From the IMG/VR virus record IMGVR_UViG_3300009285_004982: DNA of 62,247 bases, one strand, 5' to 3'. The translations under genes and the position numbers were made by a program. Of the stretch, positions 1 through 62,247 are shown one piece after another. The DNA comes from a virus. The number at the start of each line of letters is the position of its first letter. Position 1 is the first letter of the stretch. The notes under the pieces were generated by a model that was given only the letters and a program-made list of their open reading frames with translations, had not been told where the DNA came from and made no database searches.

Positions 1-77
1 TATCTTGACGTGACGGGTATCGGGACAGGGGTTTATGATCGGCTGGTCGAGCTTGGTTTTCATGATAAAGCCATCCC
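1..77. repeat. Terminal 77-nt sequence identical to 62171..62247, marking closure of a circular or circularly permuted genome assembly
   Basis: Direct comparison: tatcttgacgtgacgggtatcggg...catgataaagccatccc occurs at both ends. The terL reading frame is continuous across the junction. Confidence 0.9.
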
Positions 78-444
78 GGTTAACTTCGGCGGTAAACCGA
101 TTGACGATCAAGATCCGCGAAGCGGAATCAAAAATACGGAAAAGTTTGCTGACTATTCAACTCAGATGTATGATAATCTTGCGGAGCTCATGCAACGCAT
201 GGAGATCGGTTTCCCGTTTGATGAAGAACTCAATTCGCAACTTCTGAATCGCCGTATGAAAATATTATCCAACGGGAAAAAGAAGATCGAACCGAAAGAC
301 GATTACAAATCTCGCGGGTTCGATTCTCCCGATGAAGCGGATGCGCTCGCTCTTTGTTTCTGTAATGCTCAGCCTCGGAATTATTCTCCGCCTGCGCAAT
401 ATTTTTATGACGAGGACGAAGAGCTAAGTAAGATTTTCTCGTAA
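1..444 (+). CDS. terL: Terminase large subunit, C-terminal (RNase-H-like nuclease) part
   Basis: Continuation of 61106..62247. Motifs DVTGIGTGVYDRL and GFDSPDEADALA are typical of terminase nuclease domains. Confidence 0.85.
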   Translation, partial: YLDVTGIGTGVYDRLVELGFHDKAIPVNFGGKPIDDQDPRSGIKNTEKFADYSTQMYDNLAELMQRMEIGFPFDEELNSQLLNRRMKILSNGKKKIEPKDDYKSRGFDSPDEADALALCFCNAQPRNYSPPAQYFYDEDEELSKIFS

Positions 445-454
445 GGGGATTATC

Positions 455-3208
455 ATGGACAATGGACATAAGCCAAGGGACATCCGTCCCTCCGTAGATC
501 TAAAAGATTTTGACACCGACACAGAAGACAAACCCACCCAGCCATACAATTTCCAGCTCATCGAAAACGATTACATTCGCAAACTAGAAGAAGACGATGT
601 CCGTCAATTCGCTCTCCCCGGAATAATACCGGGCGCCAAGAGCCAGGAAATCCAGGACGACCCGGACGGAACATGGCGCAATATCACCACAGGATTGCCG
701 GAGGGCGTCATCCCGACCGTCGATGATTTGCGGAAATGGAAAGACGCGAGTTACCAACGATACGAGATCGATCCAAATTATCGCGGGCTGATCGACGGGT
801 TTCTTTTCTTCACCATCGGGCAGGGAATGAAAATATCTCCGCTCGATGAATCACAGGAAGTCCGGGATTATGTCAGCGAGTGGATAAAAATAAACGAGTT
901 CGACGGACGTGATCGGGATCTCGTCGAGAAATTTCTGAAAGCCGGGGAATGCTATGTCCGATTTTTCACCACGGATGCCGATGGCCGCGCAGCGAAATAT
1001 CCGGCGATGCGTCTTTACAGCTACTGGGAAATAAATAAGATTGTCCGTGATCCGAAGAACAGGGAAAATATTCTTGAATTTCACCGGCCCTATCGAAACA
1101 GTAAAGGCGATGCGGATATCGAAATAATCCCAGGCGGCGAAATGATCCATATAAAATTCGGATGCAAAGACGACGAACGCGGAAAACCTCCGTTTGCCTC
1201 GATCATGAAGTTCTGCGAATATTATTCCGATTGGTTATTTAACCGTATCGTGCTCAACCGAACGAAGACGGCATTCTATCTTGAGATGATTGTTAAAGGT
1301 TCCCCGGCGGACGTGACGACGGCGGATAACGCGACGCCCGATAGCACGCGGGTAGGACGCGGCGGTAAGAAAATAAAACGGATGCCGAAACCGGGAACGG
1401 TATTGGTTCACAATGACGCCGTAGAGTACAAATGGCTCTCGCCGGATGTAAAAGCCGATGATGCGAAAGAAGATGGACGCGCCATTCGCATGGCAATTCT
1501 GGCCGGAGCCCAGGCACCGGAATTTCTATTGGGCGATGCCAGCCAATCGAACTATTCGTGCCATGATGAAAAAACGGAACTTTTAACAAAAAGAGGATGG
1601 GTCAAATATTCGGATATTTCTTCTAACGATAAAGTTGCAACAATGAATCTAGAAACAAATCATTTGGAATTTCAAAAGCCAAATAAAATTATAATTAATC
1701 GATACGACGGAGAAATGATAAAGATAAAATCACGAAGCAATGATTTACTTGTGACACCAAACCATCGGATCATTGGTACAAGAGAAATATTAACAAGAAC
1801 AGGAGGACGTCAAGCCCCATTGTTGAGAACAGGCCAAGTAAGAGATTGGGAATTTTTTGAAGCGGAAGAACTTTTGAAGCATAGATCATATTGGATCGTT
1901 CCAACAAAACTCGATTTACCGAAACCAAAAGACATGATTTCGTCTGTGACAATTGATGGGATTAATTCAAAGTTTAATGGATTCAACGATCATATCAGGA
2001 ATCCGAGATCGATTGAAATAGAAACATGGCTTCGATTCCTTGGTCATTGGTTAACAGATGGATGGATAACAAAAGATGGGATATCTACTCACTATATGGT
2101 TGGTATTTCCCAAAGACCTGGGGAAGTCGCTAATCGCATAAGGGAAAATTTGCAGAAAATGCCAAATTTTAAATTTCACGAATGTTTAAACGCAGATGGA
2201 ATGATTGCATTCCAGGCAAACGATAAAGGATTACACGGATGGCTCGAAACAAATTGTGGTTATGGAGCACTTAATAAAAGATTACCTAGTTTTTTTAGGA
2301 ATTTAGATAAAGATCAATCCCTCATTTTTTTGGATGCTCTTATTGATGGGGATGGCACTCGATATCCAAATGGGAGCATGCATTATAGGTCTTCCAGCAT
2401 TAAATTAATCGACGATGTGATGGAATTAATTTTAATGGCCGGATTTTTTCCTCAGCCACCATGGTCAAATTCAAATCCGAACGAATGTATGACGATTCCA
2501 ATTCGATATTATGACAAAAAACATATTAATCCGAATACGGAGGTGTCGCTTGAATATTATCATGGAGATGTATGGTGTGTTTCTGTTGATAACGAATCTA
2601 TCGTGACGAGAAGAAATGGAATGATTGCAATTACCGGGAATAGCACGATGATTGCCCAGAATCCGTTTGTACGCAAGATAGAGTATCTTCAGGATTTCAT
2701 CGAATATTACGTTTGCGATATATTCAAATGGGTTTTGAATTATGCGATACAGAATAAATTTCTTCCCTCGATATCGCAAGAGACAATTATGCGCGAGAAA
2801 GCTCATGACGTGACGCTCGTTCGACGGATGAAGAAATGGTTTGATTTCAAAGAGGCGTATGACAGCAACGGGAATATCGTCGTCAAAGAAAAAGTTCCGA
2901 CGAAAATAGATATCGATGTTAACTGGCCGCCGCTCATTGCCCAGAACATGCTGCAGGATTCTCAGGCCTATCAAATCCACCAGGCGATGGGTATCGTCTC
3001 GAACGAGACACTTGCACAGAAACTAGGATACGATTGGGAAGATGAACAGCGAAAGATGGAACGGGATGTGAATCAGGCAAAGGCGGATGACGCTGACATT
3101 GACGATGAGGAAGAAAAGAGAGACGAGGAAATAAAGAATCCGTTCTTAAAGAAGGAAGCGAATGCTTCCAAGGACGACGAGAAAGAAGACAGCGATGCCG
3201 ACGCTTGA
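455..3208 (+). CDS. Portal protein interrupted by an in-frame intein (1559..2641)
   Basis: 917-aa ORF directly after terL with RBS AAGGGGA and an acidic C-terminal tail. Exteins total about 556 aa. The insert is bounded by SNYS|C...TGN|S. Confidence 0.75.
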   Translation: MDNGHKPRDIRPSVDLKDFDTDTEDKPTQPYNFQLIENDYIRKLEEDDVRQFALPGIIPGAKSQEIQDDPDGTWRNITTGLPEGVIPTVDDLRKWKDASYQRYEIDPNYRGLIDGFLFFTIGQGMKISPLDESQEVRDYVSEWIKINEFDGRDRDLVEKFLKAGECYVRFFTTDADGRAAKYPAMRLYSYWEINKIVRDPKNRENILEFHRPYRNSKGDADIEIIPGGEMIHIKFGCKDDERGKPPFASIMKFCEYYSDWLFNRIVLNRTKTAFYLEMIVKGSPADVTTADNATPDSTRVGRGGKKIKRMPKPGTVLVHNDAVEYKWLSPDVKADDAKEDGRAIRMAILAGAQAPEFLLGDASQSNYSCHDEKTELLTKRGWVKYSDISSNDKVATMNLETNHLEFQKPNKIIINRYDGEMIKIKSRSNDLLVTPNHRIIGTREILTRTGGRQAPLLRTGQVRDWEFFEAEELLKHRSYWIVPTKLDLPKPKDMISSVTIDGINSKFNGFNDHIRNPRSIEIETWLRFLGHWLTDGWITKDGISTHYMVGISQRPGEVANRIRENLQKMPNFKFHECLNADGMIAFQANDKGLHGWLETNCGYGALNKRLPSFFRNLDKDQSLIFLDALIDGDGTRYPNGSMHYRSSSIKLIDDVMELILMAGFFPQPPWSNSNPNECMTIPIRYYDKKHINPNTEVSLEYYHGDVWCVSVDNESIVTRRNGMIAITGNSTMIAQNPFVRKIEYLQDFIEYYVCDIFKWVLNYAIQNKFLPSISQETIMREKAHDVTLVRRMKKWFDFKEAYDSNGNIVVKEKVPTKIDIDVNWPPLIAQNMLQDSQAYQIHQAMGIVSNETLAQKLGYDWEDEQRKMERDVNQAKADDADIDDEEEKRDEEIKNPFLKKEANASKDDEKEDSDADA
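1559..2641 (+). mobile_element. Class-1 intein (361 aa) with a LAGLIDADG homing-endonuclease domain
   Basis: Cys1 (CHDEKTELLT), block B LLVTPNHRI (TxxH), two LAGLIDADG-like motifs (LRFLGHWLTDGW and FLDALIDGDGT), blocks F/G DVWCVSVDNESIV...GMIAITGN, then Ser+1. The segment is visibly more AT-rich than its flanks. Confidence 0.8.
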
Positions 3209-5243
3209 TATTCCTCTCCTAACCCAGAAGATAAGCGCCCGATATCCAGCGGTGCTGGCCAATCCAAAACATAAGGCGGATCTTATCGGCTTGATCAAGA
3301 AAGGGAACGAGGACAAGGCCGTTATTTATGCGAAGGATATTCTTGATCGGAAACCAAACCTGAAAGCCCATAATAAGATCGCCGTCGATCAACGATTACA
3401 ACGGCGAGAGTGGATGATATTCCAAATTGAAGTCGAGAAAACATTGAAAGATATCTACAACACACTGGCCGACAAAGTTAGTAAATTGCTCACCAACGCA
3501 GCGGATGATTCCGGTATTATTCCGTTCGCGAAATCAAGACACTTACTGAAGAGGATTCGTGATCTTGTTTATGAATCATATTCGGAAATTACTGTCCTTG
3601 TCAAAAGCGCGGTTAGGAAATCAATCAAAGACGGACTTTTCCAAACAGGAGACGCGGCCCAAGTTGGTGCTGATTATGCCCAGGAAGAAACAGATTTACG
3701 ATTTCCTGACGATCATGTAAATCTGGATTTGGTGGAAGCACCTGTCAAACCTGGGATGTTAAAGACGAGCGGCGTCTTCCAAAAGATATTTAACCGTGTG
3801 AAAAAGATGCGGATTGAGAAAGGCCTTTTCCCATTCAAGCCCAGGCCGCGTCAGATCGGCGGTTACGCGACAGGCCAGCCGCTCAGTCGCCTCATCTGGG
3901 ATGTGCGCCAATCTCATCTGAGTAAGATGCGAACCACGGTGGCCAATGGAATAGCCCAAGGGCGATCCGCCATCTCCGTCGCGAAAGATATCGAGAAATT
4001 TACCAGGGCTGGTCTCGCCGCACAAGCGAAAACGATTGGACGAACGTCCATTACTCCTTCCGGCCCTGGGATTTATGCCTCGTCGTATAAGAACGCGCTT
4101 CGTGTCGCCCGCACGGAGATGAACTCGGCTTATGTCTCGGCCCAGCTTGAATACGTGAAGCAGAAGGGGTATCAGGTTCAGTGGCATATAAATCCTGAGG
4201 CATGCCCGTTATGTGAACCACGAGACGGTAAGATATACGACCCAGAAGATGCAGATATACCTCTCCATCCAAACTGTGTTACGGAAGACACATTAATTTT
4301 GACATTGAAAGGTTCAATTAAAATATCAGAATTATGTGCGGGAGATATGGTCTATGGAAAATCTGGTTATCCAAGAAAAATTACGAAAGTTCATAAGAAT
4401 CGGTTCGATGGGTTTATCTATGATATGAATGGTTTAAAAATCACAGGAAATCATTCCCCATTTCTTTACAAAAGGGGATGGGTCAATGCGGAGAATATCA
4501 CAGAGAGGGATAAAATATTTAGGGCTGAATCGATTATGGTGGAAAAACACGGGGACGATTTTCCAACCAATTTTCATAAGCCAATCCGCTTTTATAATAT
4601 CTTGAACTCTTTTTTTTCTGGAATAATGCCATCCGCCGCCATGAATTTCAATACCAGTTTTTTCACTTGGAATCGCAAGATCGATATTAAATTTCCCAAC
4701 AGCCATGTTGATGATATGGGGGATACTATAAAGATCGAGAAATCGGCTCATTTCAATTTCTCCATGCGTTGGTTTCATATATTTTTCTTTAGATTTCGCC
4801 TGTTTGCACAATACCTCATATGGTCTTTTTACGCCCCTTACAGCATCATGGGCGTTTTTAACTATATGGGCACGTTTGGCAGGGCTATACCTTGTCCAGC
4901 TCAATTTCCCAGCTTCGGACAAAGATCTCCATCTAAATCCAAATTTCAAAAATCTATCAGTGATACATTTCCGGCTGATTCCTTCGATTTTGGATATATC
5001 AAGAATGCTTTCCCCGTTCATATGCCTTCGATGGAAATCATGGACGTTGAATCTGATCATTTTTTTCGACATGGAGACATTCTGTATAAGATTGTGCCTG
5101 TCAAATTAAAAAAAAATAAGTTTTCTGGTTATGTTTATAATATTACTGTCGATGAAGATGAATCTTATTGGGCCAATCGAATCCTTGTTCATAATTGTTC
5201 ATGCTGGGTAAGTACATTCATTCCCGGTCTGAGCGAAGAATGA
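3162..5243 (+). CDS. Head morphogenesis protein (Mu F / SPP1 gp7 family) interrupted by an in-frame intein (4275..5195)
   Basis: ARTEMNSAY...CPLCEPRDGKIYDPEDADIPLHPN | intein | CSCWV reconstitutes the family HPNC(R/S)C motif. The gene follows the portal gene. An alternative start is ATG 3195. Confidence 0.75.
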   Translation: MLPRTTRKKTAMPTLDIPLLTQKISARYPAVLANPKHKADLIGLIKKGNEDKAVIYAKDILDRKPNLKAHNKIAVDQRLQRREWMIFQIEVEKTLKDIYNTLADKVSKLLTNAADDSGIIPFAKSRHLLKRIRDLVYESYSEITVLVKSAVRKSIKDGLFQTGDAAQVGADYAQEETDLRFPDDHVNLDLVEAPVKPGMLKTSGVFQKIFNRVKKMRIEKGLFPFKPRPRQIGGYATGQPLSRLIWDVRQSHLSKMRTTVANGIAQGRSAISVAKDIEKFTRAGLAAQAKTIGRTSITPSGPGIYASSYKNALRVARTEMNSAYVSAQLEYVKQKGYQVQWHINPEACPLCEPRDGKIYDPEDADIPLHPNCVTEDTLILTLKGSIKISELCAGDMVYGKSGYPRKITKVHKNRFDGFIYDMNGLKITGNHSPFLYKRGWVNAENITERDKIFRAESIMVEKHGDDFPTNFHKPIRFYNILNSFFSGIMPSAAMNFNTSFFTWNRKIDIKFPNSHVDDMGDTIKIEKSAHFNFSMRWFHIFFFRFRLFAQYLIWSFYAPYSIMGVFNYMGTFGRAIPCPAQFPSFGQRSPSKSKFQKSISDTFPADSFDFGYIKNAFPVHMPSMEIMDVESDHFFRHGDILYKIVPVKLKKNKFSGYVYNITVDEDESYWANRILVHNCSCWVSTFIPGLSEE
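4275..5195 (+). mobile_element. Class-1 intein (307 aa) lacking a recognisable sense-strand endonuclease domain
   Basis: Cys1 CVTEDTLILTLKG, block B LKITGNHSPF, blocks F/G GYVYNITVDEDESYWANRILVHN, then Cys+1. The central part is low-complexity on the + strand. Confidence 0.75.
4434..5072 (-). CDS. Vsr/DUF559-like PD-(D/E)XK endonuclease (putative homing endonuclease) encoded antisense inside the Mu-F intein
   Basis: 212-aa ORF, codon-aligned antisense to the intein frame. Core motif KFNIDLAIPSEKTGIEIHGGGWH...DWLMKIGWKIV, with an HTH-like N-terminal region. No obvious RBS. Confidence 0.55.
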   Translation of the reverse strand: MSKKMIRFNVHDFHRRHMNGESILDISKIEGISRKCITDRFLKFGFRWRSLSEAGKLSWTRYSPAKRAHIVKNAHDAVRGVKRPYEVLCKQAKSKEKYMKPTHGEIEMSRFLDLYSIPHIINMAVGKFNIDLAIPSEKTGIEIHGGGWHYSRKKRVQDIIKADWLMKIGWKIVPVFFHHNRFSPKYFIPLCDILRIDPSPFVKKWGMISCDF

Positions 5244-5349
5244 AACCGCAATGCCCGATCTGTGGAGAAGAATTTGATATCGAAGATAGATGCCCGAATG
5301 AAGACATTGAAGGGAATCACAGTTAAAGGATAACAAATAGGGTGTTAAT

Positions 5350-5568
5350 ATGACCGAAGACAATAGGTGGTGTTTTAAATTTCCTAAACCATTAAGTAAA
5401 TCAAACACGCGAAAAATGATTGGATTTATTTCCAACGCTATATGGCAATTTTATGAAAAGGTGGGAAACCCATTAACAAAATTAGAAATTCATTATCCAG
5501 ATGGTTCTGGGGAATCAATGATAGATTGTTTCACTGAGCCCGTAAAAGAAACGGATCAAGACAGATAA
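5350..5568 (+). CDS. Hypothetical protein
   Basis: 72-aa + strand ORF, no recognisable motif. Confidence 0.4.
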   Translation: MTEDNRWCFKFPKPLSKSNTRKMIGFISNAIWQFYEKVGNPLTKLEIHYPDGSGESMIDCFTEPVKETDQDR

Positions 5569-5760
5569 GGGATCATAGTTAGATGTGCAAATTCTATGTC
5601 GATGTGAAAAACAGGCGCATATTATGCTTTACGAGATCAGAGGATGGGGGAGGCCGAGGTACTACAAAGTTTTCTATTGCCGAGAATGCTGGTTCGTTTA
5701 TGTCAGGCAAGAGATGAATCCCATTAGAAGACCGGATCGAATTATCATGGATAACGAAAT

Positions 5761-6003
5761 ATGAACGGAAACAATCAGGTAAAATTTGACCGGATATTCA
5801 AGTTCGTCACGGATCTTGCGGATAGGATCATTCCTCTTCCACAGACATTCATTTCCGATAGTGAAAAGGTTTTCCTGAATGGTCTTGGACAGGATAAAGA
5901 AGAAAATGATTATTCCCTCGTCAATAAAATAGTTTATCTAGATCCGGATTTAGAAATGAAGATTGGTGACAAATTAGAAGTTTATTATTGCGCGGAGGTA
6001 TGA
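5761..6003 (+). CDS. Hypothetical protein
   Basis: 80-aa ORF in the + strand gene train. Its ATG overlaps an upstream small ORF stop. Confidence 0.45.
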   Translation: MNGNNQVKFDRIFKFVTDLADRIIPLPQTFISDSEKVFLNGLGQDKEENDYSLVNKIVYLDPDLEMKIGDKLEVYYCAEV

Positions 6004-6004
6004 A

Positions 6005-6631
6005 ATGAAAATACGTTTTTCTACTCAAGTTAAAACAGGTAGTTTCGATCTCGGCCTGCACAAACCAGTACGGGTCGCATCGATAGCAAATATTGATTTG
6101 ACGACCGGCGGATTGTTGACAATTGATGGAGTCACGCTTGTTGCCGACGATAGGGTACTCGTCAAAAATCAAACAGTCGGATCTGAGAACGGAATCTATT
6201 CAGCAGAGACGACAGCCTGGATACGAACTGATGATTTCGATGAAAGCGGGGAAATAATTTCCGGTTCTATCATCGCAGTTCAGGAAGGAACGGTTAACGC
6301 TGATACCCTGTTTGTCCTTTCGACCGATGGTACGATCATACTGGGGACGACATCGCTCTCATTCGTGAAGACAACCGTCAATCCATCGGATGTCCTTTTC
6401 AAATCGAATTGGATTCCGAATGAAATTCCATCCGGCGCCATCAATGGGACGAATGTCACCTTCACGCTGGCGAATACGCCGGATATTATCGTCTCCGTCA
6501 CGATAAACGGAATAGATCAGTTAGACCCGGATGATTATTCGATAACAGGATCAACGATAACATTGGTTGACGCACCGAAGGGATCTCCGGGAAATCCCGA
6601 CAAGTTATTGGCCAGTTACTTCAAAGTGTGA
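6005..6631 (+). CDS. Putative virion fiber or decoration protein (conserved phage fiber N-domain plus Ig-like C-terminal region)
   Basis: VRVASIANIDLTTGGLLTIDGVTLVADDRVLVKNQT..NGIY...WIRTDDFD matches a module I recognise from phage fiber proteins. The C-terminus is beta-rich: NGTNVTFTLANTP...ITGSTITL. Confidence 0.4.
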   Translation: MKIRFSTQVKTGSFDLGLHKPVRVASIANIDLTTGGLLTIDGVTLVADDRVLVKNQTVGSENGIYSAETTAWIRTDDFDESGEIISGSIIAVQEGTVNADTLFVLSTDGTIILGTTSLSFVKTTVNPSDVLFKSNWIPNEIPSGAINGTNVTFTLANTPDIIVSVTINGIDQLDPDDYSITGSTITLVDAPKGSPGNPDKLLASYFKV

Positions 6632-7008
6632 GAATAAGATCGTCGCAATTATTTATCCACAAAGACAATGCGAAGGATAATCAAGAATCGAATACATCGT
6701 CCAGGAATTGGCAGACGAAACTGGTTCTCTCTTTCACTTCTTACGGGGAGAAATTCATGTTATTTTGGACAGTAGAGGGAAAAGCCATGATCAAAGAGAA
6801 TGCCGTTATTCAAGTCATCGCCGACGATACGAATGTCATAAACGAGAGCGTTATCCCGAATATGAATTCAGGGGAATATGTTGTTAGCACGGGATTTGAA
6901 TTCGGGAATTTACCGGCAGGTCAGCATACCGCGAAATTGAATTACAAAAGCTTGACTGGGAAATCCGTATCGGTTCGCAATGCTCGCCTTTGGCTGATAG
7001 AGAATTGA
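6628..7008 (+). CDS. Hypothetical protein
   Basis: 126-aa ORF with a GTG start overlapping the upstream stop. Confidence 0.45.
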   Translation: MRIRSSQLFIHKDNAKDNQESNTSSRNWQTKLVLSFTSYGEKFMLFWTVEGKAMIKENAVIQVIADDTNVINESVIPNMNSGEYVVSTGFEFGNLPAGQHTAKLNYKSLTGKSVSVRNARLWLIEN

Positions 7009-7010
7009 AT

Positions 7011-7235
7011 ATGAATAATCTCGGCGAAGCGATTATCTATCTTGAACAAGCCAGGAAAGAGATCGCCAATTTGGTCGTCGATTTCAATGAGCCGACGGGA
7101 ATTCAGATCACGAATAATTACAACAAGATTATCGTTCTAAAAAAAATAGACGAAGCGATTTCAATTCTGGAACATGAACCAATCGACGGCTTTATCTTAA
7201 GAGAGACAACATCGACGGACAAAATAACAATCTAA
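7011..7235 (+). CDS. Hypothetical protein
   Basis: ATG at 7011, two nt after the upstream stop. The ORF track extends it to TTG 6990. Confidence 0.45.
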   Translation: MNNLGEAIIYLEQARKEIANLVVDFNEPTGIQITNNYNKIIVLKKIDEAISILEHEPIDGFILRETTSTDKITI

Positions 7236-7268
7236 AGAAAATGCTTGACATTAAAATTTTAAACACTC

Positions 7269-7484
7269 ATGATTATTGAGAATGCTCAAGAACTTTTATC
7301 CGAATTGAGCAGAAACGGATTTTGGGGAGTGGCTGAATTCAGATTCAAGGGAGGCGCCGTCTCTGGCGCGAGGCTGATTCAGACTCTCTCACGGGTGGAC
7401 GACACGCAATCACTTGTGGTCATCCAGCCGGAAGAAGATAGAATCGCATTAAGGGAAAATTATCCTAAGGTCGAAGTTGGCTAA
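7269..7484 (+). CDS. Hypothetical protein
   Basis: 71-aa ORF. Confidence 0.45.
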   Translation: MIIENAQELLSELSRNGFWGVAEFRFKGGAVSGARLIQTLSRVDDTQSLVVIQPEEDRIALRENYPKVEVG

Positions 7485-7520
7485 CCCCAGCTAGACTAAG
7501 CGTTATCGGGAAAAACCCAG

Positions 7521-7622
7521 GCGCATTAATCGGTTGAACATGTTAAAGCATGTTAACTATGAAGTTCAGGTTAACATGTTTCGACGAATGTCGGTGTTCA
7601 TCGTGATTAATGCGCTTTTTTA
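7521..7622 (+). terminator. Long compound hairpin followed by a T7 run (intrinsic-terminator-like structured element)
   Basis: Outer stem GCGCATTAATC (7521..7531) / GATTAATGCGC (7605..7615) plus TGAACA/TGTTCA. Inner stem CATGTTAAC (7549..7557) / GTTAACATG (7570..7578), with a competing extra CATGTTAA copy at 7539..7546. T-run at 7616..7622. Confidence 0.45.
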
Positions 7623-7640
7623 TGGCCCGTAAGTTTATGT

Positions 7641-8396
7641 ATGCCAGAAATAAAATATGGACTTTTTAAAAAAACATCAGTTACAAAAGAATTTAATCCG
7701 AACCATGATTCGGACGGGAAATTCGGAAGCGGAGGCGCGGGATCAGGTAGCAGCGTCGGGTCTGGCGGTAGCAGTGGAGGGGCATCGGGCGCAAGTTCAG
7801 TCGGCGGATCTCCCGGTATTGCTGGAGGATCTGCCAGTGAGTTTTCCTCAGACGAATACAATCAATTTAACCGGCAAGTTCGGCAAACGCGAAGTCCTGA
7901 AACCTACGATGCTGTCCAGGATTATCAATCAAGCGCTACTGGATATCAGTCGACAAATTCTTATCTTCGCGGAAGTTCAAGCATGAGTCCAGCCGAACGC
8001 AAAGATGCGGATAGAATAACAAAGGGTCTCGATAAAGCTTTTGATAGAGCTCCCGCATTAAATCGAGATATCCTTGTTCATCGCGGTGTTGATGTAGATC
8101 GATTTGGAACTTCGAACGCGAATGATTTGGTAGGTAAAACATTAACGGATCGCGGTTTCGTTTCAACATCGGCAACAAGAAATGTGGCTAAAAATTTCTC
8201 AAAGAAATCAAATCCGGCGTATATGGAAATATCTGTACGTCGTGGTACAAAAGTTCTAACCCCGAATGGAATTACGAGCTCCAATAGATTCAGGGGAGAA
8301 AGAGAAATTCTTTTGAAGAGAAATTCTAGTTTCAAAATAACGGGTTCAAGGAAAGACGGAGCCTACACCGTTATACAGGCAGATCATGTCTCTTGA
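7641..8396 (+). CDS. ADP-ribosyltransferase, R-S-E (C3/VIP2/iota-like) class, with an N-terminal Gly/Ser-rich linker
   Basis: Catalytic triad motifs in the canonical order: ILVHRG (Arg), GFVSTSAT (STS), FRGEREILL (ExE). About 45-aa G/S-rich tract after an N-terminal FNPNHDSDGKFG motif. The 3' end overlaps the scaffold gene. Confidence 0.75.
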   Translation: MPEIKYGLFKKTSVTKEFNPNHDSDGKFGSGGAGSGSSVGSGGSSGGASGASSVGGSPGIAGGSASEFSSDEYNQFNRQVRQTRSPETYDAVQDYQSSATGYQSTNSYLRGSSSMSPAERKDADRITKGLDKAFDRAPALNRDILVHRGVDVDRFGTSNANDLVGKTLTDRGFVSTSATRNVAKNFSKKSNPAYMEISVRRGTKVLTPNGITSSNRFRGEREILLKRNSSFKITGSRKDGAYTVIQADHVS

Positions 8397-9828
8397 GAAT
8401 CGTTTTGATTGGGGACAAGATACCGTTGTATTATCGGACAATGGGAAGGAGAAAAAAATTATGCCATACGATGGCCCTAATGATTCGAAATTGCCGGATC
8501 ATATAAAGAAAATGCCTGCTAACAAACGAGCCAAATTTATTTCCATCTTTAATTCCTCCCACAGCAAATGCATGAAAGACGGCGGCAAGGATTGCGAGGC
8601 CATGGCTTTTCGCATGGCCAATGGTTCGATGAAGGAAACGAACGTTTCCAAAGAAAGATATCACATTCTAGAGAAAGCTTCTCATACAGACGTATTCGAT
8701 TTTAACCGCGCCGAAATATCCGAGGCTACATTCGGAGATACGACAGGCAAGAAAGAGATGGTCGTCACCCTCCTCCGTGAAGGCCCGGGAAACAAATTCC
8801 ACAATAATTACTACACAAAATCCGCGCTCGAAACAGCGATGGGCCGATTGAAAAATAGGCCGAAACAGTATTTCAATCATGCCAAGAATATCGATGACCC
8901 GGATCGCGATGTCCGAGACTGGGCCAGCTCGATTGTCGAGACATGGATTGATCATTCTGAAGGTAAATCAAAGCTGAAGGCCAGGGTCAAGGTATTCGAC
9001 AACTGGCTATGGGAGCGAGCGAAAGTCGCCCCCGATGAACTGGCTGTCAGCATAGAAGGCAAAGGCTCGGGTAAAAGTGAAGTGATTGAGGGGAAACCAT
9101 ATAATGCCATTTACGAAATAGAGAACGTAAACGGTGTTAATTGGGTCGACTATCCTGGTAATGCCGGGATGGGCGTCAATGTTTTAGAGAATAACAAACT
9201 GAAAGAGGAGGTCACAACAATGACTGCGAATGAAATTTTAGAGGCGATGAAGGAATTGCCAGCCGATGATCTTAAATCGGTTATCGAATCCAGGCAGGAT
9301 CTGAAGGAGTTTTTTTTGATCCCACAGAAGGATGAGACAACCGATAAGAAAGTGTCCGAGCTATCCGAGGCCGTGAAGAAGATCAAAGCGGATGCGGAAG
9401 CCGAGGCAAAGAAATTGAGTGAAAAACTAGACGCGATCAACGGAGAGAATGCCGCGCTGAAAAACAAGGTTGAAGCGCATGAGCTCAAAGAAAAAGAGAT
9501 GGCTAAGGAACGGATGATTGAGAAACTTCTCAAAGATTCCAAACTGAAAGAGGCTCATATTACAGAGACCTTTAAGGCCACCCTCCAGTCCGTCAAGGAA
9601 TACAAGAAAGACGATGCGGTTATCACCGAGGAAGCCCAGGTTAAATCCTTGATCGAAGATCGGGAAACGGTCTGCATCGGCGAACTCGGATCTCCGAATG
9701 ATGGCGGCAAGGGTAATCCGTCACCTCTTTCCGAAAAGGAAAAGGTGAAAAACTTCTGTCTGAATATTCTCGGAGAGAATCCATATTCGGATCTTGAAGC
9801 AAAAGAAGCGGCAGCGGCAGGTAAGTAA
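8386..9828 (+). CDS. Putative capsid scaffolding protein (ChaB-like N-terminal motif, central globular domain, C-terminal coiled coil)
   Basis: Sits upstream of the decoration and capsid genes. Long charged heptad-like region: KADAEAEAKKLSEKLDAINGENAALKNKVEAHELKEKEMAKE. N-terminal LPDHIKKMPANKRAKFISIFN...AFRMANG resembles ChaB. Confidence 0.5.
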   Translation: MSLENRFDWGQDTVVLSDNGKEKKIMPYDGPNDSKLPDHIKKMPANKRAKFISIFNSSHSKCMKDGGKDCEAMAFRMANGSMKETNVSKERYHILEKASHTDVFDFNRAEISEATFGDTTGKKEMVVTLLREGPGNKFHNNYYTKSALETAMGRLKNRPKQYFNHAKNIDDPDRDVRDWASSIVETWIDHSEGKSKLKARVKVFDNWLWERAKVAPDELAVSIEGKGSGKSEVIEGKPYNAIYEIENVNGVNWVDYPGNAGMGVNVLENNKLKEEVTTMTANEILEAMKELPADDLKSVIESRQDLKEFFLIPQKDETTDKKVSELSEAVKKIKADAEAEAKKLSEKLDAINGENAALKNKVEAHELKEKEMAKERMIEKLLKDSKLKEAHITETFKATLQSVKEYKKDDAVITEEAQVKSLIEDRETVCIGELGSPNDGGKGNPSPLSEKEKVKNFCLNILGENPYSDLEAKEAAAAGK

Positions 9829-9935
9829 ATTTATAGTCCTCGTCACAATGAAACCTTGATAGGGACCGTGAACATGCGTTCACTAGGGAGACGGTTAGTA
9901 TGAAACATAGTGTGACGTAAGGAGGAGGAAAGATT

Positions 9936-10922
9936 ATGGCAGAAGCAAATTTAGGTTACGCGCACAGGGGTGAAGTCGAGCATCTGATCCCCAAAGCGAG
10001 CACGGAGATAACAGCAGGCGATTATGTGGTGATGCCTCGCGAGTCGGACCCGATCAGTCGGGCCGTTCTTGGGGCTGAAACTCGTGTCTCTCCAGTCGGC
10101 TCGGCTTACGCCTGTCAATGGGGGGTCGGTGTATCAGACGATGATTTTAATACGAATTATCCTGGTGCGACGCCCTACGCAAGCCCGGCGGCGAATCAAT
10201 CGATTGACATAATTCGTAAAGGTGTTGTTCGGTTTCGAATTATCCAGACATCCGGGAAAGCCGGAGATAATGTGGTTTATTCCAGTGGTGGAACCGGGGC
10301 CCAATTGTTCAAGATAAATAATTTTCGCCGTGATGTCGGAGTCGGAGAAATCGCCAAGGACTTCTCAGGAGCTACGGCAAACGATACTCAACAGGTTGTC
10401 CTTTACGAGAAATCCCTTCATGGCCAGGATATCTATTTCTGGCTACAGAATAGAGTCGTCCAGGGATGCAAATTCAAGGCGCGATCTCTCGCTTCCTCTC
10501 GTGGTTCAAGCCAGATAAACGCGGGAGCGACCGGCGAGGTCAATATGTTCATGGTGAAGGGTAAGGTGAATTCCGTTGCCCGCGTCACCGGCTTTGTCGT
10601 CGGCGGAATCAATCCGGGAGGGCAATCGGCCATCCGATTCTACTGGCTGGCCTGCAAGCTCTCTACTACGGGAGCAGCCCCGGCGTTTACGAAAGAGACC
10701 TGCACTGGTCCTTTTTCCGCATTCGCGAGCTGGACCAATTCAGGCATAAGCGTAGGAATGATGATTCCCATAACCTGGCAATCAAATCTTATTCCGGCGG
10801 CTCTTATGGTCGGTTGGTCAAATACCCAGGTGACGATAGCAGATGCGAAACTCATTAATTTGGGCGGGCCTTTCATTCCAAACGGTCAAAAGCTATTTGA
10901 TCATGGAACTTGGTATCTCTAA
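9936..10922 (+). CDS. Capsid decoration-like protein, paralog 1 of a tandem pair
   Basis: 328 aa, strong RBS AAGGAGGAGG. The N-terminal half resembles DUF2190-type decoration proteins (ITAGDYVV...GVGV...KGVVRFRI...GDNVVYSS). It aligns end to end with 10964..11944. Confidence 0.5.
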   Translation: MAEANLGYAHRGEVEHLIPKASTEITAGDYVVMPRESDPISRAVLGAETRVSPVGSAYACQWGVGVSDDDFNTNYPGATPYASPAANQSIDIIRKGVVRFRIIQTSGKAGDNVVYSSGGTGAQLFKINNFRRDVGVGEIAKDFSGATANDTQQVVLYEKSLHGQDIYFWLQNRVVQGCKFKARSLASSRGSSQINAGATGEVNMFMVKGKVNSVARVTGFVVGGINPGGQSAIRFYWLACKLSTTGAAPAFTKETCTGPFSAFASWTNSGISVGMMIPITWQSNLIPAALMVGWSNTQVTIADAKLINLGGPFIPNGQKLFDHGTWYL

Positions 10923-10963
10923 TTTCAGAATAACGTAACGAATGTTACGAGGAGGATTAATTT

Positions 10964-11944
10964 ATGGCAGAAGTAAATCTTAATTATGCCCACCGTGGCG
11001 AGACAGAGAATATAATTCCAAAGGCGAGCACACAGCTCACATCGGGAGATTATGTGGTCATGCCGAGAGGATCTGATCCGATTAGTCGCGCCGTTTTGGG
11101 TGCGGAATCGAGGATCGCCCCGGCTGCGACAGCCTATTCATGTCAATGGGGAGTCGGAATCGTCGATGCCGATTTCTCAACGAATGTTGTTGGCTCAACA
11201 TTGTATGCGACCCCAACGGCAAATGAAGCATTGCCGGTTATCAGAAAAGGTGTCGTCAGATTGAAAGTCGTTCAGACATCCGGTAAGGCTGGGGATAACG
11301 TGATCTACTCAAGTGGGGCGACGGGAGCGCAGCTCTTCACGATCAATAACTTCAGACGCGATGTCGGCGTCGGTTCGATTGCGAAAGATTTCTCCAGCGC
11401 GACCGCAAATGACACTCAACAGATAGTTCTCTATGAGAAGCCTTTACATGGTAAAGATGTTTATTTCTGGCTCGGCAATCGCGTTGTCCAGGGATGTAAG
11501 ATCAAAAAGCATTCCGTTAACAATCAAGCTTCAACTCAGGTAAATGCTGGTGCTACTGGTGAAGTAAACTTATTCATGATTAAGGGGAAATTGAATTCCG
11601 TTGCCCGGGTAACAGACTTTACTATGGGAGCACTGGCTCCCGGCGCATCCGATATTAGGTTCTATTGGGTGGCCGCGAAATTATCGACGACCGGGGCTGC
11701 GGCAGCTTTCACGAAGGAAACTTGCACAGGGCCATTCACGGCCCTGGCTAGTTGGACGAATTCCGGCGTCAGTGCCGGGATGATGATCCCGATCACATGG
11801 AGATCAAATCTGATTCCCGTTGCTCTTATCGTTGGGTGGTCGGCAACGGCTGTCTCGATAGCGAATAATAGAATTCTGAATTTGGGAGGAATGGCTCTTC
11901 CAAATGGAACGAATGTATTCGATCACGATACGTGGTACCTGTAA
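10964..11944 (+). CDS. Capsid decoration-like protein, paralog 2 of a tandem pair
   Basis: 326 aa, RBS GAGGAGG. Collinear with paralog 1 (MAEVNLNYAHRGETENIIPKAS... versus MAEANLGYAHRGEVEHLIPKAS...). Confidence 0.5.
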   Translation: MAEVNLNYAHRGETENIIPKASTQLTSGDYVVMPRGSDPISRAVLGAESRIAPAATAYSCQWGVGIVDADFSTNVVGSTLYATPTANEALPVIRKGVVRLKVVQTSGKAGDNVIYSSGATGAQLFTINNFRRDVGVGSIAKDFSSATANDTQQIVLYEKPLHGKDVYFWLGNRVVQGCKIKKHSVNNQASTQVNAGATGEVNLFMIKGKLNSVARVTDFTMGALAPGASDIRFYWVAAKLSTTGAAAAFTKETCTGPFTALASWTNSGVSAGMMIPITWRSNLIPVALIVGWSATAVSIANNRILNLGGMALPNGTNVFDHDTWYL

Positions 11945-11962
11945 TTAGAAAATAAGTTTGAT

Positions 11963-12021
11963 GGGTGAGCCGGAGTCATATACTCGGATCGGGAATAGGT
12001 ATTCTTTTTCTCCGGCTCGCC
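11963..12021 (+). other. Stem-loop downstream of the paralog pair (possible attenuating terminator or RNA stabiliser)
   Basis: GGGTGAGCCGGAG (11963..11975) pairs with CTCCGGCTCGCC (12010..12021) with one G-U pair. No downstream T-run. Confidence 0.3.
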
Positions 12022-12048
12022 TATCCCAAAGAGGGAGTAAAATAACTT

Positions 12049-13125
12049 ATGGAATTGATGACCGAACAAGCGATGGCAATGGACTATATCGGTGACATTA
12101 CGAATCAGGTCACCAGGGAAGGCAAAAATGATTTATGGCGTGAGAATACACTCAAAAATAGGGCCTATTTCTCAAAAGGGAATCCCGATCTCACGGGACT
12201 GACATCCTTCGTCGTCGCCGCCGGACCCAGCCTGGAAAAGAATGTCCATCTTTTAAAAACGATATCGCCAAGAGGTGTCATCGTCTGCGTTGATGCGGCC
12301 ATGCGGTTCCTTGTTCAGAATGGAATCTATCCGGAGTATTGTGTTTCAATAGACGGATCAGAAAAGATGATCGCCATGATTGATGGGATCGATACGAGTA
12401 GAACAACACTTGTCAGCACTCCATCGGCGGCTCCCGATCTTGTAGCGAACTGGAAAGGCCAGATGTTTTTTGTTCATACCCCGCATGCCAAGGCGGATCG
12501 GGATTTCAATCATTTTCATCTCACCCGAATTGTCAAAGCAAATCGCGATATTCCAAAAGGCGATGAAATTATCGCAGACCAAGATTATGTTGTTGAATTC
12601 GAAGGGATTAATTCTCTTATCCTGACGGGCGGAAATGTGTCAACCGCAGCTCACCATTTTTCAATGCAATTTCTGAAGGCTCAACAAGTCGTATTCGTCG
12701 GTCTCGATCTATCATGGGAATATGATTCGCATCATTACGCGGGTCACGAGCATATCGAGAACACGCGCGCCCGCACGCTCACGCCTGGCGGGACACACTA
12801 TGATATTTACAAAAAAGAAGTGAAAACGAATCTGTCTCTTCTCGCATTTAAACGCTGGCATGAGGCAATGGCCAAGCAGATGAAAGGATCTGTCGTTAAC
12901 GCGACAGAAGGCGGAATCCTCGGCGTCGGTCAAGAGGGCGAGCATTTCGATTATATCGAGATCATGGATTTGAAAGACGCGATTAAAAAATACACTCCGA
13001 AAGAGTGGATCAATCAACCGAGCGAGAATTTGAATATAAAGCCTGAAGAAAAAGAAGTGGAATACGTATCCGCAACGGATATCACGAAAAAATATTCTTC
13101 GAATGGGAAAGACAAAGATGCCTGA
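12049..13125 (+). CDS. Maf / DUF115 (MptE-like) family protein, putative nonulosonic-acid glycosyltransferase, copy 1
   Basis: Signature SFVVAAGPSLEKNVHLLK...VIVCVDAAMRFLVQNGIYPEYCVSIDGS, then GGNVS...VFVGLDLSW. Confidence 0.65.
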   Translation: MELMTEQAMAMDYIGDITNQVTREGKNDLWRENTLKNRAYFSKGNPDLTGLTSFVVAAGPSLEKNVHLLKTISPRGVIVCVDAAMRFLVQNGIYPEYCVSIDGSEKMIAMIDGIDTSRTTLVSTPSAAPDLVANWKGQMFFVHTPHAKADRDFNHFHLTRIVKANRDIPKGDEIIADQDYVVEFEGINSLILTGGNVSTAAHHFSMQFLKAQQVVFVGLDLSWEYDSHHYAGHEHIENTRARTLTPGGTHYDIYKKEVKTNLSLLAFKRWHEAMAKQMKGSVVNATEGGILGVGQEGEHFDYIEIMDLKDAIKKYTPKEWINQPSENLNIKPEEKEVEYVSATDITKKYSSNGKDKDA

Positions 13126-14053
13126 ACTTCTCGTCGAAAATAAGCCGGTAGAAAATCTTCCGTCGGACAATCGTCCGATTCGAGAGCAGATGGAAGTCAT
13201 CCATAAGGCTCGCACAATCCGTACGCTCAGAAAACATAAGGGCGAATGGATTCACAATGTGAAGGAGAACTCATCGAAAATAAACAAAACGATTGCCGAT
13301 CTCTGGAAGGAACGAGATTACGGAGAAGGGATTTCCGTCGCGGCGGGCCCGTCGCTTAAGGAAGATCTCAATGATCTCAAGAAAATGCGGAAACATCGGG
13401 AACTCATCTGCGTTGATGCCTCGTTAGGATTTCTTGTCGATAACGGATTGACGCCTGATTTCTGTGTGACGACCGATTTCTCCGACAAAATACTTCTCAT
13501 GTTAAATCGAGGAGATAAGCCGATTGATACGTCAAACATAAAATTGATTGCCAACGTTATTACTCATCCAAAAGTCATCGAAAAATGGAAGGGAGAAGTC
13601 TATTGGTTCGTGATGATGAATAACGTATACGATATCGATTATCAAAAATTCATGGACGACATGCACGCATTAGAAACAAAAGTTGGAGCGAAGCTCGCTC
13701 CCGGCGGCAACGTCAGTTCGATTGCGCTCGGATTCGGACTATCCGTCAGAAACTACGAGAAGATTATCCTATACGGACACGACTTCTGCTGGAAGCCGGA
13801 AGGAGATTTCTATGCTGGAGGATCGTTCAAAGAACTTGAAAAAGAAAGGATGGAAAAAGAAGGGACGGCTGGCACAATTTTTGATGATACCAATACGAAG
13901 GGAGAGAAAGTTCTTACAAACCTTTCACTGCAGCAGTTTGCCAAATGGCATGAAGAAGCAACTCGATATATGAGACACCGGATCGACAACCGGACGAGTT
14001 GCACAATTTTAAATATCAAGCCGACGAATAATCATTCGACGAATAGTCGTTAG
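13103..14053 (+). CDS. Maf / DUF115 family protein, copy 2
   Basis: ISVAAGPSLKEDLNDLKK...LICVDASLGFLVDNGLTPDFCVTTDFS, then GGNVSS...ILYGHDFCW. Overlaps copy 1 by 23 nt. Confidence 0.65.
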   Translation: MGKTKMPELLVENKPVENLPSDNRPIREQMEVIHKARTIRTLRKHKGEWIHNVKENSSKINKTIADLWKERDYGEGISVAAGPSLKEDLNDLKKMRKHRELICVDASLGFLVDNGLTPDFCVTTDFSDKILLMLNRGDKPIDTSNIKLIANVITHPKVIEKWKGEVYWFVMMNNVYDIDYQKFMDDMHALETKVGAKLAPGGNVSSIALGFGLSVRNYEKIILYGHDFCWKPEGDFYAGGSFKELEKERMEKEGTAGTIFDDTNTKGEKVLTNLSLQQFAKWHEEATRYMRHRIDNRTSCTILNIKPTNNHSTNSR

Positions 14054-14079
14054 ATAAACGTCGGATCAAGGAGGAGACA

Positions 14080-15054
14080 ATGAAAGAAATATGGGATTTA
14101 AAATCCATACGGGAAGCATCAACACGCTCGGAGTTCTATCAGTTTTTAAACGTGGGGCTAAAAGACCTCATGTTCAAGGCTTACAGAACGGCCAAAACGA
14201 CCTATCCGGCCATCGTCACATTCGAGGAATCGGATAAGGCGAAAGAAGGATATCCATCCACCGGTAACGTGGCCCTGCCGGAACAGGTTCTGGAAGGCGC
14301 TCCATTCATCGAGAGGACGATTCCGCCCGAGGATTTTGTTGAGGTCACAAATCATAAATATGGTGAGATCATTTCTATCACGGAAGAACTGATTGAGGAT
14401 GATAAGACCAACCAGATCAAACGGTTGCCGATGGATCTCGGAAATGCTCATGCGAAGAAAGAAGACAAAACAGTCTATTCGATCATCAATGGGAATCCGA
14501 CGATTTATGATGGTGGTGCGTTTTTCGCTCTGAATCATCCTGGTTATACGGGTGGAGCGGCCATCGCTGCGAACGATAACATTTACACGAATGTGACTCT
14601 CTCGGCTAATGCGCTCGCCGTCGCCCTCGGTATCATCGGCGGATGGACGGGACACTCGACGGAAGATCTTTTGGATGTCGTGGCCACGGCGCTCGTGGTT
14701 CCGACGAATCTTAAATATACAGCCAATCTCCTGACCAAGAGTGCATTTGCCCCATGGGCTTATGCGGCTGGAGCACTTGGTCCAGCGGCGACAACGGGAC
14801 AAGGAAAAAATGTGTTGGCCGAAGAAGGATTGGAAGTTATTTCATCTCCTCGTCTTGACGTGACATCAACAACCGATTGGTATATCAAAACTGACTTCGT
14901 CGGGATTCTATTCCAATGGAGACAGAAACTTGGTCTCTTTGAGGAACCGGAAGAAGCCGGAAGCCGGTTTGAGAGAGATGTGCGACGATGGAAATCGCGA
15001 AGCCGTTGGGCAACGAAGGTTCTCAACTGGCGCGGAATGTTTAAGGTTTCATAA
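14080..15054 (+). CDS. Major capsid protein (HK97 fold)
   Basis: 324 aa, RBS AAGGAGGAG. Contains PEQVLEGAPFIERTI...VTNHKYGEIISITEELIEDD, typical of Mu gpT-like / HK97-fold capsid proteins. Located after the scaffold and decoration genes. Confidence 0.7.
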   Translation: MKEIWDLKSIREASTRSEFYQFLNVGLKDLMFKAYRTAKTTYPAIVTFEESDKAKEGYPSTGNVALPEQVLEGAPFIERTIPPEDFVEVTNHKYGEIISITEELIEDDKTNQIKRLPMDLGNAHAKKEDKTVYSIINGNPTIYDGGAFFALNHPGYTGGAAIAANDNIYTNVTLSANALAVALGIIGGWTGHSTEDLLDVVATALVVPTNLKYTANLLTKSAFAPWAYAAGALGPAATTGQGKNVLAEEGLEVISSPRLDVTSTTDWYIKTDFVGILFQWRQKLGLFEEPEEAGSRFERDVRRWKSRSRWATKVLNWRGMFKVS

Positions 15055-15074
15055 GAAAAATTGATTATTATTTT

Positions 15075-15124
15075 ACCCGCGCGGTTGGCGTCTAGACTCC
15101 CTCTTTACGTTTGACCGCGCGGAT
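15075..15124 (+). other. GC-rich stem-loop after the capsid gene
   Basis: ACCCGCGCGGT (15075..15085) and ACCGCGCGG (15114..15122) share the self-complementary CCGCGCGG and can pair. No T-run follows. Confidence 0.3.
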
Positions 15125-15162
15125 AAAGTAGACGGGTAATTCCCGTTAGGGAGGAATCATAA

Positions 15163-15861
15163 ATGACAGCTGAATTAGGGAAAGTAAAGGATCTTCCCAT
15201 CTCGGATTTGAAAGCCGGGATGAAGGTCCAGAAAGATGTTATTGGGTATGGTGGAAAGATATTGGTGAACGCCGGTGAAGTCTTGAGCCATAAGCATGTC
15301 ACCCAGCTCACCAAATGGGAAGGCCGTTCACAGCCGCCAGGCCCTGTTCTGGCAAAAGAGAAACCATCGAATAAGAATGAACCTCTTCGTCGCGGGCCAG
15401 CGCCCGAGCGGTGGAAAGTCAGTCATTTCAATCCCCAGGGAATACGCGTATCCAACACATTGGCAAGCGGAGATCTGAATCCGGCAGTCGAACAGAATAT
15501 TGAGCTCTCTCCTCGATTCCAGAAAGAAACCCCAAGATCGTCGTTCTCGCCGGGTCCTATCGACATCCCTTCTCCTCTTGAGAGGTCTATGGAACTCAGG
15601 ACCGAGATCAAGACGCTTGAGGGAATGAATGCCGAGCTCGGAGGTCGCCTTTGGGATGATCCGACGAATTATGCCGGGGAATCCGAATTGTCAGGTCGTA
15701 AGCTAGGGTTGATTGAAGATAATAAAAGATTGATCAGCGGACTGAAAGCCAGCCGATCAATCGGACGATTGTCCGATGGGAATGGACATGAATCGGCAAC
15801 CCAGAGTGAAACGCTGATCGTGAAACGGAAACGAGGACGACCACGGAAAGATGCCGCTTAA
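15163..15861 (+). CDS. Hypothetical protein with a basic AT-hook-like C-terminus (KRKRGRPRK)
   Basis: 232-aa ORF, RBS GGGAGGAA. Confidence 0.5.
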   Translation: MTAELGKVKDLPISDLKAGMKVQKDVIGYGGKILVNAGEVLSHKHVTQLTKWEGRSQPPGPVLAKEKPSNKNEPLRRGPAPERWKVSHFNPQGIRVSNTLASGDLNPAVEQNIELSPRFQKETPRSSFSPGPIDIPSPLERSMELRTEIKTLEGMNAELGGRLWDDPTNYAGESELSGRKLGLIEDNKRLISGLKASRSIGRLSDGNGHESATQSETLIVKRKRGRPRKDAA

Positions 15862-16117
15862 ACATCCCGATCAATTGGCCGCCCAGAGATGGTGTTCGGA
15901 TCAGATCCGTTCGGATCTTAAAGCTGGGCGGTCGATGTTGGAATTTCCGATTCATGATATAGAGAATAAGGCGCGGGCCGATATGGAAGAGAAGAATACG
16001 AAGGCGGATCTCTTGACGGGAGGGGGGAATATCTTCCAGGTCTATTATCATGATAAGCCGGTGATTGTTCAAATGAGGCCTCTGGCTTCACGGACGATTA
16101 AATTGTTTTTCGATTAA
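15851..16117 (+). CDS. Hypothetical protein
   Basis: 88-aa ORF overlapping the upstream stop. Confidence 0.4.
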   Translation: MPLKHPDQLAAQRWCSDQIRSDLKAGRSMLEFPIHDIENKARADMEEKNTKADLLTGGGNIFQVYYHDKPVIVQMRPLASRTIKLFFD

Positions 16118-16144
16118 TTAATTAATGACTAATGGGGGACATTT

Positions 16145-16483
16145 ATGGCACTCGATGCTTACAACGCACCAATACAAAAAACGGAATACGGATTCCCGCG
16201 AAGTGTTATTTCTGGAGAATTAGCAGGATCAGCATCCGCCGCACAGATGCCGAATATACAGGCATTCCTTGTCAATTTTAAAGCTGTTAGTAGCAATGCG
16301 GGCGATGTCTATATTGGCGGGCAAGGCGTGACAGTTGTCGATGGAACGACGGATGCAACGACAGGCCTTGAGCTTGCAGCCAGCGAACAGACGGGATGGA
16401 TTCCATGCGAGAATCTAAACCAATTTTATCGTATCTGTGATAACGCAGGGGATGATTTGACTTATATTGCTTTACAGAGGTAA
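16145..16483 (+). CDS. Hypothetical protein (possible structural)
   Basis: 112-aa ORF, RBS GGGGGA. Confidence 0.45.
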   Translation: MALDAYNAPIQKTEYGFPRSVISGELAGSASAAQMPNIQAFLVNFKAVSSNAGDVYIGGQGVTVVDGTTDATTGLELAASEQTGWIPCENLNQFYRICDNAGDDLTYIALQR

Positions 16484-16489
16484 ACATCC

Positions 16490-17209
16490 ATGTCTTTCAT
16501 ACCCATATTAAGCCAATCTTTGGCAAAGAAAGGATTTCTTCCAACAAACATATCCGGCTTGTTATATTGGTTTCGATCCGATAAGGGTGTATTAGATGCA
16601 GTTGGCGCTCCTGCTGACCCGGATGATCCTGTCGATACATGGCAAGATCAGAGCGTGAATGCGAAACATCTAACTCAAACAACAGATGCAAATCGTCCGT
16701 TACTAAAATCAAACGTGATTAATGGTCATCCAACAATACGTTTTGATGGAAGTAACGATAGAATGACGACCTCAAGTTTCACCGAAATTCAACCGCATCA
16801 CAGAATATACGTGCTTAAGATTATTACTCTTGTGAATAGCGATTATCTCTACGATGGGCTACCATCAACTGATAAAGGTGCCGCTTTTATGGATGGATCA
16901 GGGAATGTATCGCTTTCGTCAGGATCTATTGCATGTGCTAGATTATATGGAAATTCTTCTTTTGTGATCGGATCGGCTTTTTTCAGTGGGGCTAGTTCTT
17001 CTCATTCCGTTAATAACGGAACTGCCGCAACCGGGAATGCTGGGACGGGTGCTCCGGGAGGTCTTACATTGGGATCTGCTCGCGGCGGTATTGCTCCTGG
17101 AAATATTGATGTCGCTGAATTCATGGGATATAACGCGCAGATAACTGGTACTAATTTGACGAATCTCATGAATTATTTATCTGAACGTTATGCGATTACA
17201 TTGGGATGA
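16490..17209 (+). CDS. Hypothetical protein with a LamG/concanavalin-like motif
   Basis: VDTWQDQSVNAKHLTQTTDANRPLL...NGHPTIRFDGSNDRM is typical of LamG-type lectin-fold domains. Confidence 0.4.
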   Translation: MSFIPILSQSLAKKGFLPTNISGLLYWFRSDKGVLDAVGAPADPDDPVDTWQDQSVNAKHLTQTTDANRPLLKSNVINGHPTIRFDGSNDRMTTSSFTEIQPHHRIYVLKIITLVNSDYLYDGLPSTDKGAAFMDGSGNVSLSSGSIACARLYGNSSFVIGSAFFSGASSSHSVNNGTAATGNAGTGAPGGLTLGSARGGIAPGNIDVAEFMGYNAQITGTNLTNLMNYLSERYAITLG

Positions 17210-17418
17210 CAGTATCTCATATTCAGAAATCTTCACGGATTCAGATCGGCTCTGAAAATGAATCGCTGACTATTCCGGCTCCTGATTCCGGACGATACAA
17301 TTGCCTGGAATCAATAACCGTTGAATCAAGTGCCGGATCTGATATGACGATAACATCGGGATCGAAGACGTTTAAGGTAGCAATTGGTCCGGGAAGCGGA
17401 TGGAAAGAGAAATTTTAA
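17206..17418 (+). CDS. Hypothetical protein
   Basis: 70-aa ORF overlapping the upstream stop. Confidence 0.4.
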   Translation: MTVSHIQKSSRIQIGSENESLTIPAPDSGRYNCLESITVESSAGSDMTITSGSKTFKVAIGPGSGWKEKF

Positions 17419-17422
17419 GCTC

Positions 17423-18187
17423 ATGATCTATTTCGTCCCCGCACGAAAAGACTCGAAACGAATACCGAACAAGAACACGCTTAAAGTTCTCGGGAAACCG
17501 CTTATTCAATACACGCTCGATCTAGTTTCGGAAATGAGTAAAGATAAGTCCTACTCAGGACCCGTCTACGTGTCAACCGACGACGAGGTGATTATCCAGA
17601 TCGCCAAGAGCTATGGATTCAACTGGTACAAGCGAGACGAGGAATTGTGTTCCGACAGGGCAAAGATGTCGGACGTTCTTTTCGATGCCGTTAATTTATT
17701 CGAATTAGAGGAGAAGGATATCTGCGTTTTATATCCGACGAGCCCGCTTCGTCTTGCCGATCATGTGAGAGAGGCCTGTATCGTCTGGAAACAGAAACAG
17801 AATCCGGTGTCAACTCTTATGAGCGTCTGTCCCGTTCTCTATCGTCCCTATGGTCTTATGGAGATACAGGCGAATGGGTTTCTCCACTGTAAACATCCAT
17901 ATGGCGAACTCTTCTATCAGGGACAGAATCAGCCAGTCGATTACCGGGCGAATGGGGCGATCTATATCATCCCTAAACAGGTCATTTTAAAACGAGAAAT
18001 CAATTCCCAACTTTTCAACAAAACGACGATCCCGTATGTGATGGACCCGATCAGCAGCCTTGAGATCGACACGCCGGAAGATATCCTGATCGCCGAGCAC
18101 TATCTATCAAAAAAAAATACAGCCAAATTTATCTACTCCCCTACTGTGACGAATCCGAAGGATTCCTATGCCTTCAGTTCTCATTAA
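17423..18187 (+). CDS. neuA: Acylneuraminate (nonulosonate) cytidylyltransferase, CMP-NulO synthetase family
   Basis: N-terminus MIYFVPARKDSKRIPNKNTLKVLGKPLIQYTLD matches the CTP_transf_3 signature. The ORF track start (TTG 17384) overlaps the upstream gene, so ATG 17423 is preferred. Confidence 0.75.
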   Translation: MIYFVPARKDSKRIPNKNTLKVLGKPLIQYTLDLVSEMSKDKSYSGPVYVSTDDEVIIQIAKSYGFNWYKRDEELCSDRAKMSDVLFDAVNLFELEEKDICVLYPTSPLRLADHVREACIVWKQKQNPVSTLMSVCPVLYRPYGLMEIQANGFLHCKHPYGELFYQGQNQPVDYRANGAIYIIPKQVILKREINSQLFNKTTIPYVMDPISSLEIDTPEDILIAEHYLSKKNTAKFIYSPTVTNPKDSYAFSSH

Positions 18188-19925
18188 TGTCCGGCCCTAT
18201 GTCTATCCAGGCGATGTTGTCGATAAACTAGATCGCAACTGCATAAAGAACGCCAAAATCCTTTTTATCAATATGCCACTCCGGGAGACAGCAGTTCCAA
18301 ATTGCCTTCCCCTTGGCCCCGCTCTTCTTGCCGCCACATTAAGACAATGGGAAGCCGTTCCGACGATGATCGATCTGAATGCCTATCGATTCAAAGATGC
18401 GAATGCAGAACTCAAAGGACTCAAAAACGGACGGACGATAAACGAGGTCGAGGCGGCGGATCTCATTCGAGGACACATTCGTGTCCATAGAATGCCGGAT
18501 ATGGTGGCCATGTCAGGCATGATTACAACCCTTAGATGGCAAATGACTGTCGCCAAAATTGTCAGGAATCTCATGCCGGATGTTTTCCTGGTAACAGGAA
18601 ATGGTCTGGCGACTGAATTCAAGGAAGGTCTTTTCCAGTGGATACCTGAACTCGATGGCGTGGCCCACTCGGAGGGTGATCTTTCGATCATCAAGATGAC
18701 ATACGATGCCGTTCAAATCAAACGCCTCGGTCAACACGGAGCCTATCTTTCAGGGAATCTTGACCCCTATTGTCTCGGTCTAGTTGGATCAAATGAAACG
18801 AATGTTTCAAAGTACCGGTTTCTATATGATGGTGGGCGTCCTAAGAACTTGGATGATCTCTCATTCCCGGCTTATGATCTCCTAGAGAAAGATGTGAATG
18901 GGTTTCCAGTTCTAGAAACTTATATCAAGAATGAAATATGGGGACTTAAGGCCAACAATTCAAGTGCAACATCATTCACAATGAAGAGGTCAATCAATAC
19001 CGTATCGAGCAGAGGATGTCCGTTTCAGTGTTCGTATTGTTTCCGTGGAGCTACTGGCGAACGAAATTATGCTGTTCGATCCGCCAAGAATTTAGCCGAG
19101 GAATTCATTCACTATGCAGACAAATATAATATCGACTTCGTGGGGGTAACGGATGATAACTTTTGTGTTCAACGAAAACGAATCCTTGATATGGAACCGT
19201 ACTTCATACCCCTCGTACGAAAGTCGAATATCCGTTGGGGGACCCATGCTCGTTTGGACGAAGCCGCAGATCTCACGCCGAATCGTCATGGTGAAGGATT
19301 TATATTCAACAACCCGAAACGAGTCGATAGTATGGCCAAATCTGGATGTGTCTATATCGGATTCGGAGGGGAAAGCGCCCATAAAACAACTCTCGAAAAC
19401 ATGGGAAAAGGTGGATTCATATTGGTCAACGGATTCGTAAATTGGCGTGGATTCGAATTCCCGCGAACGATGGTCGAGGGAATAAAGAACACCAAATATT
19501 CCGGAATCGACGCAAATTGTACTTGGATCAGACAGTTTCCAGGTGAAACCCTTGATCAATTAAAAACAACAATCGCTTTTATTATGTGGCAAAAGGAATT
19601 TTATTCTCAGTTCGGAGATGGTTCCGAATCGGTAAATCGCAATATGTTCGTGGCAACAGCATATCCTGGAACGGAAATGTTCAAACATCCAATCGTCCGA
19701 CAGAAACTTCACGACAATTTCGGAATCAATTACGATCAATTCGGAACTCCCGTTATCGACGATAATCTGAAATATTATGTTCTAGAGTTGGACGATGCTG
19801 ACAAAATTATGAAAGATCAACAGGGGAGAATTTTGAATTATGGCGAGCTGACAGAAGATCAGTTCATGGAAGCGGATGGATACGTGAAATCAAATCGGAT
19901 AGAAAAAATACTGGAGATGAAATGA
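18168..19925 (+). CDS. Radical SAM enzyme with an N-terminal B12-binding-like domain
   Basis: CxxxCxxC cluster motif SSRGCPFQCSYCF. The N-terminal region (LFINMPL...LPLGPALLAA) resembles class-B radical SAM proteins. Confidence 0.75.
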   Translation: MPSVLINVRPYVYPGDVVDKLDRNCIKNAKILFINMPLRETAVPNCLPLGPALLAATLRQWEAVPTMIDLNAYRFKDANAELKGLKNGRTINEVEAADLIRGHIRVHRMPDMVAMSGMITTLRWQMTVAKIVRNLMPDVFLVTGNGLATEFKEGLFQWIPELDGVAHSEGDLSIIKMTYDAVQIKRLGQHGAYLSGNLDPYCLGLVGSNETNVSKYRFLYDGGRPKNLDDLSFPAYDLLEKDVNGFPVLETYIKNEIWGLKANNSSATSFTMKRSINTVSSRGCPFQCSYCFRGATGERNYAVRSAKNLAEEFIHYADKYNIDFVGVTDDNFCVQRKRILDMEPYFIPLVRKSNIRWGTHARLDEAADLTPNRHGEGFIFNNPKRVDSMAKSGCVYIGFGGESAHKTTLENMGKGGFILVNGFVNWRGFEFPRTMVEGIKNTKYSGIDANCTWIRQFPGETLDQLKTTIAFIMWQKEFYSQFGDGSESVNRNMFVATAYPGTEMFKHPIVRQKLHDNFGINYDQFGTPVIDDNLKYYVLELDDADKIMKDQQGRILNYGELTEDQFMEADGYVKSNRIEKILEMK

Positions 19926-20557
19926 TTGATACGGAAACGATGAGAGAAAGACCAAGGCCCGCGTTCACGAAAGAAAGATTCTATGTCGATCACATGATGA
20001 AACACGGAATGGCTCTCTATCGTCGCCACGTGAGCCGCTACAAGTGGGCGGCCAGCCATCTAACCAGTGAGATGGAAGTGCTTGATGCCGGATGCGGTTC
20101 TGGTTATGGGGATTACATCCTGCTCAACAATTGCCTTAAGATGACATCCATTGACCAATCGGGAGAAGCCATCGAGTACGCGACTTATAAAGCTGAATCA
20201 TTGAATGAGAAGCGGATCAAGTATGGTGTTTCTACACTCCAGGATTATATGGCGAGTCCATCAAAATCTCATGCCATTGTCTGTATCGAGGTCATCGAAC
20301 ATTTGTCGGAAGAGAATCAACGCGCGTTTATGGCCGGGATGAAAAACGCGTTCTTCAAAAAAGAGGATGCCTTGTTGTTAATCACGACTCCGATCAGAAA
20401 AGAAGATAAATGGACTGAGTATCATGAACACGAATTCACGAAGTCTGAATTCCAGAATTTCCTATCAACCTATTTTCAGGATGTCCACTTCGAGGATCAG
20501 AAGAAATGGGATATACCGCATGATTTCCTATTAGGTGTATGTAGGGGCGTGCGATAA
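19922..20557 (+). CDS. Class I SAM-dependent methyltransferase
   Basis: Motif I VLDAGCGSGYGD and post-I IVCIEVIEHL. Confidence 0.7.
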   Translation: MIDTETMRERPRPAFTKERFYVDHMMKHGMALYRRHVSRYKWAASHLTSEMEVLDAGCGSGYGDYILLNNCLKMTSIDQSGEAIEYATYKAESLNEKRIKYGVSTLQDYMASPSKSHAIVCIEVIEHLSEENQRAFMAGMKNAFFKKEDALLLITTPIRKEDKWTEYHEHEFTKSEFQNFLSTYFQDVHFEDQKKWDIPHDFLLGVCRGVR

Positions 20558-21966
20558 TGAAACTATTCGGTAATGAGATCGGGAAAGGAAAAACACTTAT
20601 CTGTGTGGAAATTGGGATCTGCCATCAGGGAAATATGTCGATGGCCATCGAGATGATCGACATCGCCAAGGAGTGTGGGGCTGACGTTGTAAAGTTCCAA
20701 AAGAGGTCACTCAAACATCTTTATCGGAAGCCAGTCCTGGATAACCCGTCCGACGCCGCCCATTCTCTCGGCGTCTATATCCCGATCTTGGAGAAATGCG
20801 AGCTGACTGAGGACGAACATATCCGGCTGAAAAAGCATTGTGACGAGATAGGCATTCCTTACTTTTGCTCACCGTGGGATACGCCATCGATTGACTTCCT
20901 CGAATCTCTTGGGGTCGAGGCCTATAAGGTGCCGAGTGCCCTGATGTCGGATATATTTCATTTAGAGAGAATAATCAAAACAGGTAAGCCTTTTATTTTA
21001 TCTACTGGAATGCATTATGAAGACGAAATAGATGAAATCATGAAATTCATTGATGAGAAGGCAGAAGCAGAAAATGTTCCACGTGGCGTTCCACATAAAC
21101 AGATTATAGAATTGACGGATGAAATTTTGTCGATGCGGAAAAGAGGCACGCCAAAATCAACGGACGTGTCTAGAATGCCATCGGAATTATATGCGATGGT
21201 GGAAAAAATACAATCCCTTGACAAAAGAACAGAGATTCAAAATGAATTGTCGATCCTATACGCACGTTTATGTGAAGCGGGGAATAATCCAGAAGAATCC
21301 ATGCGAATTTTGTGGGGAAGCCAATGTACAGGCTCACCATACCGATTACAGCAAACCACTGAAAGTTCAATGGCTTTGCAAGACCCACCATCATTCACTC
21401 CATCGATCCCTCTCAAACAACGCATTGCATTGATGCACTGCGTCTCGAGCTATCCGACAGCCAACAAAGACATCAACCTGAACTATATGGGGGTCATGCG
21501 GGCCAAATACGGCCTTCCTGTCGGCTTCTCCGGCCATGAGCGCGGGATTCCCATCACCGTGGCCGCTGTGGCGCTGGGTGCACCAATCATAGAACGCCAC
21601 TTTACCCTAGATAGAACCCTTCCGGGGCCGGATCATGCCGCCAGCCTCGAACCACACGGCCTAGAAACGCTTGTGAGGCACATTAGGGCCGTTGAAGAGG
21701 CCTTGGGCGACCGGAAGGTCGTCAATCGCGGGGAATACATGGCCCGCGAGACTTTGGGGAAGATCTTAACCTGGGCTCAGGATCTCGAATCGAATTCGCC
21801 AGTAGGCGCACATTCATTTACAGCTTCGAGCCCAGGCTATGGTGTTCCGGTCTACAAGGGGCCCAAGTTTGTTGATATGCAATTGGTAACGACCAAGCCC
21901 GTCAGGGCCGGGGAACCTGTTTTTGAAACTGAATTGACTTATGGGAAAAAGGGAGAAAACGAATGA
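20557..21966 (+). CDS. neuB: Nonulosonic (sialic / legionaminic / pseudaminic-type) acid synthase, NeuB family, with an in-frame insertion of about 120 aa
   Basis: LICVEIGICHQGNMSMAIEMIDIAKECGADVVKFQKR, ILSTGM, ALMHCVSSYP, GFSGHE, IERHFTLDR..GPDHAASLEP, plus a C-terminal SAF-like domain. E. coli NeuB has about 20 aa between STGM..EI and ILHC; here there are about 140. Confidence 0.8.
   Translation: MKLFGNEIGKGKTLICVEIGICHQGNMSMAIEMIDIAKECGADVVKFQKRSLKHLYRKPVLDNPSDAAHSLGVYIPILEKCELTEDEHIRLKKHCDEIGIPYFCSPWDTPSIDFLESLGVEAYKVPSALMSDIFHLERIIKTGKPFILSTGMHYEDEIDEIMKFIDEKAEAENVPRGVPHKQIIELTDEILSMRKRGTPKSTDVSRMPSELYAMVEKIQSLDKRTEIQNELSILYARLCEAGNNPEESMRILWGSQCTGSPYRLQQTTESSMALQDPPSFTPSIPLKQRIALMHCVSSYPTANKDINLNYMGVMRAKYGLPVGFSGHERGIPITVAAVALGAPIIERHFTLDRTLPGPDHAASLEPHGLETLVRHIRAVEEALGDRKVVNRGEYMARETLGKILTWAQDLESNSPVGAHSFTASSPGYGVPVYKGPKFVDMQLVTTKPVRAGEPVFETELTYGKKGENE
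21119..21433 (+). CDS. HNH endonuclease-like ORF nested in an alternative frame inside the neuB insertion
   Basis: 104 aa: CRCG...CLECH...NPCEFCGEANVQAHHTDYSKPLKVQWLCKTHHHSLH, which is a beta-beta-alpha-Me / zinc-ribbon pattern of small phage HNH proteins. The frame is offset from neuB. Weak RBS. Confidence 0.55.
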   Translation: MKFCRCGKEARQNQRTCLECHRNYMRWWKKYNPLTKEQRFKMNCRSYTHVYVKRGIIQKNPCEFCGEANVQAHHTDYSKPLKVQWLCKTHHHSLHRSLSNNALH

Positions 21967-22787
21967 AACGAGGATGCAAGGCAAGGCCGCACGATATCGA
22001 CCAAGTGATTGAGATATTCAAGCCGGAACTGATTGAGATTCACGCAAGCTCTGAAGATCTCAAGAAAGAGTTTAACAAAGACTACGATCTACCTCTCGTT
22101 GTTCATCTTCCAGAATATGATCAGTCTGAGCTTATCGACGTAGCCTCCCTGGATGAGAAGAAACGAATCCAGGCGGTCAAGTTCTATAACAACGCCATGA
22201 ACGTGACGCGCAATTGGAGTAAGCGGTTTCGCGGGACTCCAAAATCCGTGCTCCATCCTGGGGGTATTAGTATCGAGCCAACGAACGCTTTGCAGAAACG
22301 GGAAATGTATGAGCAGCTTGGGAAATCGTTATCGGAAATCAACTCGCTGGGAGTGGATTTATTGCTTGAGAACATGCCGCCAAACCCTGTATTTTTTGGA
22401 GGCAGTTGGAAGTGCAACATATTCCTAGCGCCGCGAGATTGCATTGATTTTTGCAGCGGTCTTGGCTATGGTTTCGTATTCGACACATCACATGCCGGAA
22501 TGTTTTGTAATTCGGTAGAAAATGAAATAGATATTATGAAGTTTGCGACAATGGTCAGACCCGTGACGGCCCATATTCACTTAAACGATTGTAGGGATGT
22601 TGACCAAGAAGGGCTTGCTCTTGATTCGGGCACATTGGATTGGAGATCCGTTATTAGATATTTCGAATCTATGCCAATTGGTGTTGTCAGCGAGTGTTGG
22701 AACGGCCACAAGGATTCATGTCGAGGATTTATCGAGGATTGGAAAAAGGTTGACGAAGCGTTGAAAAAGGAAACGGTAGAAGGATAA
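21963..22787 (+). CDS. Xylose-isomerase-like TIM-barrel protein (sugar phosphate isomerase/epimerase family)
   Basis: VVHLPEYD...VLHPGG...LLLENMPP...FDTSHAGMF...HIHLND pattern. Confidence 0.5.
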   Translation: MKRGCKARPHDIDQVIEIFKPELIEIHASSEDLKKEFNKDYDLPLVVHLPEYDQSELIDVASLDEKKRIQAVKFYNNAMNVTRNWSKRFRGTPKSVLHPGGISIEPTNALQKREMYEQLGKSLSEINSLGVDLLLENMPPNPVFFGGSWKCNIFLAPRDCIDFCSGLGYGFVFDTSHAGMFCNSVENEIDIMKFATMVRPVTAHIHLNDCRDVDQEGLALDSGTLDWRSVIRYFESMPIGVVSECWNGHKDSCRGFIEDWKKVDEALKKETVEG

Positions 22788-22791
22788 CAAA

Positions 22792-23085
22792 ATGGCGGAA
22801 ATGACTGAAGCGGAAATCATAACTAAAATAAATTTAATCGATACAGCGATTGCGACCATCACTACCAATTTGGCAGCGGGCGGAAGCGGGGCCGTGGAGT
22901 ACGTTGATTATAGCATGGGAAGCAAAACTGTTGCCGGATCTCAGACATTGAAGCAACTCATGGAAGCAAGAAAATTATATGAAGATCTTTTAAGAAAAAT
23001 ACCTTCCGTAACAATGAGAGACCATGGATATAGCGTCAAGGATGGTAGCGGTGAAAATGAAACTGAATATGTCGGAGATGAGTGA
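22792..23085 (+). CDS. Putative head-tail joining protein (gpW-like)
   Basis: 97 aa, positioned at the start of the connector block. Helix - GG..V.Y....K - helix pattern. Confidence 0.35.
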   Translation: MAEMTEAEIITKINLIDTAIATITTNLAAGGSGAVEYVDYSMGSKTVAGSQTLKQLMEARKLYEDLLRKIPSVTMRDHGYSVKDGSGENETEYVGDE

Positions 23086-23086
23086 A

Positions 23087-23842
23087 TTAAATATGTTTCC
23101 ATATTTTACAAGAAATGATTTTAAATATATGAGATGCCTTAATTTTAAACATACGCATAAGATCGCATTGTCGCATTCCTGTTTCATAATATTTTCTTAT
23201 TTGTTTAACTTTGTGTTCTGTAAGTCTTGCTCGATAATGTTTTTCGCCATCAATTCCGCGACCTTTTATATACATATCATGAACATTATCCAACTGAGTA
23301 CCAAGAAACAAATGCGCCGGATTGCAACACGATGGATTATCACCGCCGGGGCAATTGTGGAGAACATGAATTCCTTCTGGGATTGGGCCGTTATGAATTT
23401 CATAAGAGATTCGATGCGAAAAGAGAGTAGAATGTTTTCCTTTTTTATAATCGCCCATTATTCCATAGCCATACGGCAATTTATTTCCAAGCCATATCCA
23501 GCATGTTGGTGTTTTTTTAATAAATTTCCAAAATCTTTTTTCTATTGGGAGTTTTACGGGACCTGTTTTTTTAAATGGTATTGATATCAAATGATCGAAT
23601 GCAATGCATTTATTATTTCCGCAAAAATTCATAATTGTATAGCGGGATTGAAGTGGTTGATTAAAAGTCCATATAATATTTCTAATCCATATTTTCGTTT
23701 TATTAATTTCTTTTTTTATATAAGGCCTATTCGAATCAATTGCGCCATGCCATTCCAAACATTCTCCATTTTGTTTAATCTTATCGGAGAAAAAGAGAAG
23801 AAATTCGTTAAAGCTTTTAAAATTGGTAGGATATTTCTGCAT
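23087..23842 (-). CDS. Free-standing HNH (HNH_3-type) homing endonuclease
   Basis: 251 aa on the minus strand in an AT-rich island. CWIWLGNKLPYGYG...FSHRISYEIHNGPIPEGIHVLHNCPGGDNPSCCNPAHLFLGTQLDNVHD. It has a second N-terminal half-domain CLEWHG...CGNNKCIAFDHL. Confidence 0.8.
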   Translation of the reverse strand: MQKYPTNFKSFNEFLLFFSDKIKQNGECLEWHGAIDSNRPYIKKEINKTKIWIRNIIWTFNQPLQSRYTIMNFCGNNKCIAFDHLISIPFKKTGPVKLPIEKRFWKFIKKTPTCWIWLGNKLPYGYGIMGDYKKGKHSTLFSHRISYEIHNGPIPEGIHVLHNCPGGDNPSCCNPAHLFLGTQLDNVHDMYIKGRGIDGEKHYRARLTEHKVKQIRKYYETGMRQCDLMRMFKIKASHIFKIISCKIWKHI

Positions 23843-23917
23843 TGGGACTTACCTCCTAATGTCATGCCTCTGGTCGCTAATACGACGCAGGGGCTTTTAT
23901 ATTGGAGATTATACTAA

Positions 23918-24283
23918 ATGACCATTGCTGATCATACAACAGGTCTTGTCGCAACAACACTTTGGGGCGAAAGCGTTATTGTCCGTCGGAACTCACCAAA
24001 TTTTAGCGACACCGGGGTAGCCACCGATTCTTGGGCGACAGTTGTCACCGTAAACGCGGATCTCCAGCCTTTGGCTCCCGGATCTCTTGCCACAGTCGCC
24101 ATCGGTGAGATGAGGACTTCGACCCATCGATTTTATTTCCCTGATGGAACAGATATATTGGAGGGAGATCGAATCAGACCATCCGGATGGGTTGCGGGAG
24201 ATGATGAATTCGTGGTTACTGGGGTTATGGACGATGAGGGGCATTTTGAAGTCTACGCCCAGAGGGTGAGGGGACATGGCTGA
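23918..24283 (+). CDS. Head-tail adaptor / head closure protein (SPP1 gp16-like)
   Basis: 121 aa. NADLQPLAPG...STHRFYFP...ILEGDRI...FVVTGVMDDEGHFEVYA matches the Phage_H_T_join pattern. Confidence 0.55.
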   Translation: MTIADHTTGLVATTLWGESVIVRRNSPNFSDTGVATDSWATVVTVNADLQPLAPGSLATVAIGEMRTSTHRFYFPDGTDILEGDRIRPSGWVAGDDEFVVTGVMDDEGHFEVYAQRVRGHG

Positions 24284-24734
24284 CTATATTGAGATAGAAG
24301 TCGATAGTGTTTCATTGGCGAAAACGATTGCTGCCTTGAAAAAGAAGGGTGTTGATTATAAGAAAACGGCGGTCAAAGCGCTTGATTGGGGCGCATCTGA
24401 AATCGAGAAGCATGCAAAGGAACGCCATTTCTTTGTTGGTACTGGACGCAACGCAGCGAAGAAAGCAAAAGACGGTGAACTGAAATTCACGAATCCTGAT
24501 GGTTCTTTGCGATTCAAGGTAAGAACAGGAGGTTTGACGGCTAGTATTCATCCAAAGGATTCGAAAGTTGTTGGCGATACGGTGACGGCCTCGGTAATAG
24601 CGGGTGCTAAATATGCGGAAGATGTAGAAAAAGGAATTGGTCACCGGGCCTTTCCTTTTTTAAGACCAGCCCTGGAAGCAAATAGAAACAAGATTCTTGC
24701 ACGATTGATTTCTGATTTAAAGGCATTGGTTTAA
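24276..24734 (+). CDS. HK97 gp10-family tail/neck component
   Basis: AKYAEDVEKGIGHRAFPFLRPALEAN is typical of the gp10 family. Confidence 0.55.
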   Translation: MADYIEIEVDSVSLAKTIAALKKKGVDYKKTAVKALDWGASEIEKHAKERHFFVGTGRNAAKKAKDGELKFTNPDGSLRFKVRTGGLTASIHPKDSKVVGDTVTASVIAGAKYAEDVEKGIGHRAFPFLRPALEANRNKILARLISDLKALV

Positions 24735-24735
24735 T

Positions 24736-25209
24736 ATGGAAAAGGTCGATGAGGCCATTTACAAAACATTACGCGACGATAGCGAAGCATCGGTTGGAAT
24801 CCGGGCACTATTGGGAAATACCACGACAACCCCTTACAATACATACCATGCTTTCCTTCCCGACAACATCGATTTTTCTCCGGCTGCTGGCAATGTAGGA
24901 TTTATTGTCTATATGAGAATATCAAGCACGCCGGATCTTGGCGTCCATAGTTTGTCAACGCTAACAGAACAAAGCGTATATCAGATATCGGCCTATCATC
25001 GAGTATTGTCTTCCGTTGAGGCCATCCATCGTCGAATTAAGAAGCGATTATTGCGTCTCGATCATGTAACGCAGCCAACGAGTCAATCCGGTCTTTATCA
25101 ATTGCTTTTGGAATCGGAAGATCCGGTGACGTTTGATGATTCGTTCAAAGTCTGGTTTCAACAGAAATATTATCGCGCATGGGTGAGGGACGATGACATT
25201 ATCTCCTAA
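24736..25209 (+). CDS. Putative tail terminator / tail completion protein (DUF3168-like)
   Basis: 157 aa, sits between gp10-like and tail tube genes. N-terminus VDEAIYKTLRDD...LLGN. Confidence 0.4.
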   Translation: MEKVDEAIYKTLRDDSEASVGIRALLGNTTTTPYNTYHAFLPDNIDFSPAAGNVGFIVYMRISSTPDLGVHSLSTLTEQSVYQISAYHRVLSSVEAIHRRIKKRLLRLDHVTQPTSQSGLYQLLLESEDPVTFDDSFKVWFQQKYYRAWVRDDDIIS

Positions 25210-26452
25210 AGATGAACATCTCAAGACGAAAATAGAAATACATCGTAAACAACGCAAACGAATCATGAATGAATTTCGTGATATATACACTTTTTTTTCA
25301 AATGATGAGGCGGAGATAATTGACGGCGAAAACGGAGCGACCCTCTTCGCCCTCAATGGATCGAAGAATGAATTCAAGAAGGAAGATCGTATTTTCTCCG
25401 ACGGGAGAGTCTATGACGTGATGAACATCCAGAAACATGAACTGGCTGATCTTAAATTCAAGGTCGCGGTAACGAAACAGAATGAATTCGAGACCCAGAT
25501 TAAGAAACTTCAGGATTTTGGATGCCATGTCGAATATGGGGTAACGCGACCCATTGTCCAGCGCGATTATGCGAGTGAGGATTATCTGAACGATTGGGTT
25601 GGACTCTATATCAAGAACATCGTGGCACATTATGATGAGATAAAGAACGGGCATAAAATTCAGGAATTACAGGGTCTCTTTAATCATGATATTCCGGCCC
25701 TCTGTGTAGGCGCAGGGCCGAGTTTAGATGCGAATGTGCATCTTGTCCACGAGTTCCCCGGTATTGTGATATCGACGGATAAATCATTCAAAATGCTTTT
25801 AGCCAGGAATATCATTCCTGATTTCGTGATCAGCGTGGATTGCCATCCGAATATTATCTCAGATATGCTGAGGGTACCTTATGGATTCCACACGAAATTG
25901 ATTCTCAATTCGTCGTCTGATCCAGAGATCTCAAAGCATTGGAAGGGCCCCATCTTCTATTACAACATGATCCACTACGGTGTTCAATTCATGGACAAGA
26001 TCCTGCCAGCCCTTTTCCCCGATCTTCACGGGATTATCAATTCCGGGAATGTCGGGAATTCGAGTGTCCTCTTCGCCGACTATATCGGGCTTAGTCCTAT
26101 CGTTATGATCGGACATGATTATGCTTATACGGGCGGGCGAATGCACGCGCAACGGTTCGAGATCGAGAAGGACGGAAGTGTTCGCGAGATCCGAGATGAT
26201 CACGAAAAAATGCTATTCGAGAGAACAGGGAAAGTGAAAGTTGGAGACAACGAGACGTATGTCCCATTCTTGAATTACAGGGAAACGCTATACGATTTAC
26301 GTAGTAAACGAGGTTTTGACATTATCAATTCAACAGAAGGCGGAATTTTGGAAGAAATTCCTAATATCAAATTTCAAGATGTCATTGAAGGTTTGAAACC
26401 GAAAATTGGGGATCGATATGTTGAGGCCCGTCACAAAATTAATTCCATCTAA
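25193..26452 (+). CDS. Maf / DUF115 family protein, copy 3 (with an N-terminal extension)
   Basis: PALCVGAGPSLDANVHLVHEFPGIVISTDKSFKMLLARNIIPDFVISVDCHPN, then SGNVGNSS...VMIGHDYAY. Confidence 0.65.
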   Translation: MTLSPKDEHLKTKIEIHRKQRKRIMNEFRDIYTFFSNDEAEIIDGENGATLFALNGSKNEFKKEDRIFSDGRVYDVMNIQKHELADLKFKVAVTKQNEFETQIKKLQDFGCHVEYGVTRPIVQRDYASEDYLNDWVGLYIKNIVAHYDEIKNGHKIQELQGLFNHDIPALCVGAGPSLDANVHLVHEFPGIVISTDKSFKMLLARNIIPDFVISVDCHPNIISDMLRVPYGFHTKLILNSSSDPEISKHWKGPIFYYNMIHYGVQFMDKILPALFPDLHGIINSGNVGNSSVLFADYIGLSPIVMIGHDYAYTGGRMHAQRFEIEKDGSVREIRDDHEKMLFERTGKVKVGDNETYVPFLNYRETLYDLRSKRGFDIINSTEGGILEEIPNIKFQDVIEGLKPKIGDRYVEARHKINSI

Positions 26453-26466
26453 GGAGGAATATACTT

Positions 26467-27231
26467 ATGTCAGTTCAAGTGACAAATTTGCTTCTCGGTC
26501 AAGGGGAGCTTTATTTTAAAAGACATGACGGCACGAGTGGAAAATATAGACGTGTCGGATCGCTAAAAGGTGTGGTCACATTAACGCATGAAGTCGAATA
26601 TGCTGAGCAACAGCCAGGCAATAAATTGACGTCTGCTAGGAGGGATAAGATTAGGGAAAAAGCGATTCTCACGGCGAATGTGTGCGATTTCAAAATACCT
26701 CAGTTAATTGCCGCCCTCGGCCAATCTATATCGACTACACAGCTCACGGTTACATCAACGCTTCGCGTCTGGGAAGAAATCCAGCTCGGAGCATCGACGA
26801 CAACGGAAGTAACCTTAAGCCGATTGCCTGTTTCGATGACAAGTGTTGTTGTCACGGAAATGGACGAGTCTGCCGTTCTCGTAAAGGGAACAGATTACTC
26901 GTCAAGCATCCCACAGCATCTAGTCCCAAAGTCTGCAAGCTTCAAGAACAAATGGGTCAGGGCAGCCTATGATTACAAAGATGCCAGTGCAACAGTGATG
27001 AGAGTGGGGGATAAATTCACGCTTCAAGTTGTCGATCTAAAATATACGTTCAAGGAATTACAGAGTGGCAAATTCATTACTATTGAAATTCCACGGGCAA
27101 CGATTAATGGCGGGCTTGAAATTCCTTTCGCGATGAATGAATACACGCAATACCAAATTACGTTTTCGGCGCTCGGTGATATGACCCAACCGGAAGGGCG
27201 ATCCTTATTTAAAGTAATTCGGGAAGCGTAA
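26467..27231 (+). CDS. Major tail (tube) protein
   Basis: 254 aa, RBS AAGGAGGAA. N-terminus LLLGQGELYFKR...VGSLKGVVTL. Located immediately upstream of the chaperone and tape-measure genes. Confidence 0.55.
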   Translation: MSVQVTNLLLGQGELYFKRHDGTSGKYRRVGSLKGVVTLTHEVEYAEQQPGNKLTSARRDKIREKAILTANVCDFKIPQLIAALGQSISTTQLTVTSTLRVWEEIQLGASTTTEVTLSRLPVSMTSVVVTEMDESAVLVKGTDYSSSIPQHLVPKSASFKNKWVRAAYDYKDASATVMRVGDKFTLQVVDLKYTFKELQSGKFITIEIPRATINGGLEIPFAMNEYTQYQITFSALGDMTQPEGRSLFKVIREA

Positions 27232-27251
27232 ATAAATACCAGGGAGAAAAC

Positions 27252-27623
27252 ATGGCTGAAATAAAACGTTTCAAATTGGGTGAGCAGGAGTATGAAATGC
27301 CTCGTCTTAAAATGGGGGCGATCCGACAGATAACTAAGTTGCTTGATAATTCGATGGCTGAGTTTAAAGCGATAGACACGAATTCGTCATTCACTTCTCT
27401 TGGCGATACGATCCTCTCAAAGGGGTATGAGATACTTAGGATATTATTTCCCGGACCTAATTTCGATTTCTTGACGGAGGAATTTTACAGTAAAGAAATT
27501 TTCTTCGTCGATTATCGAGCCATGTTGGAAGAATCTATTGTCGTCAATAATCTTCAGGATATTTTCCCGGTTCTTAAAAATATCGTACTTAAGGGGACAA
27601 AACAATCGAGCGGACAGAGTTAA
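27252..27623 (+). CDS. Tail assembly chaperone (G-like)
   Basis: 123 aa between the tube and tape-measure genes. Confidence 0.55.
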   Translation: MAEIKRFKLGEQEYEMPRLKMGAIRQITKLLDNSMAEFKAIDTNSSFTSLGDTILSKGYEILRILFPGPNFDFLTEEFYSKEIFFVDYRAMLEESIVVNNLQDIFPVLKNIVLKGTKQSSGQS

Positions 27624-27925
27624 CAAAAGAATGGGCCAAGGCTTATCATGTTTTCAGTTCAGCCTATGGATGGACACTGGATCAGATCGATTCTCTTACC
27701 GCCAATGAATTTCTGTCATTGTTGGAGGAGATTCGTTATTATCCACCGCTCAACATTGTAGTCTGTGAATTCTTCCGCTCGATTGGCGTAAATGCCGATA
27801 CTGGTAAATTGGCAATCCAATCCTCTCTCGCCGCATCCGCCAACCCATCGAAATATGCGTTTAAAGATACGGGGAATAAGATCTCGAAGATCATTTCACG
27901 CCAGACCGGTAAAAGGATTCTCTAG
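27593..27925 (+). CDS. Putative -1 frameshift extension of the tail chaperone (GT-like product)
   Basis: The -1 frame is open from 27593 to 27925 with no ATG before 27719. It encodes TKEWAKAYHVFSSAYGWTLDQIDSLTANEF. The overlap contains GGGGACAAAAC. Confidence 0.4.
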   Translation, partial: GDKTIERTELTKEWAKAYHVFSSAYGWTLDQIDSLTANEFLSLLEEIRYYPPLNIVVCEFFRSIGVNADTGKLAIQSSLAASANPSKYAFKDTGNKISKIISRQTGKRIL

Positions 27926-30054
27926 TGGCCGATGATAATGAACTAGTCATAAATTTAAAAGCCAATCTAGAAGGCCTCCAGAAAGGATTGACCGAGGCAT
28001 TAAAACAGGTCAGTAATTTCGGGGAAAAAGGATCGGACTCGGTTGACGGAATTAAATCAAGTTTTGCCAACCTCGGTAAACAAATCGAACAATCCAAGTT
28101 CATCTTCGCCGGTGTCTTTGCCTCTTTTTCCGCGCTCACTGTTACCTCGCTTAAGAATTTTGGAGAGCAAGAATTGGCGGTGACAAAGCTGACACAGGCT
28201 CTTCGAAATCAGGGGATTACCAGTGAATCGGTTGTTAAGGATTTATCTGATTATGCGACAAGTCTGCAGGCCGTCACATCGTTCGCCGACGAGCAGATTA
28301 TAAGTTCTCAAGCCCAGCTCGCCGCATTTGGTTTGACGGGGAATGCTCTTAAAGAATCGACCCGTTTGACTCTGGATCTGGCGGCAGCCAAAGGAATTGA
28401 TTTGAATTCGGCGGCCACTCTCGTTGGAAAGGCATTCGTCGGCGAGACGGGCATGTTAAGTCGATATGGAATTATTATCGAAGAGGGATTGTCAAAGACT
28501 GAAAAATTCGCCGCCGCTTCAAAAAAGATGCACGAGATGTTCGGCGGCCAGGCCCAGGCCCAACGCCAGACGACACTCGGTCAATTTGCCGGACTCAAGA
28601 ATGCGATAAGCGATTTACAGGAAGAGATTGGGAAGATGCTGGCTGGGAGTGCTGGTCAATTATTGAACTGGCTGATTGAGCTGACGAATAAACTTACAGC
28701 CTTTCTGTCCTCTATCAGCCCGCAGGTTCAGCAGGCAATCGTTTTTGTCGGCGGTCTTATCGCCGGGTTATCTGGTTTATTGGCCGGCATCGGCGGCATA
28801 CTGGCTTTCAAGGGAGCCTTTATTGCCTTTTTTGGAACTATCTTTTCCTGGATTGGCGCGACGGTTGCCATCATCGGCGTCGTTATCGCAGCCATCGTCG
28901 GCATTGCGACCAATTTTCTTGGAGTCCGGGATGCGCTTATCGCTTCTTGGAATGCAATCGTTCCTGTTTTTAAAGCAATCGGCGATTTTGTAATGATCGT
29001 TTTGCCGAATTCGATATTTTCTCTAGGTGGTTTAATAAGCGGGTTCTTCACGGAACTTTTTTCTAAATCGCATAATCTCAGTAACGATCTTAGTACCGTC
29101 ATCGCTTTTCTATTCGATAAAATGATCGGCGTTGTTAACTGGATTGTCGAGAAAGTTTCAATGTTTATACCGGATTCCTGGAAGACGGCAATGTCTAATA
29201 TTGTCTCAACGGGAAGGACGGCGCTCGATCAAATAAGAGAGGCGTTTGGAAAAGTGGGATCTAATTTTACATTGATGATAGGCGGAGTAAAAACTTCTTT
29301 CCAGGAAGCTATGGATGGAATGAAGGGACTCGCAATACAAACTGATTCTGATATAAAAGAAATGGAAGAAAAGCATTTGACGCTTTATCAACAATGGACG
29401 AATATTCGATTGGCTGCTGGGCAGGAAGAGGCACGTAGTCGGACACAGACATTCGAGAAGATGTATGAATCCTTAAGTTTGGCCCAGGAAAGTTGGGGCG
29501 ATATAGCGAAGAATATAAGTAGTCAAGTTTTTACTCAATTCGGCAATGGTATCGCTGATATGATTATGAAGGGAAAACGTTTTTCTGATGTTATGAAAGA
29601 AATATGGAAAGATTTAGCGAGAGCTATTATAGCTGAAATTGTAAAAATGATAGCTAAATGGCTTGTATTTTTGGCATTAAAAGCAGCAACTGGAGGAGGA
29701 GCGGGATTATTTTTTCAGCATGGAGGAATTATTTCGGAACCCACTCTTTTAGTTGGCATGAGATCGGGAGCGAGAGGAATTGCGGGGGAAGCCGGTCCTG
29801 AAGTTATCCAGCCTATTGGCCAAGGCGGTCTTCGTCCTTTTAGTCCAGGTGGAACCGGTGGGCTATCGCCCGCTTTTGCCGGAGCTGATGATAGCCAGGT
29901 AAACGTAACAGTTAATATTACTGGTCAATTCATTGAGGGCAATGAAAGCAAATGGCAGGAATTGATCCGTCAACGGATCGTTCCTGAGATTCGACGATTC
30001 ACCATGACTTCGCCTATCGGCCCATTTACCAGACGACGGGGAGCGACCGCATGA
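27925..30054 (+). CDS. Tape measure protein
   Basis: 709 aa, GTG start. Helical N-terminus, a central multi-TM hydrophobic block (AIVFVGGLIAGLSGLLAGIGGILAF...) and canonical position. Confidence 0.8.
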   Translation: MADDNELVINLKANLEGLQKGLTEALKQVSNFGEKGSDSVDGIKSSFANLGKQIEQSKFIFAGVFASFSALTVTSLKNFGEQELAVTKLTQALRNQGITSESVVKDLSDYATSLQAVTSFADEQIISSQAQLAAFGLTGNALKESTRLTLDLAAAKGIDLNSAATLVGKAFVGETGMLSRYGIIIEEGLSKTEKFAAASKKMHEMFGGQAQAQRQTTLGQFAGLKNAISDLQEEIGKMLAGSAGQLLNWLIELTNKLTAFLSSISPQVQQAIVFVGGLIAGLSGLLAGIGGILAFKGAFIAFFGTIFSWIGATVAIIGVVIAAIVGIATNFLGVRDALIASWNAIVPVFKAIGDFVMIVLPNSIFSLGGLISGFFTELFSKSHNLSNDLSTVIAFLFDKMIGVVNWIVEKVSMFIPDSWKTAMSNIVSTGRTALDQIREAFGKVGSNFTLMIGGVKTSFQEAMDGMKGLAIQTDSDIKEMEEKHLTLYQQWTNIRLAAGQEEARSRTQTFEKMYESLSLAQESWGDIAKNISSQVFTQFGNGIADMIMKGKRFSDVMKEIWKDLARAIIAEIVKMIAKWLVFLALKAATGGGAGLFFQHGGIISEPTLLVGMRSGARGIAGEAGPEVIQPIGQGGLRPFSPGGTGGLSPAFAGADDSQVNVTVNITGQFIEGNESKWQELIRQRIVPEIRRFTMTSPIGPFTRRRGATA

Positions 30055-30812
30055 GCCAGTTCAATACCGTCCAATGGAATACATCGCTCTGGAATAATGG
30101 CTTAGCTCTCGATAATACGATTCCTGCCAATTTTAAAATCTATTCAAACGACACATCAATTCTTCTTAAGTGGGCCGATTTTCCGAACTCGAATTATTAT
30201 CAGATTCAGGTTTCTCTTAATCCGGATATGTCGGCTCCGTTCGTTGATACAAGTTCGACGATAACGGAATATTCATTTACCGATAGCCAAACAAACGATA
30301 AGAAACGATATTGGCGTGTACGGGCATCTGTTGATAGCGGTTCATCTTATGCGGAACCGTGGAGTGAAATAGGTTCCTATTGGCTCAATACGTCAGGGGC
30401 CCAAGACGTGACTCTGGCTCGTGATCAATGGGCCTTATTCGATCCAGATTCAATTACAGATATTAGTCTCATGGAACTTTTCCCTCCCTATTCAATCATG
30501 CCCGAGCATCTCTATCATTTCAGGGAAAGGAATCGATTGGGAGATATGCTATCTGAATATGTCATTTTGAAATCAAAAATAACTCTTAATTTTTCTGGCC
30601 GCCATTGGATCGACTGGAAGCAATTTACGGAACTTCGTCGATTTAACGAAGAGATCAAAACATTTTTTCTCGCCACCTACAAAGATGGGAATCAGGGAAA
30701 ACCGATGCCTCATATTTGGAAAGTTCAATATGAGACAAATCCTGCATTAACAATGTTGGCTCCGGGACGAGAAGAATTGACTCAGGGCACTTTAGTTTTT
30801 ATCGAAACTTAG
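30051..30812 (+). CDS. Putative distal tail protein
   Basis: 253 aa directly after the tape measure. FN3-like segment YYQIQVSLNPDMS...RYWRVRA. Confidence 0.35.
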   Translation: MSQFNTVQWNTSLWNNGLALDNTIPANFKIYSNDTSILLKWADFPNSNYYQIQVSLNPDMSAPFVDTSSTITEYSFTDSQTNDKKRYWRVRASVDSGSSYAEPWSEIGSYWLNTSGAQDVTLARDQWALFDPDSITDISLMELFPPYSIMPEHLYHFRERNRLGDMLSEYVILKSKITLNFSGRHWIDWKQFTELRRFNEEIKTFFLATYKDGNQGKPMPHIWKVQYETNPALTMLAPGREELTQGTLVFIET

Positions 30813-30848
30813 AATTAAAAAAAACCGGCGAATACCGGGGAGGATTTT

Positions 30849-32318
30849 ATGGCTTCATTTCCATCTAGTGTACCGACAACTCTTGGCCTTCTAACGTCGG
30901 TCAATAATTTAGCGACGACTCTGAACGGGGCGGTTACGGATTCGACGACCGCAATCACCGTCGCTTCGACATCAAGTTTTCCGTCGAGCGGTGATTTTAC
31001 CGCTGAATCCGAGGTCATCACTTATACGGGTAAGAACGCCACGCAGTTCACAGGATGTTCGCGTGGGGCGGATGGAACTTCGGCGGCGGCCCACAATTCG
31101 GGTGTGGCGGCCAGTCATTTCCAGAATGCCCGGTATCACAATATCCTCAAAGAAGAAATCATCGCCATAGCGCAGAATTTAAGTGACCGGATTGGTCTTG
31201 GTGCAACTCAATTATTAGGTGTCAATGGAACGGTTACAAATCCGACATATTCGTTTGCCAATTCGACGGGCCTGGGTTGGTATCGCGTTGGTTCTAATAG
31301 CGTTGGGTTGTCTGTTAATGGGGCCTATGCGTTGAGTGTCGATAGCTCAAAAAGGCTTCTCATGGGAAGTTCCTCGGCTCGGCAAGTAGGTAGTTATACG
31401 GCGGCGACCCAACAATTACAAATCGAGGGAACAAACGCCTCGACCAGTTCTGTTGCCATTATTGCAAACAGTGCAAGTGGCTCCGGGGGGACATTATCGT
31501 TTGCCAAAACACGTGCAGCGGCTATTGGCGGAACGACTATTGTTCAATCTGGGGATGATCTTGGCTATATCGAATGGGCCGGATCAGATGGAACGTCTCT
31601 TCAATCGGCGGCGGTTATCATGGGCGAAGTTGATACGACACCGGGAGCCGGAGATATGCCAGGTCGCCTCAGTTTTTTAACGACCCCGGATGGCAGCACG
31701 ACCCCGGCAGAACGAGTTCGAATAAATTCGAAAGGGCAAACGAATTTCTATAGCGGAACTGTTACAAATCCAGGAATTGGATGGTTAAGCGATGTAAATA
31801 CAGGTTTGTATTTGGCCGCTGTTTCAAATCCCGCCATGAGCGTAAATGGAGTTATAAATACCCAATGGAATACGACTGGTTTTGGAATTAAAGACGGGAC
31901 TGTAACTAATCCAGGATTATTTTGGAATTCGGACGGTGACACAGGATTCTATCGTGGCGGTAGCGGGGTCATGGTTGCAAGCCATAATGCCGTAGCGGGA
32001 GTTAGTTTTTCATCCACTGAATTTAAACCCAATGCGACCGATGGGGCAATGACGTGTGGAACCGCCACAAGACGCTGGTCAGATGTTCGTACGGTTTTAA
32101 TAAATGGTTCCGACTATGGATTCGAAAACGGATACACGCTTCGAGAATGGCCGTGTTCTTTTGACGATGTTAAAACAAAATCGCGCGAATGGATGCACCT
32201 AAATGCAAACAAAGGAATTCAGCTCTTGAACGATGCGGGCGAACTTGTCTGCGTGTTTAGTCGCGATGGAACGATTTATAGTAAAGGGGTTAAACCGCTT
32301 AATGAACTGGCAGCATAA
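30849..32318 (+). CDS. Tail fiber protein
   Basis: ITVASTSSFPSSGDFTAESEVITYTGKNATQFTGCSRGADGT is a common fiber N-domain. Repeated GTVTNP..(F/W)..D.(N/D)TG.Y motifs occur three times. Confidence 0.55.
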   Translation: MASFPSSVPTTLGLLTSVNNLATTLNGAVTDSTTAITVASTSSFPSSGDFTAESEVITYTGKNATQFTGCSRGADGTSAAAHNSGVAASHFQNARYHNILKEEIIAIAQNLSDRIGLGATQLLGVNGTVTNPTYSFANSTGLGWYRVGSNSVGLSVNGAYALSVDSSKRLLMGSSSARQVGSYTAATQQLQIEGTNASTSSVAIIANSASGSGGTLSFAKTRAAAIGGTTIVQSGDDLGYIEWAGSDGTSLQSAAVIMGEVDTTPGAGDMPGRLSFLTTPDGSTTPAERVRINSKGQTNFYSGTVTNPGIGWLSDVNTGLYLAAVSNPAMSVNGVINTQWNTTGFGIKDGTVTNPGLFWNSDGDTGFYRGGSGVMVASHNAVAGVSFSSTEFKPNATDGAMTCGTATRRWSDVRTVLINGSDYGFENGYTLREWPCSFDDVKTKSREWMHLNANKGIQLLNDAGELVCVFSRDGTIYSKGVKPLNELAA

Positions 32319-32348
32319 CCGAATATTCATTTTATTCAGTGAATAAAT

Positions 32349-34025
32349 ATGGTATCCGCCGCTTTTCAAACCGAGATGGACCGGAAACTGGATTCTCATC
32401 CGGTTATCAAAGTCGAGCATATCTCAAAAACATCCGTAACGACGGATATTTCCTCTTACTTCTTAAGCGGGGCTAATCTTCAAAGTGTGAAAGAACGGGC
32501 TCCAGATGAAATCCAGGCTGGTTCTTTTGATGTGGTTCTCGCCAATCATGACGATAAATTCAGTGAATATGTAGCCACTTCCCTTTTTTATAATACCGAT
32601 TATCATGGGTCTAAAATTAGACTCAGTCTTGGTTTTGTTCTCCCCGACGGAACGACGGAATATTCGACGCAAGGTATTGGATTCATCGATCAGCTTCTAA
32701 CAGATGGCGTTAATTCACAGGTGACGTTACGATGCCGCGATCTTATGTGGCGACTTATGGATCAATTGCTTCACGTCCGGCCTGCCGATGAAATCCCTGC
32801 TTTCAATTCAGTCAATGTCGGGAATGGCATCATTTCTGTTATCAGTACAAAACCCTTTACAACAACGACGCAGGATTGGACGCTTGCCTGTACGCTCGGC
32901 GGCGCGGATGGGGTGGCCACTTTTTCCGTCACAGGTTCCGTATCGGGAGCTCAAGGAACGGCCACGAGCGGAACTGAATTCACGGCGAATAATGGGATGA
33001 TCAAATTCGAGATCTCCGGCGGGGCGACAAATTGGGCCTTGAATGATGAAATCACATTCTCGACGAATCAATATCCACAATGGGATGCTGTGAATTTGGG
33101 TGAAATCATTTGGTCTATTCTTACTGGTTACAATTGGGGCACGGATACCCAGGAAACATGGTCTGGCCTTGTCTTTGATTTCGATAGCACACAATCCGAT
33201 GCCAATACGGACCTGGATTATAATGAATTTGTGACGGCGATTGATAATATCGACACAATAGGGCTTTTCGATTTGACTGGCTATATTCCATATAATACGC
33301 AGGCTAACGAATTTCTTCAAAACCTATTGGTTCTTGTTGTCGGATCTCTTTATGTTGGAAACGATGGGCGGATTAAATTCTCAACCTATATCCCCCAATT
33401 TGGCGCGATAACCACAGAATTTACTGACGCGAAAAAAATAACCAGCCTTTCTTATAACCGTTCGATTGATGAAGTTTTAAACTCGGTCGCCGTCGAATAC
33501 CTGGCCACCGAGACCTGGCCGTGGTCGAATGCCAGCCTTGTCTTAGACGGAATATTTATAAAAAAGAATGCGACCTCGATTACGAATTACAAAGAACTCG
33601 GCGTTGATTTCCAGATTCCATGGTATACATCGAACGGTCTGCATGTCCAAGATTTCGCAGACAAACTCGTTACAAGATATGGAGATCCTCCTCTGAATAT
33701 CAAATTTATGACCGGGATGGATGCTCTTGAAACAGAGATCGGGGATCGCGTTTTATTGACGGACACGAAGATGGGCGTCACTGAAATGCCCGGCGAGGTT
33801 TCACTCGTCGGACGAAGTTTAGGACAATCGCCGAGGGCTATTCAAATAGGATTGAGACGTGATTCTAATACGGATCAACAATTCGGATTCATCGGCAGCG
33901 AAGCAAATGAAGGCGATGGACTTAGTCCGCAATCGGATGATTACGATACGGCCACGGATGATGATAAGGCCTTCGCCTATTTTGGCAGCGCAGCTACAAC
34001 GGAACCAGATTATAGGATGTTTTAA
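32349..34025 (+). CDS. Tail tip / baseplate-hub-like structural protein
   Basis: 558 aa in the tail-tip block. No specific motif recognised. Confidence 0.35.
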   Translation: MVSAAFQTEMDRKLDSHPVIKVEHISKTSVTTDISSYFLSGANLQSVKERAPDEIQAGSFDVVLANHDDKFSEYVATSLFYNTDYHGSKIRLSLGFVLPDGTTEYSTQGIGFIDQLLTDGVNSQVTLRCRDLMWRLMDQLLHVRPADEIPAFNSVNVGNGIISVISTKPFTTTTQDWTLACTLGGADGVATFSVTGSVSGAQGTATSGTEFTANNGMIKFEISGGATNWALNDEITFSTNQYPQWDAVNLGEIIWSILTGYNWGTDTQETWSGLVFDFDSTQSDANTDLDYNEFVTAIDNIDTIGLFDLTGYIPYNTQANEFLQNLLVLVVGSLYVGNDGRIKFSTYIPQFGAITTEFTDAKKITSLSYNRSIDEVLNSVAVEYLATETWPWSNASLVLDGIFIKKNATSITNYKELGVDFQIPWYTSNGLHVQDFADKLVTRYGDPPLNIKFMTGMDALETEIGDRVLLTDTKMGVTEMPGEVSLVGRSLGQSPRAIQIGLRRDSNTDQQFGFIGSEANEGDGLSPQSDDYDTATDDDKAFAYFGSAATTEPDYRMF

Positions 34026-34028
34026 ATT

Positions 34029-35768
34029 GTGGCATATACAGATTTAACTACTGCGTTTGTCTATAAAGATCCCATCTTCTCACCGAAGCTGGATGCTCTC
34101 GGTGAGAATGATGATTATTTAAAAGACAATGGATGGGAAACCGGAACGAAAACCGCGTTCTTTCAAGCCTCGGCTCCTGTTGGCTGGACAAAAGATACGA
34201 CGGCTGCGCTCGACGGAAAAATTCTCCGCGTTGTTTCTGGTTCAGGCGGATCGACAGGCGGATCTCAGGATATCGCAACAGCTATTACGCTGTTACATGG
34301 TAATTCAATTACTTCTAGTGGAACACATACTCATACATATGAACATAGCCATGGGCAAGATACTGATACGGTAACAGATGCATCTCTTCACGATGCTTTG
34401 CCAGCCAATACATCCGAATCTTTGGGAAGTATCGGGAATAGACCGACGGGCTCTGGTTCAACATCGCTGTATAAAATGAGGGCTGGAACGGATACGTCCG
34501 GCGGAACATCGGGGTCCGGCGGAGATCATAATCATGGAGGATCATTAGCAAATGCCCTGACAGATATTTCCCTAAAATATGTCGATGTCATTGTTTGTAC
34601 GAAAGATACCTCCTCTGGCTATACGGATCAAACTTCCGTTTTCAGCCATAATAAAAAAACGGATTTTGATGAATTTGATCTCTATCTCTCCGAGAATGAT
34701 GAATATAATTATGATCGACTGACTCCATCAGGATCAATTGCACTTTTCGGCCAGGAAAATGCACCGACGGGTTGGACAAAACTAACGACACAAAACGATG
34801 CGGCCTTGCGGGTGGAAACGGGAACCGGTGGCGGGACAGGCGGAAGCGCTGGATTCAGTCAAACGATAACTCTTCAACATACGCACACAATTTCAGCAGA
34901 TGGATCACATACGCATACGGCAAATCACGATCATGTCCCTAGATCCTTGTTCGAGACAGGCGGAGTAGCTTTAGATGGAAGAAGATATGTCATAGATGGA
35001 TCAAATCACTATCAGAGATATGATGGTTCAGCAGCAACAGCTAGTGAATTAAGATGGCCAACCCAGACTACAAATGTCGATATTGTGACTCCGGGAACCC
35101 ATACACATACAATCGGGAATGCATTGACTGATGTGACTTTGGCTTACTTTGATGTGATTCAATGCTCAAAAGATTTAACGGGCGCTTCCTCATCTTATAC
35201 GGATTTAACTTCCGAATTCGCCTATAAAAAATTGGTTTCCAAACAACGGTTGAACAAGCTCGGGGCCAACGACGATTACATCAAATATCACATTATTCCT
35301 TCGACATCAGTTTCTTTTTTCTATCAAGCAGCGGCCCCGCTGACATGGACGAAATTAACGACCCAGGATGATAAAGGATTACGCGTCGTTAGCGGATCAA
35401 CGGGAGGAACAGCGGGCGGATCACAGGCAATCAGTTCGGCGATTACATTGTCCCATACGCATACAATTTCATCCGAAGGACATACTCATTCAATTGATGC
35501 GCATACGCATTCAGTAACTTCTGATTCGTCTGACACAGCAGGAGTAGCCGAAAGTGAATGGATTGGGACATCAAATGGACTTGATTTAATTACATTCGCT
35601 CGTGCCGGATCTTTCAGCCGAGACTTAATGCGAGTTGGATACAATAATAGTTTGGCCAATGAATCGAACCAAACCGTAGCTCATGATCATGGAGCAGCCA
35701 GCGGAAGCTCATTATCTAATGTCACGTTGGCCTACGCTGATATCGTTATGTGCTCTAAGAATGCTTAA
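34029..35768 (+). CDS. Fiber-tip / receptor-binding-like protein made of three tandem repeats of about 190 aa with HxH motifs
   Basis: GTG start. Repeats at about 34035..34607, 34620..35174 and 35196..35759. Each begins YTD(L/Q)T, contains AP.GWTK, LRV..G.GG.GGS and HTHT clusters, and ends L(T/S).(I/V)(S/T)L.Y.D(V/I)..C(T/S)K(D/N). Confidence 0.55.
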   Translation: MAYTDLTTAFVYKDPIFSPKLDALGENDDYLKDNGWETGTKTAFFQASAPVGWTKDTTAALDGKILRVVSGSGGSTGGSQDIATAITLLHGNSITSSGTHTHTYEHSHGQDTDTVTDASLHDALPANTSESLGSIGNRPTGSGSTSLYKMRAGTDTSGGTSGSGGDHNHGGSLANALTDISLKYVDVIVCTKDTSSGYTDQTSVFSHNKKTDFDEFDLYLSENDEYNYDRLTPSGSIALFGQENAPTGWTKLTTQNDAALRVETGTGGGTGGSAGFSQTITLQHTHTISADGSHTHTANHDHVPRSLFETGGVALDGRRYVIDGSNHYQRYDGSAATASELRWPTQTTNVDIVTPGTHTHTIGNALTDVTLAYFDVIQCSKDLTGASSSYTDLTSEFAYKKLVSKQRLNKLGANDDYIKYHIIPSTSVSFFYQAAAPLTWTKLTTQDDKGLRVVSGSTGGTAGGSQAISSAITLSHTHTISSEGHTHSIDAHTHSVTSDSSDTAGVAESEWIGTSNGLDLITFARAGSFSRDLMRVGYNNSLANESNQTVAHDHGAASGSSLSNVTLAYADIVMCSKNA

Positions 35769-35776
35769 AAATAAAT

Positions 35777-36232
35777 ATGCAGGATACAAGCGAACGTCTA
35801 GAAATGGTTTGTCCCCTGAATGGGAAAATATGTATCGCCGGTCGGCGCGCTGATTTTCCGACGGATAAACTGGGAAATCTTCTACAGTGTCGATTTTGGG
35901 TGCATCTCTATGGCAAAGATCCGCAATCAGAGAAAACGCTAGACCAGTGGGATTGTGCGATTTCATGGATTCCGGTACTTCAAACGGAAGTCGCGCAGAT
36001 GGAACGTCATACAACGGCCAGCGTTGATAAGTTGGCCAATATCATGAATGAGGCCAAGGGCTCAATCGATAGACTTACGGGGACGGCTCGTTATATGATG
36101 GGAATCATCCATGATCGCGACGAGAAGGAACGAAAATTCTTGACTGAATTTGAAACCATCGGTCCAGTAAAACAAAGACCGATTGAAATAAAGAGGGAGG
36201 AAACAAATGAAGACGATAAAAGGGCTGAATGA
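35777..36232 (+). CDS. Hypothetical protein
   Basis: 151-aa ORF. Confidence 0.5.
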   Translation: MQDTSERLEMVCPLNGKICIAGRRADFPTDKLGNLLQCRFWVHLYGKDPQSEKTLDQWDCAISWIPVLQTEVAQMERHTTASVDKLANIMNEAKGSIDRLTGTARYMMGIIHDRDEKERKFLTEFETIGPVKQRPIEIKREETNEDDKRAE

Positions 36233-36527
36233 CAAGGTGCGCGTGCTTCTGTTGCCGAATGAAGATCCGACGAAGATGGAGATACCAACCTATCGGTCGA
36301 TATTCACAAACTGCATAGCTATGACTCGAAAATTCAGCGGGGAAAAAGCTTTGCGCCTCGTGCTAATTGGAATGACGTTAATGGACATGGACCCGAAAGA
36401 AGATTCTATTGAATTGGAAGATCAGGATCATGCATTATTAAAAGAAATTATGTCGAGTGAAGGGCCTTTTAATAGTTTTATTATGGGCCAGGCTCTCCAG
36501 CAAATAATCAATGCGGAAAAAAATTAA
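36207..36527 (+). CDS. Hypothetical protein
   Basis: 106-aa ORF, RBS AGGGAGGAA. Confidence 0.5.
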   Translation: MKTIKGLNDKVRVLLLPNEDPTKMEIPTYRSIFTNCIAMTRKFSGEKALRLVLIGMTLMDMDPKEDSIELEDQDHALLKEIMSSEGPFNSFIMGQALQQIINAEKN

Positions 36528-36647
36528 TTCATTAAATATGCTTCCAGGTATATCGTTTTACGATATGATTAATCGTCGAAGAATGGATTACAAATTGTCT
36601 GGAAATTTCGCATTGATGTATTCCACTATCCAGTTTAACAAATAACA

Positions 36648-37307
36648 ATGAAAGTCAATGAGTTCTTTCGATGGATTTTTAAATTAAGAGAAAAACGAGA
36701 AGAAGGTTGGGTAATAGAGCGCCGTGTGTTAAAAAGGCGGGCTATCGATCAAGTAACTTCTCCTGCTATCGAGGTAACCAATGTTGCCGGGAATAATAAA
36801 ATGACCAGCGAGAGAACCGCCAAATTGGTGGACGCGATCCTAGAGGCGTGGACGAAATGCCTAAAGCCACCTTATGGAAGTGGTGAATTTAGTCCAGATG
36901 ATGGATCTACGGACTGTAATCGCTTTGTTCATGAGGTTTGCGTCAAATTAGGATTCGCCGGATTTGAAGGTTTACGAGCCAACAAGATGTTTGAATTGAT
37001 GGACAAGGATGACCACTGGCTCGACGTGTCGGGTGCGACGGCAGCCTATTATGCAAATTTAGGTGGGCTTATTGTTGCGGCCTGGAAGAATCCAGATCCA
37101 GATAAATCCGGGCATGTCGCTATCGTTCGACCCGGGATGGCCGGTAGCTCGGCCCAGTGGGATGTCAGTACGAAGGACATCCCCAAGATCGCCAATGTAG
37201 GGCCCGCCCAGACCTGTCGCCTGGATCGAGGAGCCAACTTCGCTTTCGGAAAAGATTCTAGGCCGACCTACTTTTTCTGGACTGTCTCGCTCAAGAAGGA
37301 TATATGA
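36648..37307 (+). CDS. Putative endolysin (CHAP / NlpC-P60-like cysteine peptidase)
   Basis: DCNRFVHEVC (catalytic Cys context) and GHVAIVRPG (His). Located after the tail genes. The start is uncertain; an internal Met lies near residue 52. Confidence 0.5.
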   Translation: MKVNEFFRWIFKLREKREEGWVIERRVLKRRAIDQVTSPAIEVTNVAGNNKMTSERTAKLVDAILEAWTKCLKPPYGSGEFSPDDGSTDCNRFVHEVCVKLGFAGFEGLRANKMFELMDKDDHWLDVSGATAAYYANLGGLIVAAWKNPDPDKSGHVAIVRPGMAGSSAQWDVSTKDIPKIANVGPAQTCRLDRGANFAFGKDSRPTYFFWTVSLKKDI

Positions 37308-37759
37308 CGGAACAGGATAAAAATGACTCGGCTGCCTTTCAATTGGGATTGGAGAATAAACGTGATATCGAAAACGCCAAATCTTCATTTGAACAATTCT
37401 ACCGCGAATCAATTCGTTTCCAGGCTGATATGCGCAATAGCATGGACATGGTTTCCAGTAAACAGGATGTTCTGAAAGAACGGTTTGAATTCGGCACAGC
37501 AAAGACGCTCAAGGATTTCAAGAGTGATTGGGATGAATTTCGGGTGCAGTGGGGCTCGAAGATGAAAGAGGACGAAATCAGAGATGGCCGGATTACGGCG
37601 TTGACGTTGGATACGAGGGCCAGTATCGAGGAGGTCAAACACGAATCGAGGGAGGCGAAGATCTGGGTCATGCGTTTGGCTATCGCAATTTTCGCGCCCA
37701 TCTCAGTCGGATTGACAATCTCATTTATTGTCTGGGCGTTTTCGAAATTTACTCCCTGA
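37304..37759 (+). CDS. Coiled-coil protein with a C-terminal transmembrane anchor (lysis-cassette candidate)
   Basis: C-terminus IWVMRLAIAIFAPISVGLTISFIVWAF. Confidence 0.3.
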   Translation: MTEQDKNDSAAFQLGLENKRDIENAKSSFEQFYRESIRFQADMRNSMDMVSSKQDVLKERFEFGTAKTLKDFKSDWDEFRVQWGSKMKEDEIRDGRITALTLDTRASIEEVKHESREAKIWVMRLAIAIFAPISVGLTISFIVWAFSKFTP

Positions 37760-37784
37760 TTGAAGGGAATTAAAAGGTTTATGA

Positions 37785-38354
37785 ATGGCACGACAATCAT
37801 CGCTCATGGAATGGCTCGAACAGACAAAACGGATATCCAAGGCCATCGATTATATTTGTCTCGATACAATCGATTCTATTTTTTCAATTCTATACGCTAT
37901 CGAACCGAAAATCATTCGTCGGCATTCTGATTTTTTCGATTATTTTTGCAATCTCTACCATAAACCAAATCCTGCCGATTTACTTAAAAAAACGAAAAAA
38001 GAACAGATCTCGTTTTTTAAGAAGTTTCAAAAAAGAAAAATACGCGAGGAATGTTTTGATTGTCCCGTTCCGGTCCGAGTATTGAGCCGGTTCGTTGAAG
38101 GTTCTATTCTTCGATGCAAGCAGGGAATGAAAGACACCTTATGGCTCTGGTTTGAGGTGATTGATTTTATGTATGAACGTCCGGAGCTCGTGAATCCAGC
38201 CGTTATCGACGAATACATGGAAACAAAGATCAATGAGGTTTGCCTAAAGCATAGGAAAAATAATCCGCTGACGAATGGAATGCGTGAAAAATTCGGGAAA
38301 TTCTACAAAGACGAGGACGGAAAATGGCAGCCGGAGAGAAGAAAACGGTTTTAA
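37785..38354 (+). CDS. Hypothetical protein
   Basis: 189-aa ORF. Confidence 0.5.
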   Translation: MARQSSLMEWLEQTKRISKAIDYICLDTIDSIFSILYAIEPKIIRRHSDFFDYFCNLYHKPNPADLLKKTKKEQISFFKKFQKRKIREECFDCPVPVRVLSRFVEGSILRCKQGMKDTLWLWFEVIDFMYERPELVNPAVIDEYMETKINEVCLKHRKNNPLTNGMREKFGKFYKDEDGKWQPERRKRF

Positions 38355-38541
38355 ATTCCACTCTAGAGTGGGCCAAGGAATTGTTGAAAACGAAAACGTT
38401 TTGGCTTCGTTGGCGATGGCGGTTCGGGGGAATTAAGTCTGGTGGAACGGGGATGAAAATACGGAGGATGAATGTCCTTGACAAGAAGTAAATAATTGTT
38501 TTCTTCGTCAATAAAGATATACTCGTAACGAGGTACTCTTT

Positions 38542-38721
38542 ATGGCCGACAATTATTTTGATCCAAACAAAAATCTTGAGTTCTATTTTCATGAAGTTTC
38601 TCAGCACACGCGGACGCGTGAAGATTTTGATTTACCGACGGATAATGAATTGGTCGAGCCGCTCAATGAGGCCTATCCAGGATGGTCGAGCCGATTGCTT
38701 GATCAACAGGATTGCGATTAA
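38542..38721 (+). CDS. Hypothetical small acidic protein
   Basis: 59-aa ORF, not in the supplied track. MADNYFDPNKNLEFYFHEV... looks more protein-like than the overlapping 38558..38740 frame. Confidence 0.3.
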   Translation: MADNYFDPNKNLEFYFHEVSQHTRTREDFDLPTDNELVEPLNEAYPGWSSRLLDQQDCD

Positions 38722-38736
38722 TGGCGGGTTGACGGG

Positions 38737-39090
38737 ATGACGCCACCGCCTTCGTCGGTTAAAATACGATTCATGAATATTGTCGGCTCGATGGATAGGC
38801 CTGGCTGTATTATCTGGCCGAGATCCAGAACAAAAAGCGGATACGGGAAAATAGGATGGAAACAGTACAATTTCATCACATTCATGGATACGCATCGGCT
38901 GGCATGGATTATTTATAAAGGGCCAATTCCAAACGGTCTGCATGTCTGCCACCGGTGCAATTTTAAGGCATGTGTAAATATCAAACATTTGTACCTGGGA
39001 ACTCGATTCGACAATATGCAAGATGCGTCTAGGGATGGATTACTAAAGAAGAAAAGGAAAAATATTTCACTGGAGGTTTGCCATGATTGA
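38737..39090 (+). CDS. HNH (HNH_3-type) endonuclease
   Basis: CIIWPRSRTKSGYGKI...THRLAWIIYKGPIPNGLHVCHRCNFKACVNIKHLYLGTRFDNMQD. Confidence 0.7.
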   Translation: MTPPPSSVKIRFMNIVGSMDRPGCIIWPRSRTKSGYGKIGWKQYNFITFMDTHRLAWIIYKGPIPNGLHVCHRCNFKACVNIKHLYLGTRFDNMQDASRDGLLKKKRKNISLEVCHD

Positions 39091-39346
39091 GAAATTGAAA
39101 ATGTGGATACTGGGCAACGTTATTCTGAAGAAGGTCGTCGGTAAATTCCTGAAACATGGAATCACAACGGTAGCCGGACTCGCCGGTGTTCAAGCTTTCT
39201 TGAAAGATTCGGGCGTTACTGTTGACTGGGGAAAACTTGAGGCCTGGGTTATTGTTGCAACCGGTGGTCTCGTTGGAGCGGCCTGGAACTTTATTCAGCA
39301 TAGATTTAACAAGAAAGAAACAATCGCCACCAAACCGGCGGCCTAA
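39083..39346 (+). CDS. Small two-TM membrane protein (holin candidate)
   Basis: 87 aa. Hydrophobic segments ITTVAGLAGVQAFL and WVIVATGGLVGAAW, with a charged C-terminus. Confidence 0.4.
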   Translation: MIEKLKMWILGNVILKKVVGKFLKHGITTVAGLAGVQAFLKDSGVTVDWGKLEAWVIVATGGLVGAAWNFIQHRFNKKETIATKPAA

Positions 39347-39379
39347 GATTGAAAATTTCTAACGGACGAAGGTCCGAAT

Positions 39380-39769
39380 GTGGGATGGCAGGCCGATAAT
39401 TACAGATCGCTGATCCGAAACTCAGAACGGACGAAGCTGGAAAATTCCCTGCTTCTTCTGATCCGGCAAAACCATCTCCCTGAGCCCGTTTCTCAGTTTA
39501 AGTTTTGTGCTGACCGAAAATGGGTGGCCGATTTTGCTTATCCGGAACAGAAGATCCTGATCGAGTGTGAGGGGGGGCTCTGGAGAAAGAACCAAGAGGG
39601 ACAGTGGGCGGGAGCCCATTCGTATCCCGGAGCCATTCTCAGGGATATTGAGAAATACAATCAGGCCGCCCTACTCGGCTACCGGTTATTTCGATTCACC
39701 GACTATCAGCTGAAAGACGGTTCGGCCATAGAAATATTAAAGAAAGCTCTTGAGTTGACGACGCGATGA
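39380..39769 (+). CDS. Vsr/DUF559-like PD-(D/E)XK endonuclease
   Basis: RKWVADFAYPEQKILIECEGGLW...AHS...RDIEKYNQAALLGYRLFRF. Confidence 0.6.
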   Translation: MGWQADNYRSLIRNSERTKLENSLLLLIRQNHLPEPVSQFKFCADRKWVADFAYPEQKILIECEGGLWRKNQEGQWAGAHSYPGAILRDIEKYNQAALLGYRLFRFTDYQLKDGSAIEILKKALELTTR

Positions 39770-39834
39770 AGTTTCTCTAAGATTATATGGGGATGGTCGC
39801 TGATTGAACGATCATCTTTCATCGTGATGGCCCC

Positions 39835-39924
39835 CTCTCAGGGTGTTCCATCTTAAAAGATACCCGGTCCTTCCTACCTCAACTTCAGGTTGATGTTATC
39901 GAGCTTAGGATCGGGTATTTTTTT
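39835..39924 (+). promoter_or_regulatory. Conserved box plus terminator-like hairpin, unit 1
   Basis: CTCTCAGG-N5-CCATCTTAAAAGATACCCGGTC. Stem TACCCGGTCC (39861..39870) / GGATCGGGTA (39908..39917), then T7. Confidence 0.45.
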
Positions 39925-39934
39925 CTTAACTTTG

Positions 39935-39963
39935 TTGACTTCTACTTCATTTTTTATTTGAAT
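39935..39963 (+). promoter_or_regulatory. Sigma70-like promoter candidate (TTGACT-N17-TTGAAT)
   Basis: -35 at 39935..39940. The -10 is weak. Confidence 0.3.
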
Positions 39964-40372
39964 TCTTTCATTAAAATCGAACCTGGAGATTTCAATCAAA
40001 CGAAGCTCGATAACTCCAGTGGATGAAAATCCAGAATAAAAAGCGAAGAGTCGAATAAGAAGCGGGAATAGCTTCACACCAAAACTCGACGGGCATATAA
40101 TAACTTGTTGTTTCCCGCACAGATAAGGCTAAAGATCTGGATTGGTCTTCAATTTAATCAAAACAAAGATATCCTAATCTAGAGAATCCGGTTCTCGACA
40201 GACGCCTGGGTGTTTGGGGCGACAAGATTAGCATCTTAAGCATCATAGATTTATAAACAATGGACAAGGAAAATGCCCAGAGAGGAAGATTTCGCCTTTT
40301 TGTTTTTTCTCATCTTCCACCGATTTCCTGGCCTGCCGAGACATCGGACGAACGTCCGGCGGAATGACTCAC

Positions 40373-40474
40373 TCTCAGGTGCGCCATCCTAAAAGATATC
40401 CGGTCTCCCAACCGACAGACCACTAGCCTCCGGTTAAGGTAGTTCTCTCCGATTAGGGACTGGATATTTTTTTC
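40373..40474 (+). promoter_or_regulatory. Conserved box plus terminator-like hairpin, unit 2
   Basis: CTCTCAGG-N4-CCATCCTAAAAGATATCCGGTC. Stem ATATCCGGTC (40397..40406) / GACTGGATAT (40458..40467), then T7. There is a compensatory change relative to unit 1. Confidence 0.45.
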
Positions 40475-40484
40475 TCCATTCCCC

Positions 40485-40513
40485 TTGACTTCACTGTTCG
40501 TGTTTCTTACGAT
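40485..40513 (+). promoter_or_regulatory. Sigma70-like promoter candidate (TTGACT-N17-TACGAT)
   Basis: -35 at 40485..40490 and -10 at 40508..40513. Confidence 0.4.
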
Positions 40514-40553
40514 TCCCTCCTCATGGCATCGGTTCTATTCACATCAAATTTCT

Positions 40554-40613
40554 CCCCGCTTCCGATTCTCGACCGGTGCCAACTTATCTTGAATCGGGGT
40601 GGGGCATTTTTTT
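40554..40613 (+). terminator. Third terminator-like hairpin just upstream of the first early gene
   Basis: CCGATTC (40562..40568) / GAATCGG (40591..40597), flanked by CCCC/GGGG, then T7 (40607..40613). Confidence 0.35.
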
Positions 40614-40624
40614 AGACGGAGAAA

Positions 40625-41866
40625 TTGAAGTTGGATTCAGCCAAAAAGCCAGAAACATTTCTCGATCTTTATCTTCAATATGCCACAGAGCAAACGGATG
40701 CTCCGCGTATTTTCCATGAATATCTTGCCTACTTTATTCTCTCCAGTGTAATCGGGAAAAGTATTCACACGAAATTTGGATATAAGGATCTTTATCCGAA
40801 TCTTTACCTTCTACTTATAGCTCCGTCAAGTATTCATCGAAAATCCTGGTCGCAAAATATGGCTATTCATATCATTCGGGAAATCCATCGGGATATTCTT
40901 ATCCCCGATTGTTCGTCGCGCGAATCATTTATTGCTGAATTTGCCGACAAAGAAAGAACTCCGCATGAAACAGGAGTTTTTAAAATAGATGAATTTAAGG
41001 GATTTATGGATCGGATGAAAAACAATAATTACTTTTCTGGTTTCATTCAAGATTTAAGCAGTATGTATGATGGAGATCCTGTTCGAAGACGAAAGGGGGT
41101 TGATAATGTCGAGACCTATACGATTGAAAAACCATTCTTAAATATAACGGCGGCCTGTTCAACCGATTGGTTAAACCAAGCTATCCAATCTGCCGATATA
41201 TCCGGTGGATTCTTGGCGCGATTCATTTGGGTTATAAGCAATGATCTGATCGTAAATCCATCCCCTTGGCCAAAAATGGCGGATGGAAAAAAACGGAGTT
41301 CTTTAATCGGTAAACTGGAAAATATACGAAGAATATTAGATGTTAAATTGGGTTCCCATGTTGATTTCTTGAATGCTGAATACCGCTGGAATGAGTGGTA
41401 TCAGGGATTTTATTCTAATCATCAGGGGGGAATGTGGGATGCAAACTATCATCGAATGTCAATTACTGTTCGGAAGTTAGCGATATTAAATTGCATCATG
41501 AGATATGAAGCGAAAGGGATTGAGGCGAACCAACCCGGCGTTTTCCTTGCAAATGATGAAGATGTTACCAGGGCTACAGAACTCGGAGAAAAATCAATTC
41601 GATGCCTAGATATGATTCAAATCGGAAATGGAAAATTCGATCTTTATATGAAGAAGGCTCTACGCGTCATCATGAAGGCCGACGGAATGAGACTCGAAGG
41701 ATGTGAACACAGGGTCGTTCAACAAAATGTAAAGGTCTCAAGCTTTATTATGAAGCAAGTCATCGAATCGCTGAAAGATATGGATTTGATTGAAATAAAT
41801 AGGGGTCCAAAGGGTGGGCTGGTCTACAAGGCAAAAGAAGGAGCTGATGGTTGGCTGGCGTCCTAA
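40625..41866 (+). CDS. DUF3987-type replication protein (primase/helicase-associated) with a C-terminal winged-helix-like region
   Basis: 413 aa, TTG start with RBS GGAG. APRIFHEYLAYFILSSVIG...LYLLLIAPSSIHRKSW and GGFLARFIWV are typical of DUF3987. Confidence 0.55.
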   Translation: MKLDSAKKPETFLDLYLQYATEQTDAPRIFHEYLAYFILSSVIGKSIHTKFGYKDLYPNLYLLLIAPSSIHRKSWSQNMAIHIIREIHRDILIPDCSSRESFIAEFADKERTPHETGVFKIDEFKGFMDRMKNNNYFSGFIQDLSSMYDGDPVRRRKGVDNVETYTIEKPFLNITAACSTDWLNQAIQSADISGGFLARFIWVISNDLIVNPSPWPKMADGKKRSSLIGKLENIRRILDVKLGSHVDFLNAEYRWNEWYQGFYSNHQGGMWDANYHRMSITVRKLAILNCIMRYEAKGIEANQPGVFLANDEDVTRATELGEKSIRCLDMIQIGNGKFDLYMKKALRVIMKADGMRLEGCEHRVVQQNVKVSSFIMKQVIESLKDMDLIEINRGPKGGLVYKAKEGADGWLAS

Positions 41867-42160
41867 TGTTGACATTTGTAGATCTACGTAGATTCTACAT
41901 TTCTACATTCAACGTAGGAGATTTTTAGAAAAGCATTGAATAGATCTATTTCTAGATACAAAAAACAATTTGTAGAAGAAAATAGCCATCCCTATACTAA
42001 AGAGAAGAGAATAAAGAATATAAAGAAACATATAATATATAAGGATACTGATTAAAATCACTGAGTATATGGGCCTTCTACATTTAAAAAAATACGTTAA
42101 AACACATGTAAAACAAAGTCGTTTAGCGTATATTTTTTGATTACAACATTTGTCTACAGA
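41867..42160. repeat. AT-rich iteron tract (candidate replication origin)
   Basis: TCTACA/TGTAGA hexamers at 41877, 41894, 41902, 41971, 42077 and 42153, plus a near-copy TCTACG at 41883. TAGATCTA-type palindromes and long A/T runs are also present. Confidence 0.45.
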
Positions 42161-42836
42161 TAAAATGGTAACAGATCAGATAAAGCGTAACTTAACCGAT
42201 ATTTATTTTGTCATCCGACAAGTTCCCGGATGGCTGGCTTGGTGCAAATCGGCGGATTACACAGACAGTGAAATCGGGTTTCTCGAAAAGATGGATGATG
42301 AGTACAAGAATTATAATCCGGCCATCGAGATCGAAAAATGGGAACAGGAAATAGACAAGGAATTCGATCTCGATGTTTGGTCCGCTTCGGATAATCAGGA
42401 AAAATTATCTGTTTTGACATGGAAATATTCTCATTGGCGTAGGCTTTATTTTATGAAGTGCGGACGCGATATAAATGAGGCGATTCGAATCGATAGGAAG
42501 GTTTCCCATATCGAGCATCTTATGCGGATGACAAAAGCGAAATTGAATTTTAGGGATACGGGAAGAAAAAATTATCTTTTGTCGGATGATCAGATCAGGA
42601 AAGCATCATTCTATCCCCTAGAAAGATTACTGGATGAATTCGGGATTGAGATTACGAAAAGCAATAAAATTATCTGTCCCTTTCACGAAGATAAACATCC
42701 ATCCATGTGGATCAAAAAAGGATTCGGTTATTGCTTTTCCTGTCAGGCCTCCGTTGATTCAGTGGGTTGGCTTATGCGGATAGAAGGATATTCATTCCCA
42801 GATGCAGTCAGAAGATTGATAAGGGAGGATTTCTAG
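42150..42836 (+). CDS. Protein with a DnaG-type CHC2 primase zinc finger
   Basis: ICPFHEDKHPSMWIKKGFGYCFSCQASVDSVGWLM. TTG start. Confidence 0.6.
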   Translation: MSTDKMVTDQIKRNLTDIYFVIRQVPGWLAWCKSADYTDSEIGFLEKMDDEYKNYNPAIEIEKWEQEIDKEFDLDVWSASDNQEKLSVLTWKYSHWRRLYFMKCGRDINEAIRIDRKVSHIEHLMRMTKAKLNFRDTGRKNYLLSDDQIRKASFYPLERLLDEFGIEITKSNKIICPFHEDKHPSMWIKKGFGYCFSCQASVDSVGWLMRIEGYSFPDAVRRLIREDF

Positions 42837-43142
42837 ATGGGTGACGAAATTGATGATGATTCGTTTTTCATTCACGGGGATATCAGAAAACAATTCCTGG
42901 ATGATGAAGTAAAATTAAAAAGACATCGGGAAACTTATGCTCAAACAAGGGCCATTGTTTTTTGTGTTCGATGCGGATCAACGACGGTAGATCAAAATTT
43001 CACGACAGAATTACGTTGTTATGAATGCGGAACAACACTCGAATGGAATAGCCGGAAATTTAGTATCCGCAGAGATCCGGCTTCCGGCGAAGGAGATGTA
43101 TTGGCGGCGTTTCGTAGTATGCGAAAAGAAATTACGGAATAG
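42837..43142 (+). CDS. Zinc-ribbon protein
   Basis: CVRCGS...CYECGT. Confidence 0.5.
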   Translation: MGDEIDDDSFFIHGDIRKQFLDDEVKLKRHRETYAQTRAIVFCVRCGSTTVDQNFTTELRCYECGTTLEWNSRKFSIRRDPASGEGDVLAAFRSMRKEITE

Positions 43143-43148
43143 AATTCG

Positions 43149-43358
43149 ATGAATCCTACTGACGATAATCAATCGCAATTACAATTCGGCGACACCGCCA
43201 TTCTTGAAAAGATGCGCCGGGAACGGGAGTTAAAGAAAGAGGCACGGGAAGCTTTCTTTCGCCTCCGACCATGTGTTTCGTGCCAAGGGACGGGAAAGGA
43301 TCAGCTGGAGTTCGCGGTGTTTAAGAAAAAGTATCCGAACTATTGGGTTAAACGATGA
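43149..43358 (+). CDS. Hypothetical protein
   Basis: 69-aa ORF. Confidence 0.45.
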   Translation: MNPTDDNQSQLQFGDTAILEKMRRERELKKEAREAFFRLRPCVSCQGTGKDQLEFAVFKKKYPNYWVKR

Positions 43359-43618
43359 AGCCAAATCAATCCATTGATCTCTGCGCCAAGTGCGGCGATC
43401 ACCGCAAAAACCATCCTTACGATTCAAAACCGAGCCGAAAAGGAGGATGCCACTATTTCTTCCTCGGCATGGAATGCTGGGATGATCCTGGAAGAAAAAG
43501 AGATCCCCGGGTTTGGCGAGAGACCTTCGCGTGGAAGAAATTCGAGAATGACCGGAAGGACGCCGAATGCCCCCTATGCGCCAATCCGTTTAATTCATGT
43601 TTATGTGAATTAGGATGA
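43355..43618 (+). CDS. Cys-rich hypothetical protein
   Basis: CAKCGDH...CPLCANPFNSCLC. ATGA overlap with the upstream gene. Confidence 0.5.
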   Translation: MKPNQSIDLCAKCGDHRKNHPYDSKPSRKGGCHYFFLGMECWDDPGRKRDPRVWRETFAWKKFENDRKDAECPLCANPFNSCLCELG

Positions 43619-43878
43619 CCGAAAAAGAAGCGAAGGAGATTATCGAAATCTCCATAGGTTGCGATGGCCCATTAAGTCGCCATGAGTCTGGCAAGTATAT
43701 GAAGGCCAGGGGTTATCTTGATGCCTTAGCCAAAATAAGATCGATCCTGGATGAATTCCAATGTGATTTTAAATGCTCTCCCTGGACATCTTGTAAATAT
43801 CATGGATGTACATTCGCAACTTGCTATTGCAGCATAAAACGAAAGAAAGCAATTGATGAATGGGAAAAGAATAAATGA
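43615..43878 (+). CDS. Hypothetical protein
   Basis: 87-aa ORF, overlapping start/stop. Confidence 0.5.
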   Translation: MTEKEAKEIIEISIGCDGPLSRHESGKYMKARGYLDALAKIRSILDEFQCDFKCSPWTSCKYHGCTFATCYCSIKRKKAIDEWEKNK

Positions 43879-44048
43879 AAAACAATCCTAAAAGACGCTT
43901 CAAATTCTTTAGACCGCGAGCGTTTGCGCCCCTCAAAGACGTGATTGAACCACGGGACGAAGACGAAGAGAGCCCGCCACCGGAACCACAGCCAGTGGAT
44001 CAGCATATAGAAAATGGCGAAATCGAACAAAATGGGGAGATCCAATAA
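43875..44048 (+). CDS. Hypothetical small protein
   Basis: 57-aa ORF with ATGA coupling, not in the supplied track. Confidence 0.3.
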   Translation: MKNNPKRRFKFFRPRAFAPLKDVIEPRDEDEESPPPEPQPVDQHIENGEIEQNGEIQ

Positions 44049-44075
44049 TAATCGATTTTGCTATTGTAAAATAGC

Positions 44076-44106
44076 TTGACACATAACTCCCCGCGCTTGG
44101 TATAAT
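44076..44106 (+). promoter_or_regulatory. Strong sigma70-like promoter (TTGACA, extended -10 TGgTATAAT)
   Basis: TTGACA at 44076..44081, TG at 44098..44099, TATAAT at 44101..44106. The spacer is 19 nt, which is long. Confidence 0.5.
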
Positions 44107-44128
44107 ATGATAGCTAGAATCGAATGCC

Positions 44129-44332
44129 ATGGCCAAAAAACGTAAAACTAGAAGTGTTAGCCAAGAAAAAACACCGGAAATTAAGACATGCCCCCGCATC
44201 GGTAAAAAACGATGTTTGGGAAATTTTGCCATTAACAAGCATAACCAAATATATTGCTCGCGATTCTGTTATAACCAAAATCGGATGAATCGTTATTGGG
44301 AAAAAAGAATTAATCGGAAACAGAAAATTTGA
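44129..44332 (+). CDS. Small basic Cys-containing protein
   Basis: 67 aa, the first ORF after the 44076 promoter. Confidence 0.45.
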   Translation: MAKKRKTRSVSQEKTPEIKTCPRIGKKRCLGNFAINKHNQIYCSRFCYNQNRMNRYWEKRINRKQKI

Positions 44333-44471
44333 GATGTGATGTTGTGAATTGTTCTGATGTGGTGTGGTGTGTTTTGCGATGTGTTGAAATGAAATCATCT
44401 CTGAGATGCAAAGGCAGGGTAGACGTAAAAATCTATCCTGCCACAATTTAGAATACAATCCGGAGGTCATA

Positions 44472-45278
44472 ATGGAAAATGAAATCCAAACAGCCCAATC
44501 CCAAAATAACACTCTTGCACTACCGGGTTCATTCGATCAAATTGTCGAATATGCCCATAGATACCCTCGGAATGTTATGGCTGCAATAGAGGGCTGCAAA
44601 AAAGAATTAGATGTTGTTCCTGGCCTCGCTTCGAAAAGTTATTTTTCAATTCCATATAATTTGGGTCGCACCAATGAAACGAGAGTAGAAGGAATTTCTA
44701 TTTGGGGTGCCGAAACTCTTCTCCGATATTTCAAGAATTGTGTGGCAATGTCGAAATTTGCTTCTGAGGATGACGAGTATATATACATCGATGGTTTATT
44801 TTTTGACGCCGAACAAATCATTCTCAACACGATGCAAATTCGCGGTTGGAAATTCTATCGGCCACGGGATTCGAATAAAATCTTATTATTGGACCCCACG
44901 GCACGACGAAACCTGGAAATGGCCTGTCAGAGCAAGATAAGAAGAAACGCAATCATCCACTCATTACCAGCTTGGTATCGTGAAGAATTCTTTTCCTATG
45001 CCAAGGAATTGGTGATCCGACCGAAAGCCGGTGAGCGAACAAAATCAATTCAAGAACGACTCACAGATGGGAAGAAACTTCTCATCAAGGAGTTCAAAAT
45101 CACGCCCGAATATCTTGAGGAATATATCCAGCTCAACTGGGACGCTATCGAAGACGACCAAAACCTCTTGGTTCATCTGCATGGTCTTTACCGTGGCCTC
45201 AAAGATGGCGAATTCCACGTGACTGATGGGAAGTTCGAATCAAAGAAAAATATCGGGATACCGCAAGAGAAAAAATGA
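44472..45278 (+). CDS. Putative single-strand annealing / recombination protein (uncertain)
   Basis: ATG 44472 with RBS GGAGG. VEGISIWGAETLLRYFKNC resembles RecT/Redbeta-type segments. A PD-(D/E)XK exonuclease-like gene lies two ORFs downstream. Confidence 0.3.
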   Translation: MENEIQTAQSQNNTLALPGSFDQIVEYAHRYPRNVMAAIEGCKKELDVVPGLASKSYFSIPYNLGRTNETRVEGISIWGAETLLRYFKNCVAMSKFASEDDEYIYIDGLFFDAEQIILNTMQIRGWKFYRPRDSNKILLLDPTARRNLEMACQSKIRRNAIIHSLPAWYREEFFSYAKELVIRPKAGERTKSIQERLTDGKKLLIKEFKITPEYLEEYIQLNWDAIEDDQNLLVHLHGLYRGLKDGEFHVTDGKFESKKNIGIPQEKK

Positions 45279-45640
45279 ATAATTCTCCCGAAGTCTTTAT
45301 TGATGGTCATCGGTATGTGAAAGAGGAACCAGAACCGGATCGGGTGTCAATCTGGTATATGCGTGATAATCATACATTCGCGAAAATTTACGGGACTCTG
45401 GTAGATGACATTCTTTCAAAAGCAGATGCTATGGAAAAATCATATCCCTGGGGGATGTTATGTCCTGTTACTCTTTTAATTGGATTTAAGGAATTGAGGC
45501 GGGTTGGGAGTGAGGTTCATAGTCATGGTTTAAAAAATCCAGACATATGGATTGAGGGAAAAAAGAAATGGCGTATAGACGTTGAAAACGATATGGATAT
45601 TATGCGATTATTGCCATTCAATTTAGAAAAAAATGATTAA
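45275..45640 (+). CDS. Hypothetical protein
   Basis: 121-aa ORF. Confidence 0.5.
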   Translation: MNNSPEVFIDGHRYVKEEPEPDRVSIWYMRDNHTFAKIYGTLVDDILSKADAMEKSYPWGMLCPVTLLIGFKELRRVGSEVHSHGLKNPDIWIEGKKKWRIDVENDMDIMRLLPFNLEKND

Positions 45641-46235
45641 CCCTGCCGATCTTACATTTAATCCCGGACATCATCTCTATCGTTGGCAGACGAAGCCCAT
45701 TCCGGGATTGACCGGTATTCTCAAAAGCACCGGAATTCTCGGCGAGATGGCCCATTCGAGCGAACTCCACCAGCTGCGCGGGACAATTATCCACGAAGCA
45801 ATCCGATTATTTAATAAGGGCACCCTCGATTTCAGCACCGTATCCGAGGAACACCGCCCTTATTTATCAGCTTATGAATTATGGCTCAAAGAATCGGGCG
45901 CAGAGATCCTTCATTCGGAAGTGATGTGTTTTGACCCCGATCTTCGATTTGCCTGCCGCATCGATTTACTGGCCGAGCTAGAAGGACAAGTCCAGGTCGT
46001 CGAGTTAAAAACGGGCACCCCTCCGCCCGCGACGGCGATTCAAACAGCGGGGCAAGCCTGCGCTGTGAAGGAATCAGCCGAATCAAAATCCCCCTATGAT
46101 ATCGGTCGGCTCGGTTTGCATCTCAGAGAAGACGGAACCTATAAGACCTATCCTTACAAGGATGCGCGGGATATAAAAATATTCATTTGCGCAATGACTT
46201 TGCACAATTGGAAATTGAATAACAACTTGATTTGA
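45633..46235 (+). CDS. PD-(D/E)XK (RecB/Cas4-like) exonuclease
   Basis: GTIIHEAI...CRIDLLAELEGQVQVVELKTG. Confidence 0.55.
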   Translation: MINPADLTFNPGHHLYRWQTKPIPGLTGILKSTGILGEMAHSSELHQLRGTIIHEAIRLFNKGTLDFSTVSEEHRPYLSAYELWLKESGAEILHSEVMCFDPDLRFACRIDLLAELEGQVQVVELKTGTPPPATAIQTAGQACAVKESAESKSPYDIGRLGLHLREDGTYKTYPYKDARDIKIFICAMTLHNWKLNNNLI

Positions 46236-46291
46236 GAAATGGAGTGTTTTGTTATGTCATGCGGTGATATGAAATGACAACGTGAAATGAA

Positions 46292-46987
46292 ATGAATAGA
46301 GAATACGAAATTGAAACACTCAAAACGGAGTACAGGGACATTGGCCGCCTTGATCTAGATATTGCCAGAAAATATGCGTTCGCAATTCGAGACGCGGCGA
46401 GTCTAGATCAGGCGGCCCAGTATCTCATCGAACTCAAACGCCACAAACGGGTGATTGAAGATCGTCTGAAACCCATCATTGCCGAGGCCAGGAAACCATT
46501 GGAATCTTTACGCGCTTTGTTGGATGAATTGACGGAACCATTGGATCGGGCTGAACGCGAATTAATCAAACCGGCGATTGCGCGATATGAACAACATCAG
46601 GAAGAGATCCGCCGGATTGAGCAAATGAAACGAGAGCAAGAATTCAAAAAATTGGAAGAAGACCATCGCTTGCGGATGGCGGGTGAATTAGAGGGGGCCG
46701 GATTTCAGAAAGAAGCGGAAGATTTGCTTTCGCAATCGATTGATTCAATTCCAATAGAACTTGAAAAAACAAAAACAGATGGGCTTTCATTTTCCTGGAA
46801 TTATTCCGCCGAGATTTTCGATCTCAAAGCTTTGGTTCAAGCAGTAGCCAATGGGAAGGTTTCGACCCAGGCGATCAGCCCGAATCAGATTTTTCTAAAT
46901 ATGCAGGCGCGATTAATGAAAGATTCATTCAGCATTCCTGGGGTTGTCTTACGAAAAGAGCGGAAGGTCGCCGCTCGCATCCAATAG
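46292..46987 (+). CDS. Coiled-coil protein (Gp157 / Gam-like, uncertain)
   Basis: 231 aa, long helical N-terminal part. Confidence 0.3.
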   Translation: MNREYEIETLKTEYRDIGRLDLDIARKYAFAIRDAASLDQAAQYLIELKRHKRVIEDRLKPIIAEARKPLESLRALLDELTEPLDRAERELIKPAIARYEQHQEEIRRIEQMKREQEFKKLEEDHRLRMAGELEGAGFQKEAEDLLSQSIDSIPIELEKTKTDGLSFSWNYSAEIFDLKALVQAVANGKVSTQAISPNQIFLNMQARLMKDSFSIPGVVLRKERKVAARIQ

Positions 46988-46992
46988 TAAAT

Positions 46993-47223
46993 ATGGGAAA
47001 AATTCTGATTATTACATTAGGGGTAATTCCAGCCGTCATCACTTTATTAATGATTTGTTATTTCTGTGGATTTTTCCAAAAAGAATTCTTTGATAATTCC
47101 AGATGCGAGTTATTTCACGGGGAAAAAACGAAATTAATTTCGCACACATTCTCAACACGGAGGATAGATTATACGTGTGAACGATGTGGAAGGAGATGGA
47201 GTAGGGTAGATTATTTATTATGA
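46993..47223 (+). CDS. Small membrane protein with a zinc ribbon
   Basis: N-terminal TM ILIITLGVIPAVITLLMICYF, C-terminal CERCG. Confidence 0.45.
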   Translation: MGKILIITLGVIPAVITLLMICYFCGFFQKEFFDNSRCELFHGEKTKLISHTFSTRRIDYTCERCGRRWSRVDYLL

Positions 47224-47465
47224 AAATCGGCGATACGATAAAGGCGGGAACCAATCCGTGTATTATTTGTGGGAAACCACATATGAAAGAATTATCAGCA
47301 TTGGTCCCATCACCAGAACCAGATGATCATAAATATGATCCTCTTTCTGATCGCGCATGGGCGCATATCCAAACTAAAAAACTTGAACAATTGAAAGATT
47401 TGAATCATGATAGACAACCTATTTTTTTGATTCTAAAAAGAAGAAATAATCCAAGGGAGGATTAA
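47220..47465 (+). CDS. Hypothetical protein (N-terminus paralogous to 47790..48068)
   Basis: MKIGDTIKAGTNPCIICGKPH versus VEIGDCVEEGVVPCLGCDRPH. Confidence 0.45.
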   Translation: MKIGDTIKAGTNPCIICGKPHMKELSALVPSPEPDDHKYDPLSDRAWAHIQTKKLEQLKDLNHDRQPIFLILKRRNNPRED

Positions 47466-47788
47466 TGGCCTACCAACAAAAAGAGAGAGCGGACATAAAG
47501 GAAAAAATCGTAAAGGTTTTGCGACAATCATTATCCGACGAAGAGACAATTAAATCTGAACTCAGAATCCTTTCCTGGATCGTTAACGAAAAAGTAACGC
47601 CCGTAAAACTGGAACGCCGGGATTTCTGGAAGGATAAAGAGGGGGTCTGGAAGCCCGGCAAATGTCGTGGTTTATCTGATTCTGATGTGATTTTTATTCT
47701 CGAACATGGGGTCGAGATCGGTAGATACATGGGATTCAATGCCGATAAGTTCGCCGCCAAACCAGAGGCGGAACCGGTTCCATTTTAA
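47465..47788 (+). CDS. Hypothetical protein
   Basis: 107-aa ORF, RBS AGGGAGGA. Confidence 0.5.
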   Translation: MAYQQKERADIKEKIVKVLRQSLSDEETIKSELRILSWIVNEKVTPVKLERRDFWKDKEGVWKPGKCRGLSDSDVIFILEHGVEIGRYMGFNADKFAAKPEAEPVPF

Positions 47789-47789
47789 G

Positions 47790-48068
47790 ATGAATAAAAA
47801 GGTTGAAATCGGAGATTGTGTCGAGGAGGGAGTTGTTCCCTGCCTTGGTTGTGATCGCCCCCATGATAATGTCGTTACCAGCTTAAGGGATAATGGGGAT
47901 ATTCTGACAACCACTTGGGCCACGGATCATGTTTACAATCAAATGTCGGACAAACAATTCATCCAGTTTCTTCTCTTAGAGAACGCAGATTTAAGAAACA
48001 AGATTGAAACGCTAACAGCATCTTCGAATGGAAAACGAGAAAGAAAAAGCGTCAATCGTCGTCGGTAA
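47790..48068 (+). CDS. Hypothetical protein
   Basis: ATG two nt after the upstream stop. The track ORF 47706 extends back into the upstream gene. Confidence 0.45.
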   Translation: MNKKVEIGDCVEEGVVPCLGCDRPHDNVVTSLRDNGDILTTTWATDHVYNQMSDKQFIQFLLLENADLRNKIETLTASSNGKRERKSVNRRR

Positions 48069-48195
48069 ATATGTGATCGCAGACGAGGACGATAAAAACA
48101 TTTGGATCACTCTCGCCGAGACGGGGGAATCAATGCGGATTCCCAAGCGGAAATTCGGTAAATGGGTCGGCCTATTTTTCGATAAGGAATTTTAA
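48028..48195 (+). CDS. Hypothetical small protein
   Basis: 55-aa ORF, not in the supplied track. Confidence 0.3.
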   Translation: MENEKEKASIVVGKYVIADEDDKNIWITLAETGESMRIPKRKFGKWVGLFFDKEF

Positions 48196-48232
48196 TGAGT
48201 CACGAATATGAGATCATCGGCGACAGAATGGT

Positions 48233-48502
48233 TTGCCGGATCTGTCATTTCTGGATTCACTTGTTTTGATTTATTCAGTGAATAAATACAAGCATGTCTA
48301 TTTCGATAAACTCTCGGATATTAGTCCTTGTTATTTGATTCGGTCAGTTGATTCCCGCGTGACCCTGGGCCGGATCAGTTTTATCGAACGCTGGAACCGC
48401 TGGGTTCCCTATTTCAAATGTTCGTTTCCCGTTGAATGGTTAAGGGAAATCGATGAGTTCATTGAGGCGTTGCATAAATATGAAAAAGAATCACGAGCAT
48501 AA
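48233..48502 (+). CDS. Hypothetical protein
   Basis: 89-aa ORF. The TTG start is uncertain. Confidence 0.35.
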   Translation: MPDLSFLDSLVLIYSVNKYKHVYFDKLSDISPCYLIRSVDSRVTLGRISFIERWNRWVPYFKCSFPVEWLREIDEFIEALHKYEKESRA

Positions 48503-48638
48503 ACCATACTGCTTCCGTCTCGACGGAGATGGGGAGCATTTTAAATGCAGGATATGTGAAAAACAAATCCAGCGGTCATGGATCGAATTCGCCGAGGGGA
48601 GGAAATCGCAAAATGCCAAAAATGAAAAAGCCATCTGA
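48480..48638 (+). CDS. Small zinc-ribbon protein
   Basis: YCFRLDG...KCRICEK. Confidence 0.35.
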   Translation: MKKNHEHKPYCFRLDGDGEHFKCRICEKQIQRSWIEFAEGRKSQNAKNEKAI

Positions 48639-48795
48639 TCTCATTCTGGAAAAAGCTATGAGAGAAATAGAAAAGGTCGCTTCACCAGATCGAGATATTG
48701 CCCACGCGACAATTGATGGTACCCGTTTTATCATCCGCGAAATTCTCAATTGGATTGATGCTCATCACATGGGGAAGGATAAGCAAATAAAATGA
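48613..48795 (+). CDS. Hypothetical protein
   Basis: ATG 48613 with RBS GGGAGG. Confidence 0.4.
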   Translation: MPKMKKPSDLILEKAMREIEKVASPDRDIAHATIDGTRFIIREILNWIDAHHMGKDKQIK

Positions 48796-48986
48796 AAAAG
48801 ATTGTTTCTTTCGACGAATAGGAATCGGGCAAGGTTAAATTAACCGACGAATGGTTCGAACCCCTCTTTGAATATCATCCCTATATTGGAAAATATTGCA
48901 TCGGATTTGAAGGCGTTGAAACTGGCATCATCCTCTCCCCTGCGTTCTGCGATATATTAGAGGGATGTTTGACGGTCAGACAATAG
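48792..48986 (+). pseudogene. ORF with an in-frame TAG at 48819..48821 (nonsense-interrupted gene or readthrough candidate)
   Basis: The ATGA-coupled start gives MKKIVSFDE, then TAG, then 54 further in-frame codons (ESGKVKLTDEWFEPLFEYHPYIGKYCIGFEG...). There is no alternative start downstream of the TAG. Confidence 0.35.
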
Positions 48987-49033
48987 CGAAATTAAACAGA
49001 AAATAAACCTCAGCAATGGGGGAAAGAGGAAAA

Positions 49034-49312
49034 ATGGAGCCGAATATTGAAGACAATCAAATATCAAGAGAAATAGTTTCTAACATCATCACGGATTTCT
49101 CTGCCGATAGATGGAACAAGAATCAATACGAATTTCATTGTGGGCACGTCGCCCATGTGCTGTTAAATAAAAAGCTTGAAGGATGGGAAAGAGCAAAATT
49201 GAAGCTCATTGAAATGGTCGCCAGTCAATCTTATTTGAATGGCGAATTTGTCATGACCTGGTCTGAGAAAATACAGAATCTTGTAATGGATGTGGAGACG
49301 AAATCAGAATGA
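49034..49312 (+). CDS. Hypothetical protein
   Basis: RBS AGAGGAAAA. The track start is 49016. Confidence 0.45.
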   Translation: MEPNIEDNQISREIVSNIITDFSADRWNKNQYEFHCGHVAHVLLNKKLEGWERAKLKLIEMVASQSYLNGEFVMTWSEKIQNLVMDVETKSE

Positions 49313-49342
49313 AAAAAATAATCATTCATACGGAGAGGCTAA

Positions 49343-49879
49343 TTGAATAAGATAAAAATCGAATGCGCCTTCGATAAGATGGTTCCCATCTCGGAACTTA
49401 AGCCGAATCCTCGCAATTGTAACCATCATTCTGAGGAACAAATTCGGATCTTAGCTAAGGTGATCAAAGATAGGGGATGGAGAGTTCCTATTACAATCTC
49501 GAAACGATCTGGATTCATTGTTCGTGGACACGCGCGTTTATTGGCCGCTAAATTACTGAAGTTGGAAGAAGTCCCGTGTGACATACAGTCTTATATTTCA
49601 GATGAAGAGGAACTCGAAGATTTAGTGGGTGATAACCGCATATCGGAGCTCGCAGAATTAAGCATCCCGGACGTGCGCGAGATCTTGAAAACTCTTGACG
49701 CCGCCCACCGGGATCTCGAATTGACCGGCTTTGCCGGAGATGATCTTCTAAGAATCATGGATAATCTGAATCTCGGCCAAACATTCGATGACGATAAGAA
49801 ATTTCAATCCAAAGAATCGGATCATCATAAATTAATTAAATGTCCAAATTGCGGGGAGAAGTTTGAATTTAGAAAATAG
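49343..49879 (+). CDS. ParB-like nuclease-domain protein with a C-terminal zinc ribbon
   Basis: ELKPNPRNCNHHSEEQIRILAKVIKDRGWRVPITIS..GFIVRGHARLLAAKLL, then CPNCGE. Confidence 0.6.
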   Translation: MNKIKIECAFDKMVPISELKPNPRNCNHHSEEQIRILAKVIKDRGWRVPITISKRSGFIVRGHARLLAAKLLKLEEVPCDIQSYISDEEELEDLVGDNRISELAELSIPDVREILKTLDAAHRDLELTGFAGDDLLRIMDNLNLGQTFDDDKKFQSKESDHHKLIKCPNCGEKFEFRK

Positions 49880-50315
49880 TAATGAAATAAATGATTTGCA
49901 AATTGGAAAAGCAGGTGAATATCTAGTTTGCGCGGATTTGATTTTAGCTGGACATGTAGCTTTTCCATCAGAACAAGGGTTACCTTTTGATGTTGTTGCT
50001 GTAGTCAATGACAGGATTTTTAAAATTCAAGTTAAAACGACAAGAAGATTAAAGGCCGTGCCTCAAAGAAAATTAAGAAGTGATAAATATCTTTTTAACA
50101 TAAGAAGATGCGGAAAGGGCGGGAGAAAGATTTACCTAAAAAATGATGTTGATGTTTTTGCTTTGATTGCATTGGATAAGCGAATTATCGGATATTTAAA
50201 AGCAGATAATGTTAAGCAATCAATGCATTTTTTGCCAGAGGATGGGCAGAATATTAAATTGGCAAAAGTTCTGAAATTGTCGGATTATAAAATGAAAGAT
50301 GCTTTTGGATACTAA
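49863..50315 (+). CDS. PD-(D/E)XK nuclease (Hjc / I-Ssp6803I-like fold)
   Basis: GKAGEYLVCADLILAGHVAFP...PFDVVAVVNDRIFKIQVKTT. Confidence 0.5.
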   Translation: MNLENSNEINDLQIGKAGEYLVCADLILAGHVAFPSEQGLPFDVVAVVNDRIFKIQVKTTRRLKAVPQRKLRSDKYLFNIRRCGKGGRKIYLKNDVDVFALIALDKRIIGYLKADNVKQSMHFLPEDGQNIKLAKVLKLSDYKMKDAFGY

Positions 50316-50434
50316 AAGCCAGACGAATCGGAAATTAATTAAACGCATTGATTTCTCCGTTCGAACATTTCTCTTGAAAATAGATATACATATGTGATAT
50401 ATAATTGATTGACACTCTATAACCGGAGGCTAAA

Positions 50435-50842
50435 ATGAATACTCAATCAAAAGAGAGCATTTCCCAAGACCTGCCATTCCTCGAAAATCACACCTCCCTC
50501 CCCTGGAGAGTTATCATAGAAGATCCCCGCGCAAGCATGTCCGAAGCCTATATCATGGGCAATGATAAAGACCATGCTATCCTGGCTTCCTTTCTGGTTC
50601 CTAATGCCATTGGCGATGCTCAGTTTGCCGCCCATGCCGCTAATCAATTCAATCTGCTTCTTCACACCTGCGAATTCACCCGAAGCCAGCTTCAGCTTAT
50701 TCGCGGATTCGCTAGAGGGGCAGATGCGGAATTGAAGAGCCTCGAAAATCATTTGGAAGAAATAGTTAATCAAGCTTATGGCCGTTCATTCAATGGGGAT
50801 CACAAGGAGAAATCGCATGAATCACCTAATCAGGATCGTTGA
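50435..50842 (+). CDS. Hypothetical protein
   Basis: 135 aa, RBS GGAGG. Confidence 0.5.
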   Translation: MNTQSKESISQDLPFLENHTSLPWRVIIEDPRASMSEAYIMGNDKDHAILASFLVPNAIGDAQFAAHAANQFNLLLHTCEFTRSQLQLIRGFARGADAELKSLENHLEEIVNQAYGRSFNGDHKEKSHESPNQDR

Positions 50843-50987
50843 AATTCTTCTTGTTCTCGGCTCGCTTCTCTGGGCCACGTCCCGCCCGATGTCCGCTGGG
50901 TACAATCAGGATGGCCCATGGAGTGGTTATGAGAAGTCACAAATAATTAGCCTGCTGGAGAATATTGAACAAAATACGAGAAAATGA
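50817..50987 (+). CDS. Small membrane protein
   Basis: ATG 50817 with RBS AAGGAGA. TM segment IVEILLVLGSLLWA. Confidence 0.4.
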   Translation: MNHLIRIVEILLVLGSLLWATSRPMSAGYNQDGPWSGYEKSQIISLLENIEQNTRK

Positions 50988-51489
50988 AATTGGACTGTTG
51001 CTAAAAAAGATGAATAGTAGGCTTGCCAATAATCAGTTCGCGATTGTTGATAATGATATGTATGAACTATTGAATCGTCTTAAATGGCATGCTCGTTACG
51101 ATAAAATTGTGAAAAATTATTATTCCTGCAGATATCTTTGCAAACGGTTAGGAAAAGATGTCCGTGAATATATGCCTTGGTATATTGTCGGGAAACCAAT
51201 AAAAGGTTACGTAGTAGATCATATCAATGGAAATACTTTGGATAATCGGAGAAGCAATTTGCGAGTTGTAACGCATAGGGAAAATCAGCAAAATCAAAAG
51301 GTTCATAGGCGGGGTCATCAAATAGGATCTGCTTGGCAAAATCGGAAGAAGCAATGGAGAGCACAAACACATATTGACGGAAGGACAATATATGTCGGTT
51401 CATTTGATACTCCGCAATTAGCTTCAGAAGCCTCGAAAGCTTATTATTGGAAAGTTTTAAATAGATTTAAAAAAGGAGGCGCCGTATGA
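50965..51489 (+). CDS. HNH endonuclease with an AP2-like DNA-binding domain
   Basis: VVDHINGNTLDNRRSNLRVVTHRENQQN, then WRAQTHIDGRTIYVGSFDTPQLASEA. The start is uncertain (TTG 50965 or ATG 51010). Confidence 0.7.
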   Translation: MNKIRENEIGLLLKKMNSRLANNQFAIVDNDMYELLNRLKWHARYDKIVKNYYSCRYLCKRLGKDVREYMPWYIVGKPIKGYVVDHINGNTLDNRRSNLRVVTHRENQQNQKVHRRGHQIGSAWQNRKKQWRAQTHIDGRTIYVGSFDTPQLASEASKAYYWKVLNRFKKGGAV

Positions 51490-51764
51490 GTGGTCCCATA
51501 TTCATGAGACAGCCGAACTCCAACAGGCAAACGAAGTTTGTTTTTCCGATTAAGCGGAAGGCCGCCATAGCCATCGACAGCGAGATGGCAAAGCATGGCC
51601 TAATTGGCATCAAGAGCTACCAGATTAGGCCGCCCTCGCCGCGCAGGGGGACTATGGTCATTCTGGCCGGTAAACCGCCCATTAGGTTCACGGAGCAGCT
51701 CAGTCGCTCGGATGCTGTCCGGGAGGCCATCTTAGTCATTCAAAGGAAACGAAATGGCAAATAA
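51486..51764 (+). CDS. Hypothetical protein
   Basis: 92-aa ORF. Confidence 0.45.
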   Translation: MSGPIFMRQPNSNRQTKFVFPIKRKAAIAIDSEMAKHGLIGIKSYQIRPPSPRRGTMVILAGKPPIRFTEQLSRSDAVREAILVIQRKRNGK

Positions 51765-51972
51765 AACACTCAAGATATGCCCTATTTTACTCAAAGAAGC
51801 GGAGCTTGAATATCTTAAACGGGAAGCTTTTGCCCGTGAGTTATCAATGGCTGATTATGTACGGCCTAAAGTCATCCCCCGCAATTGGTTTGAAAGGTTG
51901 CCGATTTTGATCGATGTTCAAGGTCCACTACCAAGACGAAAAGGAAGACCGCAAAAGAAATTGAAGGAGTGA
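51754..51972 (+). CDS. Small RHH/MobC-like protein with an AT-hook-like tail
   Basis: LKEAELEYLKREAFARELSMADYVR, then RRKGRPQKK. Confidence 0.4.
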   Translation: MANKTLKICPILLKEAELEYLKREAFARELSMADYVRPKVIPRNWFERLPILIDVQGPLPRRKGRPQKKLKE

Positions 51973-51978
51973 AGAAAA

Positions 51979-52710
51979 ATGGAACAAGAAAAATCAAGAG
52001 TATTCCCATTGTTGATTTCTGTTGGAGAAAGGGAATATCTACACCGGGAATCCTTTTCACATAACATGTCAGTATCCAACTATGTGAAATCCCTCGTTTT
52101 GCCAAAAAATTATGAATCCCGTTTAGTTAAGTTAAGGAAAGAGAATTCTGCTTCGGAAATTAAGCCACATCTTAGATGGAGAAATCATTATGCTCCAGGA
52201 AAATTGATTTTATCTCGTAGTCGGAATTTTAATGTGGACGTTTTGATCGATGATAATGACCTCGAAATTATCAAGAAATATCAATGGCATTATACTGGTG
52301 GATATGTTTCAACTTTCGTGAAATTGGGCAAGGGTAAATTTACGTCAAAAACACTGCATCAAATATTGAATCCAACCTGGAACATGACGGATCATATCGA
52401 TAGGAATCCAAGGAATAACCAACGGTCCAATTTGCGACCTTGTACATCATCTGAAAATGCCCGGAATCATAAGATTTCAAAGAATAATACAACTGGCATC
52501 ATAGGCGTATCTGAGAAAATCACAAAAGATTCCAATGGGAATGTATGGAGATACTGGGTCTCGCATTGGAGAGAAGATAAAAAGGCGAAAAGTAAACATT
52601 TTCCTTATACCCCAGAAGGATTTGAACAGGCTGTTAATTTGCGAAATTTAAAGGTTAAAGAATTGTATGGAGAATTCGCTCCGATTCAATATGACAAAGT
52701 GAAGACATAA
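51979..52710 (+). CDS. HNH-AP2 endonuclease fused to an N-terminal RHH-like module paralogous to 51754..51972
   Basis: MTDHIDRNPRNNQRSNLRPCTSSENARN, then NTTGIIGVS...WRYWVSHW. N-terminus GEREYLHRESFSHNMSVSNYVK. Confidence 0.7.
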   Translation: MEQEKSRVFPLLISVGEREYLHRESFSHNMSVSNYVKSLVLPKNYESRLVKLRKENSASEIKPHLRWRNHYAPGKLILSRSRNFNVDVLIDDNDLEIIKKYQWHYTGGYVSTFVKLGKGKFTSKTLHQILNPTWNMTDHIDRNPRNNQRSNLRPCTSSENARNHKISKNNTTGIIGVSEKITKDSNGNVWRYWVSHWREDKKAKSKHFPYTPEGFEQAVNLRNLKVKELYGEFAPIQYDKVKT

Positions 52711-52754
52711 CGATGACAAACATGTGAATAACACCATCGCCTATTATATATCCC

Positions 52755-52782
52755 TTGACATAATCCGGTATCTCGATATACA
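52755..52782 (+). promoter_or_regulatory. Sigma70-like promoter candidate (TTGACA-N16-TATACA)
   Basis: Located in the intergenic stretch after the HNH-AP2 gene. Confidence 0.35.
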
Positions 52783-52819
52783 ATTAAGTATAAGCAAATG
52801 AGATTAACCGGAGGCGACC

Positions 52820-52987
52820 ATGGAAAAGGTAAAGGCGATGATCGAAAGGCAGATCCAGAGAGCAGGTGAAATAGGGAATTTCAAGAAAGTCATGGAGGCG
52901 GAGCTGCTTCTTGGAATGATCGACAATCAGACAGTCGGGATGATCGAGGCGTTGAATTTGATCGGTAGGATTCATTCGAATTCGTAA
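52820..52987 (+). CDS. Hypothetical small protein
   Basis: 55-aa ORF with RBS GGAGG, not in the supplied track. It displaces the minus ORF 52784..52975. Confidence 0.45.
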   Translation: MEKVKAMIERQIQRAGEIGNFKKVMEAELLLGMIDNQTVGMIEALNLIGRIHSNS

Positions 52988-52999
52988 GGGAGGCCCAAT

Positions 53000-53221
53000 A
53001 TGAAACGGTTAAACGAATATGAGGTAGAAATGCTTCATCAAGCCTATGAAACAACGAAAGAAATTCTGAACGAGATCATTCATCTGGAAGCCACTGGGAT
53101 GTCTGAAATCAATTATGATGATCCCCGTTTCTGGGGTTTGAGGGGACGGGCCGATAATCTAGCGGCCATTATGTACAACATCTATTATGGCGTTTACCGT
53201 CCGGATAAGGTTCTGCAATGA
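53000..53221 (+). CDS. Hypothetical protein
   Basis: 73 aa, RBS AGGGAGG. Confidence 0.5.
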   Translation: MKRLNEYEVEMLHQAYETTKEILNEIIHLEATGMSEINYDDPRFWGLRGRADNLAAIMYNIYYGVYRPDKVLQ

Positions 53222-53340
53222 ATCCGTTTCGAGTTTTGTGCTCTTGGTGTGGAACGGATATCGGCGGGAACCCGGAAGCACGAGAGATAAGCCATGGGAT
53301 TTGTGAATCCTGTATCGAAAAATACTTCCCGGAGGCCTAA
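53218..53340 (+). CDS. Small zinc-ribbon protein
   Basis: 40 aa, CSWCG...CESC, ATGA coupling. Confidence 0.4.
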   Translation: MNPFRVLCSWCGTDIGGNPEAREISHGICESCIEKYFPEA

Positions 53341-53341
53341 A

Positions 53342-53581
53342 ATGAAAAAATGCACCCACGTTATTGGCTTAAAAAAAGTTCCAGCATTGAGAATGGTTAC
53401 TAGGGGTTATGCTCAATGTGAACTATGTAAGAAATATATGAAAGCAGCTCCATTATCTTATTACGTTGATAAGCAGGAACAACAAAGACAAGTTGGGAAA
53501 GTTGGCAGGCTCTCCGTTAATTCTTTTCGAATTGGAGGTCAATCATGGAATACCTCAAAAGGTCGCTCACGGAACTCTTGA
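53342..53581 (+). CDS. Hypothetical protein
   Basis: ATG 53342 with RBS GGAGG. Confidence 0.45.
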   Translation: MKKCTHVIGLKKVPALRMVTRGYAQCELCKKYMKAAPLSYYVDKQEQQRQVGKVGRLSVNSFRIGGQSWNTSKGRSRNS

Positions 53582-53653
53582 AATTAATATGGCAGGAACT
53601 GACCCGAAAACTGACCAAAGAAGAAGAAGCTGATATGGACGCAGAGGAATACA

Positions 53654-53857
53654 ATGAGCTCTAAGATTGTCACTTACGAATGTTCCGAATGCAGCAAAAG
53701 CGAAGTCTGGATGAGGGCCGATGTGTATGAATACCGGAGTGAGATAGGGCAGATGGAGGCGGTTAACTTCCCGGAGTTCAAGACCTGCGAGGTTTGCGAG
53801 GGCTTGTTTTGTGATGCGTGCCATGATGAACACAATTGTTTGAGGAGGGTAGCCTAA
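53654..53857 (+). CDS. Zinc-ribbon protein
   Basis: YECSECS...CEVCEGLFCDAC. Confidence 0.5.
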   Translation: MSSKIVTYECSECSKSEVWMRADVYEYRSEIGQMEAVNFPEFKTCEVCEGLFCDACHDEHNCLRRVA

Positions 53858-54240
53858 TGAAACGCTTAATTTTATTGGTTCCTTTTTTATTTATTCTTGG
53901 AGCCTGCAATAACCTGGAACGGATCATGAACGGGGCTGAATCACGACCACCTGCCCCAGTCCCGGCCCAAATCGTCGTTGAAGGCCAAACAACGTCTAAT
54001 TATCAAACCCTGGGCGGTATTCCCCATGATGGCCGAAAAGTGACGGCATTTGTTAAACGGGATGGCGAGGCTGACTTTCGTCAGCTTAACCAATATGAGT
54101 TTAAGCTCATTCCGGGTTCAGATAGCGTCCAGCTCTGGCGGGAAATCATTGTCTATTCGGAACACATGATCGTCATCACCGGTAAACCGGCGGCCCCAAT
54201 TGGTTCTTATTACAGAATCATATCGGAGAAAGCGTCATGA
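53857..54240 (+). CDS. Lipoprotein
   Basis: MKRLILLVPFLFILGAC has a signal peptide and lipobox. RBS GAGGAGGG. Confidence 0.6.
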   Translation: MKRLILLVPFLFILGACNNLERIMNGAESRPPAPVPAQIVVEGQTTSNYQTLGGIPHDGRKVTAFVKRDGEADFRQLNQYEFKLIPGSDSVQLWREIIVYSEHMIVITGKPAAPIGSYYRIISEKAS

Positions 54241-54446
54241 ATACTTTATTGACTGAACGTTCGGAGGTAAAAACGATCAAGACATTCCGCCGAACCTTTA
54301 TCGACTGGCTCGACTGGTGGGCCAAGCTCGGACAGGACGCACTCGATAAAGGCAAGCCGGAAGACGTGCGACACATACTCAATATCATGGTCAAATCAAT
54401 GCGGGAAATGAAAGAAAAAATGGAGATAGCCTCACAGAACAAATAG
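54237..54446 (+). CDS. Hypothetical protein
   Basis: 69-aa ORF. Confidence 0.45.
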   Translation: MNTLLTERSEVKTIKTFRRTFIDWLDWWAKLGQDALDKGKPEDVRHILNIMVKSMREMKEKMEIASQNK

Positions 54447-54476
54447 ACATTCGGACAAAGTCCAAGGGAGGGATTT

Positions 54477-54791
54477 ATGCCGGAAAATATTGTGATCCAA
54501 TTCAGTGCCCATGCCTTAGATGATGCTTACCGACTTCAACTGAGAAGTCTTAGAGATTCGATCCAAGCCGCCTTACTCAAAAATGATTCACGGAAACTTC
54601 ATGGAATGAAACTCGAACTCATGGAAGGAATTGCCGTTATCGATGATCGATTATTCGCCATCAAATATCCTGAGCTTGTCAGCCGGCGAATGGAACGCGA
54701 AAAAGAATTGAGGCCCGATAAGAAAGACGTGCAAACGTTCTGGACGATTGATGCCACCGGCAAGAAAATCGATATGGATGTCGTGCAATGA
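54477..54791 (+). CDS. Hypothetical protein
   Basis: 104 aa, RBS AGGGAGGGA. Confidence 0.5.
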   Translation: MPENIVIQFSAHALDDAYRLQLRSLRDSIQAALLKNDSRKLHGMKLELMEGIAVIDDRLFAIKYPELVSRRMEREKELRPDKKDVQTFWTIDATGKKIDMDVVQ

Positions 54792-54964
54792 TCCCTTTTT
54801 CTCTCCGGATTATTTTTATCGATCTCATTCTGCTCTGGCTGATCGGTTTTCTTCTCTATCGCCTCCAGATTCTTCTCGCAGAAAACGCGGATTTGAAAAA
54901 AAAGATTGAAATGCTAATGGCATCTTCCAGAGACGATTATGAAAACAAACAGGAAAATATTTGA
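54788..54964 (+). CDS. Small membrane protein
   Basis: 58 aa, not in the supplied track. TM segment IIFIDLILLWLIGFLLY. The C-terminal ENADLKKKIEMLMASS resembles 47790..48068. Confidence 0.4.
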   Translation: MIPFSLRIIFIDLILLWLIGFLLYRLQILLAENADLKKKIEMLMASSRDDYENKQENI

Positions 54965-55292
54965 AGCTAGATTCTCCTTTTTCTGGGATTGGTCTGGACT
55001 TAAACCAGTCCCCAATTTCTTCGTTGTTAAAAGCAATATTCCAAGTCTTATTGAGGGAAGCACTGTCGATGACATTCAAATCAAACGAGAACGGCTTCCA
55101 ATTCCCTATATCCCAATGCCGCAGACATGGAGATATATGGTTAAAGCCAACCGGCGATGTGGACGATGTTTTTCTGAAATAAGAACAGATGGCGTGAGGG
55201 ATCATAATCGGGTTGTCCATTTTCTGGATAGTGACGAGAATGATCCATTCGGCAATGAGGGAAACGGATATTCGTCCGATGATTATTCTTAG
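54939..55292 (+). CDS. Hypothetical protein
   Basis: 117-aa ORF. Confidence 0.45.
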   Translation: MKTNRKIFEARFSFFWDWSGLKPVPNFFVVKSNIPSLIEGSTVDDIQIKRERLPIPYIPMPQTWRYMVKANRRCGRCFSEIRTDGVRDHNRVVHFLDSDENDPFGNEGNGYSSDDYS

Positions 55293-55304
55293 GGAGAATA
55301 GATT

Positions 55305-55553
55305 ATGAGAACAGTGAGATTATTTATTATTTTGTTTATTTTATCTGGATGTGGGGCAAGACGATACAATGCCCATGATAAGGCGATGGCCGGACGGATT
55401 ATGGATGAGCTGAAACAGGATGGGGGAGTGATCACCAGGCGGGAATTCAATAGCCTTTCTGAATCATTGCGTTCCGATCTCAAGCGTCAGTCCGAGCATC
55501 AGTATTCCGCGTTTTCAAAGGAACTGGATTGGAAATGCAGATGCGGCGAATGA
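55305..55553 (+). CDS. Lipoprotein
   Basis: MRTVRLFIILFILSGC contains a lipobox. Confidence 0.55.
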   Translation: MRTVRLFIILFILSGCGARRYNAHDKAMAGRIMDELKQDGGVITRREFNSLSESLRSDLKRQSEHQYSAFSKELDWKCRCGE

Positions 55554-55753
55554 GAGCTGGGGATCAGAATGGCCGCGCCGTCGCAACCTGGGATCTTGTA
55601 CAGTGGATGCGCAATTTCTATCGCCGGTATCGGCAGAAATACCATAATCAGAACCGGGTTAAAGATACGATTTCCATAGCCCACATTGCCGCCCGCGCGG
55701 GACTGTCCTACGGAGCGACATGGGATATATTGAGACGCAAAAGTTGGAAATAA
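55529..55753 (+). CDS. Small HTH DNA-binding protein
   Basis: ISIAHIAARAGLSYGATWDILRRKSW is a typical C-terminal HTH. Confidence 0.45.
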   Translation: MEMQMRRMRAGDQNGRAVATWDLVQWMRNFYRRYRQKYHNQNRVKDTISIAHIAARAGLSYGATWDILRRKSWK

Positions 55754-55881
55754 GTGCCGGAGTCTGGAATGTTCGTCAAATTCCGTGTCGACGAATATTC
55801 CTTAAGCGGGGGGGATCTCTAAGAGGGGGGTTCTCTCCGCCCAATTTGAATTAAAAAAAGGGACGAACGTCCCAAAGGAAC

Positions 55882-55980
55882 ATGAAAATGAGCAAAGAAG
55901 ATAAAGCGGGGCTCATCATCGCTATCTTGGGTTTGATTTCTATCTATCTTACAATGTTCGCTGCAAGAGGAGGATTTTGA
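55882..55980 (+). CDS. Small hydrophobic peptide
   Basis: 32 aa, AGLIIAILGLISIYLTMFAA. Confidence 0.25.
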   Translation: MKMSKEDKAGLIIAILGLISIYLTMFAARGGF

Positions 55981-56321
55981 TGAAACTATATCCAACGAAA
56001 GATGAGCTCAAAAAAATAGCCGAATGGGAAGGAGATTGGATCAGCCTTCTAAATTATGTCTATGAGCTCTGGCATACTTCTGGGAAATGGAATCATTTCA
56101 AAGGAAACGAATGTTTCCAAACAGAAACAAATCCGAGCGACCCGTTATCTGATACTTATGAGCTATGCATAGGCGGCGTATCCGGCAATGAAGATTTAGT
56201 CTATGCCCTAAAAGATAATAAATCCTTCTGGCTGGACTGTTGGGAGTCGAGTCATCGCGGCGGTAAGTATGTGTTTACTGTAAACCATAAACCATCAACA
56301 TTGGGGGGAAATTCAGCATGA
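55977..56321 (+). CDS. Hypothetical protein
   Basis: 114-aa ORF. Confidence 0.5.
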   Translation: MMKLYPTKDELKKIAEWEGDWISLLNYVYELWHTSGKWNHFKGNECFQTETNPSDPLSDTYELCIGGVSGNEDLVYALKDNKSFWLDCWESSHRGGKYVFTVNHKPSTLGGNSA

Positions 56322-56650
56322 TCGCTATCGATGAAATCGTATTAATAACCAACGGGGAGTATTCCAGTTTCGGAATCATCTCTTTGGTGAAGGCGCTGAA
56401 AACATTTGACGAAAAAGAAGTCTTTCGCCAATTCCTTCCGGAACAAAAATTTGATGAACATGGAAGGCCAATTGATGGGAAAGGCAATCATATCGAGATA
56501 TCCGGAGCTTATGTCGAATGGTTAAAAGAAAAAAAATATATTGAGAAAATAAGATACAGGGAATTTTATACGGGGGCTCCCGATTATTTCACTAAAGATT
56601 TTATCGCGATGGCCGAAAAGAATTTCAATATTCATGATTATGGAGAATAA
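56318..56650 (+). CDS. Hypothetical protein
   Basis: 110-aa ORF. Confidence 0.5.
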   Translation: MIAIDEIVLITNGEYSSFGIISLVKALKTFDEKEVFRQFLPEQKFDEHGRPIDGKGNHIEISGAYVEWLKEKKYIEKIRYREFYTGAPDYFTKDFIAMAEKNFNIHDYGE

Positions 56651-56867
56651 AATAGAGTTTAGACAAGGATCTTGTTTCAAATGCGGACGATATCTTCGCT
56701 CAGCGGATGATGCGAGGCGACACGAAAAGTTGGCCCATACCGATTACCTGGCAAAGAAAGAATTCATCCATGTTTTCCAAACGAGATCGAAACACAAAAA
56801 TGGAAATGGTAAATTCGACATATGTTCACTGCGTCCGCCGAAATCAGAAAAGAGTTCCAACTCTTAA
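56634..56867 (+). CDS. C2H2-like zinc-finger protein
   Basis: CFKCGRYLRSADDARRHEKLAH. Confidence 0.45.
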   Translation: MIMENKIEFRQGSCFKCGRYLRSADDARRHEKLAHTDYLAKKEFIHVFQTRSKHKNGNGKFDICSLRPPKSEKSSNS

Positions 56868-57097
56868 AACCCTGCCGGGCCCATGGCGTTAATTTCATTC
56901 ACATCTACACCAATCCTTTTATCACCAAATGGGGAGTCCGCTGTGTTCTTTGCTTTAAAGACACGGGCCAATTCAAAAAACTTGAGAAAGCGAGGGACGA
57001 ATGGAACAAGTTAATGATCAAGATTCCAGAACAGGTGGCGATGAAGGTCGCCAAGGCGATGAAGGTCGCTTTACGATCCAGGAGATCAACGCGCTAA
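56822..57097 (+). CDS. Hypothetical protein
   Basis: 91-aa ORF. It overlaps both neighbours, so the start is uncertain. Confidence 0.35.
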   Translation: MFTASAEIRKEFQLLKPCRAHGVNFIHIYTNPFITKWGVRCVLCFKDTGQFKKLEKARDEWNKLMIKIPEQVAMKVAKAMKVALRSRRSTR

Positions 57098-57249
57098 TCC
57101 AGGATCTCGTTATCGATCTACTGGGGTACAAACAAGACCCCAAACAAATGGTTTATCCAGACTGGATCAAAGAACTCGCGCTCCGCCTAGTTGAGAAAGG
57201 ATGGCGAAAGAATGTTCCAATCCACGACGAACAATTACCAAAATCGTGA
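57001..57249 (+). CDS. Hypothetical protein
   Basis: 82-aa ORF. It overlaps 56822..57097 across an 18-nt tandem duplication. Confidence 0.35.
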   Translation: MEQVNDQDSRTGGDEGRQGDEGRFTIQEINALIQDLVIDLLGYKQDPKQMVYPDWIKELALRLVEKGWRKNVPIHDEQLPKS

Positions 57250-57255
57250 CCTATC

Positions 57256-57876
57256 ATGCCTCGATGTAGCTTACCTCCACACCTAGACGAACCGTCCGAG
57301 TGGAAAAATACTGACGATGACCAGGTTTGGTGGATGCGCTGGCGCTTATATTGTAAGTCATGGTTCGCATTCTCGCATCGATGTCCTCCCGGCCTCACTT
57401 GGTCACTCGTTTTATTCCCAGGTTTGTACCTTCTCCCATTCTTGATTTATTTTACTGGCTGGTCATGGCTATATCTCTTCCCCGTTATCGTGATTCCCGT
57501 GGCCAAAAAGTGGCGTGAGTTTCCTATCGTCCTCTTCGCCTTTTCCGGCGGCGGACCCTTAAGATGGGAGACAACAGATGGGAATAAACAATCTGTCGGC
57601 GAAAGCCAGAACCTTATCTGGATCACCAGTGCCCATAACCCCGATGGAGATCAGGTCTGGTTATCGCGATGTCAGCTCTGGTGCCTATGGCACGTTCAGC
57701 TCCAATGGCCCCTATTCTTTGCTATAAGCATCTACATAAAACATGAAGATGTTATTCCAACCGGAACGAAAGCCGACCGAGATGGCAAATTGTTGTTTTT
57801 CTACAAGGGCTGGCATCGTGACAGTGATCAAATCTTCTGGGGAGATGGAGCCTACGCTGGCAGGAATTGGAAATGA
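57256..57876 (+). CDS. Trp-rich multi-pass membrane protein
   Basis: 206 aa with several hydrophobic segments (LVLFPGLYLLPFLIYF, LYLFPVIVIPV). Confidence 0.45.
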   Translation: MPRCSLPPHLDEPSEWKNTDDDQVWWMRWRLYCKSWFAFSHRCPPGLTWSLVLFPGLYLLPFLIYFTGWSWLYLFPVIVIPVAKKWREFPIVLFAFSGGGPLRWETTDGNKQSVGESQNLIWITSAHNPDGDQVWLSRCQLWCLWHVQLQWPLFFAISIYIKHEDVIPTGTKADRDGKLLFFYKGWHRDSDQIFWGDGAYAGRNWK

Positions 57877-58067
57877 TTATCAAGCCACATGACAAGTCGC
57901 TCGTTGGCCAGGATCTCCGGCTTCCCGATTGGACCCACTGCCGCTTCCGCGTCATCGATATCGGATTTGAGTTTATAACTGGCATCGTTTACGATGGCGA
58001 TAGGCCGATAGTCCAGGAAGCCAGGTCGATTCACCTGGATTGGGAACCCTGGAACGGAAGTTCTTAA
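57867..58067 (+). CDS. Hypothetical protein
   Basis: 66-aa ORF. Confidence 0.4.
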   Translation: MEMIIKPHDKSLVGQDLRLPDWTHCRFRVIDIGFEFITGIVYDGDRPIVQEARSIHLDWEPWNGSS

Positions 58068-58075
58068 AAAAGTTC

Positions 58076-58106
58076 TTGACATAGAAGTCGGTTTTTTTGT
58101 TAAAAT
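58076..58106 (+). promoter_or_regulatory. Sigma70-like promoter (TTGACA, extended -10 TGtTAAAAT)
   Basis: Same architecture as the 44076 promoter: a 19-nt spacer containing TGn. Confidence 0.4.
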
Positions 58107-58204
58107 TCTTGCGCGGGAATTTAATACAAAAAAATTAAAAAATAACCATATCTTTAAAACTTTCCCGCAAGATCGTTTTTTTGTAAAGATGTGGTTATTT
58201 TTTT
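58106..58204 (+). ncRNA. Two interleaved terminator-like hairpins (possible small RNA or attenuator)
   Basis: A 58106..58119 pairs with A' 58161..58173, followed by a T-run. B 58141..58155 pairs with B' 58185..58199, also followed by a T-run. The order is A-B-A'-B'. Confidence 0.35.
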
Positions 58205-58509
58205 GGCGGTTCCTTCCAAGATAAATGTGACCATCCCCTGCGCTGGGGTCAACGGCAATCATAATACACGGTAAATGCTGCCTTCGGATGAAAATCCGTT
58301 ACTCTTTGGTTGGTGTAAGTCCAGCTTGGCAAGCAACGGTCGAAACTTTGGCTCCAATATACGGAGAGAAAACGATCACAACCCATTGAGAGGTTGGGCC
58401 GCGAGTCACCGCTGTCGACATGACGGCAGTAAGGAATTCGCCGTAAAATATCTCAATCAATTTCTCTTTGAAAGACAAATAATCTTTGTCTTAGTCTCTT
58501 CATTTCTCC

Positions 58510-58545
58510 AATACCGGAGAGTTTCAAAAAGAAACTCTCGGTATT
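58510..58545 (+). terminator. Strong hairpin closing the ORF-poor 58.1-58.7 kb region
   Basis: AATACCGGAGAGTTTC - AAAAA - GAAACTCTCGGTATT: 15 bp with one bulged G. Confidence 0.45.
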
Positions 58546-58721
58546 ATTCTCTAATAAAATATATCTAACAAAATCAATTGGAATCCCATCTCCCAAAAAT
58601 AATTGAGCATCTCGCCGCCATTGACCGATCCCTGACCCTGATCGCCATTATTCTTGCCACTATGTTGGTATTCAAAAATATGGGAAAATAGTTTTTAATT
58701 TAAAGAGAGGGAGTAATTAAA

Positions 58722-59012
58722 ATGGACAACATTAAACTTAATATCGAAACAAACGCCGAGATCGCGATCCAGGTCTTGACCTTCTATCGGTCACTAAAAG
58801 ATCATCCGCAACATCCTCAGTATTATCTTCATGATCAAATGAGGGTACAAAATTCACCCCGCAAACGGGGCCCCGGTCGACCACCAAAAAAGGGAACGAA
58901 CGTTCCCAAACGAGGCCCAGGTAGACCGCCGAAAAAAAGGGGACCAGGTCGTCCACCTAAGCCTAAAAATGAACAGCCATTCAAGAAACGGAGCCCCACG
59001 GATTATGGATGA
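58722..59012 (+). CDS. AT-hook repeat DNA-binding protein
   Basis: Three RGPGRPPK(K) repeats. RBS GAGAGGGAG. Confidence 0.55.
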   Translation: MDNIKLNIETNAEIAIQVLTFYRSLKDHPQHPQYYLHDQMRVQNSPRKRGPGRPPKKGTNVPKRGPGRPPKKRGPGRPPKPKNEQPFKKRSPTDYG

Positions 59013-59040
59013 GCTGAAAGAGGAAAAATGAATCGACCGG

Positions 59041-59415
59041 TTGGTAAATTCGAATGGTGTGCCCGTGCCTAAGGGAACGAACGTTCCCAAATTCATCGAA
59101 TCATTCGACGATGATATATGCGTTTGCCGCCACCCACGCGATCTCCATGAGAAAATGACGGACGAATGTATATGCTGTCAAACCGATAAACCGGAACCAC
59201 TGGATGCTCTAGGCCGGTCTGGCGAAGGCCAGTCGATCCTAAAGCCGACAAAGAGAATACCCAGAATCCGCGATCCGCTGAACGTCGGCAACATCCTCCT
59301 CAAAGAAGCAGAACGCATTGTCAACCGTTTATTGACGCAAACCGTTATAACAGAGGACGATCGCATTGCCATGGTTCAATGGCGAAAAGAACTGGAAGAT
59401 TATATTATCCAGTAG
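59041..59415 (+). CDS. Cys-rich hypothetical protein (start uncertain)
   Basis: 124-aa ORF from TTG, containing CVCRHP...CICCQ. Confidence 0.4.
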   Translation: MVNSNGVPVPKGTNVPKFIESFDDDICVCRHPRDLHEKMTDECICCQTDKPEPLDALGRSGEGQSILKPTKRIPRIRDPLNVGNILLKEAERIVNRLLTQTVITEDDRIAMVQWRKELEDYIIQ

Positions 59416-59419
59416 TCTT

Positions 59420-59653
59420 ATGGATTATCGCGAAATAAAACTCGATAAAAAACGGGTCCCCTATTTATCGCCCGTTCAATGTTTTCTCTGCCATAATAAA
59501 TATTTGGTCTTTTATCAGTGGGGCAAGATTAAATTCGGAAAACAAGAAAAAGATCCTACCCCGTGTCAGCAGTGTAGGCGCCTAAGCTGTTATGATATAA
59601 GCCTAAAAAGATTTCATCCAATGAAAAGAAAACGCTCGTTTCCAAATCGGTAG
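59420..59653 (+). CDS. Zinc-ribbon protein
   Basis: CFLCHN...CQQCRR. ATG 59420 lies after the upstream stop. Confidence 0.45.
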   Translation: MDYREIKLDKKRVPYLSPVQCFLCHNKYLVFYQWGKIKFGKQEKDPTPCQQCRRLSCYDISLKRFHPMKRKRSFPNR

Positions 59654-59656
59654 ACC

Positions 59657-59923
59657 ATGAAAATTAACAGACTTCTTCTGAACAGACTTCGTCAGAAATG
59701 CTTCCTCGATCTCTGCGAAAAGACTATCCCAGTCTCCAGCCGCTGGATCGAAGTCCACGAAAAGAAAAATAGGCCGCCAGATCTTCTCTTAGAGTTTATT
59801 TATAAGTGCCCCAAGTGCTTAAGACAGGAAAAGAAATACCAACGAGTCGAGAAAAATCAAATTAGAGATTCCAAACTGATAGACGACTTGAATAAAAAAT
59901 ATTTCGAGATAGATCATGCTTAA
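59657..59923 (+). CDS. Hypothetical protein
   Basis: 88-aa ORF. Confidence 0.45.
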   Translation: MKINRLLLNRLRQKCFLDLCEKTIPVSSRWIEVHEKKNRPPDLLLEFIYKCPKCLRQEKKYQRVEKNQIRDSKLIDDLNKKYFEIDHA

Positions 59924-60188
59924 ATGCTTTGATCACTTTAATGCTAATACGGCCCCTTGCCCCGTTTGTCAGACAAAGACAGATAGTAAAATAATCCTGA
60001 TACCAATAGACGGAACCGAGATAGATGGGATCGCCGAATGTATCCAAGTTCATCTGGATTGTATTAATCTTAGATATAAGAGAGATCCTGTTCATTACTT
60101 ATTTTTGATCTATCAAAAAATAACGGATAAAAATATACTGAGAAAATCAGGTTTGGAAGATTCGGAAAATATATATGACCCAGTATAG
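59916..60188 (+). CDS. Hypothetical protein
   Basis: 90-aa ORF containing CPVCQ. Confidence 0.45.
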   Translation: MLKCFDHFNANTAPCPVCQTKTDSKIILIPIDGTEIDGIAECIQVHLDCINLRYKRDPVHYLFLIYQKITDKNILRKSGLEDSENIYDPV

Positions 60189-60483
60189 ACTTACACAATT
60201 AAATTCCCGCCGCGAGAAAATAGACGCACAGGCTGCAGTCCGATCCGCCTATATCATACTCTTGATCGTCTCCCTCGCTCTCCCCCTCGCCATCATCGAT
60301 GTCCATATAGGCGCTGTGATTATCGGTAGTAACCTCTCCGTCTTCATCGGCGGAATCTTGATTACAATACTCTCTCTCTATATGCACCGGTTCGCCCGCT
60401 CTCATCTCAAAATAGATAAATCACTGGCAACCTCGCGCCTTATCGATTATCATCAATTCCGATTACTGAGAAAGATAACTTAA
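60175..60483 (+). CDS. Two-TM membrane protein
   Basis: YIILLIVSLALPLAIIDV and VFIGGILITILSLYM. Confidence 0.45.
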   Translation: MTQYRLTQLNSRREKIDAQAAVRSAYIILLIVSLALPLAIIDVHIGAVIIGSNLSVFIGGILITILSLYMHRFARSHLKIDKSLATSRLIDYHQFRLLRKIT

Positions 60484-60503
60484 AGTAAAACGATTTAATT
60501 TAC

Positions 60504-61109
60504 ATGAAAAATAGCAGTCCCCCAGATAAAAAAAAAGGCGGATTCATATCTAGTACTGAGAACTATAAGCACGTTGCCGAACCGTCGGGCCCTTCTCCAA
60601 TTGATCCTTCTAAGCTAAGCATGGATTCCAAACGCGGTGATCTTAAACCGATATGGCTAGAAGCATTCCGTAAAATGAGAACGATATACGGGGCCTGTCT
60701 TTCAACAAACTTGGATAGAAAAACAGTATACGACTGGATAAGTAAAGATCGAGAGTTTAAGAATCAGCTTAAGATGCTCCAGAGAGAAACAAGGGAGGTC
60801 TTAATTCAGACCGGATATGCTCGCGCTCTTAATCGGGAAGATCCCGGCTCAATTCCCCTCTTGATCTTTCTCTTGAAGAGTATGGCCGGTCTTAGCGAAT
60901 CCAGTAAGATTCATGTCGACATTAGAGTTGCATACGAAGTAGTCAATCAAGTTATTCAAGTAATAAATAAAATACCAGGATCTTGTCCCCATTGTCATAG
61001 TACTCTTGATATCAAAAAAGAAATCGCTGAAAATTTAACGTCGCTATCAAAAAAGTTTGATCGCCAAGAAATGGTCTTTCTAAATGAATCCGAAGACCAT
61101 AATTCATGA
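60504..61109 (+). CDS. terS: Terminase small subunit (putative)
   Basis: 201 aa immediately upstream of terL and overlapping it. HTH-like KTVYDWISKDREF and SIPLLIFLLKS resemble small-terminase families. Confidence 0.5.
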   Translation: MKNSSPPDKKKGGFISSTENYKHVAEPSGPSPIDPSKLSMDSKRGDLKPIWLEAFRKMRTIYGACLSTNLDRKTVYDWISKDREFKNQLKMLQRETREVLIQTGYARALNREDPGSIPLLIFLLKSMAGLSESSKIHVDIRVAYEVVNQVIQVINKIPGSCPHCHSTLDIKKEIAENLTSLSKKFDRQEMVFLNESEDHNS

Positions 61110-62247
61110 ATCCAATATCGGATCTTCTTTCTCAAATATCAATCCAAATAAACGGCCCCCCCCTGTGGGACATTCATCACCCACCGCCCGAGCTTAACGA
61201 ATACCGCCAAGATCCAAAACTCTTCTTAAGTAGCGTTCTGGATGCCAAGCATTGGTGGTCGGGTCAGGAAGAAATCTGTAAATCAGTAATAAAGCATGAC
61301 CGTCTCGCTATCGCATCCGGCCACGCCCTGGGCAAGGATTGGCTATCAGCTCGTTTGATCCTCTGGTTTCTCTACTGTTTCGAACCATCTATCGTCATTG
61401 CTACGTCCGCTAGCGACCGCCAAGTCTCGGCCATTATCTGGGGTGAACTATCAGAGGCGTTTAGTCACGCGCGATATAAGCTTCCCGGCCATTTCATCAC
61501 CAAGAAACTGGTCATTGACGAAACCCGCAAATGGTATGCCATGGGGTTTGCGACGAAAGAAATACGGAACCAACCGGGGAAGATGCAGGGCTATCACCAA
61601 AAAAATACCATGATTCTCTTTTCCGAAGCTCAGGCTATCGAACGCCCTATATGGGAACAGTCCGAATCTCTTATGACCGGATCTTTTGTTAAATGGGTGG
61701 CTATTGGAAACCCGATCATAAACTATGGCCCCTTTTATGAAGCGTGCCAGTCAACATCTGAATGGCACAGTATACGCCTCGACTGCGAGAAGACACCAAA
61801 TGTCATAACCGGGCGGGATATCATTCCCGGTATGGTCACAAAACGCTGGGTCGATGACATGGCCAAGAAATATGGGAAAAATCATCCCACGTATAAGGCC
61901 AAGGTAAACGGGATAGCTCCGGCTCGATCTGTCGACGCCTTTATCGAAACGGATTGGCTTGAGTATGCCAACGGGGCGGGTATGTCCAATGCTAGGATGA
62001 ACGGGGTTAAAGTAGCAGGCGTGGATATAGCTTCAATCGGCGGGGATAAGACAGTGATCACAAAAAGAGATGGGATGCGGGTAATCAGTGTTGAGAAGTA
62101 CAGCGGGCGCAACACGATGGAAACGGTGGGAAAGATCGTCGGCCTTTTCAAAGAGGGATACTATCGCGTATATCTTGACGTGACGGGTATCGGGACAGGG
62201 GTTTATGATCGGCTGGTCGAGCTTGGTTTTCATGATAAAGCCATCCC
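61106..62247 (+). CDS. terL: Terminase large subunit, N-terminal (ATPase) part; the ORF has no stop in the window and continues at 1..444
   Basis: ATG at 61106 overlaps the terS stop (ATGA). Translation reads MNPISDLL...AIASGHALGKDW (Walker-A-like)...MILFSEAQ...VDIASIGGDKTV...YLDVTGIGTGVYDRL. It is in frame with ORF 10..444 once 62171 is equated with position 1. Confidence 0.85.
   Translation, partial: MNPISDLLSQISIQINGPPLWDIHHPPPELNEYRQDPKLFLSSVLDAKHWWSGQEEICKSVIKHDRLAIASGHALGKDWLSARLILWFLYCFEPSIVIATSASDRQVSAIIWGELSEAFSHARYKLPGHFITKKLVIDETRKWYAMGFATKEIRNQPGKMQGYHQKNTMILFSEAQAIERPIWEQSESLMTGSFVKWVAIGNPIINYGPFYEACQSTSEWHSIRLDCEKTPNVITGRDIIPGMVTKRWVDDMAKKYGKNHPTYKAKVNGIAPARSVDAFIETDWLEYANGAGMSNARMNGVKVAGVDIASIGGDKTVITKRDGMRVISVEKYSGRNTMETVGKIVGLFKEGYYRVYLDVTGIGTGVYDRLVELGFHDKAI
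62171..62247. repeat. Second copy of the 77-nt terminal overlap
   Basis: Identical to 1..77. Confidence 0.9.

Follow-up and report, generated by a model that had tools for sequence, protein, structure and literature searches.

Can one stretch of phage DNA encode a homing endonuclease on one strand and, on the other, a linker that the ribosome only has to read through? The locus described here raises this question. It lies in a 62,247-nucleotide stretch of viral DNA (IMG/VR record IMGVR_UViG_3300009285_004982), hereafter the window, from an uncultured phage that has no close GenBank relative: blastn of the locus against GenBank phages gave no match, and tblastn of the N-extein against the same set gave one distant match and no close intein-less allele. 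Based on profile searches, structural models and a comparison of related loci, we consider it very probable that this phage carries a mobile intein composed of two genes on opposite strands, namely Mu-F with its intein on the plus strand and a Vsr-like homing endonuclease on the minus strand, with splicing, expression and cleavage as predicted steps.

An intein in Mu-F and the gene on its opposite strand

The plus-strand open reading frame (ORF) 3162..5243 encodes 693 aa without interruption and contains no sense stop across the insert (Table 1). It reads ...DADIPLHPN/CVTEDTLILTLKG...ANRILVHN/CSCWV (slashes mark splice junctions), exactly as a first-pass annotation of the sequence had it, and excision of the 307 codons 4275..5195 restores HPNCSC, as was also proposed there. 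The insertion point is the conserved CxxC...HPN/CxC motif of Mu-F. The identity of the host protein follows from Pfam, with Phage_Mu_F (PF04233) matching residues 255-372 at 29.9 bits against a cut-off of 29.6, and from PHROG head-morphogenesis and minor-head families (E down to 1.5e-19). Within the insert, Intein_splicing (PF14890) matched with an E-value of about 1.6e-8 to 9e-8 (34.9 bits against a curated cut-off of 35.8), Hint_2 with 23.1 bits against a cut-off of 28.4, and Vint was matched as well. The Hint blocks that had been read in the insert are all present: Cys1, the TxxH of block B, the terminal His-Asn and Cys+1, the last two forming the C-terminal junction ...ILVHN/CSC. Across 36 homologous inteins, C1, H60, V287 and N307 are invariant and T57 and Y288 nearly so. 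An AlphaFold2 single-sequence model of the intein was uninformative (pLDDT 41.5).

Table 1. Positions of the host gene, the intein and the minus-strand gene in the window
Feature	Position	Strand	Details
Mu-F (head morphogenesis, minor capsid) N-extein	3162..4274	+	C-terminal end ...CPLCEPRDGKIYDPEDADIPLHPN; Pfam and PHROG
Class-1 intein, 307 codons	4275..5195	+	Pfam Intein_splicing, Hint_2, Vint
Intein Cys1	4275-4277	+	Sequence; 36 aligned homologous inteins
True dual-coding zone	4434..4535	both	Sense LKITGNHSPFLYKRGWVNAENITERDKIF (block B and next strand) opposite endonuclease C-terminus ...KYFIPLCDILRIDPSPFVKKWGMISCDF and stop
Putative homing-endonuclease gene, 212 aa	4434..5072	-	ATG 5072-5070, stop TAA 4436-4434
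Intein block B, ITGNH	4440-4454	+	Intein residues 56-60
Sense 'mirror' linker, about 179 codons	4536..5072	+	16% Phe, stop-free
Predicted Vsr-like (EDxHD, DUF559-type) nuclease domain, about aa 100-178	4539..4775	-	E105, D131, E142, H149, D158
Predicted N-terminal helix-turn-helix DNA-binding region, about aa 10-45	4938..5045	-	Profile matches, predicted helices
Intein block F, YVYNITVDEDESYWA	5130-5174	+	
Intein block G, NRILVHN	5175-5195	+	
Mu-F C-extein, CSCWVSTFIPGLSEE and stop	5196..5243	+	Sequence; junction recurs in relatives
Cys+1 of C-extein	5196-5198	+	

The 212-aa ORF opposite the intein stands in codon register with the sense frame, as (5070-3162) mod 3 = 0, and for its product a helix-turn-helix (HTH)-like N-terminus and a Vsr/DUF559-type core had been proposed. 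Both parts gained strong support from profile and structure searches. An exhaustive HMMER search found 1134 homologues of the antisense product (best E 1.9e-42), and the product keeps every residue that is invariant in this family (G80, D131, E142, H149, W170). The family profile matched solved DUF559, I-Bth0305I and Vsr structures, namely the PDB entries 3HRL (E 1.3e-8), 3R3P (E 2.1e-6) and 1CW0 (E 3e-4), which were found by the profile alone, as phmmer of the single sequence against the PDB returned only noise; word-indexed homologue searches gave no matches either, whether started from the antisense protein or from the alignment of sense inteins. For the N-terminus, the profile matched the HTH structures 2LVS (E 1e-5) and 2JN6 (E 2e-4) and the PAI subdomain of Sleeping Beauty, and helices were predicted at residues 10-18, 23-30 and 34-43; in relatives this HTH-type repeat occurs in one or several copies. 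The Pfam family REase_MTES_1575 matched the product with an E-value of 8.3e-7 and 29.4 bits, under the gathering score of 38.2.

The AlphaFold2 model of the antisense product reached a pLDDT of 90.3, and its top Foldseek match was I-Bth0305I (3R3P, E 6.8e-4), followed by 1VSR and 1CW0, each with a probability of 1.0. In a transitive alignment via the family profile to 3R3P, E105, D131, H149 and D158 are the equivalents of I-Bth0305I E170, D196, H213 and D222. Across the family D131 is invariant and H149 and E105 are nearly so, whereas the last Asp of the motif, which has an equivalent in the protein studied here, is not conserved. On the evidence of homologues and predicted fold, 4434..5072 is a real gene for a putative homing endonuclease with an HTH region and a Vsr-like, EDxHD-type nuclease domain. 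Its suggested similarity to the free-standing gene 39380..39769 held at the level of the superfamily, while close kinship was ruled out (BLASTP E 0.002 over 57 residues; that gene itself matches DUF559 with an E-value of 0.006 only). The minus-strand HNH gene 23087..23842 was considered as a second nested case in the window and rejected because the overlapping plus-strand ORF covers only part of it.

Start signals of the minus-strand gene in the family

Is the antisense layout a peculiarity of this phage? Members of the endonuclease family are present in phages and prophages across many bacterial phyla, including cultured phages of Salmonella, Aggregatibacter, Vibrio, Acinetobacter and Pantoea. 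In 118 of 120 sampled loci (79/80 viral, 39/40 genome), a long open host ORF contains the homologue in antisense orientation and in phase 0. Those host ORFs that were tested match Phage_Mu_F or Phage_min_cap2 together with Intein_splicing, and where junctions could be located the site is the same, H-x-x/C...N/C, with HPN/C..N/C(R/S)C recurring. In the commonest subtype, of which Salmonella phage BPS11Q3 is a member, the endonuclease ORF of ~250 aa spans nearly the whole intein of ~272 aa. Block B (TVTPNH) is mirrored by the endonuclease C-terminal motif YRVIRGDG, and in the common subtype the Shine-Dalgarno sequence and ATG of the endonuclease are the reverse complement of block F (HVYDLQ), so that sense GHVYDLQ reads CTGGAGGTCATAGAC-ATG on the opposite strand. 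In line with these start signals, block F of the common subtype is skewed in its codons: the His codon is CAT by 53 to 8, compared with 698 to 723 globally, and the Leu codon is CTC in 58 of 81 cases, compared with 26% globally. It is likely that the antisense layout is no rare accident but the usual condition in a large and ancient family, whose inteins and endonuclease genes have adapted to each other and form nearly complete antisense gene pairs.

In the present phage, no Shine-Dalgarno sequence precedes the endonuclease ATG at 5072, while other genes of the phage have one. A promoter and terminator scan around the locus found no more sites than in shuffled sequences, and no sigma-70-type promoter upstream of this ATG. 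As neither signal was found, expression of this copy is uncertain. The gene could be real in origin and yet no longer expressed or active here, with the intein as a fixed, vertically inherited passenger that needs only to splice. The missing start signals would agree with this, as would the identical Mu-F protein on 15 metagenomic contigs and the apparent vertical inheritance of some antisense Vsr-like cases (bioRxiv 10.1101/2025.01.02.630785). We nevertheless regard such a loss of function as unlikely. The ORF is intact and full-length with every family-invariant residue kept, whereas stops should build up quickly in a 212-codon antisense ORF that is not expressed. Moreover, in the closest relative (locus L128) TTGATT, a 17-nt spacer and TGgTATAAT, ending 5 nt before the endonuclease ATG, look like a leaderless design; thus, absence of a Shine-Dalgarno sequence need not mean absence of expression.

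Two reading frames under selection

How does a host gene survive a reversed gene in its middle? In the phase in use, a host-strand stop can arise from just three endonuclease codons, TTA and CTA (Leu) and TCA (Ser), all of which can be replaced synonymously, so that they are avoidable without any amino-acid change in the endonuclease. Because the two frames are codon-aligned and the stop-reading codons avoidable in this way, the host gene would survive. Indeed, the endonuclease gene contains 11 Leu and 16 Ser codons but not a single TTA, CTA or TCA, and the host frame is stop-free for that reason. Under the codon usage of the window (44% G+C), in which these three make up 3.5% of codons, the chance of finding none is about 5e-4 to 1e-3. 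As an internal control, the ordinary intein in this phage's portal gene, with its LAGLIDADG endonuclease in frame, has 18 such codons in 361. Across 54 distinct loci, stop avoidance gives a summed log10 P of -135.

An uninterrupted sense frame also bears on whether the intein is split. The first-pass annotation stated, rightly, that fractured genes carry a Vsr-like endonuclease gene between split-intein halves; these genes, mostly phage-derived sequence, exist in phage metagenomes, and their endonuclease gene occupies the site between motifs N4 and C2 at which inteins take up an endonuclease, just as in the present locus (Dassa et al. 2009, PMC2677866). By analogy, the two intein halves of Mu-F might be made separately and spliced in trans, with read-through of the linker being irrelevant. 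This is very improbable. Fractured genes consist of three coding regions on one strand, with a host that is truly broken by stops and non-coding spacers of 27-51 bases, whereas here the host ORF runs unbroken through all 693 codons, with the endonuclease gene turned round onto the opposite strand. In addition, an open sense frame in 118 of 120 relatives needs selection for read-through. A split gene was rejected because the sense frame has no stop.

Which of the two strands is constrained as protein? We counted the differences at sense codon positions 1/2/3 in related pairs. In the flanks, substitutions fall on the third codon positions of the host (N-extein 215/154/392; N-intein 161/124/355; C-intein and C-extein 61/42/132). 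In the endonuclease core (408/117/232) they concentrate on sense position 1, which is the third codon position of the endonuclease, and this switch of strands occurs at the gene borders. In keeping with the earlier reading that the central sense region holds no endonuclease motif, no Pfam or PHROG match was found for the sense translation opposite the endonuclease gene, and the sense linker 4536..5072 appears unconstrained as a protein. Divergence is lowest in the dual-coding zone (168 differences in 514 codons in the related pairs), which has no clear strand bias. In a codon-by-codon map the endonuclease gene does not sit neatly 'between' the splicing blocks, as its last ~30 codons overlap block B and the strand after it. 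It had been inferred that the same DNA has to serve as an endonuclease gene and, read from the other strand, as a linker free of stops; the comparative data bear this out and show that selection maintains this double use.

It is scarcely credible that the antisense ORF is a chance open frame facing a sense-encoded domain of unknown type: long in-phase antisense ORFs do occur elsewhere in the window, but the example 14158..14802 (214 codons) has no family match, in contrast to the 1134 homologues and confident nuclease fold of 4434..5072, and the seemingly conserved motifs of the sense alignment (VPxSxEDFHGDG...G.IDIV) mirror YNIDxA and AVEIFGGxWH of the endonuclease codon by codon, so that, with substitutions falling on the endonuclease third position and the sense stretch matching no Pfam or PHROG family, this explanation is effectively refuted. 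Just as hard to sustain is an open sense frame that is a by-product of the base composition or codon usage of the endonuclease gene and not of selection for the host gene: TTA, CTA and TCA are rare anyway in G+C-rich phages and some loci have a per-locus P of only 0.2 to 0.4, but the window has the G+C content and codon frequency given above, A+T-rich loci such as L047 and L058 reach a per-locus P of 1e-9 to 1e-10, the sampled loci (118/120) all use the one phase that lets the endonuclease avoid these codons with its amino acids unchanged, and in the two free-standing relatives that were checked the opposite strand is not open.

A proposed homing cycle and its relation to known systems

We propose that a two-strand mobile intein of this kind would work as follows. 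On the plus strand, Mu-F would be read straight through the 307-codon intein; the ribosome would pass a protein-meaningless, stop-free linker, which would be discarded with the intein, and the predicted self-excision of the intein would rejoin HPN-CSC and restore Mu-F. The middle of the intein would at the same time serve, as reverse complement, as an independent minus-strand gene for the 212-aa endonuclease, which is predicted to cut intein-less Mu-F alleles near the junction of CCTCTCCATCCAAAC and TGTTCATGCTGGGTA in co-infection. Repair after the cut would copy in the intein together with the endonuclease gene. In the sense precursor, the 179-residue linker with 16% Phe might hinder folding.

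In phages, free-standing homing endonuclease genes are known that neighbour their target gene. Two loci (L054 and L129) resemble this arrangement: a free-standing family member lies just downstream of, and convergent with, an intein-less Mu-F gene, which fits the capture of a free-standing gene by an intein. In the phage studied here, in contrast, the gene lies inside its target, which can tolerate it only through the intein and a mirror frame free of stops.

The arrangement has precedents and is not categorically new; the intein described here is another member of the known antisense-endonuclease inteins. Antisense LAGLIDADG endonucleases in inteins are credited to Gorbalenya 1998 and Gogarten 2002, and antisense Vsr-like endonucleases were described in actinophage inteins by Gosselin, Arsenault & Gogarten 2025 (bioRxiv 10.1101/2025.01.02.630785). 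As in those actinophages, we find a full (cis) intein with a Vsr-like antisense endonuclease and no recognisable sense-encoded domain; their hosts include minor capsid proteins, as here, and the authors, too, propose that an endonuclease gene that once stood alone was captured. Their survey covered PhagesDB actinophages only and called the architecture rare, whereas here it was found in 118/120 sampled loci, in many phyla and in an uncultured phage host. They also describe the second ORF as typically outside the splicing domain, while here the endonuclease tail overlaps block B, and their text makes no mention of a ribosome binding site or promoter.

More distant parallels exist. In the Synechocystis/cyanobacterial DnaX intein, attributed to Gorbalenya 1998 and Gogarten 2002, the host frame likewise encodes the splicing domain while another frame that overlaps it encodes the endonuclease, and frame-dependent selection marks the endonuclease frame as the constrained one (bioRxiv 10.64898/2026.09.14.751524). 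That endonuclease, however, is of the LAGLIDADG type, lies in the cellular gene dnaX and is described in this 2026 preprint as a +2 ORF, whereas the present one is Vsr-like and codon-aligned antisense in a phage structural gene. I-Bth0305I, the EDxHD prototype (Taylor et al. 2011, PMC3239194; PDB 3R3P), shares the order of an N-terminal HTH-type region and a C-terminal Vsr-like nuclease; it resides in a group I intron of recA, and its sequence identity to the present endonuclease is about 20%.

No gene call for the endonuclease is on record on the contigs of this phage, and three records of cultured phages show the Mu-F CDS as the sole annotation across the homologous gene. The 'conserved motifs' of the sense strand are mirror artefacts that could mislead those who search for domains. 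The family offers a set of putative Vsr-like homing endonucleases as tools, along with many compact Hint domains that tolerate a 180-residue junk insert.

In summary, the locus offers a clean example from nature of DNA that is used on both strands over a long distance (about 640 nt). A working enzyme has to be specified by one strand, whereas the other only has to avoid stops, and the genetic code allows this free of cost in one specific phase. The free-standing relatives beside intein-less Mu-F genes support a model in which the splicing domain came first and the endonuclease was captured later. From an antisense position, a homing endonuclease in a structural gene would be able to draw on its own expression signals, apart from those of the structural gene.

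An endonuclease gene antisense to the Mu-F intein

The window has a phage-like character. Nearly all its long ORFs (overall G+C 44%) lie on the plus strand. Among them, the Mu-F ORF encodes a 693-aa product that reads ...CPLCEPRDGKIYDPEDADIPLHPN ↓ CVTEDTLILTLKG...YVYNITVDEDESYWANRILVHN ↓ CSCWVSTFIPGLSEE followed by the stop codon (arrows mark splice junctions here and below), and its N-extein, the host part upstream of the intein, falls in the PHROGs head-morphogenesis and minor-head families. Inside the intein, the minus strand carries a 212-aa ORF that is codon-aligned with the Mu-F sense frame. When the ORFs, the insert and this minus ORF were rechecked, every coordinate of the first-pass annotation proved correct. 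The gene is anatomically an intein-containing Mu-F with an antisense gene, and we predict that the intein splices.

Features of the window and of selected relatives
Feature	Coordinates	Strand	Matches and context
SPP1-type portal ORF	455..3208		
Intein in portal ORF	1559..2641	+	361 codons; weak in-frame LAGLIDADG_3 match, E 2.3e-4
Mu-F ORF	3162..5243	+	Phage_Mu_F, residues 255-372, 29.9 bits (cut-off 29.6); Intein_splicing, E 9e-8; Hint_2 and Vint at N-terminus of insert
Class-1 intein	4275..5195	+	
Antisense endonuclease ORF	4434..5072	-	REase_MTES_1575, E 8.3e-7, below gathering score
ADP-ribosyltransferase gene	7641..8396	+	PF03496, E 1.6e-20
Control antisense ORF	14158..14802		No family match
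ORF overlapping HNH_3 gene	23024..23584	+	No family match
HNH_3 endonuclease gene	23087..23842	-	251 aa; E 6.6e-10
Likely free-standing endonuclease gene	38737..39090	+	HNH_3, E 1.9e-11
Likely free-standing endonuclease gene	39380..39769	+	Weak DUF559/Vsr-type, E 0.006
L116 host ORF (Scytonema MAG)	1588..4377	-	
L118 host ORF	2443..4539	-	Phage_min_cap2, E 3.5e-104
L054 free-standing endonuclease	3986..4651		Convergent, overlaps Mu-F 3' end
L054 Mu-F	4578..5447	-	Intein-less, ...APAHPRCSCRV...
L129 free-standing endonuclease	3501..4337		Convergent, overlaps Mu-F 3' end
L129 Mu-F	4300..5562	-	Intein-less, ...CIPLHPLCRCRY...

The sense translation of 4434..5072, 16% of which is Phe, matches nothing in Pfam or PHROGs, in line with the earlier remark that the central sense codons hold no endonuclease motif. 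The accompanying reading of the minus ORF as an HTH-like plus Vsr/DUF559-type protein was borne out by homology, profiles and predicted structure. Searched exhaustively with HMMER, 1.84 billion cluster representatives yielded 1134 homologues at E <= 1e-3, of which 363 reach 1e-10 or lower; the best has E 1.9e-42 and 40% identity over residues 7-199. The N-terminus is HTH-like in an alignment of 30 family members, which also shows the motif AAHDAVRG and, as nuclease core, YNIDxA...AVEIxGGxWH, with G80, D131, E142 and W170 invariant and H149 nearly so; the window protein has all five. The family profile matched the DUF559-type endonuclease-like protein 3HRL (E 1.3e-8), I-Bth0305I (3R3P, E 2.1e-6) and Vsr (1CW0, E 3e-4), and its N-terminus matched HTH domains. 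Using the same alignment, AlphaFold2 modelled the 212-aa protein with a mean pLDDT of 90.3. In a Foldseek search of the PDB, the top match was the catalytic domain of I-Bth0305I (E 6.8e-4, TM-score on target 0.65), with Vsr (1VSR and 1CW0) next; all had probability 1.0. Transitive alignment pairs E105, D131, H149 and D158 with E, D, H and D of the EDxHD motif, which was defined for I-Bth0305I. The control antisense ORF, which the first-pass annotation had cited, lacks a family match. The antisense gene is real; its product is predicted to cleave the intein-less allele, and the element to be capable of homing. Several homologues (P0065, P0105, P0133, P0149, P0084 and P0061) are longer, with several N-terminal HTH modules in tandem preceding the nuclease domain, and some inteins accordingly reach ~320 aa.

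The window phage is rich in homing-type nucleases. The portal intein has the junctions ...SNYS↓CHDEKTELL...MIAITGN↓STMIAQ, and the two likely free-standing endonuclease genes adjoin. We rejected the minus-strand HNH_3 gene, which has plus-strand genes on both sides, as a second nested case, because the overlapping plus ORF spans merely part of it. Downstream of Mu-F, among the head genes, is the ADP-ribosyltransferase gene.

Selection on the two strands

With the two frames in this register, TTA, CTA and TCA are the antisense codons that read as stops in the sense frame. In the codon-usage comparison proposed earlier, none of these occurs in the minus ORF (11 Leu and 16 Ser codons), against 3.5% of the 14,226 codons in the window's plus-strand genes, where they make up 26% of Leu and 20% of Ser codons; the chance of such an absence is ~1e-3 given the amino acids and 5e-4 overall. 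As a control, the 361 codons of the ordinary portal intein contain 18 codons of this in-phase antisense stop type. When codon usage was taken from the Mu-F N-extein of each locus itself, the log10 probabilities of avoidance summed to -135 over 54 distinct loci (median P per locus 0.019, A+T-rich loci down to 1e-9 to 1e-10). These data show that the host frame is kept open by selection.

Differences by sense codon position in nine moderately related pairs
Region	Position 1	Position 2	Position 3	Codons
N-extein	215	154	392	1144
N-intein	161	124	355	678
Endonuclease tail/intein overlap	64	25	79	514
Endonuclease core	408	117	232	1652
C-intein and C-extein	61	42	132	346

Differences are most frequent at sense position 3 in the exteins and in both arms of the intein, the pattern of a sense-coding region, while the endonuclease core has its maximum at sense position 1, which is the third position of the endonuclease codon. 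From this shift of the peak, the antisense protein is under purifying selection in the core, across which the sense frame is constrained solely to remain open. The overlap zone has the lowest divergence and no clear position bias, as expected under constraint on both strands. A prior run with 13 pairs gave the same picture. Together, position counts and stop avoidance support the earlier interpretation that one strand encodes the endonuclease and the other a stop-free linker. A seemingly conserved sense motif, VPxSxEDFHGDG...G.IDIV (columns ~130-165 of the alignment of 36 homologous inteins; window ~4620..4700), is merely the codon mirror of the active-site motifs AVEIFGGxWH and YNIDxA and could misdirect motif searches in the linker.

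In three pairs of loci (L022/L055, L010/L011 and L030/L036), the endonuclease region has diverged less than the flanking N-intein and N-extein, its own synonymous positions included (L022/L055: 5 differences in 176 codons versus 18 in 80), which hints that inteins have recently exchanged this segment.

Spread, start signals and possible origin of the nested gene

Is the nested arrangement found beyond the window? Scanning IMG/VR with the family alignment yielded at least 491 confirmed loci. Among the best 80 of these, an opposite-strand frame is open over the whole endonuclease match in 79, extending 279-1151 codons, and the codon-aligned frame is the best opposite-strand frame in all 80. Their flanks read ...(P)xHPN↓C(V/L/I)(L/P)G...TPNH...[endonuclease, antisense]...HVYDLQ...S(S/H)N↓C(R/E)C..., with the insertion point at the window's Mu-F site. 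Among bacterial and archaeal genomes, sampled at one per GTDB species, 40 loci turned up across many phyla, including Bacteroidales, Actinomycetota, Chloroflexota, Gammaproteobacteria, Firmicutes, Saccharibacteria, Planctomycetota and a Scytonema cyanobacterium; 39 are nested in phase 0. All eight representative host ORFs scored Intein_splicing, together with Phage_Mu_F in five (L004, L019, L108, L082 and L083), Phage_min_cap2 in one (L118) and only further Hint-type domains in two (L094 and L115). The Phage_min_cap2 protein carries its intein, with nested antisense endonuclease, at ...GLMGWN↓CVVGE; the family is therefore not limited to PF04233 Mu-F hosts. By tblastn, homologues are present in 64 GenBank phage records, among them Salmonella, Gordonia, Aggregatibacter/Haemophilus Aaphi23, Vibrio, Acinetobacter and Pantoea phages. 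The closest homologue (P0001, 40% identity, on a 1-kb contig) belongs to the window's intein subtype and has a similar C-extein, ...SILCHN↓CSCYLTTVIPGVS. The single L116 host ORF seemingly contains two successive inteins, the first ending ...YANRILVHN↓CPYC and the second, at ...PPLHPS↓CVTGDS, holding the antisense endonuclease.

An identical Mu-F protein occurs on 15 metagenomic contigs, a groundwater metagenome among the sources; gene calls on the displayed contigs (L124-L127) comprise the 693-aa sense ORF alone, and no call for the 212-aa protein is on record for contigs carrying the window's Mu-F. In the three GenBank records inspected (Gordonia phage Vivi2, Salmonella phage BPS11Q3 and Aaphi23), the homologue is likewise unannotated, the opposite-strand Mu-F/head-morphogenesis gene being the sole CDS there.

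In the window, the Leu codon in G-L-KITGNH, read in reverse complement, supplies the endonuclease stop (TAA, 4436-4434). The final ~30 codons of the gene (...KYFIPLCDILRIDPSPFVKKWGMISCDF) lie opposite block B and the next strand (LKITGNHSPFLYKRGWVNAENITERDKIF), and its ATG faces the His codon of FR-H-GD (5070-5072), some 19 codons upstream of block F. In the commonest subtype, many loci have the endonuclease stop across from the Leu in position 2 or 3 of the intein (HPNC-V-L), and the ORF of ~250 codons then covers nearly the whole intein of ~272 codons; the family C-terminal motif (Y/H)R(V/M)I(R/W)G(D/N)G mirrors (L)TVTPNH. In this subtype the ATG faces the block F His and is preceded by (C/T)TGGAGGTC(A/G)TA(N)AC. 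Sense GHVYDLQ reads CTGGAGGTCATAGAC-ATG on the other strand, and G-H-V-Y-D-L-Q thus encodes a GGAGG Shine-Dalgarno sequence and start codon antisense. By a strict pattern, 29 of 65 distinct viral loci have this arrangement (L009, L013, L014, L017, L018 and others). Codon usage at the block F His and Leu is heavily skewed: over 98 distinct loci, the His preceding VYDL is CAT 53 times and CAC 8 times, compared with 698 to 723 elsewhere in the same ORFs, and the block F Leu is CTC in 58/81, compared with 26% elsewhere.

Shine-Dalgarno sequences precede many genes of the window phage; none precedes the endonuclease ATG at 5072 or that at 5060, and a scan for consensus promoters turned up no site upstream. 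A perfect TTGACA does occur 26 nt ahead of the ATG, with no good -10 element following at proper spacing. In the closest relative, a 17-nt spacer separates TTGATT from TGgTATAAT, which ends 5 nt before the ATG; judged by sequence, this start region looks leaderless. The window's copy may be expressed independently.

Two family members, L054 and L129, are free-standing; the neighbouring Mu-F genes keep the HPxCxC motif intact, and the strand opposite the endonuclease gene is closed in both. The nested form may descend from such genes: an endonuclease gene standing alone next to the gene it targets, and already in opposite orientation, would then have been captured by an intein at the target site. 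The arrangement fits this capture model, proposed by Dassa et al. (PMC2677866) and Gosselin et al. (10.1101/2025.01.02.630785).

Relation to known systems

In the fractured genes described by Dassa et al. (2009, PMC2677866), the Vsr-like endonuclease gene differs in lying between split-intein halves on the same strand, with the host gene broken. Gosselin, Arsenault and Gogarten (bioRxiv 10.1101/2025.01.02.630785) reported actinophage inteins with antisense LAGLIDADG or Vsr-like endonucleases, minor capsid proteins among the hosts of non-canonical types, an in-frame region without recognisable structure and a Vsr-like product matched to 1CW0 and 3R3P; they termed such architectures rare. They attribute the antisense LAGLIDADG type to Gorbalenya (1998) and Gogarten (2002), and their main text mentions no ribosome binding site or promoter. 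A 2026 preprint (bioRxiv 10.64898/2026.09.14.751524) documents frame-dependent selection for an out-of-frame endonuclease in a cyanobacterial dnaX intein. The window element therefore belongs to a kind already known and recently described. What appears to go further than these reports is the breadth of the family with its universal codon phase, the quantified stop avoidance and strand switch in the substitution pattern, and the placement of the endonuclease's start signals within splicing block F and of its C-terminus within block B.

Follow-up and report, generated by a model that had tools for sequence, protein, structure and literature searches.

Maf-family O-glycosyltransferases, considered specific for flagellin, attach nonulosonic acids (NulOs) to this protein and are soluble, cytoplasmic enzymes whose genes lie in flagellar glycosylation islands, linked to NeuB/NeuA-type genes for the CMP-NulO donor. 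Those of Magnetospirillum (Maf 5MU5), C. jejuni (PseD/Maf), Aeromonas (Maf1), C. botulinum (CbMaf) and Shewanella (Maf-1/Maf-2) have a PF01973/MAF_flag10 core in common. The acceptor is bound by a C-terminal TPR/helical domain or by a separate adaptor, GlfM (10.1101/2023.12.03.569772; PMC11339370), and in the tripartite Maf-2/GlfM system the catalytic Maf needs this separately encoded specificity factor, a small four-helix bundle (10.1101/2023.12.03.569772). The same Pfam family contains MptE (8SD5), an archaeal 6-hydroxymethyl-7,8-dihydropterin pyrophosphokinase, which is a shorter, single-domain protein found in the context of pterin biosynthesis. To our knowledge, glycosylation of phage virions has been shown so far with ordinary sugars and in no more than a few actinobacteriophages; in mycobacteriophages the targets are reportedly the capsid and tail-tube subunits, and the enzymes of these Actinobacteria phages are said to be conventional NDP-hexose glycosyltransferases that use neutral sugars. 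That mycobacteriophage glycosyltransferases modify the phages' own structural proteins is attributed in PMC12582341 to Freeman et al. 2023 (Cell Host Microbe 31:1216).

We analysed a 62,247-nucleotide stretch of viral DNA (IMG/VR record IMGVR_UViG_3300009285_004982; referred to as the window) in which three genes with the Maf core precede capsid and tail-tube genes and are accompanied by genes for an activated sugar, so that this uncultivated tailed phage probably sugar-coats its own particle. On the strength of homology and gene context, we consider it probable that a self-contained set of late genes enables the phage to O-glycosylate the proteins of its virion with a NulO; the gene content, domain architecture, motif pattern and conserved synteny that bear on this proposal are observed directly. 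Like the Mafs, the phage proteins are predicted to be soluble and cytoplasmic and are linked to genes for a CMP-NulO donor, and two of them, A and C, carry the same AGPSLxKN, D, GxD and NxTEGG motifs. Unlike the Mafs, they are about half the size, lack the N-terminal Rossmann-like and C-terminal helical/TPR domains, and are encoded in head and tail modules, with virion proteins as the presumed acceptors. The mycobacteriophage systems and this phage would have the same two virion parts as targets, implied here by the genes, whereas the Maf core, the CMP-activated nine-carbon acidic donor, the phage-borne donor synthesis and the position of the genes beside structural genes set the predicted system apart from them.

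The two head-module genes, A (ORF1; 12049..13125, + strand, 358 aa) and B (ORF2; 13103..14053, + strand, 316 aa), have reading frames that overlap by 23 nt, and 26 nt separate the end of B from the start of the capsid gene. An original prediction, made from the letters of the window, had read an MptE/DUF115 signature in these two frames and had placed them between decoration-like paralogs and an HK97-fold capsid gene; both observations hold, with exact coordinates and with the motif series VVAAGPSL...VIVCVDA...PEYCVSIDGS in A and SVAAGPSL...LICVDA...PDFCVTTDFS in B. Searches against the PF01973 (MptE-like) profile of Pfam give 98.3 bits (E 5.4e-28) for A and 89 bits (E 4e-25) for B, both of which, along with the third copy, C, exceed the curated cut-off of 34.6 bits, in agreement with the family membership that had been predicted. 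The NCBIfam family 'flagellin modification protein PseD' yields partial matches (1.6e-14 for A, 3.6e-12 for B), the distant full-length matches are ~610-aa 'motility associated factor glycosyltransferase' proteins, and PHROGs has no family for either A or B. The A and B proteins are 28% identical to one another (E 1e-35).

Aligned with six ~600-aa Mafs, the phage proteins (316-419 aa) correspond to the central domain only; A, B and C lack the Maf N-terminal domain and the flagellin-binding C-terminal domain in this alignment, and the absence of the flagellin-binding domain makes a non-flagellin acceptor plausible. AF2 structure models were made for A and for one decoration paralog, and the model of A (pLDDT 87.7) has Maf 5MU5 as its top fold match (E 6.7e-10, TMq 0.53, 305 columns), ahead of MptE.

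All of the motifs AGPSLxKN, D102, GxD and NxTEGG are retained in 9/9 orthologs of A, while in B the residue N65 is lost and E287-G-G of NxTEGG is retained in 0/9 orthologs. The residues lost by B are present in 36/36 Mafs compared and in 44/46 other phage copies. The B family is still conserved, with 46 invariant columns and a mean column identity of 52%, and its motif loss is ancestral to the whole phage lineage. The original prediction had counted two transferases here; both genes are indeed members of PF01973, but because B lacks motifs that are invariant in Mafs, the pair may consist of one enzyme and a partner. A, with its full motif set, is the predicted catalytic enzyme of the head module, and B is a degenerate member of the family, possibly a non-catalytic partner or an altered enzyme. 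The Maf-2/GlfM system offers a precedent for A plus B, though GlfM is a four-helix bundle and B a degenerate Maf paralog; motif loss and adjacency are the grounds on which A and B may be taken as partners.

A third PF01973 gene, C (ORF3; 25193..26452, + strand; E 1.8e-27), lies directly 5' of the tail-tube gene, overlapping the tail-terminator gene by 17 nt and stopping 14 nt before the tube gene. Its product has a 140-aa N-terminal extension, and the full motif set is present in 7/7 orthologs. This gene was not part of the original prediction. The tube gene (26467..27231, + strand) encodes a major tail protein (phrog_807, 'major tail protein with Ig-like domain', E 2.6e-11) whose orthologs match YomU_Tube weakly. 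This protein is the candidate acceptor of C; Ser and Thr make up 18.5% of its residues and are densely clustered at aa 83-125. The position of C directly before the tube gene repeats the pattern of an enzyme gene next to a structural gene, and the adjacency of C and the tube gene is kept in contigs L004/L071, L005, L042, L063, L068 and L072.

On the other side of A and B are two decoration or head-fibre-like paralogs (9936..10922 and 10964..11944, both + strand), which are 72% identical. They have no match in Pfam or PHROGs, and a PDB sequence search with the paralog profile was also empty, so their assignment as decoration proteins is made at the level of the predicted fold only. In the AF2 model of the first paralog (pLDDT 82.8), the N-terminal ~170 aa match cement/decoration folds (Pam3 8hdt_G, E 1.9e-3; TW1 5wk1_K; FCWL1), and a search of BFVD returns 22 matches at E<=1e-3, among which are 'Head fiber protein', DUF2190 and 'Capsid fiber protein'. 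The paralogs thus have the fold of DUF2190 or TW1-Pam3-type cement/head-fibre proteins in their N-terminal part and, as DUF2190-type cement proteins do, sit between scaffold and capsid genes with strong ribosome-binding sites; they differ in being twice the usual length, in having an extra C-terminal beta domain and in occurring only together with the Maf-core pair. The family (69 proteins) is confined to this phage lineage and is never found without the A/B pair where the contig is long enough. Its tandem duplication occurs only here and in L012/L022, and the closest relative, L009, has a single copy.

The major capsid protein (14080..15054, + strand) has an HK97 fold and is Mu gpT-like (PF25209, E 1.4e-22; PF10124, Mu gpT, E 8e-10), and it matches PHROG major head protein families. 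Strong AGGAGG ribosome-binding sites precede the genes for paralog 1, the capsid protein and the tube protein; the enzyme genes have weak ribosome-binding sites, and their products have no TM segments. Both the paralogs and the capsid protein are candidate acceptors. The original prediction had called the paralogs Ser/Thr-rich and had named them or the capsid protein as the likeliest acceptors. The composition does not bear out the richness: the enrichment is mild (14.6% and 16.3%, where the mean for the window is 12.5%), and the tube protein is richer. Nor do the data single out the paralogs over the capsid or tube protein as the acceptor. Neither the decoration paralogs nor the major capsid protein is strikingly rich in Ser/Thr.

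A neuA/neuB cassette had been predicted 3 kb downstream of the pair, and it begins at 17384, 3.3 kb on. The first gene (17384..18187, + strand) encodes a CMP-nonulosonic acid synthetase, a NeuA/PseF-like cytidylyltransferase (PF02348, CTP_transf_3, E 2.6e-16), for which the best NCBIfam match is PseF (3.5e-31, under the equivalog cut-off) and the nearest PDB entries are the CMP-Neu5Ac synthetases 6ifd and 1eyr (~1e-22); translation may in fact begin at the ATG at 17423. It is followed by a B12-binding radical SAM enzyme (18168..19925, + strand; PF04055, PF02310), a probable sugar-tailoring methyltransferase with weak matches to B12-rSAM methyltransferase families, and by a SAM-dependent methyltransferase (19922..20557, + strand; Methyltransf_25/31/23/11), both syntenic in relatives. 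Next is a NeuB-family nonulosonic acid synthase (20557..21966, + strand; PF03102, E 2e-78, in two stretches), and the last cassette gene encodes a xylose-isomerase-like TIM-barrel enzyme of sugar isomerase/epimerase type (21963..22787, + strand; PF01261, E 4.6e-17), which is syntenic in L001/L005 and has no PDB sequence match. The NeuA-like and NeuB genes lie 3-8 kb from A and B in the same strand block.

The cassette covers the last two biosynthetic steps and tailoring enzymes only. No hexosamine-precursor enzyme (dehydratase, aminotransferase, acetyltransferase or hydrolysing epimerase) was found among the window proteins scanned, and the window is without a homolog of the NAD-dependent epimerase/dehydratase carried by the relatives L001, L002, L011 and L012. 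In NCBIfam, the NeuB protein scores 271 bits against NeuB_NnaB versus 183 bits against PseI, both under the respective cut-offs. Naming the sugar as Pse, Leg or Neu was considered and dropped, the NCBIfam and PDB similarities to NeuB, PseI and sialic acid synthase being about equal.

In the proposed mechanism, the NeuB-family synthase would condense PEP with a hexose or hexosamine from the host, the product would be tailored by the two methyltransferases and the TIM-barrel enzyme, and the NeuA-like enzyme would convert the tailored product to a CMP-sugar. The three soluble, cytoplasmic transferases, each predicted to be a Cst-II-like catalytic core of Maf, would then pass the sugar to surface Ser/Thr residues of structural proteins before or during assembly, as Maf does with flagellin in the cytoplasm, with targeting presumably provided by new partners in place of the flagellin-binding domain. 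In the head module, catalytic A would work with the motif-degenerate B, which may be a specificity subunit, on the major capsid protein, the decoration/head-fibre protein(s) or both. C, which has an N-terminal extension of its own, would act in the tail module on the tube protein, whose gene follows directly. Glycosylation of the virion with a NulO was the central proposal of the original prediction, and the in-silico tests capable of refuting it all turned out in its favour, in respect of family, domains, synteny and the additional copy C, while the cassette has turned out to be partial and its neuB gene interrupted.

That interruption raises the question of decay. The insertion in neuB comprises ~118 aa (~350 nt, in frame, at about aa 170-287), is absent from the neuB genes of L009 (83% identical elsewhere), L001 and L012, and overlaps an alternative-frame ORF with an HNH motif at 21119-21433; Rfam searches of the insertion, at gathering and at E<=1, found no self-splicing intron. 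With the insertion present, this genome may have an impaired pathway, and together with the motif loss of B this could mean a system that is decaying or inactive in this phage, its neuB broken by a mobile HNH element and B a dead paralog, with no glycosylation here even if relatives perform it. We hold this to be quite improbable, since the neuB frame is open through the insertion with all flanking catalytic regions intact, the other cassette genes are all intact, the host could also provide CMP-NulO, and the motif loss of B dates back to the ancestor of a lineage in which the protein has remained conserved. An entirely different activity is also conceivable, and because PF01973 also contains the kinase MptE, we infer rather than observe that the phage proteins are transferases. 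The family is named for MptE, which shares the GxGPSL nucleotide-binding loop with the phage proteins, and 8SD5, an MptE/HPPK structure, is the second-best match of A, at E 0.01 in sequence and at E ~4e-6 in fold (TMq 0.33-0.36, ~230 columns), so that MptE-like pyrophosphokinases or other nucleotide-dependent enzymes, serving pterin metabolism or, packaged with the head, the modification of DNA or nucleotides, could be imagined. Maf is nevertheless the better match on both counts (E 0.0012 in sequence, 6.7e-10 in fold), the NxTEGG region common to Mafs and missing from MptE falls beyond the PF01973 match in A (residues 50-224), and the repeated linkage is to NeuA/NeuB and not to folate/pterin or DNA-modification genes, all of which makes a kinase highly improbable; the window proteins that were scanned include no member of a pterin pathway.

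If the proteins are transferases, their acceptor might lie in the host, where as products of auxiliary or conversion genes in the late region they could sialylate flagellin, pili, S-layer, LPS or capsule and so block superinfection or change the cell surface. All characterised PF01973 transferases modify flagellin (PMC11339370; 10.1101/2023.12.03.569772), and phage-borne genes for the modification of NulO-containing host capsules are known (PMC12053666; PMC6586298). The phage proteins, however, lack the N- and C-terminal flagellin-binding domains of Maf and have no TM segment or signal sequence that would take them to the envelope, their genes occupy three separate slots that each adjoin a structural gene and are conserved in position, the ORFs scanned include no integrase, and a GTDB-wide search of 185,579 species genomes revealed no prophage copy, its sole match being a MAG-binned 65.6-kb phage-like contig; we therefore regard a host target as unlikely. 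The acceptor might also be another sugar, with the enzymes acting as sialyltransferases in the manner of Cst-II that, instead of attaching NulO to Ser/Thr directly, cap or polymerise a glycan primed by another enzyme or make a NulO polymer, either free or lipid-linked. Cst-II is a structural relative of the Maf central domain (PMC11339370), the model of A has weak fold matches to the eukaryotic sialyltransferases ST8SiaIII and ST6GalNAc2, C has a weak match to the PHROG 'alpha-2,3-sialyltransferase' (E 0.0034), and three paralogs could act in sequence. Yet the window proteins scanned include no other glycosyltransferase family, sequence and fold are nearer to Maf than to any sugar-acceptor sialyltransferase, and the division into head and tail copies is easier to reconcile with different protein targets than with sequential steps, so that this possibility appears quite unlikely.

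Should the virion proteins indeed be the acceptors, these phages would provide the first case of bacterial virus particles glycosylated with NulOs, and the Maf family would gain its first substrates other than flagellin. The resulting negatively charged surface would be new for phages, with possible effects on adsorption, stability, aggregation and grazing and on recognition by lectins or the immune system. The phage enzymes would then be natural minimal Maf catalytic cores with different acceptor specificities, attractive for engineered protein O-sialylation, an aim already followed with CbMaf (PMC11339370). The placement of each enzyme gene beside its putative substrate gene provides directly testable pairs, and the motif-dead paralog could serve as a test case for targeting mediated by a pseudo-enzyme. 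The full-text literature searched, which mostly excludes subscription journals, contains no report of NulOs on phage virions or of Maf-like phage genes, and the remark in the original prediction that it knew of no such phage system agrees with the searchable literature and with the GenBank phage records. Among the latter (50,697 records), a NeuB homolog occurs in only 3, tblastn gave no match for A, C or a group-B PF01973 protein, and megablast with the 9-23 kb region was without match, which leaves no cultured relative for comparison.

Genes of the late block share one strand and either overlap or follow each other closely, and a promoter/terminator scan of 8-27.9 kb gave counts equal to the shuffled expectation, which carry no information on operon boundaries. 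No tRNAs were found, and no flagellar genes were present among the proteins scanned. The order of the lineage, scaffold - decoration - A - B - major capsid protein ... NeuA - radical SAM enzyme - methyltransferase - NeuB - TIM-barrel enzyme ... terminator - C - tube, is kept in about 10 distinct contigs, with the identity of A as low as 41-44%. PF01973 genes are found in 52 distinct phage contig clusters, and they are linked to NulO biosynthesis in 9/10 contigs of the lineage and in 10/42 clusters outside it.

The chances are about even, in our estimation, that uncultivated tailed phages of several unrelated lineages have heads and tails coated with NulOs by minimal Maf-core transferases encoded beside their substrate genes, with a catalytically dead paralog as the targeting subunit in the present lineage. 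A second lineage, with a P22/SU10-type portal, has the order putative capsid gene - 160-aa protein - PF01973, and NeuB lies ~7 kb upstream in 5/23 of its clusters. Pfam and PDB sequence searches with the 160-aa family and with the putative capsid protein were empty, and for this reason the arrangement is read as capsid - decoration - transferase by gene order only. The 160-aa proteins were also compared with the decoration paralogs as possible homologs, without a significant result (hhalign E 0.13 over 12 columns). In further uncultivated phage contigs, the PF01973 gene adjoins tail-fibre genes or NeuA/NeuB.

Judged by its gene content, the window holds all or most of a tailed-phage genome, encoding a portal, a Mu-F-like head protein, a scaffold-like protein, connectors, a tail terminator, a tube protein, a tape measure and a primase/helicase. 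ORF1 (12049-13125, plus strand, 358 aa) and ORF2 (13103-14053, plus strand, 316 aa) overlap by 23 nt and match PF01973 (MptE-like/DUF115) far over the curated threshold (E 5.4e-28 and 4e-25, respectively). The original prediction had placed two DUF115 genes, at exactly these coordinates, between decoration-like paralogs and an HK97-fold capsid gene, and the neighbours are as claimed: the paralogs (9936-10922 and 10964-11944, 72% identical to each other) lie upstream of ORF1, and the gene for an HK97-type, Mu gpT-like major capsid protein (PF25209, E 1.4e-22) begins after a 26-nt gap downstream of ORF2. A third PF01973 gene, absent from that prediction, is ORF3 (25193-26452, plus strand, 419 aa; E 1.8e-27), which shares 17 nt with the tail-terminator gene and stops 14 nt before the gene for the major tail (tube) protein (26467-27231, plus strand; phrog_807, E 2.6e-11). 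PF01973 genes thus lie directly 5' of both of the most abundant virion building blocks, capsid and tube protein. Downstream of the capsid gene, a five-gene nonulosonic acid (NulO) cassette (17384-22787) encodes a NeuA/PseF-like cytidylyltransferase, a B12-binding radical SAM enzyme, a SAM methyltransferase, a NeuB-family synthase (E 2e-78) and a xylose-isomerase-like TIM-barrel enzyme.

ORF1 and ORF2 are 28% identical and give partial matches to the NCBIfam model of the Campylobacter flagellin modification protein PseD. Database searches returned about 57 close ORF1 homologs, every one metagenomic and 310-390 aa long, and distant matches (24-30% identity) to ~610-aa proteins, some annotated as 'motility associated factor glycosyltransferase' (Maf); ORF3 shows the same pattern. 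The proposed likeness to Maf was borne out by structure prediction, as an AlphaFold model of ORF1 (pLDDT 87.7) compared with the PDB matched the Magnetospirillum Maf glycosyltransferase (5MU5; E 6.7e-10, 305 columns, TMq 0.53) ahead of the archaeal kinase MptE/HPPK (8SD5; E ~4e-6, ~230 columns, TMq 0.33-0.36). In an alignment with six full-length Mafs, the phage proteins consist of the central MAF_flag10 domain alone; the N-terminal domain of Maf (~200 aa) and its helical C-terminal domain (~180 aa) are missing. The central domain of Maf resembles the sialyltransferase Cst-II and its C-terminal domain shows likeness to flagellin chaperones (PMC11339370), while acceptor recognition lies in either a C-terminal TPR domain or a separate adaptor, GlfM (bioRxiv 10.1101/2023.12.03.569772). 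Based on these domain roles, the phage proteins have lost the parts that target flagellin while retaining the catalytic core. None of the three contains a hydrophobic stretch that could serve as a membrane anchor. They are predicted to work like Maf, but by architecture and context are not Maf proper, and ORF2 additionally departs from the Maf motifs.

Among 71 distinct phage PF01973 proteins aligned with 36 full-length Mafs, the Glu of the NxTEGG motif is kept in all Mafs (36/36), in all orthologs of ORF1 (9/9) and ORF3 (7/7), in 44 of 46 other phage copies, and in none of the nine ORF2 orthologs. The site reads N(R/K/H)T(S/A)(C/S/A)(T/G) in the ORF2 family, from which the Asn of AGPSLxKN is likewise gone. 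Despite this loss, conservation across the family is good, with 46 invariant columns and a mean column identity of 52%, and the protein is therefore functional in some sense; by analogy with GlfM, we infer that ORF2 serves ORF1 as a non-catalytic partner or as a specificity subunit, an altered catalytic activity being a possible alternative.

The enzymes of the cassette do not point to one NulO type, as the NeuB-family synthase matches structures of NeuB, PseI and sialic acid synthase with similar scores; for the cytidylyltransferase, the nearest structures are CMP-Neu5Ac synthetases and the best NCBIfam match is PseF, below cut-off. No precursor-forming NulO enzymes were found among the window proteins scanned. 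In several relatives the head module includes an NAD-dependent sugar epimerase/dehydratase (PF01370/PF16363/PF02719), with loci in L001 (6285-7286), L002 (4133-4633 and 6644-7639, including a mannose-6-P isomerase-type cupin), L011 and L012; the window and its closest relative have no homolog, so the sugar pathway varies within the lineage. The neuB gene (20557-21966) also contains an in-frame insertion of ~350 nt (118 codons, ~21040-21400) that is absent from the closest relative (L009, 83% identical elsewhere), L001 and L012. It overlaps a +1-frame ORF (21119-21433) with an HNH motif, HHTDYSKPLKVQWLCKTHHHSLH, and no intron was found with Rfam. The insertion could be a mobile HNH element, or else an intron or intein-like sequence that went unrecognised.

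The paralogs have no sequence match in Pfam, PHROG or PDB, and belong to a family of 69 proteins confined to this phage lineage. In a structure model of the first (9936-10922; pLDDT 82.8), the N-terminal ~170 residues match capsid cement or decoration proteins of cyanophage Pam3, TW1, FCWL1 and Borrelia BB1, the C-terminal ~150 residues are predicted to form an extra beta domain, and the 22 matches in a viral structure library (E<=1e-3) include proteins named 'Head fiber protein', DUF2190 or 'Capsid fiber protein'. Their description as decoration-like is thus supported at the fold level; they are not notably Ser/Thr-rich, with 14.6% and 16.3% S+T compared with 12.5% on average across the window. 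At 18.5% the tube protein is richer, and its residues 83-125 form a dense Ser/Thr patch. Strong AGGAGG ribosome-binding sites precede both paralogs and the capsid and tube genes, and not the enzyme genes. Two more Ser/Thr-rich proteins in the structural region, at 16490-17209 (19.2% S+T; PHROG 10356 'virion structural protein', E 1.4e-11) and 6005-6631 (21.6%), are additional candidate targets of glycosylation.

About 10 sequence-distinct relatives, drawn from context look-ups and an IMG/VR scan (ORF1 identity 85% down to 41-44%), share the order scaffold-like, decoration, ORF1, ORF2, capsid ... cytidylyltransferase, radical SAM, (methyltransferase), NeuB, (TIM barrel) ... tail terminator, ORF3, tube. 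ORF3 adjoins the tube gene in every relative whose contig reaches that region (L004/L071, L005, L042, L063, L068 and L072), and the head module always holds one ORF1 and one ORF2. Duplication of the decoration gene in tandem is sporadic (the window and L012/L022), the closest relative having a single copy. One distant-clade member, L081/L002 (GCA_018333575.1, 65,649-bp contig), is a complete-looking phage genome binned as 'MAG: Sphingomonadales bacterium' (CROMO); the contig looks phage-like throughout, and the bin is therefore weak host evidence.

The 62 PF01973 loci from the same IMG/VR scan fall into 52 distinct phage contig clusters. A second lineage of 23 clusters has a P22/SU10-type portal and SU10 adaptor (Pfam on L046); in 18 of these a 307-aa protein in capsid position is followed by a 160-aa Ser/Thr-rich protein and then PF01973, the capsid and decoration identities being putative, by position, and in five NeuB lies ~7 kb upstream. 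Elsewhere the neighbours of PF01973 are tail-fibre genes, a gene for a major head protein, genes for nucleotide-sugar epimerases or aminotransferases or, directly, NeuA and NeuB. Maf-core genes are thus repeatedly linked with NulO genes and structural modules. Larger contigs (L035/L036, 217 kb and 111 kb; L029; L065) have a Maf-core gene between very large ORFs (720-1350 aa), and some neighbours of Maf-core genes overall match tail-fibre PHROGs, which makes tail fibres possible targets in other phages. Among 50,697 GenBank phage records, tblastn found no PF01973 relative and just three have a NeuB homolog; as far as seen, the link is confined to uncultivated phages.

The observed gene content, domain architecture, motif pattern, synteny and co-occurrence are consistent with a mechanism in which the cassette would turn a host-derived precursor into a CMP-activated, probably methylated NulO. 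ORF1, possibly guided by ORF2, would transfer it onto Ser/Thr of the decoration/head-fibre and/or capsid protein, and ORF3 onto the tube protein. All steps would be cytoplasmic, during late gene expression, like Maf, which reportedly acts on flagellin in the cytoplasm before export (PMC4065374). Taken as a whole, from CMP-NulO synthesis to virion modification by ORF1 (with or without ORF2) and ORF3, this scheme is moderately probable.

Transfer to host surface structures is unlikely, given the loss of flagellin-binding domains from the phage proteins, the lack of envelope targeting, three gene positions that each adjoin a structural gene, and no sign of lysogeny in the ORFs and species genomes scanned. 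We also doubt that the proteins act as sugar-to-sugar sialyltransferases or polymerases, and consider it improbable that the system is inactive and decaying in this genome, a state that would be compatible with virion glycosylation in the lineage at large. A non-transferase activity of the MptE kind, for a fold that matches Maf ahead of MptE, is very improbable.

In mycobacteriophages, capsid and tail-tube subunits are reportedly glycosylated by conventional phage-encoded glycosyltransferases. Virion glycosylation in those phages (Freeman et al. 2023, cited in PMC12582341) is the closest biological analogue of the proposed glycosylation by ORF1 and ORF3. A full-text search covering mainly non-subscription literature found neither NulO described on phage virions nor Maf-like genes described in phages.

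Several other features of the window were observed. The portal ORF (455-3208, 917 aa) has a ~361-aa insertion (aa 369-729) relative to its 531-aa L001 ortholog that weakly matches LAGLIDADG_3 and is therefore most likely an intein. The Mu-F-like minor head protein (3162-5243) contains a ~305-aa intein (Hint/Intein_splicing matches; CVTEDT...VHNCSCW), an exact insertion relative to L001, whose middle looks like junk in the plus frame; inside it, a 212-aa minus-strand ORF (4434-5072) resembles, by eye, a Vsr/DUF559-type endonuclease. A homing-endonuclease gene antisense within an intein would, if true, be unusual. The protein encoded by 7641-8396, in the head module just 5' of the scaffold-like gene, is of the ADP-ribosyltransferase exoenzyme type (PF03496, E 1.6e-20); its N-terminus is rich in Gly and Ser, and it may be an effector that is ejected or located inside the capsid. 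Directly 3' of the capsid gene, 15163-15861 encodes a 232-aa protein with a C-terminal AT-hook-like KRKRGRPRK (weak PF02178 match).

Follow-up and report, generated by a model that had tools for sequence, protein, structure and literature searches.

A putative ulosonic-acid synthesis and glycosylation module within the structural genes of an uncultivated tailed phage

Gene content and conservation of the structural region

The window, meaning the whole 62,247-nucleotide stretch of DNA analysed, is the complete circular genome (62.2 kb, with a 77-nt terminal overlap) of an uncultivated tailed phage. The virus is a lytic-looking siphovirus; the ORFs scanned from its complete genome yielded neither an integrase nor lysogeny genes. 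The features of the structural region were as follows.

12049–13125, + strand: Maf-like transferase 1 (Maf1), short form, 358 aa (MptE-like PF01973, E = 5.4e-28)
13103–14053, + strand: Maf-like transferase 2 (Maf2), 316 aa (MptE-like, E = 4e-25)
14080–15054, + strand: major capsid protein (Phage_capsid_4, E = 1.4e-22; Mu-like gpT, E = 8e-10)
15163–17418: five small ORFs, separating the capsid gene from the cassette
17423–18187, + strand: CMP-ulosonic-acid synthetase, a NeuA/PseF-like cytidylyltransferase (CTP_transf_3, E = 2.2e-16)
18168–19925, + strand: B12-binding-type radical SAM enzyme, class B, methylase-like (Radical_SAM, E = 2.1e-10; CPFQCSYC motif)
19922–20557, + strand: class I SAM-dependent methyltransferase (Methyltransf_25, E = 4e-10; also _31, _23 and _11; E from 4e-10 to 1.6e-7)
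20557–21966, + strand: NeuB-family PEP-condensing synthase, 469 aa, with an in-frame interruption (NeuB PF03102, E = 2e-78, in two stretches)
21119–21433, + strand: nested ORF in the +1 frame relative to NeuB, 104 aa, Cys/His-rich, endonuclease-like (HNH-like) (phrog_2340 'endonuclease', E = 3.4e-13)
21963–22787, + strand: xylose-isomerase-like TIM barrel (AP_endonuc_2), partner of NeuB (PF01261, E = 4.6e-17)
23918–25209, + strand: head closure, Neck1/tail completion and tail terminator genes (PHROGs 501, 5, 347 and 123)
25193–26452, + strand: Maf-like transferase 3 (Maf3), 419 aa (MptE-like, E = 1.8e-27; PDB 5MU5, E = 3.7e-4)
26467–27231, + strand: major tail protein with an Ig-like domain (phrog_807, E = 2.6e-11)

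The cassette at 17423–22787 comprises five co-oriented + strand genes, overlapping or abutting by 20, 4, 1 and 4 nt, and lies between the major capsid gene and the head–tail connector genes. The head closure (23918), Neck1 (24276), tail terminator (24736) and tape measure (27925) genes all start 3′ of it. A first-pass annotation, made from the letters and ORF translations, had described five overlapping genes between capsid and connectors; all five were recovered at the same positions, with the small ORFs following the capsid gene. The identities it had given them held at family level in profile searches of each ORF, with scores far beyond chance. Promoter- and terminator-like sites in the cassette region were not in excess relative to shuffled sequence.

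Three Maf-like genes were interleaved with the capsid and tail-tube genes. Maf1 aligned to residues 219–445 of a 603-aa bacterial 'motility associated factor glycosyltransferase' with 30% identity. Maf2, 28% identical to Maf1, matched the NCBIfam flagellin modification protein PseD domain (E = 3.6e-12), while Maf3, directly upstream of the tail-tube gene, aligned to residues 223–436 of bacterial Maf P0469. The phage proteins matched the catalytic centre of bacterial Mafs and lacked their N- and C-terminal domains, so that neither transferase activity nor the class of acceptor is assured. Maf enzymes are known to use Neu5Ac, Kdo and Leg-type sugars in CMP-activated form as donors (PMC11339370).

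The arrangement was kept in at least seven related loci (L001, L002, L007, L009, L010 and L011/L012), at capsid identities from 91% to 39%. The recurring order was p328–Maf1–Maf2–MCP–p232–cytidylyltransferase–radical SAM–methyltransferase–NeuB–TIM–connectors–Maf3–tail tube. A BNR_2 sialidase-like gene occurred within the cassette of relatives, and in L007 the structural block was preceded upstream by a gene for an NAD-dependent epimerase/dehydratase (PF01370, weak Polysacc_synt_2). None of the 50,697 deposited phage genomes searched yielded a module of this kind. The first-pass annotation had noted neither the Maf-like genes (starting at 12049, 13103 and 25193), nor the conserved arrangement, nor the neuB insertion with its nested gene described below.

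Cassette enzymes and the source of the sugar

Among PDB entries, the closest relatives of the cytidylyltransferase were the CMP-Neu5Ac synthetases 6IFD and 1EYR (E ~ 1e-22). Its sole NCBIfam NulO match was PseF, at 85–109 bits (108.8 in one scan) and below the cut-off of 205.7. The synthase aligned to PDB NeuB/SiaC on either side of a gap at residues 168–286, and the core of its AF2 model had pLDDT >90. Scores were 271–282 against NeuB_NnaB (cut-off 399.65) and 183–203 against PseI (cut-off 340). As both proteins fell under the Neu/Pse equivalog cut-offs, assignment to a Neu, Leg or Pse type is doubtful, and the sugar made may be an 8-carbon compound or some other ulosonic acid.

The TIM barrel was modelled with AF2 at pLDDT 92, and Foldseek matched it to EndoIV and ketose 3-epimerases (TM 0.6–0.72). 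It was 28–34% identical to the C-terminal domain of cellular NeuB–SAF–TIM fusions, and His/Glu/Asp residues were invariant in the comparison. The pairing of NeuB with the TIM barrel is conserved, and many cellular proteins contain the two fused in a single polypeptide.

For the radical SAM enzyme, the B12-binding match (24.1 bits) was under the Pfam cut-off of 32.1, and the nearest PDB entries were the B12 radical SAM methylases TokK (E = 1.6e-7) and CysS. C-methylation by this class B enzyme is plausible on sequence grounds. Fom3 is a B12 radical SAM methylase with a CMP-linked substrate (PMC8158854). Orthologues about 50% identical to the phage enzyme were found in bacteria and archaea, and adjoined a cytidylyltransferase gene in both bacterial loci examined. 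One of these loci, a cluster from Roseibium sp. TrichSKD4, encodes NeuB, a HAD phosphatase, methyltransferases, the B12-type radical SAM enzyme and CTP_transf_3, with no clustered UDP-sugar enzymes. A further cluster, from an Armatimonadetes MAG, encodes a GHMP kinase, CTP_transf_3 and a NeuB–SAF–TIM fusion. These uncharacterised clusters share with the phage the radical SAM orthologue (50% identity), the NeuB–TIM pair, a cytidylyltransferase and a class I methyltransferase, but they add a kinase or phosphatase and have no nearby Maf genes.

Scanning of the genome's ORFs of ≥150 aa revealed no gene for a dehydratase, an aminotransferase or an acetyltransferase, and none resembling NeuC. As the genome is complete, this indicates that the early UDP-GlcNAc-modifying steps are truly missing, as the first-pass annotation had proposed. 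Its further claim, that these steps must come from the host, is doubtful in view of the NeuB–TIM fusions and the Roseibium locus. The fusions, and the adjoining radical SAM and cytidylyltransferase genes in bacteria, suggest instead a short, self-contained route from a common sugar.

Taken on their sequence relationships, the cassette genes probably make an activated, methylated sialic-acid-like sugar, which the three flagellin-type transferases probably attach to the particle. The TIM barrel, with its isomerase/epimerase fold, and the NeuB synthase would generate a sialic-, Kdn- or nonulosonic-type 3-deoxy-2-ulosonic acid, PEP being condensed with an aldose. The NeuA-like enzyme would then form the CMP-sugar. 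Tailoring by the B12-type radical SAM enzyme and the class I methyltransferase would follow, probably as C-methylation plus O- or N-methylation, and the radical SAM enzyme may use the CMP-linked form as substrate. Finally, the three diverged, shortened Maf-type transferases would place the sugar on Ser/Thr of virion proteins. The likeliest acceptors would be proteins associated with the capsid and those of the tail tube, and transfer would occur in the cytoplasm, either ahead of assembly or while it proceeds. We favour, with moderate confidence, a phage-encoded protein-glycosylation module that forms part of a presumably late structural operon and acts on virion proteins.

Related systems and alternative explanations

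The closest parallels are the flagellin glycosylation islands of Campylobacter, Helicobacter, Aeromonas, Clostridium and Magnetospirillum, which likewise combine a NeuB-family synthase, a CMP-NulO synthetase and MptE-like (DUF115) Mafs. There, as proposed here, a self-assembling structural protein is glycosylated in the cytoplasm, and tailoring methyltransferases are common. The phage system differs in its position in a head/tail operon, in Mafs of roughly half length with the central domain only, in the absence of UDP-/GDP-HexNAc-modifying enzymes, and in the pairing of NeuB with a TIM barrel and a B12-type radical SAM enzyme; its acceptors are presumed to be virion proteins rather than flagellin. 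Among phages, Freeman et al. are said to have reported in Cell Host Microbe in 2023 that mycobacteriophages glycosylate their capsid and tail-tube proteins with glycosyltransferases encoded close to the structural genes. Those enzymes are reportedly unrelated to Maf and use host nucleotide sugars. The present phage, by contrast, is predicted also to encode the enzymes that make an acidic ulosonic sugar and activate it with CMP, together with Maf-type enzymes.

Nonulosonic acid has a precedent on a prokaryotic virus particle in the haloarchaeal virus HRPV-1, whose spike VP4 bears an N-glycan with legionaminic acid (PMC6137143). In HRPV-1 both sugar and machinery are host-derived, whereas here both, if the model is right, would be virus-encoded. 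Giant viruses carry Kdo genes. Large cyanophages have them too, as kdsA and kdsB (PMC12801897). As proposed for the cassette, viral Kdo genes provide synthesis and CMP-activation of a 3-deoxy-2-ulosonic acid, but they use KdsA-type synthases, lie outside structural modules, are without Maf and are read as host cell-surface modifiers.

This last reading raises the question of the target. The cassette and Mafs could act on proteins of the host or on its surface glycans, for example on flagellin, pili, S-layer, LPS or capsule, rather than on virions, so as to block superinfection or to prevent re-adsorption of progeny to lysed cells. Flagellins are the targets of bacterial Mafs (PMC11339370), NCBIfam PseD was matched here, and cyanophage sugar genes are usually taken to act at the host cell surface (PMC12801897). 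Cellular relatives of the cassette also lie near a TPR protein gene (in Roseibium) and a T2SSF gene, although a tie of these to glycosylation is our own reading. We nevertheless consider a host target unlikely: the genes sit inside the head/tail block and overlap their neighbours, the phage Mafs are without the terminal domains of bacterial Mafs, and no integrase or lysogeny gene turned up in the scanned ORFs of the complete genome. Moreover, all relatives, including those with capsid identity as low as 39%, have the three transferase genes dispersed among the capsid and tail-tube genes, which strengthens the link to virion proteins that the first-pass annotation had drawn from placement.

A separate question is how much of the pathway the phage encodes. 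It is possible, if doubtful, that NeuB and NeuA supply only the last steps, plus tailoring, of classical legionaminic or pseudaminic acid, with a 2,4-diamino-trideoxyhexose precursor derived from UDP- or GDP-HexNAc coming from the host and the TIM barrel being accessory. The missing early enzymes, the epimerase/dehydratase gene in L007 and the PseF match of the cytidylyltransferase are consistent with this. For NeuB, however, the Neu/Leg model gave a better score than PseI, with both scores short of their cut-offs, and the NeuB–TIM unit is conserved and often fused in cells. A GHMP kinase lies beside the single cellular fusion locus examined and a HAD phosphatase beside the Roseibium NeuB, neither clustered with UDP-sugar enzymes. 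Dependence on a host pathway would, in addition, limit the phage to NulO-producing hosts.

An insertion in neuB with a nested reading frame

The length of the NeuB ORF (469 aa) is due to an insertion of ~118 codons (about 21042–21426, + strand; net +354 nt), translated in the NeuB frame and located in the loop that joins the helix following STGM to the ALMHC strand. It was absent from the neuB genes of L001 and L002 (351 aa), relatives 92% identical over the C-terminal 180 residues, and present at the same site in L003 and L004. The insertion-bearing allele was found on 23 contigs of public metagenomes. In the AF2 model the insertion had pLDDT 61–77, with residues 255–282 below 50. As modelled, it would be read through as an extra loop segment between a barrel helix and the next strand, so the synthase is presumably functional.

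The nested ORF belongs to a family with 2,032 cluster representatives at E ≤ 1e-10, mostly free-standing and of 100–170 aa. It gave no Pfam HNH match, and no Shine-Dalgarno sequence precedes it. Compared with the L003 copy it was 56% identical, with 29/26/61 substitutions at codon positions 1/2/3. The NeuB frame was stop-free through both copies (p ≤ 1e-4 each, given the encoded protein and phage codon usage); at none of the 27 and 25 sites at risk of a NeuB-frame stop was there a T in the preceding third position. Statistical analysis of the two diverged sequences thus indicates that selection keeps both frames open. The nested endonuclease-like gene is mobile and out of frame.

It is highly improbable that the insertion is a conventional self-splicing element (group I/II intron or intein), or that neuB is inactivated and the cassette decaying. 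Close relatives do lack the insertion, and in the head-morphogenesis region an ORF at 455–3208 had a LAGLIDADG_3 match just under the cut-off and a MuF-like gene at 3162–5243 had Hint/Intein_splicing matches under theirs. The insertion, however, matched no intron in Rfam, whether at the gathering threshold or with E relaxed to 10, the NeuB ORF contained no Hint/intein domain, and the endonuclease-like ORF is not in the NeuB frame. The stop-free frame in two copies and the spread of the occupied allele likewise argue against splicing or decay.

The insertion instead matches the ShiLan elements, out-of-frame 'hidden' HNH insertions in mycobacteriophage DNA methylase genes (Arsenault, Gosselin and Gogarten 2025, PMC11855218). 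In both cases close homologues lack the insertion, the host-gene frame is stop-free, an endonuclease-like ORF lies in another frame, an intron or intein signature is absent, no Shine-Dalgarno sequence precedes the hidden ORF, and the segment translated in frame is predicted to form a loop with little order. The present case differs in that neuB is a sugar synthase gene of a metagenomic, uncultivated phage, that the 104-aa ORF is of an unrelated family, and that two diverged neuB copies permit a statistical demonstration of selection on both frames.

The cassette and its enzyme families

Five overlapping, co-oriented genes had been described between the capsid and connector genes in the first-pass annotation. 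The arrangement was borne out: all five lie on the + strand with consecutive overlaps of 20, 4, 1 and 4 nt in the ORF list, and their families were recovered by Pfam and solved-structure searches, far beyond chance.

Cassette genes with their Pfam assignments
17423-18187, + strand: cytidylyltransferase (CTP_transf_3, E = 2.2e-16)
18168-19925, + strand: B12-type radical SAM enzyme, rSAM (Radical_SAM, E = 2.1e-10; CPFQCSYC motif; sub-threshold B12-binding match)
19922-20557, + strand: class I methyltransferase, MT (class I methyltransferase families, E down to 4e-10)
20557-21966, + strand: NeuB synthase (NeuB, E = 2e-78)
21963-22787, + strand: xylose-isomerase-like TIM barrel (AP_endonuc_2, E = 4.6e-17)

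The claimed placement also held, with the major capsid protein (MCP) gene upstream at 14080-15054, and the head closure, Neck1, tail terminator, major tail protein and tape measure genes 3′ of the cassette. The two ends of the window overlap exactly over 77 nt (1-77 vs 62171-62247), which shows that the assembly closes into a circle and is therefore a complete genome of ~62,170 bp. No integrase was found in it by Pfam scan of ORFs of ≥150 aa, no tRNAs were found in the window, no Rfam family matched the whole window at gathering threshold, and a promoter and terminator scan gave no excess over shuffles.

NeuB scored 263.6 bits against PF03102 (cut-off 22.1), in two stretches divided by an insertion, while its uninterrupted orthologue in the related viral locus L001 scored 263.8 bits. 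The motifs EIG..H.G, KFQKR, SGHERG and ERHFT...GPDH line up with N. meningitidis NeuB/SiaC, and the PDB relatives are Neu5Ac and pseudaminic acid synthases. Residues E18, K46, Q48, H327, E328, H348 and D359 were invariant across 26 homologues; from the literature, they would act as metal ligands. The cytidylyltransferase scored 60.7 bits against CTP_transf_3 (cut-off 22.6), and its residues 4-231 matched CMP-Neu5Ac synthetases in the PDB (E ~1e-22), NeuA-like over the full length.

NCBIfam equivalog scores stood in for a phylogeny of this pair. The earlier claim of NeuB/NeuA homology stood at the level of family, but the Neu and Pse equivalog cut-offs were missed. For the window, L001 and the NCBI metagenome contig L007, respectively, NeuB scored 271.1, 273.4 and 281.6 against the Neu5Ac/legionaminate synthase model NeuB_NnaB (TIGR03569, cut-off 399.65), and 182.7, 203.4 and 192.3 against the pseudaminic acid synthase model PseI (TIGR03586, cut-off 340.25). 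The corresponding scores against the pseudaminic acid cytidylyltransferase model PseF (TIGR03584, cut-off 205.7) were 108.8, 101.6 and 84.7. On these scores, both enzymes are placed as family members and not as equivalogs, as are the relatives without the insertion.

The AF2 model of the TIM barrel had a pLDDT of 92, and its best Foldseek matches were endonuclease IV and ketose 3-epimerases (UlaE, D-psicose/D-tagatose 3-epimerases), at TM 0.6-0.72. A PDB sequence search gave no match for this protein, nor for the clade-specific protein p328, the BNR-like protein or the ORF nested in neuB.

Maf-like transferases and conservation of the module

Three short Maf-like genes flank the cassette within the structural genes.

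Maf-like genes
12049-13125: Maf1, MptE-like/DUF115, directly 5′ of the MCP gene
13103-14053: Maf2, MptE-like/DUF115, directly 5′ of the MCP gene
25193-26452: Maf3, MptE-like/DUF115, between the tail terminator and tail-tube genes

The central MptE-like/DUF115 domain was matched at 98.3, 89.0 and 96.6 bits (cut-off 34.6), and the phage Mafs also matched the NCBIfam flagellin-modification PseD model and PDB entry 5MU5, the Magnetospirillum Maf. At 22-28% identity among themselves, they are old paralogues. They align with 26-30% identity to residues ~219-445 alone of the 603-aa bacterial "motility associated factor glycosyltransferase" P0469, with the motifs AGPSL(D/E)(K/A)N and ATEGG in common, so that the central catalytic domain is covered and the terminal domains are missing. 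At 316-419 aa they fall short of the full ~600-aa Maf architecture, and the Maf N-terminal domain PF20157 gave no Pfam match. All three genes lie at most 8 kb from the NulO synthesis and CMP-activation genes of the cassette, as they do in seven related loci, and they belong to the same system as the cassette.

L001 and L002, both from IMG/VR, are 74-96% identical to the window at the amino acid level over the cassette and flanking structural genes, with weaker matches for the connector genes of L001. The order p328-Maf1-Maf2-MCP-p232-cytidylyltransferase-rSAM-MT-NeuB-TIM-connectors-Maf3-tail tube is kept in these two loci, in L007, and in L009, L010 and L011/L012 (IMG/VR). Across the order-keeping loci, identity falls to 39% for the capsid protein and to 45-50% for NeuB. 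GenBank phages gave no megablast match for 13000-27000, Maf3 and the rSAM had no tblastn homologue in 50,697 GenBank phage records, NeuB had only three matches in those records, all distant, and the capsid protein matched GenBank phages only partially, at 35% identity. When GTDB genomes were searched with the capsid protein, neither a prophage nor a host turned up.

The p328 gene, which encodes a clade-specific 328-aa protein that matches no family, is tandemly duplicated directly 5′ of the Maf genes (9936-10922 and 10964-11944), and occurs as one copy in L001; its product is a candidate for a component of the virion or for an acceptor of the glycan. Accessory genes differ among close relatives: 5′ of the cassette, at 16145-17209, the window carries two ORFs, one of 112 aa and one of 239 aa, the latter a "virion structural protein" (phrog_10356); at the corresponding place 3′ of the cassette (12247-14383), L001 carries four extra genes, one of which encodes a Laminin_G_3 lectin-fold protein. 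An ADP-ribosyltransferase gene (7641-8396; ADPrib_exo_Tox, E = 1.6e-20) lies in the head-morphogenesis region.

A candidate sugar and its proposed transfer to the virion

The early sugar-modifying steps had been noted as missing, and indeed no dehydratase, aminotransferase, acetyltransferase or NeuC-like enzyme was found by Pfam in ORFs of ≥150 aa. Cellular relatives of the cassette genes point to another kind of pathway. Most of the nearest cellular homologues of NeuB are ~630-aa NeuB-SAF-AP_endonuc_2 fusions, whose C-terminal domain is homologous to the phage TIM barrel and shares invariant His/Glu/Asp positions with it. In an Armatimonadetes MAG (L005, 8246-11896), a NeuB-SAF-TIM fusion adjoins a GHMP kinase and a cytidylyltransferase. 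Orthologues of the rSAM, ~50% identical, occur across bacteria and archaea; in Roseibium sp. TrichSKD4 (L086, 6269-12481) the genes run NeuB, HAD phosphatase, TylF-type MT, class I MT, rSAM, CTP_transf_3 and then a TPR protein, and in a second genome the rSAM again adjoins CTP_transf_3. No UDP- or GDP-HexNAc-modifying enzymes were clustered at the cellular loci examined (Armatimonadetes, Roseibium and the second rSAM genome), from which we infer a short route: an aldose (phosphate) supplied by an isomerase or epimerase would be condensed with PEP by NeuB, and the product would then be methylated and activated with CMP. The recurrent adjacency of rSAM and cytidylyltransferase has an analogue in Fom3, a B12-rSAM whose substrate for methylation is linked to CMP (PMC8158854). 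A large NeuB phylogeny mentions neither phages nor fusions (PMC8208679).

We tentatively propose, as a possibility that we would not call probable, that this clade of uncultivated siphoviruses turns a common sugar, by a self-contained route, into an undescribed CMP-activated, C-methylated sialic-acid-like sugar, placed on the capsid and tail tube by the three short Mafs. The TIM isomerase/epimerase would act first, followed by NeuB, the cytidylyltransferase, and then the B12-rSAM and MT. The broader mechanism, in which product, acceptors and expression timing are inferred, seems to us more likely than this specific route: late in infection the phage would make a CMP-activated methylated ulosonic acid, and the Mafs would move it onto Ser/Thr residues of virion proteins, with gene position suggesting capsid-associated and tail-tube proteins as acceptors. 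A BNR_2 (sialidase-like propeller) gene lies within the cassette of L001 (8958-9995) and L009 (8302-9360), the two copies being 34% identical, and is absent from the window; the presence of this gene fits a sialic-like product. The Maf of Clostridium botulinum can use Neu5Ac and Kdo instead of the legionaminic-acid-type sugar that is native to it (PMC11339370), so what the phage attaches need not be exactly a classical sugar.

Other readings differ in the source of the sugar, the chemistry and the target. The model of the first-pass annotation, in which the host provides a Leg or Pse precursor, is the alternative to the short route deduced from the cellular loci, and gains some support from L007, a more distant relative, where an NAD-dependent epimerase/dehydratase gene (1-401; PF01370, weak Polysacc_synt_2) lies 5′ of the structural block and could represent the early sugar-nucleotide step that the window is without. 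The rSAM scored 41.4 bits against PF04055 (cut-off 29.5), and CPFQCSYC fits the CxxxCxxC cluster motif; residues 110-176 matched the TokK methylase in the PDB (E = 1.6e-7), and its solved relatives, TokK and CysS, are cobalamin-dependent methylases. The B12-binding model PF02310 gave 24.1 bits, under its cut-off of 32.1, and every score against the NCBIfam methylase models was far under cut-off. Weak NCBIfam matches to HpnJ and BchE would suit the alternative that the predicted rSAM carries out other B12-rSAM chemistry, such as ring contraction or cyclisation, instead of methylating an unactivated sugar carbon. As to the target, the module is interleaved with head and tail genes over such divergence that it behaves as part of the virion programme and not as a transient moron; modification of the host surface instead of virion glycosylation seems to us an improbable role.

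To our knowledge, tailed-phage virion glycosylation has so far been shown only for mycobacteriophages, using host nucleotide sugars, and acidic nonulosonic sugars are known from flagella, capsules and one archaeal virus, cell-made in each case. The archaeal virus carries host-made legionaminic acid (PMC6137143), and cyanophages carry Kdo genes (PMC12801897). The parts of the phage system all have precedents, in Maf/NulO flagellin glycosylation, mycobacteriophage virion glycosylation, archaeal-virus legionaminic acid, cyanophage Kdo and ShiLan-type elements. What is new is how they are combined: within the structural operon, a conserved clade of phages encodes an ulosonic-acid pathway that includes a B12-rSAM and a NeuB-TIM pair, along with three truncated Mafs. 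The combined module was in no deposited phage genome searched, and a literature search found no paper on a phage-encoded Maf and ulosonic-acid virion module.

If the phage does synthesise a sialic-acid-like sugar of its own, and also activates, tailors and transfers it, phage surfaces would gain a new chemistry, with possible effects on how particles adsorb, how stable they are, how the immune system or grazers recognise them and how they bind mucus. Were the self-contained route correct, this would be the first phage particle with a nonulosonic-type glycosylation that the virus itself encodes, and there would be a handle on the function of widespread uncharacterised cellular NeuB-TIM and rSAM-cytidylyltransferase pairs. 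The cassette joins such genes (NeuB-TIM fusions, B12-rSAM beside cytidylyltransferase) in a small expressible operon, making their functions testable. If the model is true, the compact Maf transferases could offer new acceptor specificities for glyco-engineering.

An out-of-frame gene within neuB

The interruption of neuB holds a second gene in another frame.

Features of the neuB interruption
21042-21426: insertion in neuB, 118 codons in frame
21119-21433: nested 104-codon ORF in the +1 frame

PDB alignments of NeuB are interrupted at residues 168-286, and neuB of L001 and L002, without the insertion, encodes 351 aa and is shorter by 354 nt, the empty allele of L001 lying at 10440-10560. The insertion site lies between the helix after the STGM strand and the ALMHC strand. 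In TIM barrels, helix-to-next-strand loops face away from the active site. In the AF2 model the barrel had pLDDT >90 and the insert 61-77, with residues 255-282 below 50. The nested ORF matched phrog_2340 "endonuclease" (E = 3.4e-13) and, at E ≤ 1e-10, a further 2,032 representatives of clusters, most of which are free-standing proteins of 100-170 aa; no Pfam HNH model or PDB entry was matched. The PHROG label and the Cys/His pattern CxxC..HH..WLCxxHHxxxH identify the nested protein as a putative, endonuclease-like nuclease.

In the related loci L003/L004, a second allele is occupied at this very position; neither of its two frames is broken by a stop, and its NeuB core is 61% identical to that of the window. 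The nested proteins of the window and L003 are 56% identical with all Cys and His retained, and the insertion peptides in the NeuB frame only 34% identical. Substitutions in the nested frame between the two copies numbered 29, 26 and 61 at codon positions 1, 2 and 3; the NeuB core showed the usual excess of third-position substitutions in its own frame. In a synonymous-codon simulation, conditioned on each nested protein and phage codon usage, the probability of a stop-free NeuB frame was ≤1e-4 for the window and L003 each, and T occupied the preceding wobble position at 0 of 27 and 0 of 25 risk sites in the two copies. Because a stop-free NeuB frame is improbable and the nested protein is conserved, both frames are under selection: the nested gene is kept as a protein, and NeuB is apparently translated through the insertion.

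No Rfam intron was detected at gathering threshold in the whole window or at E up to 10 in 20800-21700, and no Hint or intein Pfam domain in the NeuB ORF. An intein was rejected, there being no Hint domain and the nested ORF being out of frame. For a programmed frameshift as the way into the nested ORF, no slippery site common to both copies was seen when the sequences were read by eye. Occupancy is sporadic, in two lineages, and 23 public contigs carry the occupied allele; the other neuB relatives examined (homologues P0003-P0033 and the related loci) were of uninterrupted length. Neither a DNA pattern of the conserved 5′ block in viral contigs nor the insertion peptides in JGI metagenome contigs identified further occupied alleles. 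In a repeat scan of 15000-24000, meaningful repeats were lacking, and the insertion was not flanked by a target-site duplication. Identity of neuB DNA between the window (20557-21966) and L001 (10001-11056) was 72% upstream of the insertion and 84% downstream, a mosaic that suggests recombination around the site.

Most genes of this phage have a Shine-Dalgarno sequence; the nested ATG has none. At the 5′ edge of the insertion (window 21071-21118, L003 1938-1985) is a conserved block, AAAATGTTCC..GTGG..TCCACATAAACA, which holds an 11-codon upstream ORF in the nested frame that stops 3 codons short of the nested ATG. Exactly 6 nt 5′ of this ATG there is a -10-like hexamer (TAGAAT in the window, TAATAT in L003). 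Together, these features could reflect leaderless expression or reinitiation.

The insertion resembles, in its sequence features, the ShiLan domain, introduced in 2025 as a class of HNH insertions that lie hidden out of frame (PMC11855218). It is likewise missing in close homologues, leaves no stop in the host frame, and has no intron or intein signature; however, the host gene, the endonuclease-like family and the phage lineage are all different. The nested gene would be an independent, statistically well-supported case of a hidden out-of-frame endonuclease, showing that the class is not limited to actinophage methylases.

Selfish elements are unusually abundant in this genome. Three free-standing HNH_3 endonuclease genes were found, one between the cassette and the connector genes but running the other way (23087-23842, - strand) and the others at 50965-51489 and 51979-52710. 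A 917-aa ORF of no family (455-3208; possibly portal by position) had a LAGLIDADG_3 match just under cut-off, and a Mu-F-like head morphogenesis gene (3162-5243) had Hint and Intein_splicing matches under their cut-offs; these sub-threshold signals suggest inteins in head-morphogenesis genes.
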